Assembly: GCA_004431415.1 (NCBI GenBank)
Contig: QPMI01000587.1
Coordinates: forward strand, 1 to 64,000
DNA from: Cyanophora paradoxa CCMP329
Taxonomy: Eukaryota > Plantae > Glaucophyta
Direction of reading: 5' to 3'
Length of the DNA stretch: 64,000 nucleotides
Shown: positions 1 to 64,000 of the stretch, piece after piece
Layout: every line of letters starts with the position of its first letter
Numbering within the stretch: position 1 is the stretch's first letter
Program-made: the position numbers and the translations under genes
The notes under the pieces: generated by a model
What the model saw: the letters and a program-made list of their open reading frames with translations, nothing else
Databases searched by the model: none
Told to the model about the DNA's origin: nothing

Positions 1-2210
1 AGGCAATCGCCTTGTGCATATTCCCCCGGAGAGATTTGAAGTGCATCTTTCTTCTATTTTGTGGCAGATCGGAAACCTGGGGCCTTTGACTGAGTGACTT
101 GCGGGTGGGAGGGTCATCTTCCTAAGGCTAGCGCCTTGTGCATATTCCCCCTTTGACTGACTGACTTGCTGGTGGGTGGGTCATCTTCCCAAGGCTAGCG
201 CCTTGTGCATATTCCCCCAGAGAGATTTGGGGTGCATTTTTCTCCTATTTTGTGGCAGATGAGAAACCTGCGGCCTCCTACTGGGTGACTTGCTGGTGGG
301 TGGGTCATCTTCCTAAGGCTAGCGCCTTGGGCATATTCCCCCAGAGAGATTTGGGGTGCATCTTTCTTCTTTTTTCTGGCAGATTCGAAACCTGGGACCT
401 TTGACTGAGTGACTTGCTGGTGGGTGGGTTCATCTGCCTAAGGCTAGCACCTTGTGCATATTCCCCCTTCGACTGACTGACTTGCTGGTGGGTGGGTCAT
501 CTTCCCAAGGCAATCGCCTTGTGCATATTCCCCCGGAGAGATTTGAAGTGCATCTTTCTTCTATTTTGTGGCAGATCAGAAACCTGGGGCCTTCGACTGA
601 GTGACTTGCTGGTGGGTGGGTCATCTTCCTAAGGCTAGCGCCTTGGGCATATTCCCCCAGAGGGATTTGGGGTGCATCTTTCTTTTTCTTCTGGCAGATC
701 GGAAACCTGGGGCCTTTGACTGAGTGACTTGTGGGTGGGAGGGTCATCTGCCTAGGCTAGCGCCTTGTGCATATTCCCCTTCGACTGACTGACTTGCTGG
801 TGGGTGGGTCATCTTCCCAAGGCTAGGGCCTTGTGCATATTCCCCCAGAGAGATTTGGGGTGCATCTTTCTTCTATTTTGTGGCAGATGAGAAACCTGCG
901 GCCTCCTACTGGGTGACTTGCTGGTGGGTGGGTCATCTTCCTAAGGCTAGCGCCTTGGGCATATTCCCCCAGAGAGATTTGGGGTGCATCTTTCTTCTTT
1001 TTTCTGGCAGATTCGAAACCTGGGACCTTTGACTGAGTGACTTGCGGGTGGGAGGGTCATCTGCCTAAGGCTAGCACCTTGTGCATATTCCCCCTTCGAC
1101 TGACTGACTTGCTGGTGGGTGGGTCATCTTCCAAGGCACTCGCCTTGTGCATATTCCCCCGGAGAGATTTGAAGTGCATCTTTCTTCTATTTTGTGGCAG
1201 ATCGGAAACCTGGGGCCTTCGACTGAGTGACTCGCTGGTGGTGGTCATCTTCCTAAGGCTAGCGCCTTGGCATATTCCCCAGAGAGATTTGGGGTGCATC
1301 TTTCTTTTCTCTGGCAGATCGGAAACCTGGGGCCTTTGACTGAGTGACTTGTGGGTGGGAGGGTCATCTGCCTAGGCTAGCGCCTTGTGCATATTCCCCC
1401 TTCGACTGACTGACTTGCTGGTGGGTGGGTCATCTTCCCAAGGCTAGGGCCTTGTGCATATTCCCCCAGAGAGATTTGGGGTGCATCTTTCTTCTATTTT
1501 GTGGCAGATGAGAAACCCCTGGCCTCCTACTGGGTGACTTGCTGGTGGGTGGGTCATCTTCCTATGGCTAGCGCCTTGTGCATATTCCCCCAGAGAGATT
1601 TGAAGTGCATCTTTCTTCTATTTTGTGGCAGATCAGAAACCTGGGGCCTTCGACTGAGTGACTTGCTGGTGGGTGGGTCATCTTCCTAAGGCTAGCGCCT
1701 TGGGCATATTCCCCCAGAGGGATTTGGGGTGCATCTTTCTTTTTCTTCTGGCAGATCGGAAACCTGGGGCCTTTGACTGAGTGACTTGTGGGTGGGAGGG
1801 TCATCTGCCTAGGCTAGCGCCTTGTGCATATTCCCCCTTCGACTGACTGACTTGCTGGTGGGTGGGTCATCTTCCCAAGGCTAGGGCCTTGTGCATATTC
1901 CCCAGAGAGATTTGGGGTGCATCTTTCTTCTATTTTGTGGCAGATGAGAAACCTGCGGCCTCCTACTGGGTGACTTGCTGGTGGGTGGGTCATCTTCCTA
2001 AGGCTAGCGCCTTGGGCATATTCCCCCAGAGAGATTTGGGGTGCATCTTTCTTCTTTTTTCTGGCAGATTCGAAACCTGGGACCTTTGACTGAGTGACTT
2101 GCTGGTTGGAAGAATCATCTGCCTTAGGCTAGCGCCTTGTGCATATTCCCCCAGAGAGATTTGGGGTGCATCTTTCTTCTATTTTGTGGCAGATGAGAAA
2201 CCTGCGGCCT
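1..2210 (+). repeat. Satellite A array, segment 1 (~123-bp long and ~67-bp short monomers)
   Basis: Continuous tandem copies of GGTCATCTTCCTAAGGCTAGCGCCTTGTGCATATTCCCCC...GACTGAGTGACTTGCTGGTGGGTG. The short monomer lacks the central AGAGAGATTT...GGGG segment. Confidence 0.97.
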
Positions 2211-4019
2211 TGTTGTGAAGCGTAGTGACTCTTCCCCTGTTCTCTCTTAGGATACCTACTTCTCCCCCTTCCCCTTGCTGTGTCTTGGTTGTAGTCAGTC
2301 TTGGGTTGTCCCATGAATAAATGATCGCATCTCTAATGTAGCCTAGCACACCTTGGGATGCAGCAGCTTATCGCAGCCACATTCATCCAGCTGCTTCATT
2401 TCAATTGGGGGCCGCCGCGGAACGATTCCCGTGCACGTGGTGATTTTGATCATTCCTTCAAACCGGTGTGCACAAAATTCAGCAAACTATTTTTTTCGTG
2501 CTAGGCTAGCATTGGAATGCTTTCCACTATATTTATGTCCTACGCTTCACATTCTGTTATCGGCCATCGTCTTTTTTTTCTACCACAGAGCGAGCAACGC
2601 TCTGGTTTCGCATGGATTACGCACCGCTACATCACGTTCTCATATTTGAAGCCGTAGTTCTCGTTCTGGCCCGACAAGCCCATGTCTCTGTTTTGACAGG
2701 GATGGTCCGTGCATTCGCACGTTGTTCTTCATACCAGTCGCTGGGGAAGTGCATTCGCACTTCGCGAAACTGGGAATATTTTCGAAAGGGCTGTCGCGTT
2801 TCACACGAGAAGGTTTGACGACATGTACTTGGAGACGTACGCACACTGCTGTGGCCTGCATTCGCAGGTGGTGCATTGGCACTTTTCATTCGCAGGTGGT
2901 GCATTGGCACTTTTCCCTTCGCAGTGGTTCCTACTAGATGTCTTTCGAGTGCCTGTTGTCTCTCTGCTTCCGAACGTAGATGTTCATTTCACAGGCCCCA
3001 CCAAAAAAAATCTTGTCTTGCAGCACAGTGTTACCTCTGTATGTAGTACTTGCAGCTCGAAGCTCCTCTTATTTCTTGGTGCATGTCGGAGATTTGTTTT
3101 TCCCAGGATGTTACAATCCCTGGATGATTTGTTTTCCTTGATTGCCAAAGCTGGAATCACAGGACAGTATTCTTGGTGCGAAAGGGTCACCACTGTTGGA
3201 CATGTACAAGGAATTGCCTACCTTCATCTGACTGCTGGACTTTGGACATGCAATGCTGCACAGTGAGCTACTGAAGAGTCAGCCACGCTCCCAGCACATC
3301 TTCCTCTTAGGTGCGCTCCCAGCATTTGCAGGAGACCAGAGGATTTACAAGATTGCTGGAAAGTGGCTCATCTGTTAAAAATGTTCTTGGAGTCTGGAGT
3401 TGGACGGAGCTGGTTAACCACTACACACTAGCGATTGGAGGAGTGAAAACCATTTGAATGGAGTAGTAGCAATGGTGAGGACAGGCTCTCTTTGCCACCT
3501 ACTTTGAGGATGAGTCACCATGGACAGTTTTTTTCCTGGACTAGGCCAAGAGTTGCCATGATTGATGTCACAGGCTCTGTCGCATGATGGGCATGCTGTT
3601 TTCTCACTCTGGAGTTGATTGTATGGTCAAAGGTTGTTTTGACAACAGGCCAGCTTTGGTTGTGCTTCTTCTCATTGCTGAGTGATGTCCTCTCATCTGA
3701 AGTCCACATGGTCAGTGCGAGTCAAGATATACAGAATATGGATGCATTTGCATCTTGGAGCATTGTTGCTGTTCTTCTATTATTATTGGGCCAGCGAGGA
3801 CGTGGCCATTTCTACCACAGAGCGATTGTTGTGAAGCGTAGTGACTCTTCCCCTGTTCTCTCTTAGGATGCCTAGTTCTCCCCCTTCCCCTTGCTGTGTC
3901 TTGGTTGTAGTCAGTCTTGGGTTGTCCCATGAATAAATGATCGCATCTCTAATGTAGCCTAGCACACCTCGGGATGCAGCAGCTTATCGCAGCCACATTC
4001 ATCCAGCTGCTTCATTTCA
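2211..4019 (+). mobile_element. Small non-autonomous or degenerate LTR retroelement inserted in satellite
   Basis: 193-bp direct repeats TG...CA at 2211-2403 and 3827-4019 (3 mismatches seen). GCCT duplicated at 2207-2210 and 4020-4023. PBS-like TGGGGGCCGCCGCGG follows the first LTR. No intact retroelement ORF inside. Confidence 0.92.
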
Positions 4020-7000
4020 GCCTCTGACTGGGTGACTTGCTGGTGGGTAGGTCATCTTCCTAAGGCTAGCGCCTTGGGCATATTCCCCCAGAAAGATTTG
4101 GGGTGCAGTTTTATTCTTTTTTCTGGCAGATTCGAAACTTGGGGCCTTTGACTGAGTGACTTGCGGGTGGGAGGGTCATCTGCCTAAGGCTAGCGCCTTG
4201 TGCATATTCCCCCTTTGACTGACTGACTTGCTGGTGGGTGGGTCATCTTCCCAAGGCTAGCGCCTTGTGCATATTCCCCCAGAGAGATTTGGGGTGCATT
4301 TTTCTCCTATTTTGTGGCAGATGAGAAACCTGCGGCCTCCTACTGGGTGACTTGCTGGTGGGTGGGTCATCTTCCTAAGGCTAGCGCCTTGGGCATATTC
4401 CCCCAGAGAGATTTGGGGTGCATCTTTCTTCTTTTTTCTGGCAGATTCGAAACCTGGGACCTTTGACTGAGTGACTTGCTGGTGGGTGGGTTCATCTGCC
4501 TAAGGCTAGCACCTTGTGCATATTCCCCTTCGACTGACTGACTTGCTGGTGGGTGGGTCATCTTCCCAAGGCAATCGCCTTGTGCATATTCCCCGGAGAG
4601 ATTTGAAGTGCATCTTTCTTCTATTTTGTGGCAGATCAGAAACCTGGGGCCTTCGACTGAGTGACTTGCTGGTGGGTGGGTCATCTTCCTAAGGCTAGCG
4701 CCTTGGGCATATTCCCCCAGAGGGATTTGGGGTGCATCTTTCTTTTTCTTCTGGCAGATCGGAAACCTGGGGCCTTTGACTGAGTGACTTGTGGGTGGGA
4801 GGGTCATCTGCCTAGGCTAGCTCCTTGTGCATATTCCCCCTTCGACTGACTGACTTGCTGGTGGGTGGGTCATCTTCCCAAGGCTAGGGCCTTGTGCATA
4901 TTCCCCCAGAGAGATTTGAAGTGCATCTTTCTTCTATTTTGTGGCAGATGAGAAACCTGCGGCCTCCTACTGGGTGACTTGCTGGTGGGTGGGTCATCTT
5001 CCTAAGGCTAGCGCCTTGGGCATATTCCCCCAGAGAGATTTGGGGTGCATCTTTCTTCTTTTTTCTGGCAGATTCGAAACCTGGGACCTTTGACTGAGTG
5101 ACTTGCGGGTGGGAGGGTCATCTGCCTAAGGCTAGCACCTTGTGCATATTCCCCCTTCGACTGACTGACTTGCTGGTGGGTGGGTCATCTTCCCAAGGCA
5201 ATCGCCTTGTGCATATTCCCCGGAGAGATTTGAAGTGCATCTTTCTTCTATTTTGTGGCAGATCGGAAACCTGGGGCCTTTGACTGAGTGACTTGCGGGT
5301 GGGAGGGTCATCTTCCTAAGGCTAGCGCCTTGTGCATATTCCCCCTTTGACTGACTGACTTGCTGGTGGGTGGGTCATCTTCCCAAGGCTAGCGCCTTGT
5401 GCATATTCCCCCAGAGAGATTTGGGGTGCATTTTTCTCCTATTTTGTGGCAGATGAGAAACCTGCGGCCTCCTACTGGGTGACTTGCTGGTGGGTGGGTC
5501 ATCTTCCTAAGGCTAGCGCCTTGGGCATATTCCCCCAGAGAGATTTGGGGTGCATCTTTCTTCTTTTTTCTGGCAGATTCGAAACCTGGGACCTTTGACT
5601 GAGTGACTTGCTGGTGGGTGGGTTCATCTGCCTAAGGCTAGCACCTTGTGCATATTCCCCCTTCGACTGACTGACTTGCTGGTGGGTGGGTCATCTTCCC
5701 AAGGCAATCGCCTTGTGCATATTCCCCCGGAGAGATTTGAAGTGCATCTTTCTTCTATTTTGTGGCAGATCAGAAACCTGGGGCCTTCGACTGAGTGACT
5801 TGCTGGTGGGTGGGTCATCTTCCTAAGGCTAGCGCCTTGGGCATATTCCCCCAGAGGGATTTGGGGTGCATCTTTCTTTTTCTTCTGGCAGATCGGAAAC
5901 CTGGGGCCTTTGACTGAGTGACTTGTGGGTGGGAGGGTCATCTGCCTAGGCTAGCGCCTTGTGCATATTTCCCCTTCGACCGACTGACTTGCTGGTGGGT
6001 GGGTCATCTTCCCAAGGCTAGGGCCTTGTGCATATTCCCCCAGAGAGATTTGGGGTGCATCTTTCTTCTATTTTGTGGCAGATGAGAAACCTGCGGCCTC
6101 CTACTGGGTGACTTGCTGGTGGGTGGGTCATCTTCCTAAGGCTAGCGCCTTGGGCATATTCCCCCAGAGAGATTTGGGGTGCATCTTTCTTCTTTTTTCT
6201 GGCAGATTCGAAACCTGGGACCTTTGACTGATTGACTTGCGGGTGGGAGGGTCATCTGCCTAAGGCTAGCACCTTGTGCATATTCCCCCTTCGACTGACT
6301 GACTTGCTGGTGGGTGGGTCATCTTCCCAAGGCAATCGCCTTGTGCATATTCCCCCGGAGAGATTTGAAGTGCATCTTTCTTCTATTTTGTGGCAGATCG
6401 GAAACCTGGGGCCTTCGACTGAGTGACTCGCTGGTGGGTGGGTCATCTTCCTAAGGCTAGCGCCTTGGGCATATTCCCCCAGAGAGATTTGGGGTGCATC
6501 TTTCTTTTTCTTCTGGCAGATCGGAAACCTGGGGCCTTTGACTGAGTGACTTGTGGGTGGGAGGGTCATCTGCCTAGGCTAGCGCCTTGTGCATATTCCC
6601 CCTTCGACTGACTGACTTGCTGGTGGGTGGGTCATCTTCCCAAGGCTAGGGCCTTGTGCATATTCCCCCAGAGAGATTTGGGGTGCATCTTTCTTCTATT
6701 TTGTGGCAGATGAGAAACCCCTGGCCTCCTACTGGGTGACTTGCTGGTGGGTGGGTCATCTTCCTATGGCTAGCGCCTTGTGCATATTCCCCCAGAGAGA
6801 TTTGGGGTGCGTCTTTCTTCTTTTTTGTGGCAGATGAGAAACCTGCGGCCTCTGACTGGGTGACTTGCTGGTGGGTGGGTCATCTTCCCAAGGCTAGCGC
6901 CTTGTGCATATTCCCCCAGAGAGATTTGAAGTGCATCTTTCTTCTATTTTGTGGCAGATCAGAAACCTGGGGCCTTCGACTGAGTGACTTGCTGGTGGGT

Positions 7001-10000
7001 GGGTCATCTTCCTAAGGCTAGCGCCTTGGGCATATTCCCCCAGAGGGATTTGGGGTGCATCTTTCTTTTTCTTCTGGCAGATCGGAAACCTGGGGCCTTT
7101 GACTGAGTGACTTGTGGGTGGGAGGGTCATCTGCCTAGGCTAGCGCCTTGTGCATATTCCCCCTTCGACTGACTGACTTGCTGGTGGGTGGGTCATCTTC
7201 CCAAGGCTAGGGCCTTGTGCATATTCCCCCAGAGAGATTTGGGGTGCATCTTTCTTCTATTTTGTGGCAGATGAGAAACCTGCGGCCTCCTACTGGGTGA
7301 CTTGCTGGTGGGTGGGTCATCTTCCTAAGGCTAGCGCCTTGGGCATATTCCCCCAGAGAGATTTGGGGTGCATCTTTCTTCTTTTTTCTGGCAGATTCGA
7401 AACCTGGGACCTTTGACTGAGTGACTTGCGGGTGGGAGGGTCATCTGCCTAAGGCTAGCACCTTGTGCATATTCCCCCTTCGACTGACTGACTTGCTGGT
7501 GGGTGGGTCATCTTCCCAAGGCAATCGCCTTGTGCATATTCCCCCGGAGAGATTTGAAGTGCATCTTTCTTCTATTTTGTGGCAGATCGGAAACCTGGGG
7601 CCTTTGACTGAGTGACTTGCGGGTGGGAGGGTCATCTTCCTAAGGCTAGCGCCTTGTGCATATTCCCCCTTTGACTGACTGACTTGCTGGTGGGTGGGTC
7701 ATCTTCCCAAGGCTAGCGCCTTGTGCATATTCCCCCAGAGAGATTTGGGGTGCATTTTTCTCCTATTTTGTGGCAGATGAGAAACCTGCGGCCTCCTACT
7801 GGGTGACTTGCTGGTGGGTGGGTCATCTTCCTAAGGCTAGCGCCTTGGGCATATTCCCCCAGAGAGATTTGGGGTGCATCTTTCTTCTTTTTTCTGGCAG
7901 ATTCGAAACCTGGGACCTTTGACTGAGTGACTTGCTGGTGGGTGGGTTCATCTGCCTAAGGCTAGCACCTTGTGCATATTCCCCCTTCGACTGACTGACT
8001 TGCTGGTGGGTGGGTCATCTTCCCAAGGCAATCGCCTTGTGCATATTCCCCCGGAGAGATTTGAAGTGCATCTTTCTTCTATTTTGTGGCAGATCAGAAA
8101 CCTGGGGCCTTCGACTGAGTGACTTGCTGGTGGGTGGGTCATCTTCCTAAGGCTAGCGCCTTGGGCATATTCCCCCAGAGAGATTTGGGGTGCATCTTTC
8201 TTCTTTTTCTGGCAGATTCGAAACCTGGGACCTTTGACTGAGTGACTTGCGGGTGGGAGGGTCATCTGCCTAAGGCTAGCACCTTGTGCATATTCCCCCT
8301 TCGACTGACTGACTTGCTGGTGGGTGGGTCATCTTCCCAAGGCAATCGCCTTGTGCATATTCCCCGGAGAGATTTGAAGTGCATCTTTCTTCTATTTTGT
8401 GGCAGATCGGAAACCTGGGGCCTTTGACTGAGTGACTTGCGGGTGGGAGGGTCATCTTCCTAAGGCTAGCGCCTTGTGCATATTCCCCCTTTGACTGACT
8501 GACTTGCTGGTGGGTGGGTCATCTTCCCAAGGCTAGCGCCTTGTGCATATTCCCCCAGAGAGATTTGGGGTGCATTTTTCTCCTATTTTGTGGCAGATGA
8601 GAAACCTGCGGCCTCCTACTGGGTGACTTGCTGGTGGGTGGGTCATCTTCCTAAGGCTAGCGCCTTGGGCATATTCCCCCAGAGAGATTTGGGGTGCATC
8701 TTTCTTCTTTTTTCTGGCAGATTCGAAACCTGGGACCTTTGACTGAGTGACTTGCTGGTGGGTGGGTTCATCTGCCTAAGGCTAGCACCTTGTGCATATT
8801 CCCCTTCGACTGACTGACTTGCTGGTGGGTGGGTCATCTTCCAAGGCAATCGCCTTGTGCATATTCCCCCGGAGAGATTTGAAGTGCATCTTTCTTCTAT
8901 TTTGTGGCAGATCAGAAACCTGGGGCCTTCGACTGAGTGACTTGCTGGTGGGTGGGTCATCTTCCTAAGGCTAGCGCCTTGGGCATATTCCCCCAGAGGG
9001 ATTTGGGGTGCATCTTTCTTTTTCTTCTGGCAGATCGGAAACCTGGGGCCTTTGACTGAGTGACTTGTGGGTGGGAGGGTCATCTGCCTAGGCTAGCGCC
9101 TTGTGCATATTCCCCCTTCGACTGACTGACTTGCTGGTGGGTGGGTCATCTTCCCAAGGCTAGGACCTTGTGCATATTCCCCCAGAGAGATTTGGGGTGC
9201 ATCTTTCTTCTATTTTGTGGCAGATGAGAAACCTGCGGCCTCCTACTGGGTGACTTGCTGGTGGGTGGGTCATCTTCCTAAGGCTAGCGCCTTGGGCATA
9301 TTCCCCCAGAGAGATTTGGGGTGCATCTTTCTTCTTTTTTCTGGCAGATTCGAAACCTGGGACCTTTGACTGAGTGACTTGCGGGTGGGAGGGTCATCTG
9401 CCTAAGGCTAGCACCTTGTGCATATTCCCCCTTCGACTGACTGACTTGCTGGTGGGTGGGTCATCTTCCCAAGGCAATCGCCTTGTGCATATTCCCCCGG
9501 AGAGATTTGGGGTGCATCTTTCTTCTATTTTGTGGCAGATCGGAAACCTGGGGCCTTCGACTGAGTGACTCGCTGGTGGGTGGGTCATCTTCCTAAGGCT
9601 AGCGCCTTGGGCATATTCCCCCAGAGAGATTTGGGGTGCATCTTTCTTTTTCTTCTGGCAGATCGGAAACCTGGGGCCTTTGACTGAGTGACTTGTGGGT
9701 GGGAGGGTCATCTGCCTAGGCTAGCGCCTTGTGCATATTCCCCCTTCGACTGACTGACTTGCTGGTGGGTGGGTCATCTTCCCAAGGCTAGGGCCTTGTG
9801 CATATTCCCCCAGAGAGATTTGGGGTGCATCTTTCTTCTATTTTGTGGCAGATGAGAAACCCCTGGCCTCCTACTGGGTGACTTGCTGGTGGGTGGGTCA
9901 TCTTCCTATGGCTAGCGCCTTGGGCATATTCCCCCAGAGAGATTTGGGGTGCATCTTTCTTTTTCTTCTGGCAGATCGGAAACCTGGGGCCTTTGACTGA

Positions 10001-13000
10001 GTGACTTGCGGGTGGGAGGGTCATCTTCCTAAGGCTAGCACCTTGTGCATATTCCCCCTTCAACTGACTGACTTGCTGGTGGGTGGGTCATCTTCCCAAG
10101 GCTAGCACCTTGTGCATATTCCCCCAGAGAGATTTGAAGTGCATCTTTCTTCTATTTTGTGGCAGATCGGAAACCTGGGGCCTTCGACTGAGTGACTTGC
10201 TGGTGGGTGGGTCATCTGCCTAAGGCTAGCGCCTTGTGCATATTCCCCCAGAGAGATTTGGGGTGCATCTTTCTTCTATTTTGTGGCAGATGAGAAACCT
10301 GCGGCCTCCGACTGGGTGACTTGCTGGTGGGTGGGTCATCTTCCTAAGGCTAGCGCCTTGTGCATATTCCCCCAGAGAGATTTGGGGTGCATCTTTCTTT
10401 TTCTTCTGGCAGTTCGGAAACCTGGGGCCTTTGACTGAGTGACTTGCGGGTGGGAGGGTCATCTGCCTAAGGCTAGCGCCTTGTGCATATTCCCCCTTCG
10501 ACTGACTGACTTGCTGGTGGGTGGGTCATCTTCCCAAGGCTAGCGCCTTGTGCATATTCCCCCAGAGAGATTTGGGGTGCATCTTTCTTCTATTTTGTGG
10601 CAGATGAGAAACCTGCGGCCTCTGACTGGGTGACTTGCTGGTGGGTGGGTCATCTTCCTAAGGCTAGCGCCTTGGGCATATTCCCCCAGAGAGATTTGGG
10701 GTGCATCTTTCTTTTTCTTCTGGCAGATCGGAAACCTGGGGCCTTTGACTGAGTGACTTGCGGGTGGGTGGGTCATCTTCCTAAGGCTAGCGCCTTGTGC
10801 ATATTCCCCTTCGACTGACTGACTTGCTGGTGGGTGGGTCATCTTCCCAAGGCAAGCGCCTTGTGCATATTCCCCCGGAGAGATTTGAAGTGCATCTTTC
10901 CTCTATTTTGTGGCAGATCGGAAACCTGGGGCCTTCGACTGAGTGACTTGCTGGTGGGTGGGTCATCTGCCTAAGGCTAGCGCCTTGTGCATATTCCCCC
11001 AGAGAGATTTGGGGTGCATCTTTCTTCTATTTTGTGGCAGATGAGAAACCTGCGGCCTCCGACTGGGTGACTTGCTGGTGGGTGGGTCATCTTCCTAAGG
11101 CTAGCGCCTTGGGCATATTCCCCCAGAGAGATTTGGGGTGCATCTTTCTTTTTCTTCTGGCAGATCGGAAACATGGGGCCTTTGACTGAGTGACTTGCGG
11201 GTGGGAGGGTCATCTGCCTAAGGCTAGCGCCTTGTGCATATTCCCCCTTCGACTGACTGACTTGCTGGTGGGTGGGTCATCTTCCCAAGGCAAGCGCCTT
11301 GTGCATATTCCCCCAGAGAGATTTGAAGTGCATCTTTCTTCTATTTTGTGGCAGATGAGAAACCTGCGGCCTCCGACTGGGTGATTTGCTGGTGGGTGGG
11401 TCATCTTCCTAAGGCTAGCGCCTTGGGCATATTCCCCCAGAGAGATTTGGGGTGCATCTTTCTTTTTCTTCTGGCAGTTCGGAAACCTGGGGCCTTTGAC
11501 TGAGTGACTTGCGGGTGGGAGGGTCATCTGCCTAAGGCTAGCGCCTTGTGCATATTCCCCCTTCGACTGACTGACTTGCTGGTGGGTGGGTCATCTTCCC
11601 AAGGCAATCGCCTTGTGCATATTCCCCCGGAGAGATTTGAAGTGCATCTTTCTTCTATTTTGTGGCAGATGAGAAACCTGCGGCCTCCGACTGGGTGATT
11701 TGCTGGTGGGTGGGTCATCTTCCTAAGGCTAGCGCCTTGGGCATATTCCCCCAGAGAGATTTGGGGTGCATCTTTCTTTTTCTTCTGGCAGTTCGGAAAC
11801 CTGGGGCCTTTGACTGAGTGACTTGCGGGTGGGAGGGTCATCTGCCTAAGGCTAGCGCCTTGTGCATATTCCCCCTTCGACTGACTGACTTGCTGGTGGG
11901 TGGGTCATCTTCCCAAGGCTAGCGCCTTGTGCATATTCCCCCAGAGAGATTTGGGGTGCATCTTTCTTCTATTTTGTGGCAGATGAGAAACCTGCGGCCT
12001 CTGACTGGGTGATTTGCTGGTGGGTGGGTCATCTTCCTAAGGCTAGCGCCTTGGGCATATTCCCCCAGAGAGATTTGGGGTGCATCTTTCTTTTTCTTCT
12101 GGCAGATCGGAAACCTGGGGCCTTTGACTGAGTGACTTGCGGGTGGGAGGGTCATCTTCCTAAGGCTAGCTCCTTGTGCATATTCCCCCTTCGACTGACT
12201 GACTTGCTGGTGGGTGGGTCATCTTCCCAAGGCAAGCGCCTTGTGCATATTCCCCCGGAGAGATTTGAAGTGCATCTTTCCTCTATTTTGTGGCAGATCG
12301 GAAACCTGGGGCCTTCGACTGAGTGACTTGCTGGTGGGTGGGTCATCTGCCTAAGGCTAGCGCCTTGTGCATATTCCCCCAGAGAGATTTGGGGTGCATC
12401 TTTCTTCTATTTTGTGGCAGATGAGAAACCTGCGGCCTCCGACTGGGTGACTTGCTGGTGGGTGGGTCATCTTCCTAAGGCTAGCGCCTTGGGCATATTC
12501 CCCCAGAGAGATTTGGGGTGCATCTTTCTTTTTCTTCTGGCAGATCGGAAACATGGGGCCTTTGACTGAGTGACTTGCGGGTGGGAGGGTCATCTGCCTA
12601 AGGCTAGCGCCTTGTGCATATTCCCCCTTCGACTGACTGACTTGCTGGTGGGTGGGTCATCTTCCCAAGGCAAGCGCCTTGTGCATATTCCCCCAGAGAG
12701 ATTTGAAGTGCATCTTTCTTCTATTTTGTGGCAGATGAGAAACCTGCGGCCTCCCACTTAGTGATTTGCTGGTGGGTGGGTCATCTTCCTAAGGCTAGCG
12801 CCTTGGGCATATTCCCCCAGAGAGATTTGGGGTGCATCTTTCTTTTTCTTCTGGCAGATCGGAAACCTGGGGCCTTTGACTGAGTGACTTGCGGGTGGGA
12901 GGGTCATCTTCCTAAGGCTAGCACCTTGTGCATATTCCCCCTTCGACTGACTGACTTGCTGGTGGGTGGGTCATCTTCCCAAGGCAAGCGCCTTGTGCAT

Positions 13001-15966
13001 ATTCCCCCGGAGAGATTTGAAGTGCATCTTTCCTCTATTTTGTGGCAGATCGGAAACCTGGGCCTTCGACTGAGTGACTTGCTGGTGGGTGGGTCATCTT
13101 CCCAAGGCAAGCGCCTTGTGCATATTCCCCAGAGAGATTTGAAGTGCATCTTTCTTCTATTTTGTGGCAGATGAGAAACCTGCGGCCTCCGACTGGGTGA
13201 TTTGCTGGTGGGTGGGTCATCTTCCTAAGGCTAGCGCCTTGGGCATATTCCCCCAGAGAGATTTGGGGTGCATCTTTCTTTTTCTTCTGGCAGATCAGAA
13301 ACCTGGGGCCTTTGACTGAGTGACTTGCGGGTGGGAGGGTCATCTTCCTAAGGCTAGCGCCTTGTGCATATTCCCCCTTCGACTGACTGACTTGCTGGTG
13401 GGTGGGTCATCTTCCCAAGGCAAGCGCCTTGTGCATATTCCCCCAGAGAGATTTGAAGTGCATCTTTCTTCTATTTTGTGGCAGATGAGAAACCTGGGGC
13501 CTCCGACTGAGTGACTTGCTGGTGGGTGGGTCATCTTCCCAAGGCTAGCGCCTTGGGCATATTCCCCCAGAGAGATTTGGGGTGCATCTTTCTTCTATTT
13601 TGTGGCAGATGAGAAACCTGCGGCCTCTGCCTGGGTGACTTGCTGGTGGGTGGGTCATCTTCCTAAGGCTAGCGCCTTGGGCATATTCCCCAGAGAGATT
13701 TGGGGTGCATCTTTCTTTTTCTTCTGGCAGATCGGAAACCTGGGGCCTTTGACTGAGTGACTTGCGGGTGGGAGGGTCATCTTCCTAAGGCTAGCACCTT
13801 GTGCATATTCCCCCTTCGACTGACTGACTTGCTGGTGGGTGGGTCATCTTCCCAAGGCAAGCGCCTTGTGCATATTCCCCCGGAGAGATTTGAAGTGCAT
13901 CTTTCCTCTATTTTGTGGCAGATCGGAAACCTGGGGCCTTCGACTGAGTGACTTGCTGGTGGGTGGGTCATCTTCCCAAGGCAAGCGCCTTGTGCATATT
14001 CCCCCAGAGAGATTTGAAGTGCATCTTTCTTCTATTTTGTGGCAGATGAGAAACCTGCGGCCTCCGACTGGGTGATTTGCTGGTGGGTGGGTCATCTTCC
14101 TAAGGCTAGCGCCTTGGGCATATTCCCCCAGAGAGATTTGGGGTGCATCTTTCTTTTTCTTCTGGCAGATCAGAAACCTGGGGCCTTTGACTGAGTGACT
14201 TGCGGGTGGGAGGGTCATCTTCCTAAGGCTAGCGCCTTGTGCATATTCCCCCTTCGACTGACTGACTTGCTGGTGGGTGGGTCATCTTCCCAAGGCAAGC
14301 GCCTTGTGCATATTCCCCCAGAGAGATTTGAAGTGCATCTTTCTTCTATTTTGTGGCAGATGAGAAACCTGGGGCCTCCGACTGAGTGACTTGCTGGTGG
14401 GTGGGTCATCTTCCCAAGGCTAGCGCCTTGGGCATATTCCCCCAGAGAGATTTGGGGTGCATCTTTCTTCTATTTTGTGGCAGATGAGAAACCTGCGGCC
14501 TCTGCCTGGGTGACTTGCTGGTGGGTGGGTCATCTTCCTAAGGCTAGCGCCTTGGGCATATTCCCCCAGAGAGATTTGGGGTGCATCTTTCTTTTTCTTC
14601 TGGCAGATCGGAAACCTGGGGCCTTTGACTGAGTGACTTGCGGGTGGGAGGGTCATCTTCCTAAGGCTAGCACCTTGTGCATATTCCCCCTTCGACTGAC
14701 TGACTTGCTGGTGGGTGGGTCATCTTCCCAAGGCAAGCGCCTTGTGCATATTCCCCCGGAGAGATTTGAAGTGCATCTTTCCTCTATTTTGTGGCAGATC
14801 GGAAACCTGGGGCCTTCGACTGAGTGACTTGCTGGTGGGTGGGTCATCTTCCCAAGGCAAGTGCCTTGTGCATATTCCCCCAGAGAGATTTGAAGTGCAT
14901 CTTTCTTCTATTTTGTGGCAGATGAGAAACCTGCGGCCTCCGACTGGGTGATTTGCTGGTGGGTGGGTCATCTTCCTAAGGCTAGCGCCTTGGGCATATT
15001 CCCCCAGAGAGATTTGGGGTGCATCTTTCTTTTTCTTCTGGCAGATCAGAAACCTGGGGCCTTTGACTGAGTGACTTGCGGGTGGGAGGGTCATCTTCCT
15101 AAGGCTAGCGCCTTGTGCATATTCCCCCTTCGACTGACTGACTTGCTGGTGGGTGGGTCATCTTCCCAAGGCAAGCGCCTTGTGCATATTCCCCCAGAGA
15201 GATTTGAAGTGCATCTTTCTTCTATTTTGTGGCAGATGAGAAACCTGGGGCCTCCGACTGAGTGACTTGCTGGTGGGTGGGTCATCTTCCCAAGGCTAGC
15301 GCCTTGGGCATATTCCCCCAGAGAGATTTGGGGTGCATCTTTCTTCTATTTTGTGGCAGATGAGAAACCTGCGGCCTCTGCCTGGGTGACTTGCTGGTGG
15401 GTGGGTCATCTTCCTAAGGCTAGCGCCTTGGGCATATTCCCCCAGAGAGATTTGGGGTGCATCTTTCTTTTTCTTCTGGCAGATCGGAAACATGGGGCCT
15501 TTGACTGAGTGACTTGCGGGTGGGAGGGTTATCTGCCTGAGGCTAGCGCCTTGTGCATATTCCCCCTTCGACTGACTGACTTGCTGGTGGGTGGGTCATC
15601 TTCCCAAGGCAAGCGCCTTGTGCATATTCCCCCAGAGAGATTTGAAGTGCATCTTTCTTCTATTTTGTGGCAGATCGGAAACCTGGGGCCTTCGACTGAG
15701 TGACTTGCTGGTGGGTGGGTCATCTTCCCAAGGCTAGCGCCTTGTGCATATTCCCCCAGAGAGATTTGGGGTGCATCTTTCTTCTATTTTGTGGCAGATG
15801 AGAAACCTGCGGCCTCTGACTGGGTGACTTGCTGGTGGGTGGGTCATCTTCCTAAGGCTAGCGCCTTGGGCATATTCCCCCAGAGAGATTTGGGGTGCAT
15901 CTTTCTTTTTCTTCTGGCAGATCGGAAACCTGGGGCCTTTGACTGAGTGACTTGCGGTTGGGAGGG
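4020..15966 (+). repeat. Satellite A array, segment 2, with higher-order repeats (~314, ~438 and ~876 bp periods)
   Basis: Same monomers. Spurious ORFs recur at 314-bp (11210/11524), 438-bp (13757/14195/14633) and 876-bp (13844/14720) spacing. Confidence 0.97.
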
Positions 15967-16286
15967 AGCTCAGCGTGGCGCCATGCCCCCAAAAAATAAA
16001 ACCCAAATTCCCCCGATAATCCCGATAATAAACCGATTTTTCCGAAAATCTCAGTAAGACTCAGTAATAGAATCGATAAAATCGAAATTTATCGTAATGT
16101 ATCGATAGATTAACCCGCGAAGCCCCCGAGATCTATTTCATCCCGATAATCCCGATAATCCCGATACTCACCCGAAAATCTCAGTAAGACTCAGTAAGAC
16201 TATACGCGCAATACGCTTTTATTCATTGCATCGACAAAAACATGAAATTCGCCGCCATGCCCCCGAAATTTTACATCGTTTCCCCC
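15967..16286 (+). repeat. Left terminal inverted repeat (320 bp)
   Basis: Reverse complement of 29872-30183 apart from one extra TCCCGATAA unit, one homopolymer difference and one substitution. Internal CCCGATAAT and CTCAGTAAGA iterations. Confidence 0.95.
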
Positions 16287-16289
16287 CTA

Positions 16290-16410
16290 ACCATTTTTTT
16301 GGTTGCGCAACCATTTTTTTTGGTTGCGCAACCACCGCAACCAGGTCGCGCAACCACTGAACCAGGTCGCGCAACCATCCCGCAACCATTTTTTTTGGTC
16401 GCGCAACCAC
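16290..16410. repeat. Subterminal array of (T)GGTTGCGCAACC(A) palindromes and variants
   Basis: Several TGGTTGCGCAACCA / GGTCGCGCAACC units separated by T-tracts. An inverted counterpart lies at 29068-29153. Confidence 0.85.
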
Positions 16411-16461
16411 CCCGTCAAGGGCAAAAAATGACGCCTTGCACCGAAAAAATGATTGCTAACC

Positions 16462-16746
16462 ATGAGTATCCCAAAAGAATATTTCGATCTTATCGGGGTC
16501 AACCTCGATCTTTCAGAAGACGAGAAAAACAAAGAAATCGGGCGTCGCGCATTCACACGTTTAACCGGTTGCAATCTTTCGCAAGTTCAGAGTTCCGCCA
16601 GAAAGACTTTGAAAAAATCAGCAGAAAAGGTTGTTGAACGCTCGTTTACGTATCATGAAAACCTCAAATTAGCGGAAGCCCGCCACGATTCCAACTTCGC
16701 AAGACTGAGACTGAGAATGAAACTCGAAGCCAAAAAGCAATCCTAA
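16462..16746 (+). CDS. Small hypothetical viral protein (~94 aa, basic, helical)
   Basis: ATG at 16462, preceded by the CAAAAAATGACGCC motif. Converges on and overlaps the ATPase stop by 4 nt. Confidence 0.6.
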   Translation: MSIPKEYFDLIGVNLDLSEDEKNKEIGRRAFTRLTGCNLSQVQSSARKTLKKSAEKVVERSFTYHENLKLAEARHDSNFARLRLRMKLEAKKQS

Positions 16747-17501
16747 ACCGTAATCGTTGTCGGTTCCCTACTAATTCTCGCTCCACCACTCTTTTTTATC
16801 GCTCTTCGTCTCATAAACTTCCTAAAACCTTTCATGTCATCATCTGTCAAAATCGCGCGATCTGTGTAAGTTTTTATGTCATAACCTTGCAAACTTGCGA
16901 TTACAGTTTGATAATTATATCCCCACAGGCGATGTAATTCTTTGTAAGTTTTCTTATCCATTCCGCCATTGTATTCATCGTAAGCGCAGTTGAACTCTTT
17001 TTCGTTCCCAAGAATATTAAAAAATACAACGAATTCCACATTACGACGAATGGTAGTAGAAATAGAACATATACGTTGGACATTAAAAATAACCGAAATC
17101 GAATAATGGCGTCCACTCGTTACCAATTTAGATAACACAGCATTATAATGCATGTCCAGTGTGGAACCTATCATGTCATCAAGAATCAAAACTAAATTGT
17201 GGCGTTTCTCGTTGTTCTCGATTCGTTTTTTTTGCATGCTGATCAATCTTAAAACTAAATCATCATTCCATTCCTCGTAAATATTATCGGGGTGGGTGAT
17301 GTCTCTAAATTGACCAGTAAACGCAGTCGAACTAAAAACAACGATCTGATCGATTTTATCGCGTAATTCGTAAAGTAAATATTTAGTGAACATTGTCTTA
17401 CCAGTGTTGGAGCGTCCACAATTTAAGATTCGCGTAGGTATTTTAACTGTTCTGTTCGGCTCGAATTCCGGTATATCGTTTAAGTCTACTGTGTTATCCA
17501 T
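16743..17501 (-). CDS. A32-like (FtsK/HerA superfamily) DNA packaging ATPase
   Basis: Walker A GRSNTGKT, Walker B LVLILDD, and A32-type SGRHYSISVIFNVQ motif. 252 aa. Confidence 0.92.
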   Translation of the reverse strand: MDNTVDLNDIPEFEPNRTVKIPTRILNCGRSNTGKTMFTKYLLYELRDKIDQIVVFSSTAFTGQFRDITHPDNIYEEWNDDLVLRLISMQKKRIENNEKRHNLVLILDDMIGSTLDMHYNAVLSKLVTSGRHYSISVIFNVQRICSISTTIRRNVEFVVFFNILGNEKEFNCAYDEYNGGMDKKTYKELHRLWGYNYQTVIASLQGYDIKTYTDRAILTDDDMKGFRKFMRRRAIKKSGGARISREPTTITV

Positions 17502-17551
17502 TACAGTAATCCCATAAAAAAACGATTAAGCCAATAACCCACACCAATCGC

Positions 17552-18778
17552 TTAGAAGTTACTTACTTTAAGCGTAGAAATATTATAGCCGTTGAGAACG
17601 AGAACGTTGTGGCGAAGTGCGTAAATGTCAACAACAACAGGTGCAGCATCAGTGCAACCGGAAACTGTGAGATCCATGTAGGAACTCGAAGAGTTGAAGA
17701 AATCTTGGTAACCCATGACAGAGTTGTGCAGGGAATCCTTACCGGACTTCGAAAGAACGATCCCGTAAACATTGCCGCCTTGGAATCCGAAGTTTACATT
17801 ACCTACGGTAGTTCCCTTGTAATGCGAGGGGATGTGGTTCACAGCCGAAAGGAACCCGCTAATCGGTCGGTTCGAGATGTCGAGAGAACGGTTATTGTGG
17901 AAGATTTGGAATTGATCAATCCTAACATTTCCTTCGTAACCCTCGAAATCTGAATGCGTGTATTTGTTAAGTTTGTTCACTTCGCGCACTGTCATGAGAA
18001 TGCTGTGAACAAGACCGGAAACATTCGCAAGCGAAACCTCGACAGATTCGCCCGCGTCGGCGGTTTTTAGAGATCGAGTTCGCTTCTGAATCACTTCGGT
18101 AATTGGGATGCGAATGCCCCCTTGTTCGTTCGCCATTTTCAGTAGCGCTTCCGCCTCGGGGGAGGCGATGTTAACGAATTGACAGATGAGGGCGCAGTCG
18201 TTCATAGCAACCTTTCCGCCCTCGGGAACCTGAACTACCGCAGCTTCGCGGAAGTCGACCTCAATCGTAGGCATATCGGCAAGAACGCAAAGTGGGAAAT
18301 ACGCATCATCCCAGAATTGCGCCGGAATTTTAACGACATATTCCCAGGTCTTATCGGTGCTGTTTCGGTTGTTCTCAGAGTAGTAACCCAGCGAAACAAA
18401 CATGCTCGCCATTGTGGCGTGGTCGTTATCGACGAGCGCATTAACTGTAATCCAATCGCCGGGAATAATGTATTTAAACCCACCGTGAACGAAGCGGACT
18501 TCGGAAATAAACGACGAACCACCATTGGGCATTACGCATTGAACGGCGCCACCCGTTGTGACCTTAAAATTGAGACTAACACCGCTCAGAAGTTGCTTAC
18601 GCGGTAGATCAAAGTAAGCGGTTGTTTTGAATCCGAAAGTGTTACCACGAGGGCGGACTTGCTCTAAAAACGGTTTATACTTGGGATTGGTTCCGATTTG
18701 AAGACCAGGAGATAAATATACTTGATCCGAACCGGGAGTCACAAGTAGTTCTTTAAGAGTTGTTCCACTAAGCGCCAT
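17552..18778 (-). CDS. Major capsid protein (double jelly-roll type)
   Basis: 408 aa with beta-strand pattern. FG..TAYFDLPR..LLS and FPLCVL...IEVDFR segments resemble PLV/NCLDV MCPs. Lies between the ATPase and minor capsid genes. Confidence 0.8.
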   Translation of the reverse strand: MALSGTTLKELLVTPGSDQVYLSPGLQIGTNPKYKPFLEQVRPRGNTFGFKTTAYFDLPRKQLLSGVSLNFKVTTGGAVQCVMPNGGSSFISEVRFVHGGFKYIIPGDWITVNALVDNDHATMASMFVSLGYYSENNRNSTDKTWEYVVKIPAQFWDDAYFPLCVLADMPTIEVDFREAAVVQVPEGGKVAMNDCALICQFVNIASPEAEALLKMANEQGGIRIPITEVIQKRTRSLKTADAGESVEVSLANVSGLVHSILMTVREVNKLNKYTHSDFEGYEGNVRIDQFQIFHNNRSLDISNRPISGFLSAVNHIPSHYKGTTVGNVNFGFQGGNVYGIVLSKSGKDSLHNSVMGYQDFFNSSSSYMDLTVSGCTDAAPVVVDIYALRHNVLVLNGYNISTLKVSNF

Positions 18779-18830
18779 TTTCGCTGTTTACAATACAACA
18801 AGAAATTTTTAAATTACAATAATAAACAGA

Positions 18831-19724
18831 ATGACGCGTTATTATATTAATATTGATTCGAGAGATCGCGAAAACGGAACTCCATCCGAATTTCTCTACA
18901 AACTTCCCCATGCAATTCAAAAGGTAAAAGCATGCAGAGTTACCAATTTCGAAATGTTTAACAATATTTACAACCTTGCAGAAGCAGGATCACGTACCAC
19001 ATCTACCAAAGATGCAGCAGGAAGCACAAAGAACAGACATAATATTATTGCAAAAGGTTCATACACAACAGACAGTTTAGTGAATTACCTAATTGCTAAG
19101 ATTGGATCACAGAACTATTCCCAAAGTCCCTTTGGAACCTACACCAAACACTTCTATGTTACTTATGATCCCATTACTATGTTTTTAAGATTTATGTGTG
19201 AAGTTGAATTCAGCATCACTATTGGAAGTCAGATTCTTGCAAATTTCCTTGGGTTTAAAGATGCAAACAAAGTATACCCCTCAACACTTTTAGATGGGAG
19301 TGTTACCATTGGATCATACACATACACACACTACATAGACAGTGAAATACCATTAGACCTTCTATTTAATTCATACCTACTACTTCACATTGCACAACTG
19401 AAAGGCAAGTATGTGAGCAATAACATTAAAGACAATAATGCTCTTGCTAAAATTGAGATTGACAAGACAGTTGGTAGTTTGCTAAGATATGATTCTTCAA
19501 ATAATGCAATGATCACCCATGAACAGAATGGATTGGTGGAACTTGAAGCAATGGATGTAAGACTTTCTTATTGGAATGGTAACACAGCAGACATTACAAC
19601 TGATTGGAGTATGACATTAGAAGTTGTGACTGAGGATGAGAAGGAACTAACAAAGAGATCCCTTCAAAAGGTGATACAAGATTTCGAAGAGGCATTCATT
19701 CCATTTTGTAGGTCATATCTGTAA
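18831..19724 (+). CDS. Minor capsid (penton) protein
   Basis: N-terminal YYINIDSRDR...FLYKLP and C-terminal MDVRLSYWNG...DWSMTLEV, typical of PLV/Polinton pentons. Divergent from the MCP gene across a 52-bp AT-rich gap. Confidence 0.8.
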   Translation: MTRYYINIDSRDRENGTPSEFLYKLPHAIQKVKACRVTNFEMFNNIYNLAEAGSRTTSTKDAAGSTKNRHNIIAKGSYTTDSLVNYLIAKIGSQNYSQSPFGTYTKHFYVTYDPITMFLRFMCEVEFSITIGSQILANFLGFKDANKVYPSTLLDGSVTIGSYTYTHYIDSEIPLDLLFNSYLLLHIAQLKGKYVSNNIKDNNALAKIEIDKTVGSLLRYDSSNNAMITHEQNGLVELEAMDVRLSYWNGNTADITTDWSMTLEVVTEDEKELTKRSLQKVIQDFEEAFIPFCRSYL

Positions 19725-19748
19725 AAAATATATCTATGCATATATCAA

Positions 19749-20507
19749 ATGTCAGGATCCAGAAAAACCCAGCCCAAAAACTTCTTGTCAAAACCTGTTG
19801 CAGAGGCAGATGGGATAACAGAGGGAAAGAAGGGAAGGAATTGGGACAAGAAACCCAAAGGAACAGCAGCACTTGGAACAGGTGATCTTGACAAGGACAT
19901 CCACAAAATGATGAACCAGCACACAGCAACACCAACCGATAATGCGAACGACGATAACGCTTTGATTGACCAGGTTCCACTGAATCGAATGCCCAAGAAG
20001 CGAAAGCATTTCAGAGAGAAGACCAAAGAGAAACTTTTACCATCCGCCACGCTTTTAAAGCTTCTCGATGGCGGCGAGCGACTTTATTCGACATACTCTG
20101 AGAAGGATAACCGCAATCGTTACTTTATCCGCTTGAAAACGGGCGGTCTTAAATCGGTCAAATACCAGGACGCCAAAAAAATGGTTCAAGGGATTGCGAA
20201 CGAGACCGCGTTAGAGAACAAGATTCTCGAACAGCAGATCACGAAAGAGAAGGTCGAAAAGAGACCGGATGTGACGTTCGACGTTCTTCCCGATCCAATC
20301 ACAACCGCGAAGAATACGCCAACTGAATTAATCGCTAAGACCATCGATTACGCGGAAAGTAACAAGACCGATTTACCGGTAATGAATAAGAGTTTACTTC
20401 GGGTCGCCACTTCGCAAGCCGACCCCATTACATCGGTTCCCTCCGCCGCCCCCATGCTTTCGGGGTTCGCAAAACTTGGGATCCGCCCCGGTTACCGGAG
20501 GTTTTAA
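19749..20507 (+). CDS. Hypothetical Lys-rich viral protein (252 aa)
   Basis: Long ATG-initiated ORF directly after the penton gene. No motif recognised. Confidence 0.7.
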   Translation: MSGSRKTQPKNFLSKPVAEADGITEGKKGRNWDKKPKGTAALGTGDLDKDIHKMMNQHTATPTDNANDDNALIDQVPLNRMPKKRKHFREKTKEKLLPSATLLKLLDGGERLYSTYSEKDNRNRYFIRLKTGGLKSVKYQDAKKMVQGIANETALENKILEQQITKEKVEKRPDVTFDVLPDPITTAKNTPTELIAKTIDYAESNKTDLPVMNKSLLRVATSQADPITSVPSAAPMLSGFAKLGIRPGYRRF

Positions 20508-20772
20508 AACCGACCTTTGCGTAGCCCGACGTTAATGATCATTTTGCCGTTAAAAAATTTCTTGTTCAAATGTAGCGCTACGTAAACAATCCATTCGCGT
20601 AGGCTCACGTTTACTCATTTTTATGGGTGGCGTTGTAGAAAGAAGTGATATCCATGTATATCGCGCTTTTATCACCTGTTCTACGGGGTTCATTCGTGGA
20701 AACTTGCGACCGACAAGTAGACAATCGGGGACACTTCGATTTATTTTTCCGGCATCTTCTTTCAAAACGGTG

Positions 20773-20850
20773 CAAAAAAATGACGGCTTTTCAAGACAAG
20801 TATATACCAACAACAAAAAGGACTTAAAGATTTCTTGTTATATATCAGAA
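20773..20850 (+). promoter_or_regulatory. Putative viral promoter: CAAAAAAATGACG ... ACTTAAAGA ... TATA
   Basis: Same motif order recurs at 21280-21335. The first motif also occurs at 16422. Confidence 0.5.
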
Positions 20851-20864
20851 GAGGACAAAGCACG

Positions 20865-21119
20865 ATGCCGATTAGCGAAGCACAGAAGCGCGCAATTTAC
20901 CGTTACCGCAAGACCGAAAAGGGTCGTGAATATCTGAAAAAGTACAGCAACAGACTGTCGAAACAAATGAAGGAATTATACGACACCGACGAGTGTTACC
21001 GAGCGATGAAGATAGTCGATAGTTCACAACGCCAGTACGTCGCGAACGCGGTGTGTTACATTAAATACCTTTATGGGGTTCCGCACTCAAATCGGGGGCG
21101 CCCTTCGATCTACTTCTGA
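20865..21119 (+). CDS. Small basic protein, possibly DNA-binding (84 aa)
   Basis: ATG at 20865 (MPISEAQKRAIYRYRKTEKGREY...). Shares upstream motifs with the replicase gene. Confidence 0.65.
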   Translation: MPISEAQKRAIYRYRKTEKGREYLKKYSNRLSKQMKELYDTDECYRAMKIVDSSQRQYVANAVCYIKYLYGVPHSNRGRPSIYF

Positions 21120-21279
21120 AATTGTTTTTTCTCAGCGCGTTTGCCCTGAGAACCCAGCGCGAGCGCAACCGCGCTTAATCGTAATAAATCTTGTTTGTAT
21201 TATTTTTAGAACCATTGTATGATGGTCGACCCTTTGTTATTTTTCTAATTTACTTGTTTGATCGCTAAAATGCAACGGT

Positions 21280-21335
21280 CAAAAAATGACGCCGTAAAAT
21301 AAAATCACTTAAAGAATAAATTTATTTGTATAGAA
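21280..21335 (+). promoter_or_regulatory. Putative viral promoter upstream of the replicase
   Basis: CAAAAAATGACGCC, then ACTTAAAGA, then TGTATA, ending ~20 nt before ATG 21355. Confidence 0.5.
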
Positions 21336-21354
21336 TAAGAAAAGCGCCAACGAA

Positions 21355-22476
21355 ATGCCTCGCGCAGTTAGTATCCAATCCGCGAAGAAGAGAGCGAGTA
21401 TTCTTTCGAAGCTTGGTTATGCTCTTGGAAATGGGTTTATGAATGAAGAGCAATTTAACGCATTCGGTCACTTTGCCTTCGTCAGACGACCGAGACTAAG
21501 CGCACTAAACGACATCGAATTCTCAATTGATGATATCATTGCGAGAGGTGAGGCTCAGCAAAACACAGAAGATGAAATTAACCGCTTGGGTCGTATTGAT
21601 GTTCCGCAGGAGTTGGTGAATCAGCGACCAGAGAGAAATACAAAGACACACACGAACCCGTTCAATCGGATGAAAACCGACCTTCGCGAGTTCATTGAAA
21701 ACTCGCCCGGTAACATGGTCACAATTCACATTCGACTCTTTCGGGAATTGAGGGAGGGCGAGGCAGCCCCCCCGCACGTAAACCGGGTCGTCGACCCCGA
21801 GAATGGAATTACGTATATCGAAGCGAAGCGAGTTCGCAACAATCGCCCCCTCGCTGTTCAATGCACAAAAGAAGCCTTCCTTGTTGCATCTAATCTGAAT
21901 CTTGGAACGTTTAACACATTCCCGTGTGTGACGGGTGAACGTATCTACGATTTCATTTTCCAAGTGATCGATTTCAACAAGCAAAACCAAGATTTCCGTT
22001 ACCTTCGCCATGTCGAAATGGACATTTACCCTGAGATCATGACAATCGAGCGAATCATTACTACCGATAACCAAACGCACATCCCAAGAAATGAGCAAAT
22101 TCTTCGGGACAATACGCACGCGCCTATGATCATTTCGAACTACTTGCGCTACGCAATGAATCCTGAGGCGAAGACTTTTCAGGACATGTTTCTTAGAGGC
22201 AATGCGTTCAAAGTCGGGAAGTGTGTGTTTGATGTTCTTATTCAGCAGTTCACACCAGCGTATGCGAAAGCAAAAGAAAAGGGAAAATACAAGAAAGTGG
22301 ATTGGTCATACGAGGGATTATTTACGATGGTTCGGGGGCGCCCGCCAGTTGAAGGGGATGATTGGGGTGTGTCCTTCGCGGAAGTGGTTACAAAGATTCT
22401 CGAACCGCTACGCTTGGGAATGGTAACGCCGGGCGGCGACGCCCCTGCCGTCGACCCCACTAAAGTGGCAACGTGA
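21355..22476 (+). CDS. N-terminal part of the replicase (putative terminal protein plus first half of an OTU-like protease domain)
   Basis: 373-aa ORF whose last ~17 codons run into the GC-rich insert. Candidate catalytic Cys in GKCVFDVL. A candidate His motif (IENEHMY) lies in the downstream frame. Confidence 0.6.
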   Translation: MPRAVSIQSAKKRASILSKLGYALGNGFMNEEQFNAFGHFAFVRRPRLSALNDIEFSIDDIIARGEAQQNTEDEINRLGRIDVPQELVNQRPERNTKTHTNPFNRMKTDLREFIENSPGNMVTIHIRLFRELREGEAAPPHVNRVVDPENGITYIEAKRVRNNRPLAVQCTKEAFLVASNLNLGTFNTFPCVTGERIYDFIFQVIDFNKQNQDFRYLRHVEMDIYPEIMTIERIITTDNQTHIPRNEQILRDNTHAPMIISNYLRYAMNPEAKTFQDMFLRGNAFKVGKCVFDVLIQQFTPAYAKAKEKGKYKKVDWSYEGLFTMVRGRPPVEGDDWGVSFAEVVTKILEPLRLGMVTPGGDAPAVDPTKVAT

Positions 22477-22624
22477 CCGCCTGCACTGCGATGGCGCAGC
22501 CAGGGGGGGTGTCCCAGGGGTCCAAAGAGACACCCCGGTAAGACACCGGACTGGACTACGTCCCTCGGTCGCTGAGATAGAGGGGCAAGTGTCAGTAGAA
22601 TAGACGCCGATGGCGTCCCCTCCG
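22423..22624 (+). other. GC-rich, hairpin-dense insert interrupting the replicase gene (candidate intron or structured RNA)
   Basis: About 66% GC by hand count over 22425-22624, against A-rich coding flanks. At least six stems. Contains stops. Removing 176 nt (22423-22598) or 200 nt (22425-22624) joins the two ORFs in frame. Confidence 0.6.
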
Positions 22625-25603
22625 GACCTATCACCCCAAAACACGAAACAAACACCTTGTTCCCTGTGTTGCATACGTTAAGATCGAAAACGAACACATG
22701 TATTTGCTCAACCACAATGTGAAATCACTAACGCAATCTTTCAACGGATCAAAGCCGAAAGATACGACGCTTTCGCTCGGATCTCGTTACAAGATCATCA
22801 AGCAAAGGAGACACAAAGAATTCGCTTCGAATCCGGATGAGATCGTCAAGATTCTGAATTCGGATACTCTGAAAAATCAGTCGAAGATTCGCATTTGTTA
22901 TGGGGCGCCGCTCGATGAATTGTTTACACAATTTGTGGTGAATCACAATTATCAAGTTCATGCAACAATCTCGCCCATGAAAAAGATCACTCAGATTCAC
23001 TTCACGATCGAAGACAAGGATGTAGTAATTACCCCGCCAGGTTCAGACACCGAAGTAGAAACAGCCTTCGAGATTCAGTTCAGAAATGCTGAGTATCGCG
23101 AAAAATTCGAGAAACTGAACTTGGCGATGTATCGCACTCTGATCAATTCCGCGAACAAGAGTTGCTATAATGAGCAAACGCAAACAGCCTTCAAAATCGG
23201 ATCACAAACAGCACTTCGTGGACTGTTCGACTTGGATGAACAAATTCGCGAAGAGATCTATTACAGCGAAGACATCAAAGAGGTCGACATGTGTAAGGCG
23301 TATCCTCACATTATCGCGAATCTGATTGAGTTCGTTCCGGTTCTGAGCAAGTTCGATGTGTTCAAAAAAGCCTCGATTGCTTCGGCGGACGAAATCGAAG
23401 AATACAGCTTCTACTGCGTGACTCTGAACGAAAAATACTTCGTCAAGCGGAAGGACAAGAACGGGAACAAGTTCGAGGCAAACACGTATGATAGATACAA
23501 GCGCATGATAGTTAGTGATCGCTACAATGTTATCCCCGGTTTGGTTCTAAAAAAACATTACAGCGACTTCAAGGACGACATACGCATTACCGGGGTTCTA
23601 CGACCATACAAATTGGTTCGTAACCTTGCGGGTCACACAGTCAAGCAAGTATTAGAGAGCGATCTCGAATCGACCGATAAGAAACAGATTCTCGTTTCAA
23701 ACACGGGTCAACTTGGGAAGCAAAAAAATAGCAGGGTGAAGACGACAGTATTTAATAAGCGCGATGATGCGATTGAGTTCCAGAAGCAACACGGCGGGGA
23801 AGTGAAGATATACTTTTTGGGGAAAGACCCCACAACCTACGACCCCACCACATTCGTTATGAGTGAATGCGATATGACAGAACCCCACGTTTACTACGTT
23901 AATCAGGTTTCGGAAAAGCAATTGATTGATGGATTTCTACCGTTCCACAATCTCATGTATTCACTCATGCGCATGTGCATGTATGAGAAGTGCATAGAAC
24001 TCGCAAAATTGCAAATCTATCCTCTCGCGATGAATACGGATTGTGTCTACGCAATCGGATCCATGGAATCCGTAGACTTTAACCGAAATGCATTTGAGAA
24101 TATCGGGCGATTCAGTGTGAAGCCATGCAGGAATTTCTACAAGAAGTTCGTGGGCGAAAAGAAAGATTTGGAATACAAGCGCATCCGATGCGGAAGGTTT
24201 GAGCGAGCGGAAGATTTCGTTAAAATTCAGGAGTTCGGGTTTCAACGCCACACCGTAACCGATGAGTTCAACACCCTCGCTATCTGTGACCTCCTCGCAA
24301 CCCAAAAGCGGTGGGTTCTACTTGGGGTCGTGCCGGGCGTGGGAAAGACTTACATGACAATTGAATACGGCAAGCGATTCAAAAACCCGCTTTACATCGT
24401 TCCGACAAACAAGCGCGTGAAAGAGATGAAAGAACAAGGTTTGAAAAACGTAAAGACAATCTACGATGCGCTTCACCTGAAAATTGACGAATCCGCAATG
24501 GATGAGATCGTCGGGGGCAACTCAGCCGGATTAGTCGAATACGATTGCATCATAATCGATGAAATCTGTCAGTTCAAAATTGGCGAGTTATCCGCTCTCG
24601 ATCACATCATGAGTGTGCAGTTCCCCGACAAGGATTACATAGCTACGGGGATCCCTTCCAGAACCCACCGATTCAGGACATGACGGTAGACCAGAAAGAA
24701 TACTACTTGGACATCCTACATCGACTGTTTGAAAACGAGTTGCTTCTACAAGTCAACAAGCGACACGAAAGCGTGGAAGATCGCAGAACAGTAGAGAAAA
24801 TACACACTGACTTGTTCGAGAAAGGATTGAGTGTATCTGATGTGATCGAAAAGTATCAATTCAAGAGGGTTGATACTGTGGAGAAAACGGACGTCGCGAT
24901 AGTTTACACCAATAGGAAGGGCGCCGAAGTGAATCTAAATCTTCACAGAATGAACTACGGGGAAGATGTGCCGATTTTCGCGAGCGGCGTTAAGATCGTC
25001 GCAAAGACGCGCATGGTCAAGAATGGTTACACGATTCATAACGGATTCACTTACAACATTGTGAACTTTTCCGAAAAGGAATTCGTTATTGAGGATGTTG
25101 CGAGCGGTGAGCATATCAAGTTGGAATCTGATGCGGTTAAACATTTCGCTCTGTCGTATGCTCACACTTGTCACGTAATACAGGGCGATACGATTCGGTG
25201 CGAAGGGAACCGGGTGGTGGTGTTTGAGGCGGGGGCGCCCTTTGTTTCGAAGGAGTGGCTTTACGTCGCATTGACAAGAACAACGCGACTAAGTGATGTT
25301 GTGATTTACCACAATGGCTACGAGTATGCAGATTGGATAGTTTACAAGCGCGACGGGAACGAAAAAATCGCGACTTACAAGGATCAAGACCGGATTGCGA
25401 ACAGACTGTATGACGACAAAGATTACATCACTTGGGATTGGATTAAGAAGCGCTACGGCAAGCAATACGGTCACTGTGGTCGGTGCTACGATGCTTTGGA
25501 TTTCGCCGATATCTCAGTGGATCGAGTGAACAATGCAGTGGCGCATATCACTAAAAATTGTTTCCTGTCTCATATTAAGTGTATTATTAAGTGTCTCATA
25601 TAA
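22599..25603 (+). CDS. PolB-like + SF1 (RecD/Pif1-like) helicase + HNH-like fusion replicase, copy 1 (frameshift near 24645, altered C-terminus)
   Basis: PolB motifs DMCKAYP, KQILVSNTGQLGK and NTDC. Helicase motifs GVGKT, IIIDEI, GDPFQNPP, TCHVIQG and YVALTR. C-terminal CGRC...DRVNN..AH..N. GGGG here versus GGGGG in copy 2 causes the frameshift. Frame is open from 22599. Confidence 0.85.
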
Positions 25604-27997
25604 ACAGCACTTCGTGGACTGTTCGACTTGGATGAACAAATTCGCGAAGAGATCTATTACAGCGAAGACATCAAAGAGGTCGACATGTGTAAGGCGTATC
25701 CTCACATTATCGCGAATCTGATTGAGTTCGTTCCGGTTCTGAGCAAGTTCGATGTGTTCAAAAAAGCCTCGATTGCTTCGGCGGACGAAATCGAAGAATA
25801 CAGCTTCTACTGCGTGACTCTGAACGAAAAATACTTCGTCAAGCGGAAGGACAAGAACGGGAACAAGTTCGAGGCAAACACGTATGATAGATACAAGCGC
25901 ATGATAGTTAGTGATCGCTACAATGTTATCCCCGGTTTGGTTCTAAAAAAACATTACAGCGACTTCAAGGACGACATACGCATTACCGGGGTTCTACGAC
26001 CATACAAATTGGTTCGTAACCTTGCGGGTCACACAGTCAAGCAAGTATTAGAGAGCGATCTCGAATCGACCGATAAGAAACAGATTCTCGTTTCAAACAC
26101 GGGTCAACTTGGGAAGCAAAAAAATAGCAGGGTGAAGACGACAGTATTTAATAAGCGCGATGATGCGATTGAGTTCCAGAAGCAACACGGCGGGGAAGTG
26201 AAGATATACTTTTTGGGGAAAGACCCCACAACCTACGACCCCACCACATTCGTTATGAGTGAATGCGATATGACAGAACCCCACGTTTACTACGTTAATC
26301 AGGTTTCGGAAAAGCAATTGATTGATGGATTTCTACCGTTCCACAATCTCATGTATTCACTCATGCGCATGTGCATGTATGAGAAGTGCATAGAACTCGC
26401 AAAATTGCAAATCTATCCTCTCGCGATGAATACGGATTGTGTCTACGCAATCGGATCCATGGAATCCGTAGACTTTAACCGAAATGCATTTGAGAATATC
26501 GGGCGATTCAGTGTGAAGCCATGCAGGAATTTCTACAAGAAGTTCGTGGGCGAAAAGAAAGATTTGGAATACAAGCGCATCCGATGCGGAAGGTTTGAGC
26601 GAGCGGAAGATTTCGTTAAAATTCAGGAGTTCGGGTTTCAACGCCACACCGTAACCGATGAGTTCAACACCCTCGCTATCTGTGACCTCCTCGCAACCCA
26701 AAAGCGGTGGGTTCTACTTGGGGTCGTGCCGGGCGTGGGAAAGACTTACATGACAATTGAATACGGCAAGCGATTCAAAAACCCGCTTTACATCGTTCCG
26801 ACAAACAAGCGCGTGAAAGAGATGAAAGAACAAGGTTTGAAAAACGTAAAGACAATCTACGATGCGCTTCACCTGAAAATTGACGAATCCGCAATGGATG
26901 AGATCGTCGGGGGCAACTCAGCCGGATTAGTCGAATACGATTGCATCATAATCGATGAAATCTGTCAGTTCAAAATTGGCGAGTTATCCGCTCTCGATCA
27001 CATCATGAGTGTGCAGTTCCCCGACAAGGATTACATAGCTACGGGGGATCCCTTCCAGAACCCACCGATTCAGGACATGACGGTAGACCAGAAAGAATAC
27101 TACTTGGACATCCTACATCGACTGTTTGAAAACGAGTTGCTTCTACAAGTCAACAAGCGACACGAAAGCGTGGAAGATCGCAGAACAGTAGAGAAAATAC
27201 ACACTGACTTGTTCGAGAAAGGATTGAGTGTATCTGATGTGATCGAAAAGTATCAATTCAAGAGGGTTGATACTGTGGAGAAAACGGACGTCGCGATAGT
27301 TTACACCAATAGGAAGGGCGCCGAAGTGAATCTAAATCTTCACAGAATGAACTACGGGGAAGATGTGCCGATTTTCGCGAGCGGCGTTAAGATCGTCGCA
27401 AAGACGCGCATGGTCAAGAATGGTTACACGATTCATAACGGATTCACTTACAACATTGTGAACTTTTCCGAAAAGGAATTCGTTATTGAGGATGTTGCGA
27501 GCGGTGAGCATATCAAGTTGGAATCTGATGCGGTTAAACATTTCGCTCTGTCGTATGCTCACACTTGTCACGTAATACAGGGCGATACGATTCGGTGCGA
27601 AGGGAACCGGGTGGTGGTGTTTGAGGCGGGGGCGCCCTTTGTTTCGAAGGAGTGGCTTTACGTCGCATTGACAAGAACAACGCGACTAAGTGATGTTGTG
27701 ATTTACCACAATGGCTACGAGTATGCAGATTGGATAGTTTACAAGCGCGACGGGAACGAAAAAATCGCGACTTACAAGGATCAAGACCGGATTGCGAACA
27801 GACTGTATGACGACAAAGATTACATCACTTGGGATTGGATTAAGAAGCGCTACGGCAAGCAATACGGTCACTGTGGTCGGTGCTACGATGCTTTGGATTT
27901 CGCCGATATCTCAGTGGATCGAGTGAACAATGCAGTGGCGCATATCACTAAAAATTGTTTCCTGTCTCATATTAAGTGTAATTGCGCCGCGCAATAA
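25604..27997 (+). CDS. Duplicated C-terminal ~800 aa of the replicase, copy 2 (intact frame, native C-terminus, no N-terminus)
   Basis: 25602-27980 repeats 23206-25583. Same motifs in one frame, ending HIKCNCAAQ. Confidence 0.85.
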   Translation, partial: TALRGLFDLDEQIREEIYYSEDIKEVDMCKAYPHIIANLIEFVPVLSKFDVFKKASIASADEIEEYSFYCVTLNEKYFVKRKDKNGNKFEANTYDRYKRMIVSDRYNVIPGLVLKKHYSDFKDDIRITGVLRPYKLVRNLAGHTVKQVLESDLESTDKKQILVSNTGQLGKQKNSRVKTTVFNKRDDAIEFQKQHGGEVKIYFLGKDPTTYDPTTFVMSECDMTEPHVYYVNQVSEKQLIDGFLPFHNLMYSLMRMCMYEKCIELAKLQIYPLAMNTDCVYAIGSMESVDFNRNAFENIGRFSVKPCRNFYKKFVGEKKDLEYKRIRCGRFERAEDFVKIQEFGFQRHTVTDEFNTLAICDLLATQKRWVLLGVVPGVGKTYMTIEYGKRFKNPLYIVPTNKRVKEMKEQGLKNVKTIYDALHLKIDESAMDEIVGGNSAGLVEYDCIIIDEICQFKIGELSALDHIMSVQFPDKDYIATGDPFQNPPIQDMTVDQKEYYLDILHRLFENELLLQVNKRHESVEDRRTVEKIHTDLFEKGLSVSDVIEKYQFKRVDTVEKTDVAIVYTNRKGAEVNLNLHRMNYGEDVPIFASGVKIVAKTRMVKNGYTIHNGFTYNIVNFSEKEFVIEDVASGEHIKLESDAVKHFALSYAHTCHVIQGDTIRCEGNRVVVFEAGAPFVSKEWLYVALTRTTRLSDVVIYHNGYEYADWIVYKRDGNEKIATYKDQDRIANRLYDDKDYITWDWIKKRYGKQYGHCGRCYDALDFADISVDRVNNAVAHITKNCFLSHIKCNCAAQ

Positions 27998-29067
27998 TGG
28001 AACAGATCCTCTCTTACTCAAAGTATCGTCAGAAACTGATAAATGAAAAAGTGCGATTTGATGAAAAAGAATTGAAAAAGCGATTTGAGAATTCGGAACT
28101 CCAACAGATCTTTAAGAAACCGAAAAAGCCGAAATCGTTCCTTCGAATTGTCGCGAAACCGAATTCATTTCAAGTAGACATCATGTTCTTTCGAGGTTAT
28201 CAGACAGCAAATAATGGTTATTTTAAAATGATTAGTTTTGTAGACATTCTCAGCAGAAAGGCATTTGTGTATCCTTTTAAAACCAATGAAGAGATTCCGA
28301 GTATTTTAAATAGGTTCAAACGAGATGCAGGTAAGGTTAGTGCATTGTCAGGCGATAATGAATTTTCGAATGCAGTCTACCGAAATTGGTGTAGCGAAAA
28401 TGGTGTTACACTTTACACAGATTTAGCAAAAGATGATCACATTACTGTGGGGGATAAACTTGGGATAATCGATAGGTTCACGAGAACCTTCAAGCAGTAT
28501 TTAAGGAAGGCTATGACTTCCAAGGGAACAACGAAATGGATTGATTTAGTGGGAGATGGGGTGGATTTATACAACAGTAGCCCACATTCGGCATTGAAGA
28601 ATGATTCGCCGAACGCAGTTTACGCAAGTGAAGACAAGCAACTTTTTATTTACATGCGCGACACAGTTCACAACAATAACGTGAAGGCAAACGACCCGAA
28701 CACAATCAAACCGGGTGATACTGTTCGCGTTTTGCAACCGCGAGGCGCATTCGAAAAAGAAGGCGCGCAATTCAGTCAGAAGGTCTATAAGGTGGGGAAA
28801 ACCGACCGGAACAGGTTCAAAGTTTTAGAGGACAACGATGGGGAGACACCGAAAGAGGTAGCGAGGCGCTTTAAAAAGCAGGAATTGCAAAAAGTGAACG
28901 CGGAGGAAATTATAAGAATTCCGTCGCAAAAGCGCATCGAACGCGTAAAGAAAACGAATAAAGTGAATAGATTGGTCACAAAGGAAGGGATTAGACCCAA
29001 CCGTAGCAAGGTCGTGAGGCGCCGCTACTATCTGAGAAGTGGGTTGACCAAGCGCGGGGGGTCTTAA
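27997..29067 (+). CDS. Retroviral-type (rve) integrase
   Basis: FQVDIMF, VDILSRKAFVYP, SGDNEF, GIIDRFTRTFK and YNSSPHSAL..SP motifs. ATG overlaps the replicase stop (TAATG). Confidence 0.9.
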   Translation: MEQILSYSKYRQKLINEKVRFDEKELKKRFENSELQQIFKKPKKPKSFLRIVAKPNSFQVDIMFFRGYQTANNGYFKMISFVDILSRKAFVYPFKTNEEIPSILNRFKRDAGKVSALSGDNEFSNAVYRNWCSENGVTLYTDLAKDDHITVGDKLGIIDRFTRTFKQYLRKAMTSKGTTKWIDLVGDGVDLYNSSPHSALKNDSPNAVYASEDKQLFIYMRDTVHNNNVKANDPNTIKPGDTVRVLQPRGAFEKEGAQFSQKVYKVGKTDRNRFKVLEDNDGETPKEVARRFKKQELQKVNAEEIIRIPSQKRIERVKKTNKVNRLVTKEGIRPNRSKVVRRRYYLRSGLTKRGGS

Positions 29068-29153
29068 AAAAATGGTTGCGCAACCAGGTTGCGGTGGTTG
29101 CGCGACCAGGTTGCGGTGGTTGCGCGACCAGGTTTCGGTGGTGGCGCAACCAG
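29068..29153. repeat. Inverted counterpart of the left subterminal GGTTGCGCAACC array
   Basis: AAAAATGGTTGCGCAACCAGGTTGCGGTGGTTGCGCGACCAGG... is the reverse complement of the unit types at 16290-16410. Confidence 0.8.
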
Positions 29154-29180
29154 TTGAGGGGGGCATTGTGGTTGTCACAG

Positions 29181-29887
29181 ATGGCTTCTCCAACGGCAAC
29201 CATTATTCTTCTTCTCGCCAGTTACTTCGATCGATCCGGACATGTCGACTCTTACCAAGATCCCAATAATCTTGATGTCGGAAAGTTTAGTGTATCACTG
29301 GACGTTCCCTCCAACATTTACGATCTAATTGCTTCTCTCGGCATTCCGTATGAAGTGAAAAATAGTAAGGTGACATTTCGCGATACCAATGCTATCGATT
29401 TCCTCGGCGCAATCGATAGACTCGCTACACGCGGTAAAGGCGGCGAAATGATAGATCGATTCACATACAATCTCATGCCCACCGTCAAAATCTCATGCCC
29501 ACCGTCCTCCCCACAAAGAGACGCCCCTCTGATGTCGGCTACGATCTTTCTATAATCGGCGTTTCGAAGGTCTTCTCCGATGTCGTTACCCTCTATGATA
29601 CGGGTTTTAAAATCGCCGTCGAACCCGGGTATTACGTCGAGATCGTTCCACACAGTAATCTTTCTGACTCAGGTCATATACTTGCCAACAGTGTCGGGAT
29701 AATTGAGGCATCCTATCGCGGAAACATATTCGTTGCGCTAACAAAAATCGATGCTTCCGCGCCCTCGATAAAATTCCCCTTCCGTTGTTGTCTAATGATC
29801 GTCCGGAAACAGTTTTTTGCAAATCTTGTCGATGCCGACATTGCGACATGGGACGAAACTTTTCAGGTTGCGGGGGAAACGATGTAA
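29181..29887 (+). pseudogene. Degenerate dUTPase with N-terminal extension, frameshifted and truncated at the TIR
   Basis: SDVGYDL, DTGF, PHS (for PRS) and GIIEASYRG (for GxIDxxYRG). Motif V absent. A 20-bp-period duplication of AATCTCATGCCCACCGTC (29469-29506) shifts the frame. Stop lies inside the TIR. Confidence 0.8.
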
Positions 29888-30183
29888 AATTTCGGGAGCA
29901 TGGCGGCGAATTTCATGTTTTTGTCGATGCAATGAATAAAAGCGTATTGCGCGTATAGTCTTACTGAGTCTTACTGAGATTTTCGGGTGAGTATCGGGAT
30001 TATCGGGATGAAATAGATCTCGGGGGCTTCGCGGGTTAATCTATCGATACATTACGATAAATTTCGATTTTATCGATTCTATTACTGAGTCTTACTGAGA
30101 TTTTCGGAAAAATCGGTTTATTATCGGGATTATCGGGGGAATTTGGGTTTTATTTTTTTGGGGGCATGGCGCCACGCTGAGCT
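29872..30183 (-). repeat. Right terminal inverted repeat (312 bp)
   Basis: Reverse complement of 15967-16286. Confidence 0.95.
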
Positions 30184-33100
30184 GAGGGTCATCTGCCTAA
30201 GGCTAGCGCCTTGTGCATATTCCCCCTTCGACTGACTGACTTGCTGGTGGGTGGGTCATCTTCCCAAGGCTAGCGCCTTGTGCATATTCCCCCAGAGAGA
30301 TTTGAAGTGCATCTTTCTTCTATTTTGTGGCAGATCGGAAACCTGGGGCCTTCGACTGAGTGACTTGCTGGTGGGTGGGTCATCTGCCTAAGGCTAGCGC
30401 CTTGTGCATATTCCCCCAGAGAGATTTGAAGTGCATCTTTCTTCTATTTTGTGGCAGATGAGAAACCTGCGGCCACCGACTGGGTGACTTGCTGGTGGGT
30501 GGGTCATCTTCCTAAGGCTAGAGCCTTGTGCATATTCCCCCAGAGAGATTTGGGGTGCATCTTTCTTCTATTTTGTGGCAGATGAGAAACCTGTGGCCTC
30601 CTACTGGGTGACTTGCTGGTGGGTGGGTCATCTTCCTAAGTCTAGCGCCTTGGGCATATTCCCCCAGCGAGATTTGGGGTGCATCTTTCTTCTTTTTTCT
30701 GGCAGATTCAAAACCTGGGGCCTTTGACTGAGTGACTTGCGGGTGGGAGGGTCATCTTCCTAAGGCTAGCACCTTGTGCATATTCCCCCTTCGACTGAGT
30801 GACTTGCTGGTGGGTGGGTCATCTGCCTAAGGCTAGCGCCTTGTGCATATTCCCCCAGAGAGATTTGAAGTGCATCTTTCTTCTATTTTGTGGCAGATTG
30901 GAAACCTGGGGCCTTCGACTGAGTGACTTGCTGGTGGGTGGGTCATCTGCCTAAGGCTAGCGCCTTGTGCATATTCCCCCAGAGAGATTTGAAGTGCATC
31001 TTTCTTCTATTTTGTGGCAGATGAGAAACCTGCGGCCTCCGACTGGGTGACTTGCTGGTGGGTGGGTCATCTGCCTAAGGCTAGCGCCTTGGGCATATTC
31101 CCCCAGAGAGATTTGAAGTGCATCTTTCTTCTATTTTGTGGCAGATGAGAAACCTGCGGCCTCCGACTGGGTGACTTGCTGGTGGGTGGGTCATCTTCCT
31201 AAGGCTAGCGCCTTGGGCATATTCCCCCAGAGAGATTTGGGGTGCATCTTTCTTCTATTTTGTGGCAGATGAGAAACCTGCGGCCTCCGACTGGGTGACT
31301 TGCTGGTGGGTGGGTCATCTTCCTAAGGCTAGCGCCTTGGGCATATTCCCCCAGAGAGATTTGGGGTGCATCTTTCTTCTTTTTTCTGGCAGATTCAAAA
31401 CCTGGGGCCTTTGACTGAGTGACTTGCGGGTGGGAGGGTCATCTTCCTAAGGCTAGCACCTTGTGCATATTCCCCTTCGACTGACTGACTTGCTGGTGGG
31501 TGGGTCATCTTCCCAAGGCAAGCGCCTTGTGCATATTCCCCAGAGAGATTTGAAGTGCATCTTTCTTCTATTTTGTGGCAGATGGGAAACCTGGGGCCTT
31601 CGACTGAGTGACTTGCTGGTGGGTGGGTCATCTTCCTAAGGCTAGCGCCTTGGGCATATTCCCCAGAGAGATTTGAAGTGCATCTTTCTTCTATTTTGTG
31701 GCAGATGAGAAACCTGCGGCCTCCGACTGGGTGACTTGCTGGTGGGTGGGTCATCTTCCTAAGGCTAGCGCCTTGGGCATATTCCCCCAGAGAGATTTGG
31801 GGTGCATCTTTCTTCTTTTTTCTGGCAGATCGGAAACCTGGGGCATTTGACTGAGTGACTTGCTGGTGGGAGGGTCATCTTCCTAAGGCTAGCACCTTGT
31901 GCATATTCCCCCTTCGACTGACTGACTTGCTGGTGGGTGGGTCATCTTCCCAAGGCAAGCGCCTTGTGCATATTCCCCCAGAGAGATTTGAAGTGCATCT
32001 TTCTTCTATTTTGTTGCAGATCGGAAATCTGGGGCCTTCGACTGAGTGACTTGCATTTAAGTGGGTCATCTGCCTAAGGCTAGCGCCTTGTGCATATTCC
32101 CCCAGAGAGATTTGGGGTGCATCTTTCTTTTTCTTCTGGCAGATTGGAAACCTGGGGCCTTCGACTGGGTGACTTGCTGGTGGGTGGGTCATCTTCCTAA
32201 GGCTAGCACCTTGTGCATATTCCCCCTTCGACTGACTGACTTGCTGGTGGGTGGGTCATCTTCCCAAGGCAAGCGCCTTGTGCATATTCCCCCAGAGAGA
32301 TTTGAAGTGCATCTTTCTTCTATTTTGTGGCAGATTGGAAACCTGGGGCCTTCGACTGGGTGACTTGCTGGTGGGTGGGTCATCTTCCTAAGACTAGCGC
32401 CTTGGGCATATTCCCCCAGAGAGATTTGGGGTTCATCTTTCTTTTTCTTCTGGCAGATCGGAAACCTGCCGCCTCCGACTGGCTGACTTGCTGGTGGGTG
32501 GGTCATCTTCCTAAGGCTAGCGCCTTGGGCATATTCCCCCAGAGAGATTTGAAGTGCATCTTTCTTCTATTTTGTGGCAGATGAGAAACCTGCAGCCTCC
32601 GACTGGCTGACTTGCTGGTGGGTGGGTCATCTTCCTAAGGCTAGCGCCTTGGGCATAGTCCCCCAGAGAGATTTGGGGTGCATCTTTCTTCTATTTTGTG
32701 GCAGATGAGAAACCTGTGGCCTCCTACTGGGTGACTTGCTGGTGGGTGGGTCATCTTCCTAAGGCTAGAGCCTTGGGCATATTCCCCCAGAGAGATTTGG
32801 GGTGCATCTTTCTTCTTTTTTCTGGCAGATTCAAAACCTGGGGCCTTTGACTGAGTGACTTGCGGGTGGGAGGGTCATCTTCCTAAGGCTAGCACCTTGT
32901 GCATATTCCCCCTTCGACTGACTGACTTGCTGGTGGGTGGGTCATCTTCCCAAGGCAAGCGCCTTGTGCATATTCCCCCAGAGAGATTTGAAGTGCATCT
33001 TTCTTCTATTTTGTGGCAGATGGGAAACCTGGGGCCTTCGACTGAGTGACTTGCTGGTGGGTGGGTCATCTTCCTAAGGCTAGCGCCTTGGGCATATTCC

Positions 33101-36100
33101 CCCAGAGAGATTTGAAGTGCATCTTTCTTCTATTTTGTGGCAGATGAGAAACCTGCGGCCTCCGACTGGGTGACTTGCTGGTGGGTGGGTCATCTTCCTA
33201 AGGCTAGCGCCTTGGGCATATTCCCCCAGAGAGATTTGGGGTGCATCTTTCTTCTTTTTTCTGGCAGATCGGAAACCTGGGGCATTTGACTGAGTGACTT
33301 GCTGGTGGGAGGGTCATCTTCCTAAGGCTAGCACCTTGTGCATATTCCCCCTTCGACTGACTGACTTGCTGGTGGGTGGGTCATCATCCCAAGGCAAGTG
33401 CCTTGTGCATATTCCCCCAGAGAGATTTGAAGTGCATCTTTCTTCTATTTTGTTGCAGATCGGAAATCTGGGGCCTTCGACTGAGTGACTTGCATTTAAG
33501 TGGGTCACCTGCCTAAGGCTAGCGCCTTGTGCATATTCCCCCAGAGAGATTTGGGGTGCATCTTTCTTTTTCTTCTGGCAGATCGGAAACCTGGGGCCTC
33601 CGACTGGGTGACTTGCTGGTGGGTGGGTCATCTTCCTAAGACTAGCGCCTTGGGCATATTCCCCCAGAGAGATTTGGGGTGCATCTTTCTTTTTCTTCTG
33701 GCAGATTCAAAACCCTGGGGCCTCCTACTGGGTGACTTGCGGGTGGGAGGGTCATCTGCCTAAGGCTAGCACCTTGTGCATATTCCCCCTTCGACTGACT
33801 GACTTGCTGGTGGGTGGGTCATCTTCCCAAGGCAAGCGCCTTGTGCATATTCCCCCAGAGAGATTTGAAGTGCATCTTTCTTCTATTTTGTGGCAGATCG
33901 GAAACCTGGGGCCTTCGACTGAGTGACTTGCTGGTGGGTGGGTCATCTGCCTTAGGCTAGCGCCTTGGGCATATTCCCCCAGAGAGATTTGGGGTGCATC
34001 TTTCTTTTTCTTCTGGCAGATCGGAAACCTGCCGCCTCCGACTGGGTGACTTGCTGGTGGGTGGGTCATCTTCCTAAGACTAGCGCCTTGGGCATATTCC
34101 CCCAGAGAGATTTGGGGTTCATCTTTCTTCTTTTTTGTGGCAGATCCGAAACCTGCAGCCTTCGACTGAGTGACTTGCTGGTGGGTGGGTCATCTTCCTA
34201 AGGCTAGCGCCTTGTGCATATTCCCCCAGAGAGATTTGGGGTGCATCGTTCTTCTTTTTTCTGGCAGATTGGGAATCTGGGGCCTTCGACTGAGTGACTT
34301 GCTTTTAGGTGGGTCATCTGCCTAAGGCTAGCGCCTTGTGCATTTTCCCCCCAGAGAGATTTGGGGTGCATCTTTCTTCTTTTTTCTGGCAGATCGGAAA
34401 CCTGGGGCCTTCGACTGAGTGACTTGCTGGTGGGTGGGTCATCTGCCTAAGGCTAGCGCCTTGTGCATATTCCCCCAGAGAGATTTGAAGTGCATCTTTC
34501 TTCTATTTTGTGGCAGATGAGAAACCTGCGGCCTCCGACTGGGTGACTTGCTGGTGGGTGGGTCATCTTCCTAAGGCTAGCGCCTTGGGCATATTCCCCC
34601 AGAGAGATTTGGGGTGCATCTTTCTTCTATTTTGTGGCAGATGAGAAACCTGCGGCCTCCGACTGGGTGACTTGCTGGTGGGTGGGTCATCTTCCTAAGG
34701 CTAGCGCCTTGGGCATATTCCCCCAGAGAGATTTGGGGTGCATCTTTCTTCTTTTTTCTGGCAGATTCAAAACCTGGGGCCTTTGACTGAGTGACTTGCG
34801 GGTGGGAGGGTCATCTTCCTAAGGCTAGCACCTTGTGCATATTCCCCCTTCGACTGACTGACTTGCTGGTGGGTGGGTCATCTTCCCAAGGCAAGCGCCT
34901 TGTGCATATTCCCCCAGAGTGATTTGAAGTGCATCTTTCTTCTATTTTGTGGCAGATGGGAAACCTGGGGCCTTCGACTGAGTGACTTGCTGGTGGGTGG
35001 GTCATCTTCCTAAGGCTAGCGCCTTGTGCATATTCCCCCAGAGAGATTTGGGGTGCATCTTTCTTCTATTTTGTGGCAGATGAGAAACCTGCGGCCTCCG
35101 ACTGGGTGACTTGCTGGTGGGTGGGTCATCTTCCTAAGGCTAGCGCCTTGGGCATATTCCCCCAGAGAGATTTGGGGTGCATCTTTCTTCTTTTTTCTGG
35201 CAGATCGGAAACCTGGGGCATTTGACTGAGTGACTTGCTGGTGGGAGGGTCATCTTCCTAAGGCTAGCACCTTGTGCATATTCCCCCTTCGACTGACTGA
35301 CTTGCTGGTGGGTGGGTGATCTTCCCAAGGCAAGCGCCTTGTGCATATTCCCCCAGAGAGATTTGAAGTGCATCTTTCTTCTATTTTGTTGCAGATCGGA
35401 AATCTGGGGCCTTCGACTGAGTGACTTGCATTTAAGTGGGTCATCTGCCTAAGGCTAGCGCCTTGTGCATATTCCCCCAGAGAGATTTGGGGTGCATCTT
35501 TCTTTTTCTTCTGGCAGATCGGAAACCTGCGGCCTCCGACTGGGTGACTTGCTGGTGGGTGGGTCATCTTCCTAAGACTAGCGCCTTGGGCATATTCCCC
35601 CAGAGAGATTTGGGGTGCATCTTTCTTTTTCTTCTGGCAGATTCAAAACCCTGGGGCCTCCTACTGGGTGACTTGCGGGTGGGAGGGTCATCTGCCTAAG
35701 GCTAGCACCTTGTGCATATTCCCCCTTGGACTGACTGACTTGCTGGTGGGTGGGTCATCTTCCCAAGGCAAGCGCCTTGTGCATATTCCCCCAGAGAGAT
35801 TTGAAGTGCATCTTTCTTCTATTTTGTGGCAGATCGGAAACCTGGGGCCTTCGACTGAGTGACTTGCTGGTGGGTGGGTCATCTGCCTAAGGCTAGCGCC
35901 TTGGGCATATTCCCCCAGAGAGATTTGGGGTGCATCTTTCTTTTTCTTCTGGCAGATCGGAAACCTGCCGCCTTCGACTGGGTGACTTGCTGGTGGGTGG
36001 GTCATCTTCCTAAGACTAGCGCCTTGGGCATATTCCCCCAGAGAGATTTGGGGTGCATCTTTCTTTTTCTTCTGGCAGATCGGAAACCTGGGGCCTTTGA

Positions 36101-36674
36101 CTGAGTGACTTGCGGGTGGGAGGGTCATCTGCCTAAGGCTAGCGCCCTGTGCATATTCCCCCTTCGACTGACTGACTTGCTGGTGGGTGGGTCATCTTCC
36201 CGAGGCGAGCGCCTTGTGCATATTCCCCCAGAGAGATTTGAAGTGCATCTCTCTTCTATTTTGTGGCGGATCAGAAACCTGGGGCCTTCAACTGAGTGAC
36301 TTGCTGGTGGGTGGGTCATCTGCCTAAGGCTAGCGCCTTGTGCATATTCCCCCAGAGAGATTTGGGGTGCATCTTTCTTTTATTTTGTGGCAGATCGGAA
36401 ACCTGGGGCCTTCGACTGAGTGACTTGCTGGTGGGTGGGTCATCTGCCTAAGGCTAGCGCCTTGGGCATATTCCCCCAGAGGGATTCCCCCCTTCTTTTT
36501 TCTGGCAGATGAGAAACCTGGGGCCTTCGACTGAATGTCTTGCTTTTGGGAGGGTCATCTGCCTAAGGCTAGGGCCTTGTGAATATTCCCCCAGAGAAAT
36601 TTGGGGTGCATTCTTCTTCTATTTTGTGGCAGATCGGAAACCTGGGGCCTTTGACTGAGTGACTTGCTGGTGGG
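30184..36674 (+). repeat. Satellite A array, segment 3
   Basis: Resumes in register after the TSD (GAGGG|TCATCTGCC). Carries its own variants such as GCATTTAAGTGGG and TAAGACTAGC. Confidence 0.97.
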
Positions 36675-39169
36675 TGTGGTATCTCGAACCCAAACTCCCC
36701 CTCGTAGCATAGCCCTGTGCCATGTGTGTGGTAGTCAGTTGGGGGCTGGTACTGGCTTCTGGAATAAATACACGAGACTCTTGCAAATGACGGGTAAACA
36801 TGTTCTCCAAAGTGTTCTTTGATCATTTCTGGCCGCAACCCGTCATTGTGGGGGCTGCTGCGGGAAGAATTCGATCTTCTCTTGCGGGCATCATTGAATC
36901 GTCATCTGATTGTGTTCTCTCGAAATCTGTGCACGTATAGACTCAATAACATGTCCTTGACACTTTCTATGCTGTGCGCATTGCTCTGAGCTCGTAACAC
37001 TGGTCCTTCCAGAAGTTTCCAAGGTGCTTCCGGAACCTTCCATTCGACCATTTTGGCTAGAGAGTTCGGAAAAAGGCGTTCATTTCATCTTATAAAGACA
37101 TTTAACGTCGGTTGTGCTTGATAGCAGCTTGTCCTGACGAGCTGTGTGCGATACACTGGAGTTGCGCAGTGGACGTGTCATAGAGCGTCCACTTTCGCCC
37201 GAAATCATCATTTACGAAGACGTTTTTGCATTTGACGACGAAATGGGTGCTCCTGAGTCTCGAATTGATGTGATCAACAACGCGTTGCGATATGCCACTT
37301 TTCCTCCTTTTGAAACTGAATTCCCTGGTCGCTGGTTGACAGGAGCGAAGAATCAGCTCCGTTCTATGCATGTTCTTCCACTGCAGGGTCAGGTTCCGAA
37401 TGGTCAGATGGTTGCTGACATGGGGTATGCTTGGTCCATCATAAAACAGAAAATGGTTTTGATTTTCGTTGGACACACTGAGATTCAGAATGCTTTGTTT
37501 GCTGCAAATGATTGGAACGCTTTTAAGACCACCTTTGTTCAGCACTTCTGCCATGAGAGCCATCGTATGGCTTCACTTCGTAAATTCTATTTTTTCACCT
37601 ACAAAATAGCCTGCGAGAGTGCTCGTCAGACAACAAGAGTGCTCGTCACCTACGATTGAACCACAAGGTGTCAACAAGGAGGCCGAACGCCAACTCAAGA
37701 GTGGCAAGTTTTCTGTGCAAGATGGCGTTCTCGTCCACACTCGGCCTTCGGACAAACTTGTGCGTATTTGCGTACCCGATCAACTTAAATCGATTATTGT
37801 GTCTTCGGTACACCGCACGCTCGGACATCCCGGAGTCGGCCAGATGTACAATCATCTCAAGCGGCGGTACTATTGGCGGAGCATGTTTTCTGATGTCGCT
37901 ACATTTGTTTCGACATGCGCCGATTGCCAACGTGTCAAGAATTCCAAGACTGTTCAACCGGTTCCTCAATTTGAAATTCATGCTGACCGGCCAATGCAAC
38001 ACTTGGAAATTGACATCGTCGGGCCTTTTCCAAAGTCGAAACAAGGCAACAAATATCTGATTACTATTATCGATGTTTTTACGCGTTGGTGCCATGCGGT
38101 GCCCGCGCGAACGAAGTTGGCTATGTCCGTCGTTTGGGCGTTGTTCGACCACTGGATTCCCCTCCATGGAGTCCCCGCCAAGATTTCGTCGGATCAGGGC
38201 GGCGAATTCAAGAATTTGCTTCTTACTGAACTAGAGCGTCTTTTTGGAATAAAGGCGGTCTTTTCTTCTTCTTATCAACCGCAGTCTCAAGGTGCTGTGG
38301 AAAAATTGAATGACACTTTGGTTACTCGCCTACGGTTTTACATTGACAAGAACGCTTCGACATGGGATCTCTCTCTTCCGTTCGCTCTCTTCGCAGTTCG
38401 CAATTTTGTGAATCCTACAACGGGCTACACTCCTTCTGAAATGTTGTATGGGAGGCCTTGTACTCTTCCTGTGGACTTGCTGGCTACTCCTGAACTTCAA
38501 GTGACTATTTCAGAACCTTCTGGCTATCCGGCTACGCTGGCACGGCGTTTCTCTCGGATTTACACCGACATTCAGCAAGCTAAGGAGGAATGTCTTGCCA
38601 AGCAGCAGCAGCAGCCTTCTCAACCAGTTTTCATTCCTGGAGAAGTTGTTGCTGTGAAGACCCCTTCCACTCGGCGGTCTGACAAACTTTCCCACCGTTT
38701 CACTGGACCTTGGACTGTGCTTAAAGATGTTTCTCACGGCAAGGGAGTTACTTTCTTGCTGGAGTATTCTGGTCCTAAGGAGCGTGGTTCCCCTGCTGAG
38801 GGCTCGCGTCAAATGGTTCATGCCTCTCAACTCAAGCCTTGGAGGGACCCTGATTAATCTCCTTTTCTTTTGCTTCCTTCCTTGGACTTGGCCAGCGCGG
38901 ACGTGGCCTTTTTCTTACTTGGAGGAGAGTTGTGGCGAAGCGTAGTTCCCCTTCCCCTTTCGCCATAGCGAATGTACCATGTACGCTAGTGATACCCCAT
39001 CCCTAGTGTAGGGGTATGTCATTCAATCATACACGGATATTACGCGTGTGTGCACGTGCGTCCCCGCACAGCACTGCCCCGTGTGTGGAAGTGGCTTAGA
39101 ACCCATCGTTTAGCTTCTAACAGCTTCTTATCAATTCTCTCTCCTCAGCTTGGTTTGGGAACTGCCACA
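36675..39169 (+). mobile_element. Chimeric, internally deleted Ty3/gypsy element with two different LTRs
   Basis: 171-bp LTR at 36675-36845 (near-identical to 48907-49077 in reverse), PBS-like TGGGGGCTGCTGCGGG, gag-like fragment, integrase, purine tract GGAGGAGAG, then an unrelated LTR starting TGTGGCGAAG (38931 to about 39169). Confidence 0.75.
37619..38857 (+). CDS. Ty3/gypsy integrase domain (pol 3' fragment)
   Basis: HHCC zinc finger (HRTLGH...CADC), IDIVGP, SDQGGEF, GAVEK and GPW motifs. Confidence 0.92.
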   Translation: MLVRQQECSSPTIEPQGVNKEAERQLKSGKFSVQDGVLVHTRPSDKLVRICVPDQLKSIIVSSVHRTLGHPGVGQMYNHLKRRYYWRSMFSDVATFVSTCADCQRVKNSKTVQPVPQFEIHADRPMQHLEIDIVGPFPKSKQGNKYLITIIDVFTRWCHAVPARTKLAMSVVWALFDHWIPLHGVPAKISSDQGGEFKNLLLTELERLFGIKAVFSSSYQPQSQGAVEKLNDTLVTRLRFYIDKNASTWDLSLPFALFAVRNFVNPTTGYTPSEMLYGRPCTLPVDLLATPELQVTISEPSGYPATLARRFSRIYTDIQQAKEECLAKQQQQPSQPVFIPGEVVAVKTPSTRRSDKLSHRFTGPWTVLKDVSHGKGVTFLLEYSGPKERGSPAEGSRQMVHASQLKPWRDPD

Positions 39170-40453
39170 AAAAAAGAAAGATGCACCCCAAATCTCTCTG
39201 GGGGAATATGCACAAGGCGCTAGCCTTAGGAAGATGAGCCACCCACCAGCAATTCACTCAGTCAGAGGCCCCAGGTTTCCGACCTTACACAAAATAGAAG
39301 AAGAATGCCACCGAAATCTCTCTGGGGGAATATGCACAAGGCGCTAGCCTTAGGCAGATGAACCCACCCACCAGCAAGTCACTCAGTCGAAGGCCCCAGG
39401 ATAAGGATCCGCCACAAAAGAGAAGAACGATGCACCCCAAATCTCTCTGGAGGAATATGCACAAGGTGCTAGCCTTAGGCAGATGACCCACCCACCATCA
39501 CCGAAGGCCCCAGGATAAGGATCTGCCACAATATAAAAGCAAGATCCACCCCAAATTTCTCTGGGGGAATATGCACAAGGTGCTAGCCTTAGGCAGATGA
39601 CCCACCCACCAGCAAGTCACTCAGTTGAAGGCCCCGGGTTTCCGATCCGCCACAAAATAGAAGAAAGATGCACCCCAAATCTCTCTGGGGGAATATGCAC
39701 AAGGCGCTAGCCTTAGGCAAATGACCCACCCACCAGCAAGTCACTCAGTCAAAGGCCCCAGGATAAGGATCTGTGACAAAATAGAAGCAATATGCACCCC
39801 AAATTTCTCTGGGGGAATATGCACAAGGCGCTGACCTAAGAGAGATGAAACCACCCACCACCAAGTCACTCAGTCAAAGGCCCCAGGTTTCCGACCCGAC
39901 ACAAAATAGAAGAAGAATGCCACCGAAATCTCTCTGGGGGAATATGCACAAGGCGCTAGCCTTAGAAAGATTACCCACCCACCAGCAAGTCACTCAGTCA
40001 AAGGCCCCAGGATAAGGATCTGTGACAAAATAGAAGCAATATGCACCCCAAATTTCTCTGGGGGAATATGCACAAGGCGCTGACCTAAAAGAGATGAAAC
40101 CACCCACCACCAAGTCACTCAGTCGAAGGCCCCAGGATTCCGACCCGACACAAAATAGAAGAAGAATGCCACCGAAATCTCTCTGGGGGAATTTGCACAA
40201 GGCGCTAGCCTTAGGAAGATGACCCACCCACCAGCAAGTCACTCAGTTGAAGGCCCCAGGATAAGGATCTGCCACAAAATAGAAGCAAGATCCACCCCAA
40301 ATTTCTCTGGGGGAATATGCACAAGGCGCTGACCTAAGAGAGATGAAACCACCCACCACCAAGTCACTCAGTCGAAGGCCCCAGGTTTCCGACCCGACAC
40401 AAAATAGAAGAAGAATGCCACCGAAATCTCTCTGGGGGAATTTGCACAAGGCG
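39170..40453 (-). repeat. Satellite A in inverted orientation, more diverged monomers
   Basis: Reverse-complement monomers (GGGGGAATATGCACAAGGCGCTAGCC...). Confidence 0.93.
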
Positions 40454-40634
40454 AAGCGCCCCGACCCTTGGGGTCAGTTGACGACCCACGGCGCTCAACG
40501 TTGAGCGGCCGCGATCACCGCCACCAGAATAATTTCCAAAATCACGAGAATCGCGCTGGGAGTAATTGCCATTCCCACGACCGCGATCTCCAAAATTTCC
40601 ACGATTAAAATTGCCAAAGTGCGAGCCTCTATCA

Positions 40635-42362
40635 GGGGGTCCATCTTGCGCAAACGAGTCGAAGGGGTCTTGACACAGACCAGTTCACTTTGAACGAACA
40701 ACGGGTCACCCGAGGGTGAGGCAGCCTGACCTTGCGCATCCTGTCGAGCTTGCCGAACCAAATTAGCCTCGGAGTAGATACGCGAGAACCGACGACCAAG
40801 TTCAGCAGCATGAGTAGAAGCAGAATTGCCGACAGTGATATCAGGTTGAAGCAACAAATCAGTAGGAAGCGTACACTGTCGACCGTACAACATCTCGAAA
40901 GGTGTGAATCCAGTCGAAGGATTCTTGAAGTTGCGAATCGCAAACAAGGCGAAAGGAATGAACAAGTCCCATTGCTTCTCGTTCTGTTCCGCATAGAAAC
41001 GAAGGCGAGTGACGAGAACATCATTGAACTTTTCCACGAGACCCTGCGATTGGGGATGATAAGGAGCAGCGAAAACATGTTTTATTCCGAAGATCCGTTC
41101 CAACTCTTGCAGAATGAGATTATCGAATTCTCCGCCACGATCAGAAGGGGTTTTTGCGGGGAACTCCATGTTCAGGAATCCAATGTTCGAAAAGTGCGCG
41201 AACAGCGACAGTGGCCGACTTGGACCGTGCAGGCACTGCGGTGCCCCATCGAGTAAAAACATCGACAATTGTCACCACGTACTTGTTACCACGACTCGAT
41301 ATGGGAAACGGCCCCACGATGTCGATCTCAATGTGTTGCATCGGAGCATCAGCAACCACAGATACAGTCGGAAGATTCGAAGAGGTTGGCTTCGGTTTAA
41401 TCAACTGACACTTGTGGCAGCTCCGAACGTAATCATAGACATCGCGACGCAAGTTCTTCCAATAGTAACGAGATGAGACAAGATCGATCAACTTGGTCAC
41501 TCCAGGATGTCCGAAATTGTCATGAAGAGCTCGAAGAACCTGTTGAGTCATGGAGTACGGAACGACGACTTGAAAAGAATCAGATCCAGTTCGTTGGCGA
41601 CAAAGAACATCACATTTAAGAACGAATTTTCCACCCTTGAGTGTTCGCTCCACTGACTTGTCCACGCCCTCAGGAAGGACAAGCACATCATCTTCAAGAT
41701 ACCTGATGATGGTGTTGAGCAACGGATCCTCAAGTTGAGCAGCTCTAATATCAGAAGCAGAAAGAGATAAGTCAAGCTCAACTGCATTCACAAGAATAGG
41801 GATGGAATGATAGGAGAAATGAGAGACAACTCCTCAATCTTGGCAACAACTCGCTTCACAAGTCTGAAAGTGCATCGGCATCAGCATTCAGGGTACCAGA
41901 CTTTGAGAAATTTCATAATTGTACTCCTGCATTCCAAGAATCCAGCGGGCAATCCGAGCATTTGGGAACTCCTTATTCGACTTCATATACTTGAGAGCAC
42001 TGTGATATGACTTGATGAAGAACTTGGGGCCTCTCAGATAATGTGAGAACTTTTTAGTCACAGCCCAGTAAACAGCATATAACTCCTGCTCAGTAACTGT
42101 CCACTTCTGTTGCTCATCTGATAATGGCTCAGCAGCATATGCAATAACAACCTCCTTGTTCCACTTGCGCTCAGCTGGGGTGAGTGTCTTAGAAGCAAAT
42201 GAAATGACTCGCTCCTGACCATTGTCATCCAGTTGCGACAACACAGCACCAATGCCAGTTTTCGAGGCATCTGTTTTGAGGATAAAAGGCTTCTTGAAAT
42301 CTGGATATGCAAGAATAGGAGAGGAACACAATAACTCCTTGAGCTTCCGAAAAGCAAAGTCT
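40635..42362 (-). pseudogene. Ty3/gypsy RNase H-integrase fragment, frameshifted copy of about 49283-51010
   Basis: Near-identical to part of the 1428-aa pol, split over three ORFs. Confidence 0.88.
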
Positions 42363-43184
42363 TCGAATTCGAGCAGCAACAACGAAGCTTGCGTGTACAC
42401 ACATGCTGGAGAGCAGATATCTTGCCTATCTACATCAGCGCAGCTCTTCAGATATCTACGTAAGATCCGATCCTCTACGTGCCTGCTGGCACGGCAACAA
42501 CGTAGGGCTTATCTGATCAAGCACATATCGGGCTGTTCGGAAGACGGTGATGCCAACTTACTGCCTCGCTGCCAGAGCGCTTCGGTCGACGAGAAGAGAG
42601 AGTAGTATAAGCCGCCAGCCGTTGTGCGTTTGACGAAGGGAACCAAAGCCGAGCACAAGACAGTGAACCCAGACAAGTAGTGCGCGCAAACCTTAGCACG
42701 TGTATCCCCGGCGGTCAGCGCTCTTACGCAGAACGGAAGCACCAGACTCCATGGGGCCCTCCTAATGCGCCTGGAGTCACAATAGAAGAGATGCCACCGA
42801 ATTCTCTGGGAATGCACAAGCGCTAGCCTTAGGCATGACCCACCACAGCAAGTCATCATTGAAGGCCCAGGATAAGGATCTGCCACAATAGAAGCAAGAT
42901 CCCCAAATTCTCTGGGGAATATGCACAAGGCGCTGCCTAAGAGAGTGAACCCACACAAGTCACTCAGTCGAAGGCCCAGGTTCCGACCGCACAAATAGAA
43001 GGAATGCACCGAAACTCTCTGGGGATTTGCACAGGCAAGCGCCCGACCTTGGGTCAGTTGACGCCCAGGCGCTCACGTTGAGCGCCCGATCACGCCCCAG
43101 AATAATTCAAATCACGAGAATCGCCGGGAAATCCATTCAACGTCCCCAAAATTTCCAGGATCAAATTGCAAGGCGAGCCTCTAC

Positions 43185-44892
43185 AGGGCCATCTGCGCGA
43201 GTCGAGGGTCTGCAAGACCAGTTCACTTGAACGAACAACGGGCGACCAGAGGGGGAGGCAGCCTGACCTTGCGCATCTTGTCGAGCTTGCCGAACCAAAT
43301 TAGCCTCGGAGTAGATACGCGAGAACCGGCGACCAAGTTCAGTAGAGGCAGAGTTGCCGACAGTGATATCAGGTTGAAGCAACAAATCGGTAGGAAGCGT
43401 ACACTGTCGACCGTACAACATCTCGAAAGGTGTGAATCCAGTAGATGGATTCTTGAAGTTGCGAATCGCAAACGAGGCGAAAGGAATGAACAAGTCCCAT
43501 TGCTTCTCGTTCTGTTCCGCATAGAAACGAAGGCGAGTGACGAGAACATCGTTGAACTTTTCCACGAGACCCTGCGATTGGGGATGATAAGGAGCAGCGA
43601 AAACATGTTTTATTCCGAAGATCCGTTCCAACTCTTGCAGAATGAGATTATCGAATTCTCCGCCACGATCAGAAGAGATTTTGCGAGGAACTCCATGTTC
43701 AGGGATCCAATGTTCGAAAAGTGCGCGAACACAGTGGCCGACTTGGACCGTGCAGGCACTGCGGTGCCCCATCGAGTAAAAACATCGACAATTGTCACCA
43801 CGTACTTGTTACCACGACTCGATATGGGAAACGGCCCCACGATGTCGATCTCAATGTGTTGCATCGGAGCATCAGCAACCACAGATACAGTCGGAAGATT
43901 CGAAGAGGTTGGCTTCGGTTTAATCAACTGACACTTGTGGCAGCTCCGAACGTAATCATAGACATCGCGACGCAAGTTCTTCCAATAGTAACGAGATGAG
44001 ACAAGATCGATCAACTTGGTCACTCCAGGATGTCCGAAATTGTCATGAAGAGCCCGAAGGACCTGTTGAGTCATGGGGTACGGAACAACGACTTGAAAAG
44101 AATCAGATCCAGTTCGTTGGCGACAAAGAACATCACACTTCAGTACGAATTTCCCACTCTTGAGAGTTCGCTCCACTGACTTGTCCACGCCCTCAGGAAG
44201 GACAAGCACATCATCTTCAAGATACCTGATCATGGTGTTGAGCAACGGATCCTCAAGTTGAGCAGCTCTAATATCAGAAGCAGAAAGAGATAAGTCAAGC
44301 TCAACTGCATTCACAAGAATAGGGATGAGAATGATAGGAGAAATTAGAGACAACCCCTCAATCTTGGCAACAACTCGCTTCACAAGTCTCGAAAGTGCAT
44401 CGGCATCAGCATTAAGGGTACCAGACTTGTGCGAAATTTCATAATTGTACTCCTGCATTCCAAGAATCCAGCGGGCAATCCGAGCATTTGGGAACTCCTT
44501 ATTCGACTTCATATACTTGAGAGCACTGTGATATGACTTGATGAAGAACTTGGGGCCTCTCAGATAATGTGAGAACTTTTTAGTCACAGCCCAGTAAACA
44601 GCATATAACTCCTGCTCAGTAACTGTCCACTTCTGTTGCTCATCTGATAATGGCTCAGCAGCATATGCAATAACAACCTCCTTGTTCCACTTGCGCTCAG
44701 CTGGGGTGAGTGTCTTAGAAGCAAATGAAATGACTCGCTCCTGACCATTGTCATCCAGTTGCGACAACACAGCACCAATGCCAGTTTTCGAAGCATCTGT
44801 TTTGAGGATAAAAGGCTTCTTGAAATCTGGATATGCAAGAATAGGAGAGGAACACAATAACTCCTTGAGCTTCCGAAAAGCAAAGTCTTCCG
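43185..44892 (-). pseudogene. Second tandem copy of the same RNase H-integrase fragment
   Basis: ORFs 43610-44857 and 43161-43772 repeat the same protein, with the same flanking junctions as the 40635-42362 copy. Confidence 0.85.
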
Positions 44893-44894
44893 CA

Positions 44895-47800
44895 AATTCG
44901 AGCAGGCGAACAACGTCAAGCTCTGCGTGTACACGACAGTGCTGGACGAGCAGGATATCTTGCCTATCTACATCAGCGCAGCTCTTCAGGATATCTACGT
45001 AGAGGATCCCGATCCTCTACGTGCCTGCTGGCGACGGCAACAACGTAGGGCATTATCTGGATCAAGCACATATCGCGGCTGTTCGGAAAGCACGGCTCGA
45101 ATGCCAAACATTACTGCCTCGCGTGCCAGAGCGGCTTCGGGTCGGACGAGAAGAAGAAGAAGAGTAAGTATAAGACACGCCCAAGCCGGTTGTGCGGTTT
45201 TGACGAAAGGCGAAGGACCAAAAGGCCCGAAGCACAATCGACAGTGAACCAACCAGACAAGGGTAGTGGCGGCGCAAACGCCTTACGGTCTACCGTGTAT
45301 GCCCCGGTGGTCCAGCGCTCATTCAGGCAGACACGGAAAGCAACCACAGACATCCCAATGCGGGCCTCTTCCTAATGCCGGCCTGGGGGAGTCCTGGTCA
45401 TGACCTCACGTAAGAAACCTTCAACCATCAGTCATGTCATCAGACTCTTCGTCAGTGATAAGGACCATTGGGGAACCTGGGTCATCAGCGAGATCCATAG
45501 ATGCAGCGGATGGGAGAGTTGGAGGAGGTGAGGGCCGCAAACGTTTGAAAGAAACCTGAGGTAGGACACCAGCTGCAGGAACGTTGTCACCATGATCCAG
45601 AGCACCAGGGTCTGGAGAAGACACTCGACGACGCTTAGGCGGGACAATAGAAGGAGAAAGAGGATCAGTATCCATGGGCATCATAGGCGCAGAAAAAGGC
45701 AGAGGGGCAGAAGAGGGAGGAGCTAGGAAAGCAATGACAGCATGACTCGCGAAGTCGGGCTCAACATCAACAGCGTCAATTCGGATAGGAGAGATCGAAA
45801 GCATATCAGGGGCAAGCTCAGTGTCATCCACATAGATGATAACTTGAGGAGAGGGCGGAGGTGAACCTGTATCATCGATAACAGCATCAAGACCGAATGC
45901 TGAAGCACCAACACAACGGTGTTGAAGAGGCGGCTCATCCTCTGAGTCAATATCCGGAGGCGGGTGAGGTGGCAACGGGTGAGGGGGTGAGTGAGCCATA
46001 GGACCAGGGTCAGGGGCAGGGTCGGGTCCCCCAGGGGGGTCGTCATCATCTGATGAGGTACTACTGGAGGAATCATCAGAATCATCAGGGCCAAGGTCGG
46101 AAAGGTCAGAGGAGTCTGAGCCGTTGTCAGGAGGGGACATATAGCCTTCCAGATCCTCCTTTTCAAGACGCTGCAGCAGGACAGGCCGCGCACTGGCGTA
46201 GGCAAACTGGGTAACAAGAGAGCTAGAAGCTAGGTCGGGGCTAGGGGCCGGCTGATCGACGTGCTCGCAGTGCTCATAGGGGGCTAAGGAATGGTCAAAA
46301 GCACGGGAAGCGTCTAAGAGATTAGCGTAGAATGAAGAATGAGAGGGGTCAGCAGTAGAGATGAAACGGAAATATCCACGGACATAGGTGACTTTAAATC
46401 GAGGTAAACGACAAGGAAGCATGTCCATAAAATCGTCCAGTTCATGGAACAAGGCAGTCATCAGAGTAGCTGTTTTCAAGCCCGTCTTGGAGGAAGGTGT
46501 AAGGGGCAGCTGGGTGTTAGGGTCCATTGCAAACGTAGCAGCAGCTTCAGTGCGACCTGCTCAATAGGCCAGACAGTACGAGCGGAAAATGATGTGCAAT
46601 CCAAGAATCCGAACAACCTGCCACTCCCAGTTCTGCAAGAACATCCAGCTGTCAGCGAAACGGACCAAGCCAGTGAGCAGCCAGGCAACAAAGCGTGCAG
46701 AAGGGATGGGCATCGGCTGGAGCTGCAGGGCATGGAAGAGAAGCGACCACAACTGCTGCACTACGGGGCAAAGAGCCAAGACGTGCAGCGAGTTGCAGTG
46801 CCTGTGGCAGACCGGACATAGCGAAGAGAGAAGCTCACTGTCAAGCAAATTCGCCGAAGCGGGATGCTGAAGATCACGCGCAGCCATAGCAGCGATGCGG
46901 GACGATGTGCGGAGGGCGTTGTAGCGCAGTGCAAAGTAGCCGTCAAGGACCCGCTGCATGAGAGCGTAGCGGAGGTCGGGAATCACCGTGTTGAACCAGG
47001 GAAAGCGATCAGTGCGCGCATCGTAGCCCAGCGGCCAGAGGAACTTTGGAGAGAGATCAGCATGCCACTTAGTCTCAGCGGTCGTCGGCGCCATGAAAGC
47101 GTGGGAGGAGAGGTACTTGTACACGTCGTGAACCGTGAAACGCGACGGGGCAGCAGGCAGCTTGTGCACAACCGACTTAGAGAGGCGCAGCTCTTCCTTT
47201 GAGCGATCATTGATGTTCTCACGGTCAGAGTAGAGCGCAAACGTACGGGAAGACAACGGTGGCAGCGGAAGGAGTGCAAGGTCGGAGAGCTGCAACTAGT
47301 TCATGAGGAACCGGACGAGGGCAGGCATGGAAGACAGCTTGCATGCGTTCTTAACCAGGCTAAGCGCATGTGCAGGCACGGGAATGAAGTCGATCGCACG
47401 GGCCGCGGGTCAGATTGCGACTACATCGGGGAGGGCAACGGGATTTTCAATCGAAGGACTGCAGGGCACGTCAATCTCATGGAAAGCGAGCTGTGTGTCA
47501 GGAAGAAGATGAACGCGACAGAGAGCTACTCCCTGGAGCGAGACACGCTCAGCAGCAAGTTTCGAGAAAGGGCCAATAGCGAGACCTCCAGGTTCGTGTT
47601 TCCAGTCTGCAGTTTTACCACAACGCCAAACCTCTTGCGCAAGTCGATTATTGAGTGCATGCAGCTGGTCGTGCAGTTGCTCGGGATAGGAGGGTTGGAC
47701 ATAGAGAGTATGTTCACCAGAGAAATCCCAGATTTGATAGTTGAAACGGAAGCCGAGACGGAAAAGCAGCATAAAAGTAAAGTCATGCTCATAGTACGTG

Positions 47801-48815
47801 TCTTTCTTATACCAGGGGTGCATGATCGGCATACGCAGGAAATCCCAAGCGCAGCGGGGCTTCTTGACATTGAAAATAGTCCGCCAAGCTTCGAAGATGG
47901 CAAAGAATGGGTCAGCAGGCAGGGGCCACAATGGCTTAACCAAGCGATCAGTCCTGTTGAGAAAAGGAAGCCAGAGCCCAAAGCCACCGTTTTCCGTGAA
48001 GGCCTCAATAATTTCTCGACCAGGAAGCCCCACCGGGGAAGCAAGCCACGATTCCAAAGAGTTTGCGGCAAAGGCCAGCTGGAAATGTTTGGGGGAGGGC
48101 GCTCCGAGACCACCAAGAGATACAGGCCAACAGGAGGCAGTGGTCATTCCCTGATGGGGTAAGATGAATGCATCGGAATACGTAGATCGCTTCCAGACGA
48201 AGGTCTGTAGATTCTTTGAAATAGCCCGGAGAATTTTAGGAGGTGCTGGGACTGCACGGGTATAAAAGCTTAAGACGCCCTGACAAAAAGCATAGGCGAT
48301 GCGACCACGCCCAAGAAGCGATGACTGGAAATCGACTGCTGTCTCCATAAAGAAGGTCGCTTTATGCTGAATCATGTTCCAGGACGGATGGTGCTCGCGA
48401 TCAAGAAGGAGCTGATGAGGGAAACCAAGCTGCTTATGACAGGCAGGATCGAGCTCAGTAGCGCAAAGAACAGGGAACGGCAGGGGATCAGCAGGATCGA
48501 GATCCAACGGCGAGGCAGCAGGTTCCCACAGGACGATGGCCACAGACAGTGGCTTGAAAGAGCCAAAACGTGCATGGATGGCTAAGAGAGAGTCACGCAG
48601 AGATAGCCCCTGGGCGCGAAGCAGGAACAGCTGATAAATATCGTCAGCAAACTGGACAAGGGGGGTGCCAACGGGGCGGGGTATATCAGTGAGTGAGAGC
48701 AAGAGAGAACGTAGAGGGCTGATTGAGAGAATGAAGGAAACCGGGCTCCAGGGACCACCTTGAATGGTGCCCACCAAACGTGAGAACACAGAAGAGAAGA
48801 GCCCATTCGCAAATA
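44895..48815 (-). mobile_element. 5'-truncated non-LTR (L1/Tx1-like) retrotransposon, ORF2 pseudogene
   Basis: RT motifs GTIQGGPWSP, QFADDI and GGLG, plus zinc finger CPVC...LHVLALCP. ORFs 47410-48942, 46561-47295 and 45421-46527 share one frame, broken by single stops. Confidence 0.85.
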
Positions 48816-48906
48816 CACCCACCAGCAAGTCAGTCAGTCGAAGGGGGAATACGCACAAGGCGCTAGCCTTAGGCAGATGACCCTCCCACCCGCAAGTCAC
48901 TGAGTC
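48816..48906 (-). repeat. Satellite A remnant between the LINE and an LTR
   Basis: CACCCACCAGCAAGTCAGTCAGTCGAAGGGGGAATA... Confidence 0.9.
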
Positions 48907-49077
48907 TGACGGGTTGCGGCCAGAAATGATCAAAGAACACAAAGAAGAACATGTTTACCCGTCATTTGCAAGAGTCTCGTGTATTTATTCCAGAAGCCAG
49001 TACCAGCCCCCAACTGACTACCGCACACAAGGCACAGGGCTATGCTACGAGGGGGAGTTTGGGTTCGAGATACAACA
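48907..49077 (-). repeat. 3' LTR (171 bp) of the minus-strand gypsy element
   Basis: TG...CA ends, reverse complement of 36675-36845, 42 nt beyond the pol stop. Confidence 0.88.
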
Positions 49078-49119
49078 TTACGCTCCGTAGTTGAGAGGGC
49101 CACGTTCTCGCTGGCCAAC

Positions 49120-52100
49120 TCATTCACGCTCAACGTAGGGGATGAGACGATCAGCGTGAACCGTAACCTTGTCACCGGTAGAATAGCCAAGCTTGTTGTC
49201 ACCACCAACAAATCGAACCACATAGGACACACCATGTCCACGAGAGGCATCAGCAACGATCTCCCAAGGACCAGTGAACTTGGGGTCCATCTTGCGCAAA
49301 CGAGTCGAAGGGGTCTTGACACAGACCAGTTCACCTTGAACGAACAACGGGTCACCCGAGGGTGAGGCAGCCTGACCTTGCGCATCCTGTCGAGCTTGCC
49401 GAACCAAATTAGCCTCGGAGTAGATACGCGAGAACCGACGACCAAGTTCAGCAGCATGAGTAGAAGCAGAATTGCCGACAGTGATATCAGGTTGAAGCAA
49501 CAAATCAGTAGGAAGCGTACACTGTCGACCGTACAACATCTCGAAAGGTGTGAATCCAGTCGAAGGATTCTTGAAGTTGCGAATCGCAAACAAGGCGAAA
49601 GGAATGAACAAGTCCCATTGCTTCTCGTTCTGTTCCGCATAGAAACGAAGGCGAGTGACGAGAACATCATTGAACTTTTCCACGAGACCCTGCGATTGGG
49701 GATGATAAGGAGCAGCGAAAACATGTTTTATTCCGAAGATCCGTTCCAACTCTTGCAGAATGAGATTATCGAATTCTCCGCCACGATCAGAAGAGATTTT
49801 GCGGGGAACTCCATGTTCAGGAATCCAATGTTCGAAAAGTGCGCGAACAGCGACAGTGGCCGACTTGGACCGTGCAGGCACTGCGGTGCCCCATCGAGTG
49901 AAAACATCGACAATTGTCACCACGTACTTGTTACCACGACTTGATTTGGGAAACGGTCCAACGATGTCGATCTCGATATGTTGCATAGGAGCATCAGCAA
50001 CCACAGGTACAGTCGGCAGATTTGAAGAGGTTGGCTTCGGTTTAATCAACTGACACTTGTGGCAGCTCCGAACGTAATCATAGACATCGCGACGCAAGTT
50101 CTTCCAATAGTAACGAGATGAGACAAGATCGATCAACTTGGTCACTCCAGGATGTCCGAAATTGTCATGAAGAGCTCGAAGAACCTGTTGAGTCATGGAG
50201 TACGGAACGACGACTTGAAAAGAATCAGATCCAGTTCGTTGGCGACAAAGAACATCACATTTAAGAACGAATTTTCCACTCTTGAATGTTCGCTCCACTG
50301 ACTTGTCCACGCCCTCAGGAAGGACAAGCACATCATCTTCAAGATACCTGATGATGGTGTTGAGCAACGGATCCTCAAGTTGAGCAGCTCTAATATCAGA
50401 AGCAGAAAGAGATAAGTCAAGCTCAACTGCATTCACAAGAATAGGGATGGGAATGATAGGAGAAATGAGAGACAACTCCTCAATCTTGGCAACAACTCGC
50501 TTCACAAGTCTTGAAAGTGCATCGGCATCAGCATTCAGGGTACCAGACTTTTGAGAAATTTCATAATTGTACTCCTGCATTCCAAGAATCCAGCGGGCAA
50601 TCCGAGCATTTGGGAACTCCTTATTCGACTTCATATACTGGAGAGCACTGTGATCCGACTTGATGAAGAACTTGGGGCGTTTCAGATAATGTGAAAACTT
50701 TTTAGTCACAGCCCAGTAAACAGCATATAACTCCTGCTCAGTAACTGTCCACTTCTGTTGCTCGTCTGATAATGGCTCAGCAGCATATGCAATAACAACC
50801 TCCTTGTTCCACTTGCGCTCAGCTGGGGTGAGTGTCTTAGAAGCAAATGAAATGACTCGCTCCTGACCATTGTCATCCAGTTGCGACAACACAGCACCAA
50901 TGCCAGTTTTCGAGGCATCTGTTTTGAGGATAAAAGGCTTCTTGAAATCTGGATATGCAAGAATAGGAGAGGAACACAATAACTCCTTGAGCTTCCGAAA
51001 AGCAAAGTCTTGTGATTCTCCCCATACAAACAAATTCTTGGATTTCAACAAATCATACAATGGAGAAGCTATGATTGCACATGAAGGTATGAAGACCCTG
51101 TAGTAATTCACTAAACCTAAGAAAGACCTGACTTCTGATACAGATGTTGAAGTCTTGAAATTCTTCACAGCCTGAACTTTGCTGTCACATGGCTTGATTC
51201 CTTCTCGGCAAACAACAAATCCAAGGTACTCAGCTTCAGCCTTGAAGAAACGACACTTACGTGCTTTTAACCGCAGGTGAGCAGCAATCAGCTGATCAAA
51301 AACCCATTCAAGATGTTCGAAATGCTCCTTCAGACTCCTGGAAAAGACACATATATCATCAAGATAAACAAGAATAAAGATGTAAAGGTAAGCCCCTAAC
51401 ACTCCATTCATCAACATCTGAAATGTCGCAGGGGCCGTTTTGAGGCCCTGAGGCATGCCATTCCACTCATACAAACCAGTTGGTGTCCTAAAAGCTGTCT
51501 TCGGCCGATCCTTATCACTCATCTTGACATTCCAATATCCATCATCACAATCTGCAACAGAAATATATATGTATCCAGAAAGAGCTTCAAGAGCATCATC
51601 AATTCTTGGTAAGGGATATGCATCATCCTTGGTAACACTGTTGAGCCTTCTGTAATCGATGCAGAAACGATATGAGCCATCCTTCTTCCGCACAAGGACC
51701 ACCGGAGCGGCCCAAGGGCTTCTAGAAGGACGAATTAAATTCCTTTTGATCAGCTTTTGAGTCTCTTGAACAATCTTTTGGCGTTGGTCAAAAGAAAGAC
51801 GTCTTGGAGGTTCAGCAATCGGCTTTGCATCTCCAGTGTCAATGCTATGCTCAATAGGAGGACCAGGTCTGGACTCATCATGTTTCCATTGACCCTCAGC
51901 AAATACTTCATGCTTCCTCGCCAAGAAATCCCACATAAGCTTCCTCTCATCAAGATTATCATCAGCTGAACCAACACTGCATGGAGAGATGAGGCTTGCA
52001 ACATTATCACCAAATCGCTCCCGAATCTCCTTCAAAATCACTTCATCGACCGAAGATACTGGTACAGAACTTGCTTGCGAAAATACAGAACTCTTTTTAT

Positions 52101-53406
52101 CGCTATCTAATGAAGTCGAGTTATTTACAACAGAATCTGAAACTCTTTTACTTGAATCATCAAAAGAAGACTGGAGAACAGCTTCGGACGCAGTGATATC
52201 TACTGAATCAGGACCCTTGTACTCAGAAGTGTGCACAAAACTTCCTTTCCCAGATGAGTCATAACTCAGCACCAGGTTGACATCACAGATTTCCGGCATG
52301 TTGTGGACAACTGATGTTTTACTCTTGCTCGGAACAAACCTGGCTAGCCGGGTACCTTCAGGTATTACTGCCGGTCCCCTGTCAGACCTTGGATCAAGAT
52401 TGACAAGCAATACCTTGATACGTCCTCCACGACAATGAGCTGGGCCACCTGCCACATGGACAAACTCATTCTTGTTCCATTCTCTAAAGTCATCAATAAA
52501 GCCTTCGCCATCCTGCACATAGCAGCGGCTGGGTGCTCGCATCCAAACAAATCTCTGAGTTCCAGGATCAAGCTTGACCCTCTCAGCAGTCTCCATAATC
52601 ACACCATATTCTTCAGAACACTCATCAGAATTGCGAGATGATTCATCAGGGCGTGGTTGAGGAGAATCTGGCAAGGATCCATGCTGCTGATCTGATCCAA
52701 AAGCAAGAGAAGCAATCTTACACTCCACTGGCTGATCTGGGAACTTCGAGAATGTGATGGAGCGCCTGTTCACCTGTTCATTTTTATATGTCACTCCAAA
52801 TTCAGACAAGAAATCTTGTCCAAGAATGCCGGCATATGGATAATTGGGAAAGTCCACAACAAGGAAAGGGAAAGATGCTGTCAGAGGACCGATTGACCCT
52901 TTAATCAGAATCTCGCCAGGTACATTAACAAGATGTGAATTTGGCAGGCGAACACAAGGCGTGAATGAGGTCTTAATTACCTGATTTTGAAGTTTCAACT
53001 TCTGCACCAGTCTACTCGTGACCAGTGAAATATCAGCCCCACTGTCCAGGAAGAACTCATAAGTGGTGCCCTTGATGACAACTTTGACCAACGATCTCCC
53101 AGGTGGAGTGACAGCAAACTGTCTCCCTGCTGGAGAATTCTCTCTAGGAGAGTGGGAGTTGTCAGAGGGACTTTTTGGGTTTGAAGTGCTACTGCTATTT
53201 CCAACAATTTCAAGAGATTGTTTGCTCTTCGAAATTCCACCAAGTGATCCATAATGCCTTCTGGGAAAAGCGGAAGGAGACAAAGAAACCTTGCTGGTAC
53301 ACTGAGAGAGAGGCACTCGAATGAATTCTCCCTTCTGCTTGGAAACAAGCATGGTCCTCTGTTCCAGAGAAGAGGCATCACAGCTTGGGGTAGAAGCGTT
53401 GATCAA
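49120..53406 (-). CDS. Ty3/gypsy pol polyprotein (PR-RT-RNase H-IN), open frame
   Basis: FLDSGAD protease, RFCIDYRRLN, YLDD, TDAS, NADADALSR, HHCC and DDE motifs in gypsy order. Confidence 0.96.
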   Translation of the reverse strand: MINASTPSCDASSLEQRTMLVSKQKGEFIRVPLSQCTSKVSLSPSAFPRRHYGSLGGISKSKQSLEIVGNSSSTSNPKSPSDNSHSPRENSPAGRQFAVTPPGRSLVKVVIKGTTYEFFLDSGADISLVTSRLVQKLKLQNQVIKTSFTPCVRLPNSHLVNVPGEILIKGSIGPLTASFPFLVVDFPNYPYAGILGQDFLSEFGVTYKNEQVNRRSITFSKFPDQPVECKIASLAFGSDQQHGSLPDSPQPRPDESSRNSDECSEEYGVIMETAERVKLDPGTQRFVWMRAPSRCYVQDGEGFIDDFREWNKNEFVHVAGGPAHCRGGRIKVLLVNLDPRSDRGPAVIPEGTRLARFVPSKSKTSVVHNMPEICDVNLVLSYDSSGKGSFVHTSEYKGPDSVDITASEAVLQSSFDDSSKRVSDSVVNNSTSLDSDKKSSVFSQASSVPVSSVDEVILKEIRERFGDNVASLISPCSVGSADDNLDERKLMWDFLARKHEVFAEGQWKHDESRPGPPIEHSIDTGDAKPIAEPPRRLSFDQRQKIVQETQKLIKRNLIRPSRSPWAAPVVLVRKKDGSYRFCIDYRRLNSVTKDDAYPLPRIDDALEALSGYIYISVADCDDGYWNVKMSDKDRPKTAFRTPTGLYEWNGMPQGLKTAPATFQMLMNGVLGAYLYIFILVYLDDICVFSRSLKEHFEHLEWVFDQLIAAHLRLKARKCRFFKAEAEYLGFVVCREGIKPCDSKVQAVKNFKTSTSVSEVRSFLGLVNYYRVFIPSCAIIASPLYDLLKSKNLFVWGESQDFAFRKLKELLCSSPILAYPDFKKPFILKTDASKTGIGAVLSQLDDNGQERVISFASKTLTPAERKWNKEVVIAYAAEPLSDEQQKWTVTEQELYAVYWAVTKKFSHYLKRPKFFIKSDHSALQYMKSNKEFPNARIARWILGMQEYNYEISQKSGTLNADADALSRLVKRVVAKIEELSLISPIIPIPILVNAVELDLSLSASDIRAAQLEDPLLNTIIRYLEDDVLVLPEGVDKSVERTFKSGKFVLKCDVLCRQRTGSDSFQVVVPYSMTQQVLRALHDNFGHPGVTKLIDLVSSRYYWKNLRRDVYDYVRSCHKCQLIKPKPTSSNLPTVPVVADAPMQHIEIDIVGPFPKSSRGNKYVVTIVDVFTRWGTAVPARSKSATVAVRALFEHWIPEHGVPRKISSDRGGEFDNLILQELERIFGIKHVFAAPYHPQSQGLVEKFNDVLVTRLRFYAEQNEKQWDLFIPFALFAIRNFKNPSTGFTPFEMLYGRQCTLPTDLLLQPDITVGNSASTHAAELGRRFSRIYSEANLVRQARQDAQGQAASPSGDPLFVQGELVCVKTPSTRLRKMDPKFTGPWEIVADASRGHGVSYVVRFVGGDNKLGYSTGDKVTVHADRLIPYVERE

Positions 53407-54151
53407 ATGACCTCGAACATTTTGAGCACAACAAATCTTGCCACTGTCAAAGGAGCCATTAAAGTATTAACTGGTGCCGTATCAGCCTTGGGAGCTAACC
53501 AATCTTGAACTACATTGGACTTGTCGCTAATTTGATGAACCCCCTCTCAATTTCAAATTGTGTATTCCATTGGTATCGGACGGGGGGCGGGGGCATACAG
53601 GGGTAAACAGGGGGGTAACGGGGGGCCGGGCGGGGGCGTACAGGGGGGCTAGGCGCGGGGAACGGGATTATTCGGGGCTTCACTACAGCGGGACTATGCG
53701 GGGCTGTGACTGGGACTGGGGAGGCGCGATTGGTGGAGCTGTATTGTAGAGCGAGCTAGGGGGGCCACAGTGAACCATTGATTTTTGCAGGAAACATTAA
53801 TTTTTGCAGTGGAAACAATAGCAATCACCTGTCCTGCGGGAGAAGATGCTACCCTGTCCTTACAGGATTTCCATTCGCTGTCGATTGTGAGAAGGTGCGA
53901 CATAACCTTGCCCAATCTTGCCCTTCCAAACTTGGCGTCATCGTTCCTCACTCTTAACCTTCCTTCTGATCGCTCAATCAATGTTTATGTCCACTCTCTT
54001 ATGCATTCGTTCCCTGCCCTCACCTCACGGTGGCTGGCTTGCCTGCTCAGCTTGTGCATCTAAAAAATCAAACATACAGGTCATACAAAAATGGGAACAC
54101 ACACAAATGGGAAGGTCATAAAAATGGAAAAAACCTCAGCATTCCGGCCTT

Positions 54152-55108
54152 TTAAGATCTTTTCTGCTGGCCAGAGAACAGAATCCAACTTGCTACCAGA
54201 AAAGCGAGGTAGGTTAGGAAGGTTTGAACAAGAGAATGGGTAAATTCCGCATGGCCCAATAGAATTAGACATGCTAATTTCAGATGAGCCATTATTTCGT
54301 GAGTTACTGGATCTGTTTGCTTTAATATGGCTGCGGATGAAAAAAGAACCAACACCCCTAAAAAGCAGGATAGTATGGTCAACTGGACTGGGAGGAAAAC
54401 GTGCTTATGGCAACCACATACCAACACGATCGACCCGCTTATAAATGCTGTAACGGGCGAGGACCTGTATAGATACTGGATAGTACTTAAATTGTATTTC
54501 TTCTGCACTCGTGCTGTGAGAAGCAGACAAGTTGGGCAAACTATCGCTGCAAAAAAGGAGTAAAAAATCCCAATGTAAGTCCATTCTATAGACGACACGA
54601 AAAGGCCGCATAGCAATGTAAGAAGAAGGAGGGTGCGGACTGCATCGCGAAAAGAGATTGCAATGCCCATGAACTGATGCTGCAATACGGCACTGATCGG
54701 AGTGTGGAGGAGTTTGCAAACCTGTCGGGTGTGTTGGCAAAGAGTGCGTCTTTCATTGAGCACGAACCTGGTAGCTGCTGATTGGGTTGTAAAATAGGCT
54801 CAAGTTCAGGCAAACGATTCCAGTTATGGAGGCCAGAGAAGCAGCAAAAATATCAGCAGTTTGAGCAGCATTGTTAGCGGCGAATACCGCCTTGTAGTGA
54901 AGTGCACGGGTGATGACAAGTAAGGACATGTGATGGAGCCATGTCAAGAAAACCACTTCGGGAGCAGCATCACGTGATTGAAAAAAAGGAAGACATGGCA
55001 CTCACCTTCACGCCAGGAGCGCTGTTGGATGAAAATTGAACGATTGATCCAAATCAAACAAATAGACGACAAAATGTTCATGAAAATTAGAAAGAGTTTT
55101 TTGCTCAT
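54152..55108 (-). CDS. Host SLC35E/triose-phosphate translocator-like transporter, 3 exons (55108-55006, 54955-54768, 54721-54152; 286 aa)
   Basis: GT-AG introns of 50 and 46 nt splice in frame. NILSSICLIWINRSIF, LTWLH and NLSLFYNPISSYQVCKLLHTP match the family pattern. Multiple hydrophobic helices. Confidence 0.82.
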
Positions 55109-55174
55109 GTTGATTATTATTAATTGTAAAAACGTGTCATATCAAATCATGCCCGATGCAGCCTCCTTTTTGGA

Positions 55175-55545
55175 GTAACTGGGCCCGACGGGAATTCGAA
55201 ATCACAAGGTGGAGAGGGAGTGAACCCAGGAAACATTCGAATCCACAAAGACTCGGTGGGAGTCCCACTTGGAAGGGCAGAGCCTCTCCCAGGGCCGCTG
55301 CTGGGCAGGGGGTAACAGTCAGACTCCCACTGGGTGTTCTGGGATTTGAACGTTTCCTGGATTCATTCCCTGTCCTCATATTGGTGACTTCGAAATCCCA
55401 TCAGGCACACAACAGGGCCCACAATAGAAGTCAGTGCACACGAAAACTTTCCAGGGGGAACAAACACATGGCCCTAGCCATTGGCAGGTGCACCGTGCCC
55501 AGCAGAGGCCCTGAAAAAGGCTCCGCTGTTCCAAGTGGGACCCTT
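55175..55545. repeat. Second repeat family (B), two partial units in inverted arrangement
   Basis: About 55190-55265 is an imperfect reverse complement of about 55322-55400. Same family occurs at 57510-57770. Confidence 0.7.
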
Positions 55546-55672
55546 ATGGAGAGATTCGGGGTGCATTTTTCTTCTTTTTTGTGGCAGATCGGAAACCTGG
55601 GGCCTTTAAATCCGTGATGTGCTGGTGGGTGGGGTCATGTTCTGAAGGCTAGCGCCTTGTGCATATTCCCCC
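55546..55672 (+). repeat. Single diverged satellite A monomer
   Basis: GAGATTCGGGGTGCATTTTTCTTC...GGCTAGCGCCTTGTGCATATTCCCC. Confidence 0.85.
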
Positions 55673-56045
55673 GGTATATATATCAGTTGGAATTGTGTAT
55701 TCAATCCATGAGCTGCCAACAACAGTGTCACCACTCTCATCATTGTGTGATAGCCCCCAGCTGCTAGTACTCGTGAGGTTTAGGGGGAAGTTAATCTTGG
55801 GTTCTGATAATTAAAACCAAAGTCTACCACTGCATAAGCCCTTGCGCTTGCAGTTGGTAGCATCGGAGTGAACAAATCAAACCGATCATATCTCATATGC
55901 CAAAAGAACTCCAGCAATTGCTACAAATTCAAATCACAGAGCCGCGGCCTGGAATAGGCTCGGTCACAGGCTCGTCAGGACGGACCCTATTCTAGAAATA
56001 GAACCCGAAGTCGAAAATATTCTTGAGGAAGAGGATTTAAGAGCG

Positions 56046-57710
56046 ATGGCTGCCGCCCAGAAGATCGACATCATTTCCCGTCTTAACACGAGCAGTCAAA
56101 ATAAGTATGATGGCACTAGCCCTTCGTTCACATATGACAATTTTCTAGCTGAAGTGAATTTTAATTTAAGCATGGAACTTCCATGGACCAACAACGATAA
56201 ATTTCAGATCATACAGGCTATTACTACTGGAGCGGTCAAACTATTTGTTGATGGGAAGAAGCCTAATGGGGCGATCCCTGATGGATTTATTGCATCTCTG
56301 TTGAATGATATTAAAATGCGATTCGATTTCAGTGAAACGGACTACTGGAAGGAAATCGAAAATTTGAATCCTCGTAATCCACTAACCAATGAGTTTGATC
56401 TCCGAGTATTTTTGTCTAGAGTGGCCTTGATTGCTCCGAAAGCGTGGCCCAACGAATCGGACAGTAACCGTGTAAACAAAATGAAATTTTGGTTGTGCGT
56501 TGGGTTGAATATTAGAATGGGAGAAATCCGATCTGTTGATGATTTTCTCAGAGTTCGTGAAAAGGTAAAAAAGAAGAAAAATGTGCCTCTGGTTCTTGAA
56601 CAGCCAAAAGGGGATCAACCTGTTATGTCAGCTGCCGCAAACGCTCCATCCAATTCTTCTTCTAATGCTGCTAATCGTCTAGGCAATGTTGGAAATGTAG
56701 GAATTAATATTGGAAATGTTCCTTCTGGATCTGTTGGCTCTAGGCCTGGGTGCCAGCATTGTGGACTGTTTTTGGATTTGTTTCCTCGACATGATCCGGA
56801 CCAGTGTCAGAATAGACCTGGGGCACCGCCTCGAGCACCTTTTTATGGATCTCGTGGGTATTCTGGACCCAATCGAGGCAGTTTTCAGCAGAGAGGCTCT
56901 TATCGTCCCCAGATTGTAAATCAGCGCCCTGCCCGCCAGGTAAATAATGTCCAGGAAGATGTTGAGGAAAATGTGTCTAATGAAACCAACTCTGGGTACT
57001 CGGCTAGGGATAAAAGAGTGTATACAAAGCAGGAGCTCATGCAACTTCGCCCTAGGGAAGGGACAGTGCCAATCACCATCCAAGGTGTGAGGACCAAAGC
57101 ACTGCTGGATTCTGGAGCTGATGTCTCACTAGCAACAACAAGTTTGTTAAATCAAGCCTCGGACAAACCAGCACTCTTCTCTAATGCAACTGTGCCCAAA
57201 CTGAAAGGATTCAACAACAACATTGTAGAAGCAGTTGGTAAAATGCAAGTAACTGTGGAGCTTGGATCTTTGAAAACAACTGAACCAGTTGTTGTTGTAG
57301 ATAAGCTTGCTCATGATGTTATCTTGGGCAGAGATTATCTGATCAAGAACCAAATGGATATGTCTTTTTCTGACGGGTGTGTGACATCAAAGATCGACAA
57401 GAATTTTCAGGTTCCAATAGAGTTGGGCAAGAATAATCGCCTGAAGCTAAACAATACTGTGTCTCTACCTGCTGCATGTGGAGTTAAAGTTGCCCTTTCC
57501 TCCAACACTGCACCGAGTGTTTGGGGGCTTGAATGTTTCCTGGGTTCACTCCCTCTTAGCCCTGGTCAGTTTGAATTCCCGTTGGGCCCACAACAGCAAG
57601 GTCAGGTGCACACAAAAACTTTCCAGGGGGAACGTGCACAAGGTGCTAGCCTTAGGCAGGTGCACCCAGCCCAGCAGAGGCCCTGTAAGAGGCTCTGCCC
57701 TTCCAAGTAG
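56046..57710 (+). CDS. LTR retrotransposon gag-protease, truncated and running into repeat B
   Basis: Cys/His knuckle-like CQHC...H....C, RG-rich linker and LLDSGAD protease. PBS-like TGGTAGCATCGG near 55855 follows a short LTR-like segment (about 55744-55852) whose start recurs near 57795. Confidence 0.8.
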   Translation: MAAAQKIDIISRLNTSSQNKYDGTSPSFTYDNFLAEVNFNLSMELPWTNNDKFQIIQAITTGAVKLFVDGKKPNGAIPDGFIASLLNDIKMRFDFSETDYWKEIENLNPRNPLTNEFDLRVFLSRVALIAPKAWPNESDSNRVNKMKFWLCVGLNIRMGEIRSVDDFLRVREKVKKKKNVPLVLEQPKGDQPVMSAAANAPSNSSSNAANRLGNVGNVGINIGNVPSGSVGSRPGCQHCGLFLDLFPRHDPDQCQNRPGAPPRAPFYGSRGYSGPNRGSFQQRGSYRPQIVNQRPARQVNNVQEDVEENVSNETNSGYSARDKRVYTKQELMQLRPREGTVPITIQGVRTKALLDSGADVSLATTSLLNQASDKPALFSNATVPKLKGFNNNIVEAVGKMQVTVELGSLKTTEPVVVVDKLAHDVILGRDYLIKNQMDMSFSDGCVTSKIDKNFQVPIELGKNNRLKLNNTVSLPAACGVKVALSSNTAPSVWGLECFLGSLPLSPGQFEFPLGPQQQGQVHTKTFQGERAQGASLRQVHPAQQRPCKRLCPSK

Positions 57711-57770
57711 GTCAGGTGCACACAAAAACTTTCCAGGGGGAACATGCACAAGGCGCTAGCCTTAAGCAGG
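57510..57770 (+). repeat. Repeat family B units sharing a core box with satellite A
   Basis: GGGGGAAC(G/A)TGCACAAGG(T/C)GCTAGCCTTA occurs twice, 110 bp apart. Confidence 0.75.
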
Positions 57771-57814
57771 GATCACCGTGAAGTTTCGGGGGGTGTTGTG
57801 ATAGCCCCCGTTGG

Positions 57815-60800
57815 ATGCCCGCTCGCACATATTTCCCTTATTTTCGCTCCCTGCGTGCTCCAATATTTTACCTGAGCTCCAACGGCAAGAAGATTATGGG
57901 CTTTATCGCGGTCCCCATGTTTGGTGAAGGGATGCTCTCGGAAATTCAAGTTAACAACAATTTCCGCTGGAGCAAGGAAGCCCCTCTCATCACGCCAACA
58001 CAGCTGCAAGAACTTGTTGGCAACCGAGTGTCGCCCCCAGCTCTCCTCGAGAAGGTCCAGCAGAAGTTCCGATCGTACAAGCTTGACTACCTCGTCGCGG
58101 AAAAGAAGTTCGGCGACCTCTGCCTGGTAGTTACCCAAGACCCGTCCAACCAAGCGGAACACATATACATTGGAGTCGAGGCCTCACATGCTGACTGGAC
58201 AGCAGCAACAAGCAGGATTCTAATGGCTACGGCAGCAGATGCCAGACTGGACAACCTGACGCGACCTCAGTTCCTGCACCCGACCTTCAAGGGCCCGTCA
58301 AGTGACACCCCTCTGGCAATGGTCCGGGTCCTGGTCAACGGCCAGCTCACGACCGGCATGGGCCAGCAGCTAATTGACGCCGCAATCAACCGTGTTCTTC
58401 AGTTGGAGGGAAACTCGGCACGGGTCAACAAGCACCAAGTCATCATGCACTTCACAAAGCTTACAGACCGGGTGCCAAGGCGGGACAATGTGTACCTTCA
58501 GGAGACAGTCCAACGGATGTGTACCGTTTTCCATTTTACTACAGCATGGGCAATCGGACAAGCACTTGTTGGGGCAAAGGAGGGAGTCCCGGCCGAAACT
58601 TTCGCAGGCAACAGAGTCTCAAACTATGTCACTATGACCACAAACAGAGACCCTGTCGTTGATTTTGACATAGTCCCGACTTCTTACGCCAAGACCACAA
58701 TGGACTTGGTCACGCCGACCGAATACACAGCTGACCACGAAGAAATGCCAACATACATCACTGTCGGATTGGAGATTGGAGATGAGGACCATGAGAAGCA
58801 AGAGGCAAATGACATGTTGGCCAGAAGGATTCGAGCGGTGAGTCTTCATACAGAATGTAACCAGAGAAAACTCAACAGAGTCACAGATGCATCGGCTCCC
58901 CATCGACTCCAGACTGCGGTTCCAACTGGGGCGCATGTCCCTGCCGCAGTCCCGAGCCCTCTCAGAGCTGATGGCGCTGGCCAAGCGGAAGCAAGCGGTG
59001 GACGCAGGCCAAGTAGTGGCAACTATCTACGAGATGGAAGACGGCACGTCCCTCCTAAACATGATGTACGCCAGCTCACACAGTCACAGGGGTCTCCGAA
59101 GCCCACATTTACGCCATTCACATCCCCAACTGGAATGGACGATTCAATTGGGCACCCTTCTGTAAAACATGCTTCAGCCAGACATCTGATATCTGCAAGG
59201 AGCTTGAATCTTACATCCATAAGGCAGACAAGTGCCCACACAAACCGGTGCACCAGACCCAAGGAACTAAGGCAGAACCTGGGCCAAACATTGACATTCC
59301 CCCGCATGTTCACCACAGGATCGGCCTGGCAACGGACCAGGACAGGATGGACAGGGCGGACGGGGCGGACGGGGCGGGCGGGGCGGCCGCGGCCGCGGAA
59401 ACCCACGGGGGCGTGGGGGCCTCGGCCCCAACTCCCAGACCCACGTGCGGTCCTCCAACCAAGTGCGGGACGATTTCGCTGCCGCAGGATACTGAGCAGA
59501 ACAGACCAAGAATCACGAGTAGTCCATGAACAAAACAAAATACAACAAGCTGCAATGGTATTGCATGCCGTGATCGCACATCTGCAAGAGGCAATCATTC
59601 CCATTATAGTGTCCTGCCCCTACCTTCTCGGACCACTGCTACTTATTGAAGGAATCTCCCGGATAGCCACTGCTCAGTCAAGAAAGCGAGCGCTCACAAA
59701 CTTCGTCCTGATGATAGTGCTCATAGGCTGCATCGGGCAACTTCCCACAACCTCAGCCCTTGAGAGTGAGAGAATTATCCAAGAGAGCTTGGAGGGAGCA
59801 CTAGACCACAGCGACACACACTTTGGTCAGGACCCCATCCAAATACACAAGCAGAAGCCAGACGACCTGGTTAGGATCACATCCTGGAATTGCCAGACAC
59901 TCAATGAAGACAAACTGTCTATGGCCCTGACTACAGCACGAGAGTGGTCCTATGACATATTAGCCCTTCAGGAAACCAACGCCTCTGAAACAAAAGGGAA
60001 AATCTGGCAAACACAATACTCGAAGGACGGAGTCTTCTTACACTCGGGCAGGAAGAAAGACCCGCGTGGGTCGGGGACCGGCCTATGGTTGAGCGAACGA
60101 CTCAAGATTCACATAGGAAAACGGTTTACCTGGCCGGGAAGGCTAATAGGGGTGGAACTGAACTTCGCGGCTAAAAAGATCATCATTGCGTCCTTATATA
60201 TGCCAGCAACTGAACGGCGAGACACGGGTCACAAGAAAGAACAGGAGGACCTTATAGAATACATCCGTACCACAATCAGAGCAACAGCATACGCCAGCCC
60301 AGTTAAATGCTCGATTATACTAGTTGGAGACTTTAACAGTGTGGCGAACCCCCAGCAGGATCGAATCACAACAGATCAGGGCCAGACAGAACATTTTGGA
60401 CAACAATGCAAAATGAATGGGGACTGACAGACATCGGACAGCCCGGGGAGGTCACATTCTGGGCGGGCAAAGGAGCAGCCCTCCACGCCGCAAGACTTGA
60501 CACGATGGTGGTAACAGCCGACGTCCGACCAGCAACGAAAGGAGCCCGGGCCATTGCGATAGCAGCACACCAACCTGGCCACTCCGACCACCTCCCCGTC
60601 TGCGCCGACTTCAACTTCAAGGCAATGGAGATGGAAATCAAAGGATCGAATAAACCGAACGCACCGGTTCCAGGACCCCCACGGTTTACAATTGAAGAAC
60701 AGGACATTGAAGTTCGCACCAAGTACAAGGTGAAAGTAATGGAAGAACTGGACAGAACTATAGGCCGCCAGGTCGAGGAAATTATAAACGAATTAAGTCA

Positions 60801-63120
60801 TCCAACACAGGAACTACGCCGCTCCAAGGATGAACGGCTGACAAGGCTACACACAATTGTAACAGCCATAGTTCCCACCATGCAAACTGCAGCACGGAAA
60901 CCAGAGTTTGCTAAAGCGGAGATATTTAGAGATAGAACCGTCCAGAAAATGAAGAATCCAAGCACAACCCCAGACGTAGCCCTGGTTCGACGGGGGCGCA
61001 CCCTCCTCAAGGCATGGGTGCAGGCACCACAAGACGCCCCCAGCAAATTGGAAGAAGTAGGACGTCTGCGAGCACACATCAAGCAGCACAACCAGGAGAT
61101 AGACGAGGATAAAGATAACATCCAGCACGACATCCCAAAATACAAGCTGTCCAAACTGGAGCCACCACCAGAATACAAGAAAGACGAACCGTGGGAGGCT
61201 TTCTGCGAAACTTGGAAGAGCTGGCTGGAAACGATGGATTCCAAGATCTCCAGAGCGAAGAACAGTCACCACAGACTGAAGATTCAGGCCCTAATACACA
61301 AAAGACGGACCAAGCTGGAGAACCACAAACAAATGGGGTCATACATAGCGGGAGTGATGGAAAAACGATCACGCACACCGCTGATGCATGTAGTATGGAA
61401 AGACGAGAAGGGCCAACTACAGCACAGTAACGACTCAAACACAGTGACGTCCGTCATGGCCAATCACTGGAAGAATTGGTGGGCGCCACGCGCACCTATA
61501 GAAGATAAAACAGAATGGCTGAAACTCTTCGGCCAAGAGGTGACGGAAGCCCTGATCGCGATGCATGCCGAAAGAGATGACATCAAACACCAGGCGTATG
61601 CAAACGCAACAAACCTACCGGACGACAAGGAATTAGATAGAATAATAGGCGGACTCCAAAACGGAGCAGCAGGACCATCACAATTAAGCAATGCAATGAT
61701 CAAATTCCTGTACCTTCCACTGAAGTACGGTCCGGGAGAAAAGGCACAGGCAGAAGACAAGCTGAAGCACATAGGAACTGCCGACGCGATTGTAGAAAAA
61801 GAATTTACAGCGCCACTAAGGATGCTGATCAAAGCAATCATCTGGGAACTCATGGACCTGGATGATATGCCAGCCCCAATGGCAGAAGCACTCATATGTC
61901 CCCTTCCGAAGACAGGCACACACGACGGTACATTAGAGAATCTGCGCCCCATCGCCCTTCAAGACACACTGCTGAAAATAGTGGCAAGTATTTACACAGA
62001 ACGACTCACCATAATCATGCAGGATAACAAAATCCTGAGCGAGTCGAACTTTGGATTCACTCCAGGGGTAGGCACAGAGGAACCCTTATACATCTTGAGA
62101 GCAGCTATTGAAGACGCACACAAGTTTAACAAGCCAATCTATAAAGCGGGCGTCGACGTCAAAAAGGCATACTGTAGCGTCATGTGGTCGTCCCTCGAAA
62201 AAGCCCTCCGGCAAAAGAAGATCCCAGAGAAAATCATTGCCTTCTTCAGAAGATGGGATGAGAAGAGAATGGGACGAGCAATAACGGGATTGGGGCTGTC
62301 AGACCTATTTGAGATCCAATGTGGAATGGCGCAAGGAGCAAACCAAAGCCCACTCTTCTGGCGGATTTTTGTAGATCAGAAAGAGCGAATCATATCTAAA
62401 CTTGCAAAGCAAAATGGCTGGAGCTACCAGTTTGGACCGGCTCCTCAGAAGAAAGGACTACCCCAGGAATGGGCCCCAGATCCAGTTTGGGTGGATGATG
62501 TGGCCTTCGCTGACGACGACGTCCTGCTTAGCGGATCAATAGAAGGACTCCAGCAAATGGTCAAACTAATGTCAGCGTTCTATACGGTACACGACATAGA
62601 GCTCAGCGCGCCAAAAACAGTAGCAACATATTGGCGACCCCGACCCAGCAAAGCTAAACCCCTGACAAAACTAGAAATCTATACGAGAGCAGGACTGGTT
62701 CCGGTTCCTAAAATCCACCAGCCCAACGAAACATTTAAATTTCTTGGGGTTTGGTTCACGATGACACTGAACTGGACGCACCAATTCCAGAACATGCTCG
62801 AGATGGCAGCAGCTATCCTCCGACCAAAACGCCTGACAGACACAGAAATCATCTTCCTCACCCACGTAGTGATAATGCCACGGATAACATACGGACTCAA
62901 AGTGCTCACTTTGTCTGAGACGAAACGGAATCAAATCGATCGTATATTTCGAGGGTTACTCAAAGAAAAAGCAAGTCTTCACCGAGGGTTCCCGTCAGCA
63001 GTACTCCACACGCCCGACATTTACGGTTTACACCCAATACAATACTACCAGCTAAAAATGCACCTCCTAGACGAGAAGACGAGACTCAACCATTGTTCGA
63101 TCTTAAATGAGGCTCTCCCC
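57815..63120 (+). mobile_element. Non-LTR retrotransposon with APE endonuclease and RT (frameshift near 60410, 3' end interrupted)
   Basis: SWNCQTL, LQET, GDFNS and SDHLPV endonuclease motifs. RPIAL, NFGF, DVKKAY, QGANQSP, FADDD and FLGVW RT motifs. RGG-rich tract at 59340-59420 in another frame. Confidence 0.9.
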
Positions 63121-63583
63121 AGGCATATTCAGCCTCTAGAGCACTCTAGAACCCTGGTGACTGAGCCCCAGCCTTCACACGCAGAGATACAGACCTGGAC
63201 AGTCGGATTCCCAGACACAGGAGCCCGAGGCACAGACGCCTGGCTCGTAGGCACACGCTGACTCGTGTACATGGCTGCAAGAGGGCTTATATAGGCTAGG
63301 CTAGGAAGCTTCTCGAGGGGCTGGCCGACTGCGGCTAGCCTCGGAATATTCACGAATAACTAGCCCTAGAAGCTTCTCGAACATCTAGCCCTAGCCGCCC
63401 TGTCTAAAGGTACATGATCCTGCGCTTGCTAAGGGTACATGATTCTGTATTACAATGAGTCACGCCCTGATCATGAGTTCGATCACGATCACGAAGCTAG
63501 CGCTTCAAAGCGACCACAACATTCGTCCTAGCACCAACGTGACGTCCTCGTCACGAAAACGACCACAACATACGGGCCTAGCA

Positions 63584-63949
63584 CTAAGCCAGAGGCATAG
63601 ATAACTCAACAGGACGCCCACGCAAACACGTCACATGCACTACAAAAGACTCTCCTGGTCTATGATGTACACGCACGTCGTCTGCAAACGACGTTATCCT
63701 CACTCTAGATCTCGAAATGACTTCTTGCACAAAATAGGGGCCGCTCCAACCCGAAGCGTTCGGAAGTCCAGGCTTCTTTGAACGATCGGTCGGCACGAAA
63801 AGATCCACTGGCTGTCCAGCCATAAACTGTCGCTTTCGACCTCGATTAATATTTACATGCAGATGCCGCATGCGAAGTCCTTGCCGGAACATGTTCAGAA
63901 AGGCTTGCTCCCGATCAAATTTTTGACGGGTACGCAATTCCGTCACCAA
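63584..63949 (-). pseudogene. C-terminus of an LTR-retrotransposon integrase (GPY/F module), element continues beyond the window
   Basis: WSGPYFVQEV...VVHV motif. TGTTGTGGTCG LTR-like start just downstream at 63570. Confidence 0.65.
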
Positions 63950-64000
63950 CGTACTGTAGCCCTCCTTGCTCAGCGACCGCAGTCGGTCGGCCTCAGTAGC

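What the first reader, a model, noticed from the sequence alone, without database searches (positions are those of the whole stretch)
22423..22624. Structured ~200-nt RNA-like insert splits the viral replicase gene; possible splicing or recoding switch
Seen: a ~66% GC block in otherwise A-rich coding DNA, dense in stems: GGCGG/CCGCC 22432-22481, CCAC-TAAA-GTGG, CTGCG-ATGG-CGCAG, GGGGTGTC/GACACCCC, CCGGT/ACCGG, CCCTC/GAGGG and GACGCC-GAT-GGCGTC. It stops the upstream ORF at 22476. The downstream frame already looks protein-like before its first ATG (YHPKTRNKHLVPCVAYVKIENEHMY). Two excisions restore the frame. One is GT..AG 22423-22598 (176 nt). The other is U|...G 22425-22624 (200 nt), which has a P1-like UGGU/GCCG helix, a GACAC/GUGUC P7-like pairing and a terminal hairpin, loosely group-I-like but without canonical GACUA/UAGUC. 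Knowledge: Polinton-type PolBs carry an N-terminal terminal protein and an OTU-like protease. Inference: the insert separates candidate catalytic Cys (GKCVF) and His (NEHMY), so unspliced RNA would give terminal protein alone and spliced RNA the full replicase. That would be an unusual RNA switch for a PLV.
Basis: partly seen in the sequence, partly recalled or inferred. Interest (0 to 1): 0.85.

Follow-up and report, generated by a model that had tools for sequence, protein, structure and literature searches.

The report
Stray ribozyme breaks viral replicase gene
A compact, self-splicing-type (group I-like) RNA element that also occurs elsewhere in the same organism has replaced 36 coding bases in the replication gene of an integrated virus, which likely cripples this copy instead of switching it on and off, and likely shows such an element landing at a new site.

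Summary
The insert is real: 66% GC, and all listed stems are present. It is not a clean intron of this gene. In 8 of 8 sequencing runs laid, a sister allele lacks 22428-22624 and holds 36 other bases there, in frame and without a stop, so the insert replaced coding DNA. The gene is a one-piece pPolB-SF1 helicase. All 77 homologue segments keep the Cys and His that flank the insert and carry a 14-21-residue stretch between two anchors. The insert does have a group I-like core (P3, P4, P6, P7; descriptor score above all 1,500 shuffles), a terminal G and a U-G guide pair. It lacks P2, a clear P8 and any Rfam hit. The same element and three relatives sit in other sequence contexts in the organism, one with a better P1 helix. 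Best reading: an intron-derived segment was recombined into this virus lineage, leaving a defective copy. A working splicing switch is unlikely (about 12%), though the new site happens to rebuild P1 in frame. Group I introns in such viruses are already reported; this small, Rfam-invisible family was not found in my searches.

The parts
15967..30183 (.). Integrated Polinton-like virus of the Tlr1 type, with terminal inverted repeats and a 5-bp target-site duplication, inside satellite DNA
   Evidence: TIR 15967-16292 / 29866-30183, 96% over 327 nt; flanking GAGGG on both sides; A32 ATPase, weak rve integrase and dUTPase hits
21355..22476 (+). 5' part of the pPolB-SF1 helicase gene; ends in 16 insert-coded residues and a stop inside the insert
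   Evidence: its last 130 native residues match the homologue profile up to position 141
22222..22224 (+). Invariant Cys, candidate vOTU catalytic residue
   Evidence: 77 of 77 homologue segments; role from PMC11161782
22421..22431 (+). P1-like helix at the new site: exon UGGU with guide GCCG, U22424-G22428 wobble, 3-nt loop
   Evidence: such an exon end lies 3-8 nt upstream of 144 of 3,930 gene positions
22428..22624 (+). Foreign 197-nt group I-like segment standing in place of 36 coding bases of the sister allele
   Evidence: joint 22427 to 22625 with 36 other letters in 8 of 8 runs
22434..22574 (+). P3: 22434-22440 with 22568-22574 (7 bp)
   Evidence: descriptor search
22443..22505 (+). P4: 22443-22447 with 22501-22505, enclosing a P5-position domain (22448-22500) shared with two relatives
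   Evidence: relatives, tables 7 and 8
22506..22536 (+). P6: 22506-22513 with 22529-22536 (8 bp), directly after P4
22542..22593 (+). P7: GACAC 22542-22546 with GUGUC 22589-22593; G22542-C22593 is the candidate guanosine-binding pair
   Evidence: the same descriptor finds the true P7 of the S-PM2 psbA intron
22603..22624 (+). P9-position hairpin 22603-22617 and terminal G22624
   Evidence: the 3' end is bounded by the other context diverging after 22627
22625..24683 (+). 3' part of the gene: rest of the vOTU-like domain, polymerase palm, start of the SF1 helicase; frame shifts near 24651
   Evidence: homologue model matches phi29 polymerase (Z 15.0) and Dda helicase (Z 13.4)
22695..22697 (+). 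Invariant His, candidate vOTU catalytic residue, one codon before the first ATG of the downstream ORF
   Evidence: 77 of 77 homologue segments
23206..27980 (+). 2.4-kb tandem duplication of the polymerase-helicase region, with a short templated insertion at the junction
   Evidence: junction sequence also a loose end in 4 of 4 runs

Best explanation
A 197-nt segment with a group I-like RNA core stands where sister copies of this integrated virus have 36 coding bases, and it likely arrived by a recent DNA repair or template-switch event from another copy of the element in the same genome, likely leaving this virus copy defective. SHOWN: the replacement and its exact ends; the one-piece gene in sister copies and relatives; the ordered P3/P4/P6/P7 core; the same element between other flanks; 1 shared base at the 5' junction and 3 at the 3' junction; premature stops in both relevant frames. 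INFERRED: the donor is a compact intron at its home site, where it forms a 5-bp P1 and ends at the same G. Transfer used short similarity to the donor's exon ends, which would also explain why a weak P1 re-formed. Even if the RNA still splices here, the product would lack 13 codons of a conserved beta-hairpin in the vOTU-like protease domain. The copy would then persist passively or be moved by intact sister copies.
For: Sister allele: a contig joins 22427 to 22625 through the same 36 other letters in 8 of 8 runs; by hand these keep the frame and hold no stop. The flanks of that contig differ from the window at only 1-2 places. Homologues: 150 best of 194 hits listed, most of them 1,000-1,600-residue proteins whose match to the downstream frame starts at residue about 300-450. 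In 77 segments, 14-21 residues (16 in 55) lie between the anchors; U|...G excision gives 6, the sister allele 19. A spacer scan peaks at 10 missing residues, 174.3 bits against 161.4 with none. In a homologue model (mean pLDDT 86.3) this stretch is strands 99-103 and 109-113 at about 90 pLDDT. Donor: in 4 of 4 DNA-labelled runs a contig holds 22427-22626 with 3-7 differences; other 5' and 3' flanks appear as loose ends in all four; three more relatives share only 22450-22500, 22450-22509 or 22538-22621. Core: score 74, 0 of 1,500 shuffles as high, best of 1,276 other windows 63, positive control found correctly. Of 8 variable sites among full-length copies, none lies in P3, P4, P7 or P9; one in P6 keeps its pair and two together swap a G-C for an A-U (read by hand). 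This virus family rearranges by templated joins elsewhere. PMC3984707, section 9, names illegitimate recombination as the expected route to new sites.
Against: The new site rebuilds a U-G guide helix, which only 2-7% of positions in this gene would allow, and the excision is in frame (1 in 3 by chance); selection for splicing would also explain this. Short contigs of 57-59 nt match the insert-virus junctions exactly (3' junction in 4 of 4 DNA-labelled runs, 5' junction listed in 1 of 4). They fall below the tool's 31-letter bridging rule, but hint that the interrupted allele is not confined to this assembly. Group I identity is incomplete: no Rfam hit to any intron family at E up to 10, no clear P8, P10 of one pair, and one variable site (22561) breaks a peripheral hairpin. 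The descriptor was written from recalled consensus after I had seen the sequence, with one positive control. The donor gene could not be read beyond 30 letters a side. No run on record as RNA and no raw reads were available.
Confidence: 0.7

Rival explanations
1. The element is a working intron at this site. It self-splices at U22424|...G22624 and gives a full-length replicase with a shortened, protease-dead vOTU domain that keeps its terminal protein attached, so splicing efficiency would gate replication.
For: P1 with U-G and an in-frame excision re-formed, joint chance roughly 1-2%. Intact core helices. Hints of the interrupted allele in 4 DNA-labelled runs. PMC11161782 (passages) reports inactive vOTU domains in adenovirid and bidnavirid polymerases.
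Against: 0 of 77 homologues have fewer than 14 residues at this place, against 6 after splicing, and all 77 keep both catalytic residues. The same paper says the inactive domain is never lost, which suggests a structural role. P1 has two wobbles in 4 bp; P8 and P10 are weak. Similarity-driven recombination explains the P1 without selection.
Confidence: 0.12
2. The insert is some other structured repeat (a short mobile element or non-coding RNA), and the group I core is over-read. It still inactivates this copy.
For: No RF00028 match while the control scores 87.8 bits. G and C runs allow many alternative stems. P8 is missing, and relatives share the P5-position domain more than the catalytic strands.
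Against: The canonical order and spacing of four helices beats 1,500 shuffles. The element's ends coincide with a 5-bp U-G helix and a terminal G in its other context. Variation avoids the core helices.
Confidence: 0.1
3. The host spliceosome removes GT..AG 22423-22598 and the remaining 27 insert bases patch the lost hairpin.
For: In frame; gives 14 residues between the anchors, the lower edge of the homologue range (1 of 77).
Against: Only 2 of the 9 insert-coded residues align to the profile, +3.6 bits, and profile positions 142-150 stay unmatched. No pyrimidine tract precedes the AG.
Confidence: 0.05
4. The interrupted allele is an assembly chimera between two repeats, or the ribosome crosses the insert by recoding.
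For: The window lies in repeat-rich DNA and has a one-base difference between its duplicated units. The junction contigs are too short to count as bridges.
Against: Exact junction-spanning short contigs occur in other runs. Recoding would need to pass two stops in the upstream frame and then shift; the downstream frame has four stops in the insert.
Confidence: 0.03

Closest known systems
Group I introns of protist Polinton-like viruses (Rhodomonas lacustris, Paulinella micropora, Desmodesmus armatus; PMC12220804, section 16 read whole, 32 of 51 rows of Table S11 seen)
   Same: Group I-type RNA inside a gene of an integrated Polinton-like virus, with no endonuclease ORF recognised.
   Different: Those match Rfam RF00028, are 309-376 nt in R. 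lacustris and lie in a short gene upstream of the capsid gene. This one is about 200 nt, has no Rfam match, lies in the replicase gene and replaces coding bases.
Small phage group I intron of S-PM2 psbA (AJ630128)
   Same: About 200 nt, no P2, an insertion between P7 and P3', same core order found by the same descriptor.
   Different: It has canonical GACUA/UAGUC, a clear P8 and an Rfam score of 87.8 bits, and it is an insertion that leaves the gene whole.
pPolB-S1H ('Tlr1-like helicase') of Polinton-like viruses, TP-vOTU-palm-SF1 helicase (PMC11161782, passages)
   Same: Domain order, invariant Cys and His, phi29-like palm and SF1 helicase folds, RVE-type integrase neighbour.
   Different: Here the gene is interrupted within the vOTU-like domain and partly duplicated. 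The terminal-protein domain and the OTU fold were not confirmed by a fold search.
Ectopic group I intron acquisition by illegitimate recombination (PMC3984707, section 9; the T4 study it cites, PMC1460845, seen as a title only)
   Same: Intron at an unrelated site, junctions at short shared bases, imprecise outcome.
   Different: Known mainly as a proposal and from phage experiments; here a natural case in a eukaryotic virus, with the donor-type copies and the empty allele in the same organism.

Membership tests
Group I intron | P1 helix with U-G pair at the 5' splice site | tested here: met
   4 bp, two of them wobbles, in the window; 5 bp in the other context (loose end, read by hand)
Group I intron | Terminal G at the 3' splice site | tested here: met
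   G22624 is the last base absent from the sister allele
Group I intron | P3-P7 pseudoknot with a G-C guanosine-binding pair | tested here: met
   P3 7 bp, P7 5 bp GACAC/GUGUC; 0 of 1,500 shuffles as good. The pair below the bulge is A-A and the last J6/7 base is U, both off the recalled consensus
Group I intron | P4 and P6 stacked directly, 3-nt J3/4 and J6/7 | tested here: met
   strict descriptor
Group I intron | P8 helix in the catalytic domain | tested here: not met
   Only 14 nt lie between P3' and P7'; at best 2-3 bp that compete with P3 (sequence). For this reason it is filed as group I-like, not as a member
Group I intron | P10 pairing with the 3' exon | tested here: inconclusive
   One pair in the window, two in the other context (by hand)
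Group I intron | Match to Rfam RF00028 | tested here: not met
   No intron family at E up to 10; control scores 87.8 bits
Group I intron | GTP-dependent self-splicing | not testable with these tools
   needs an in vitro assay
Group I intron | Excision restores the uninterrupted gene | tested here: not met
   Product would be 13 codons shorter than the sister allele
Spliceosomal intron | GT..AG ends with a pyrimidine tract, and excision restores the gene | tested here: not met
   GT and AG present, no tract, product differs from the sister allele and fits the profile poorly
pPolB-S1H of Polinton-like viruses | Protein-primed polymerase palm fused to an SF1 helicase | tested here: met
   Homologue model matches phi29 polymerase (Z 15.0, rmsd 4.6, 357 aligned) and Dda (Z 13.4, rmsd 3.7, 186 aligned); Pfam AAA_19 on the window's frames
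pPolB-S1H of Polinton-like viruses | vOTU domain with catalytic Cys and His before the palm | tested here: inconclusive
   Cys and His in 77 of 77 segments; the fold search of the whole model barely tested this part
pPolB-S1H of Polinton-like viruses | Terminal-protein domain | tested here: inconclusive
   No Pfam, PHROG or PDB sequence hit for the 5' part; not folded

The most novel reading that the evidence does not exclude
A family of about 200-nt group I-like ribozymes without P2 and with almost no P8, invisible to Rfam, lives in this organism's integrated viruses and still self-splices. One member was caught jumping into the replicase gene, where it rebuilt its guide helix in frame; its splicing yields a protease-dead, terminal-protein-tethered replicase and gates replication of that virus lineage.
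Probability: 0.1. Interest if true: 0.8.

Novelty: new variant of a known kind. Interest (0 to 1): 0.45.

Why it matters
How group I introns reach new, unrelated sites is an open question with little natural evidence (PMC3984707, section 9). Here the element's other copies, the empty allele and the imprecise new insertion appear to be in one organism, so the route can be read from the junctions. If the donor form splices, it would be among the smallest natural group I-type ribozymes and would mark a family that Rfam-based surveys of viruses miss. For the virus itself the case is probably ordinary decay of one copy, not regulation.

Tried and rejected
Rfam on the insert: only chance matches. 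Pattern scans: viral contigs 0, 5 and 0 hits, the 5 matching no more than 14-33 nt; metagenomes 1 hit, inside a bacterial pilin-like gene; phages 1 weak 31-nt match. No related locus in viral contigs by protein; the alignment query could not be run. No whole genome is held. No RNA holder listed; four runs guessed to be RNA were laid. They show only the uninterrupted allele as a joint and little cover over the insert, and no spliced joint appears in any of the 8 runs; contigs drop rare forms and depth is no measure of expression, so I use neither point as evidence. The 8 runs carry one organism label and may be one campaign. My first core assignment (P3 22473-79/22566-72, P7 GACUA/UAGAC) was dropped: its P7 has a mismatch and the descriptor found a better arrangement. 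In the sliding control the insert's own core did not fall wholly inside a scanned window, so it was scored apart. Hammerhead, HDV-like, twister, lariat-capping and IRES folds were tried by eye from recalled consensus and did not fit. Readthrough or frameshift is rejected on the stops. Host lineage was not established (searches gave no names; the Atlas gave no answer). The whole-model fold search listed no OTU protein, which tests nothing for that domain. Of 152 stored proteins, 90 matched the start of the downstream frame and 77 had enough upstream sequence to be counted; 63 were aligned for the model. Paper searches found no description of a 200-nt, Rfam-negative intron in a pPolB-S1H gene; subscription papers and preprint supplements were not searchable.

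Full report
Setting. The finding lies in a 14.2-kb integrated virus (15967-30183) with terminal inverted repeats and a 5-bp target-site duplication, inside a satellite array. It encodes an A32 packaging ATPase, an integrase-like protein and a dUTPase; two further ORFs are taken as capsid genes by position only. The host is a eukaryote with Ty3/gypsy and LINE elements; its lineage was not established.

Observation. The insert, its GC content, its stems and the two frame-keeping excisions are as described. Folding energy is only mildly unusual (z -2.38, -1.5).

The gene is normally one piece. The downstream frame finds 194 relatives; the best 150 were listed, mostly 1,000-1,600 residues long, with the match beginning some 300-450 residues in. 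A profile of 77 homologue segments matches both the end of the upstream ORF and the start of the downstream frame. A model of one homologue matches phi29 polymerase and SF1 helicases. This is the TP-vOTU-palm-SF1 helicase protein of PMC11161782 (passages read). The OTU fold itself rests on that paper, not on a search here.

The insert replaced coding DNA. In 8 of 8 runs laid, a contig passes from 22427 to 22625 through the same 36 other bases, which keep the frame and hold no stop (frame read by hand). The flanks are nearly identical to the window, so the event is recent. Between two anchor residues the homologues have 14-21 residues (16 in 55 of 77), the sister allele 19, the U|...G product 6 and the GT..AG product 14, nine of them insert-coded. 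A scan with X spacers peaks at 10 missing residues. In the homologue model the stretch is a confident beta-hairpin, strands 99-103 and 109-113. Neither excision restores the gene. Recoding is blocked by two stops in one frame and four in the other.

What the insert is. Rfam gives nothing. A descriptor of the group I core, written from recalled consensus, found P3 22434-40/22568-74, P4 22443-47/22501-05, P6 22506-13/22529-36 and P7 22542-46/22589-93 in canonical order and spacing. The score, 74, was not reached by 1,500 dinucleotide shuffles (maximum 69) or by 1,276 other windows (maximum 63), and the descriptor found the true core of the S-PM2 psbA intron. Against full membership: no clear P8, a weak P10, and two off-consensus bases beside the guanosine site. 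P2 is absent, which PMC3984707 (passages) allows. I call it group I-like, perhaps a reduced or decaying intron.

It exists elsewhere in the organism. In 4 of 4 DNA-labelled runs a contig holds 22427-22626 with 3-7 differences, and other flanks appear at both ends. In that context the 5' flank ends in CCGGU, which pairs 5 bp with the guide GCCGG and ends on a U-G pair; the 3' flank starts right after the same G. Read by hand, the two flanks join in an open frame in two of three phases, one resembling a capsid motif (recalled, untested). Three further relatives share only 22450-22500, 22450-22509 or 22538-22621 and carry other hairpins outside. Of 8 variable sites among full-length copies none is in P3, P4, P7 or P9, one keeps a P6 pair, two swap a G-C for an A-U in a side hairpin, and one breaks that hairpin.

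Mechanism. Donor-type and sister contigs overlap by 1 base at the 5' junction and 3 bases at the 3' junction. The first bases after the exon U are the virus's own, not the donor's, which does not fit precise reverse splicing. A repair or template-switch event guided by short similarity to the donor's exon ends fits best (inference); the same gene has a templated insertion at its duplication junction, and PMC3984707 (section 9 read whole) expects illegitimate recombination for moves to new sites. The oddity that remains is that the new site rebuilds a U-G helix in frame, which chance gives about 1-2% of the time. Similarity-guided recombination explains it; selection for splicing is the rival. 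Short exact contigs over the junctions hint that the interrupted allele is in other samples too, but they are under the tool's bridging length.

Comparison. Group I introns in Polinton-like viruses are reported for three protist groups; those of R. lacustris are 309-376 nt and Rfam-positive (PMC12220804, section 16 whole; 32 of 51 table rows seen). PMC11296320 and bioRxiv 2023.08.22.554363 (passages) and PMC12721341 (abstract) added nothing on introns. Unchecked notes of this scan mention such introns in other Polintons.

Verdict. A real group I-like element, a real and recent replacement, and most likely a crippled virus copy (0.70). A working splice switch is possible but unlikely (0.12). 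The value lies in the small Rfam-invisible family and in the snapshot of an imprecise move. Interest 0.45; new variant of a known kind.

Noticed in passing
window 23206-25583 and 25602-27980: A 2.4-kb tandem duplication of the polymerase-helicase region. The junction has a short templated insertion and appears as a loose end in 4 of 4 runs, so it is a real shared allele. The first unit ends with an altered C-terminus and the second unit is an open 770-residue frame starting inside the polymerase.
   Followed up: partly
window near 24651: One-base difference in a homopolymer between the duplicated units shifts the frame of the first unit; real or a sequencing error.
   Followed up: partly
window 27850-27997; P0001, P0002 C-termini: The replicase ends in a Cys-rich domain; in two homologues it matches PHROG 1035, endonuclease VII. 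It could supply breaks for the rearrangements seen (speculation).
   Followed up: no
loose ends at 22448, 22500, 22509, 22538, 22621: At least three relatives of the element with different peripheral hairpins (one with a UUCG loop, one with a longer 3' domain). One appears to have a different P7 sequence.
   Followed up: partly
window 21300-21720: Many short variant contigs and loose ends at the gene's 5' end point to several related virus variants sharing this part.
   Followed up: no
window 1-15966, 30225-36684, 39166-40453: Satellite array built from 124-nt and 67-nt units with higher-order periods of about 190, 314 and 438 nt; the virus sits inside it.
   Followed up: no
window 37844-63261: Cluster of Ty3/gypsy pieces (one 1,410-residue pol) and a two-frame LINE whose only listed relative is 25% identical.
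   Followed up: partly
window 29495-29887: dUTPase gene at the right end of the virus, reaching the terminal repeat.
   Followed up: no
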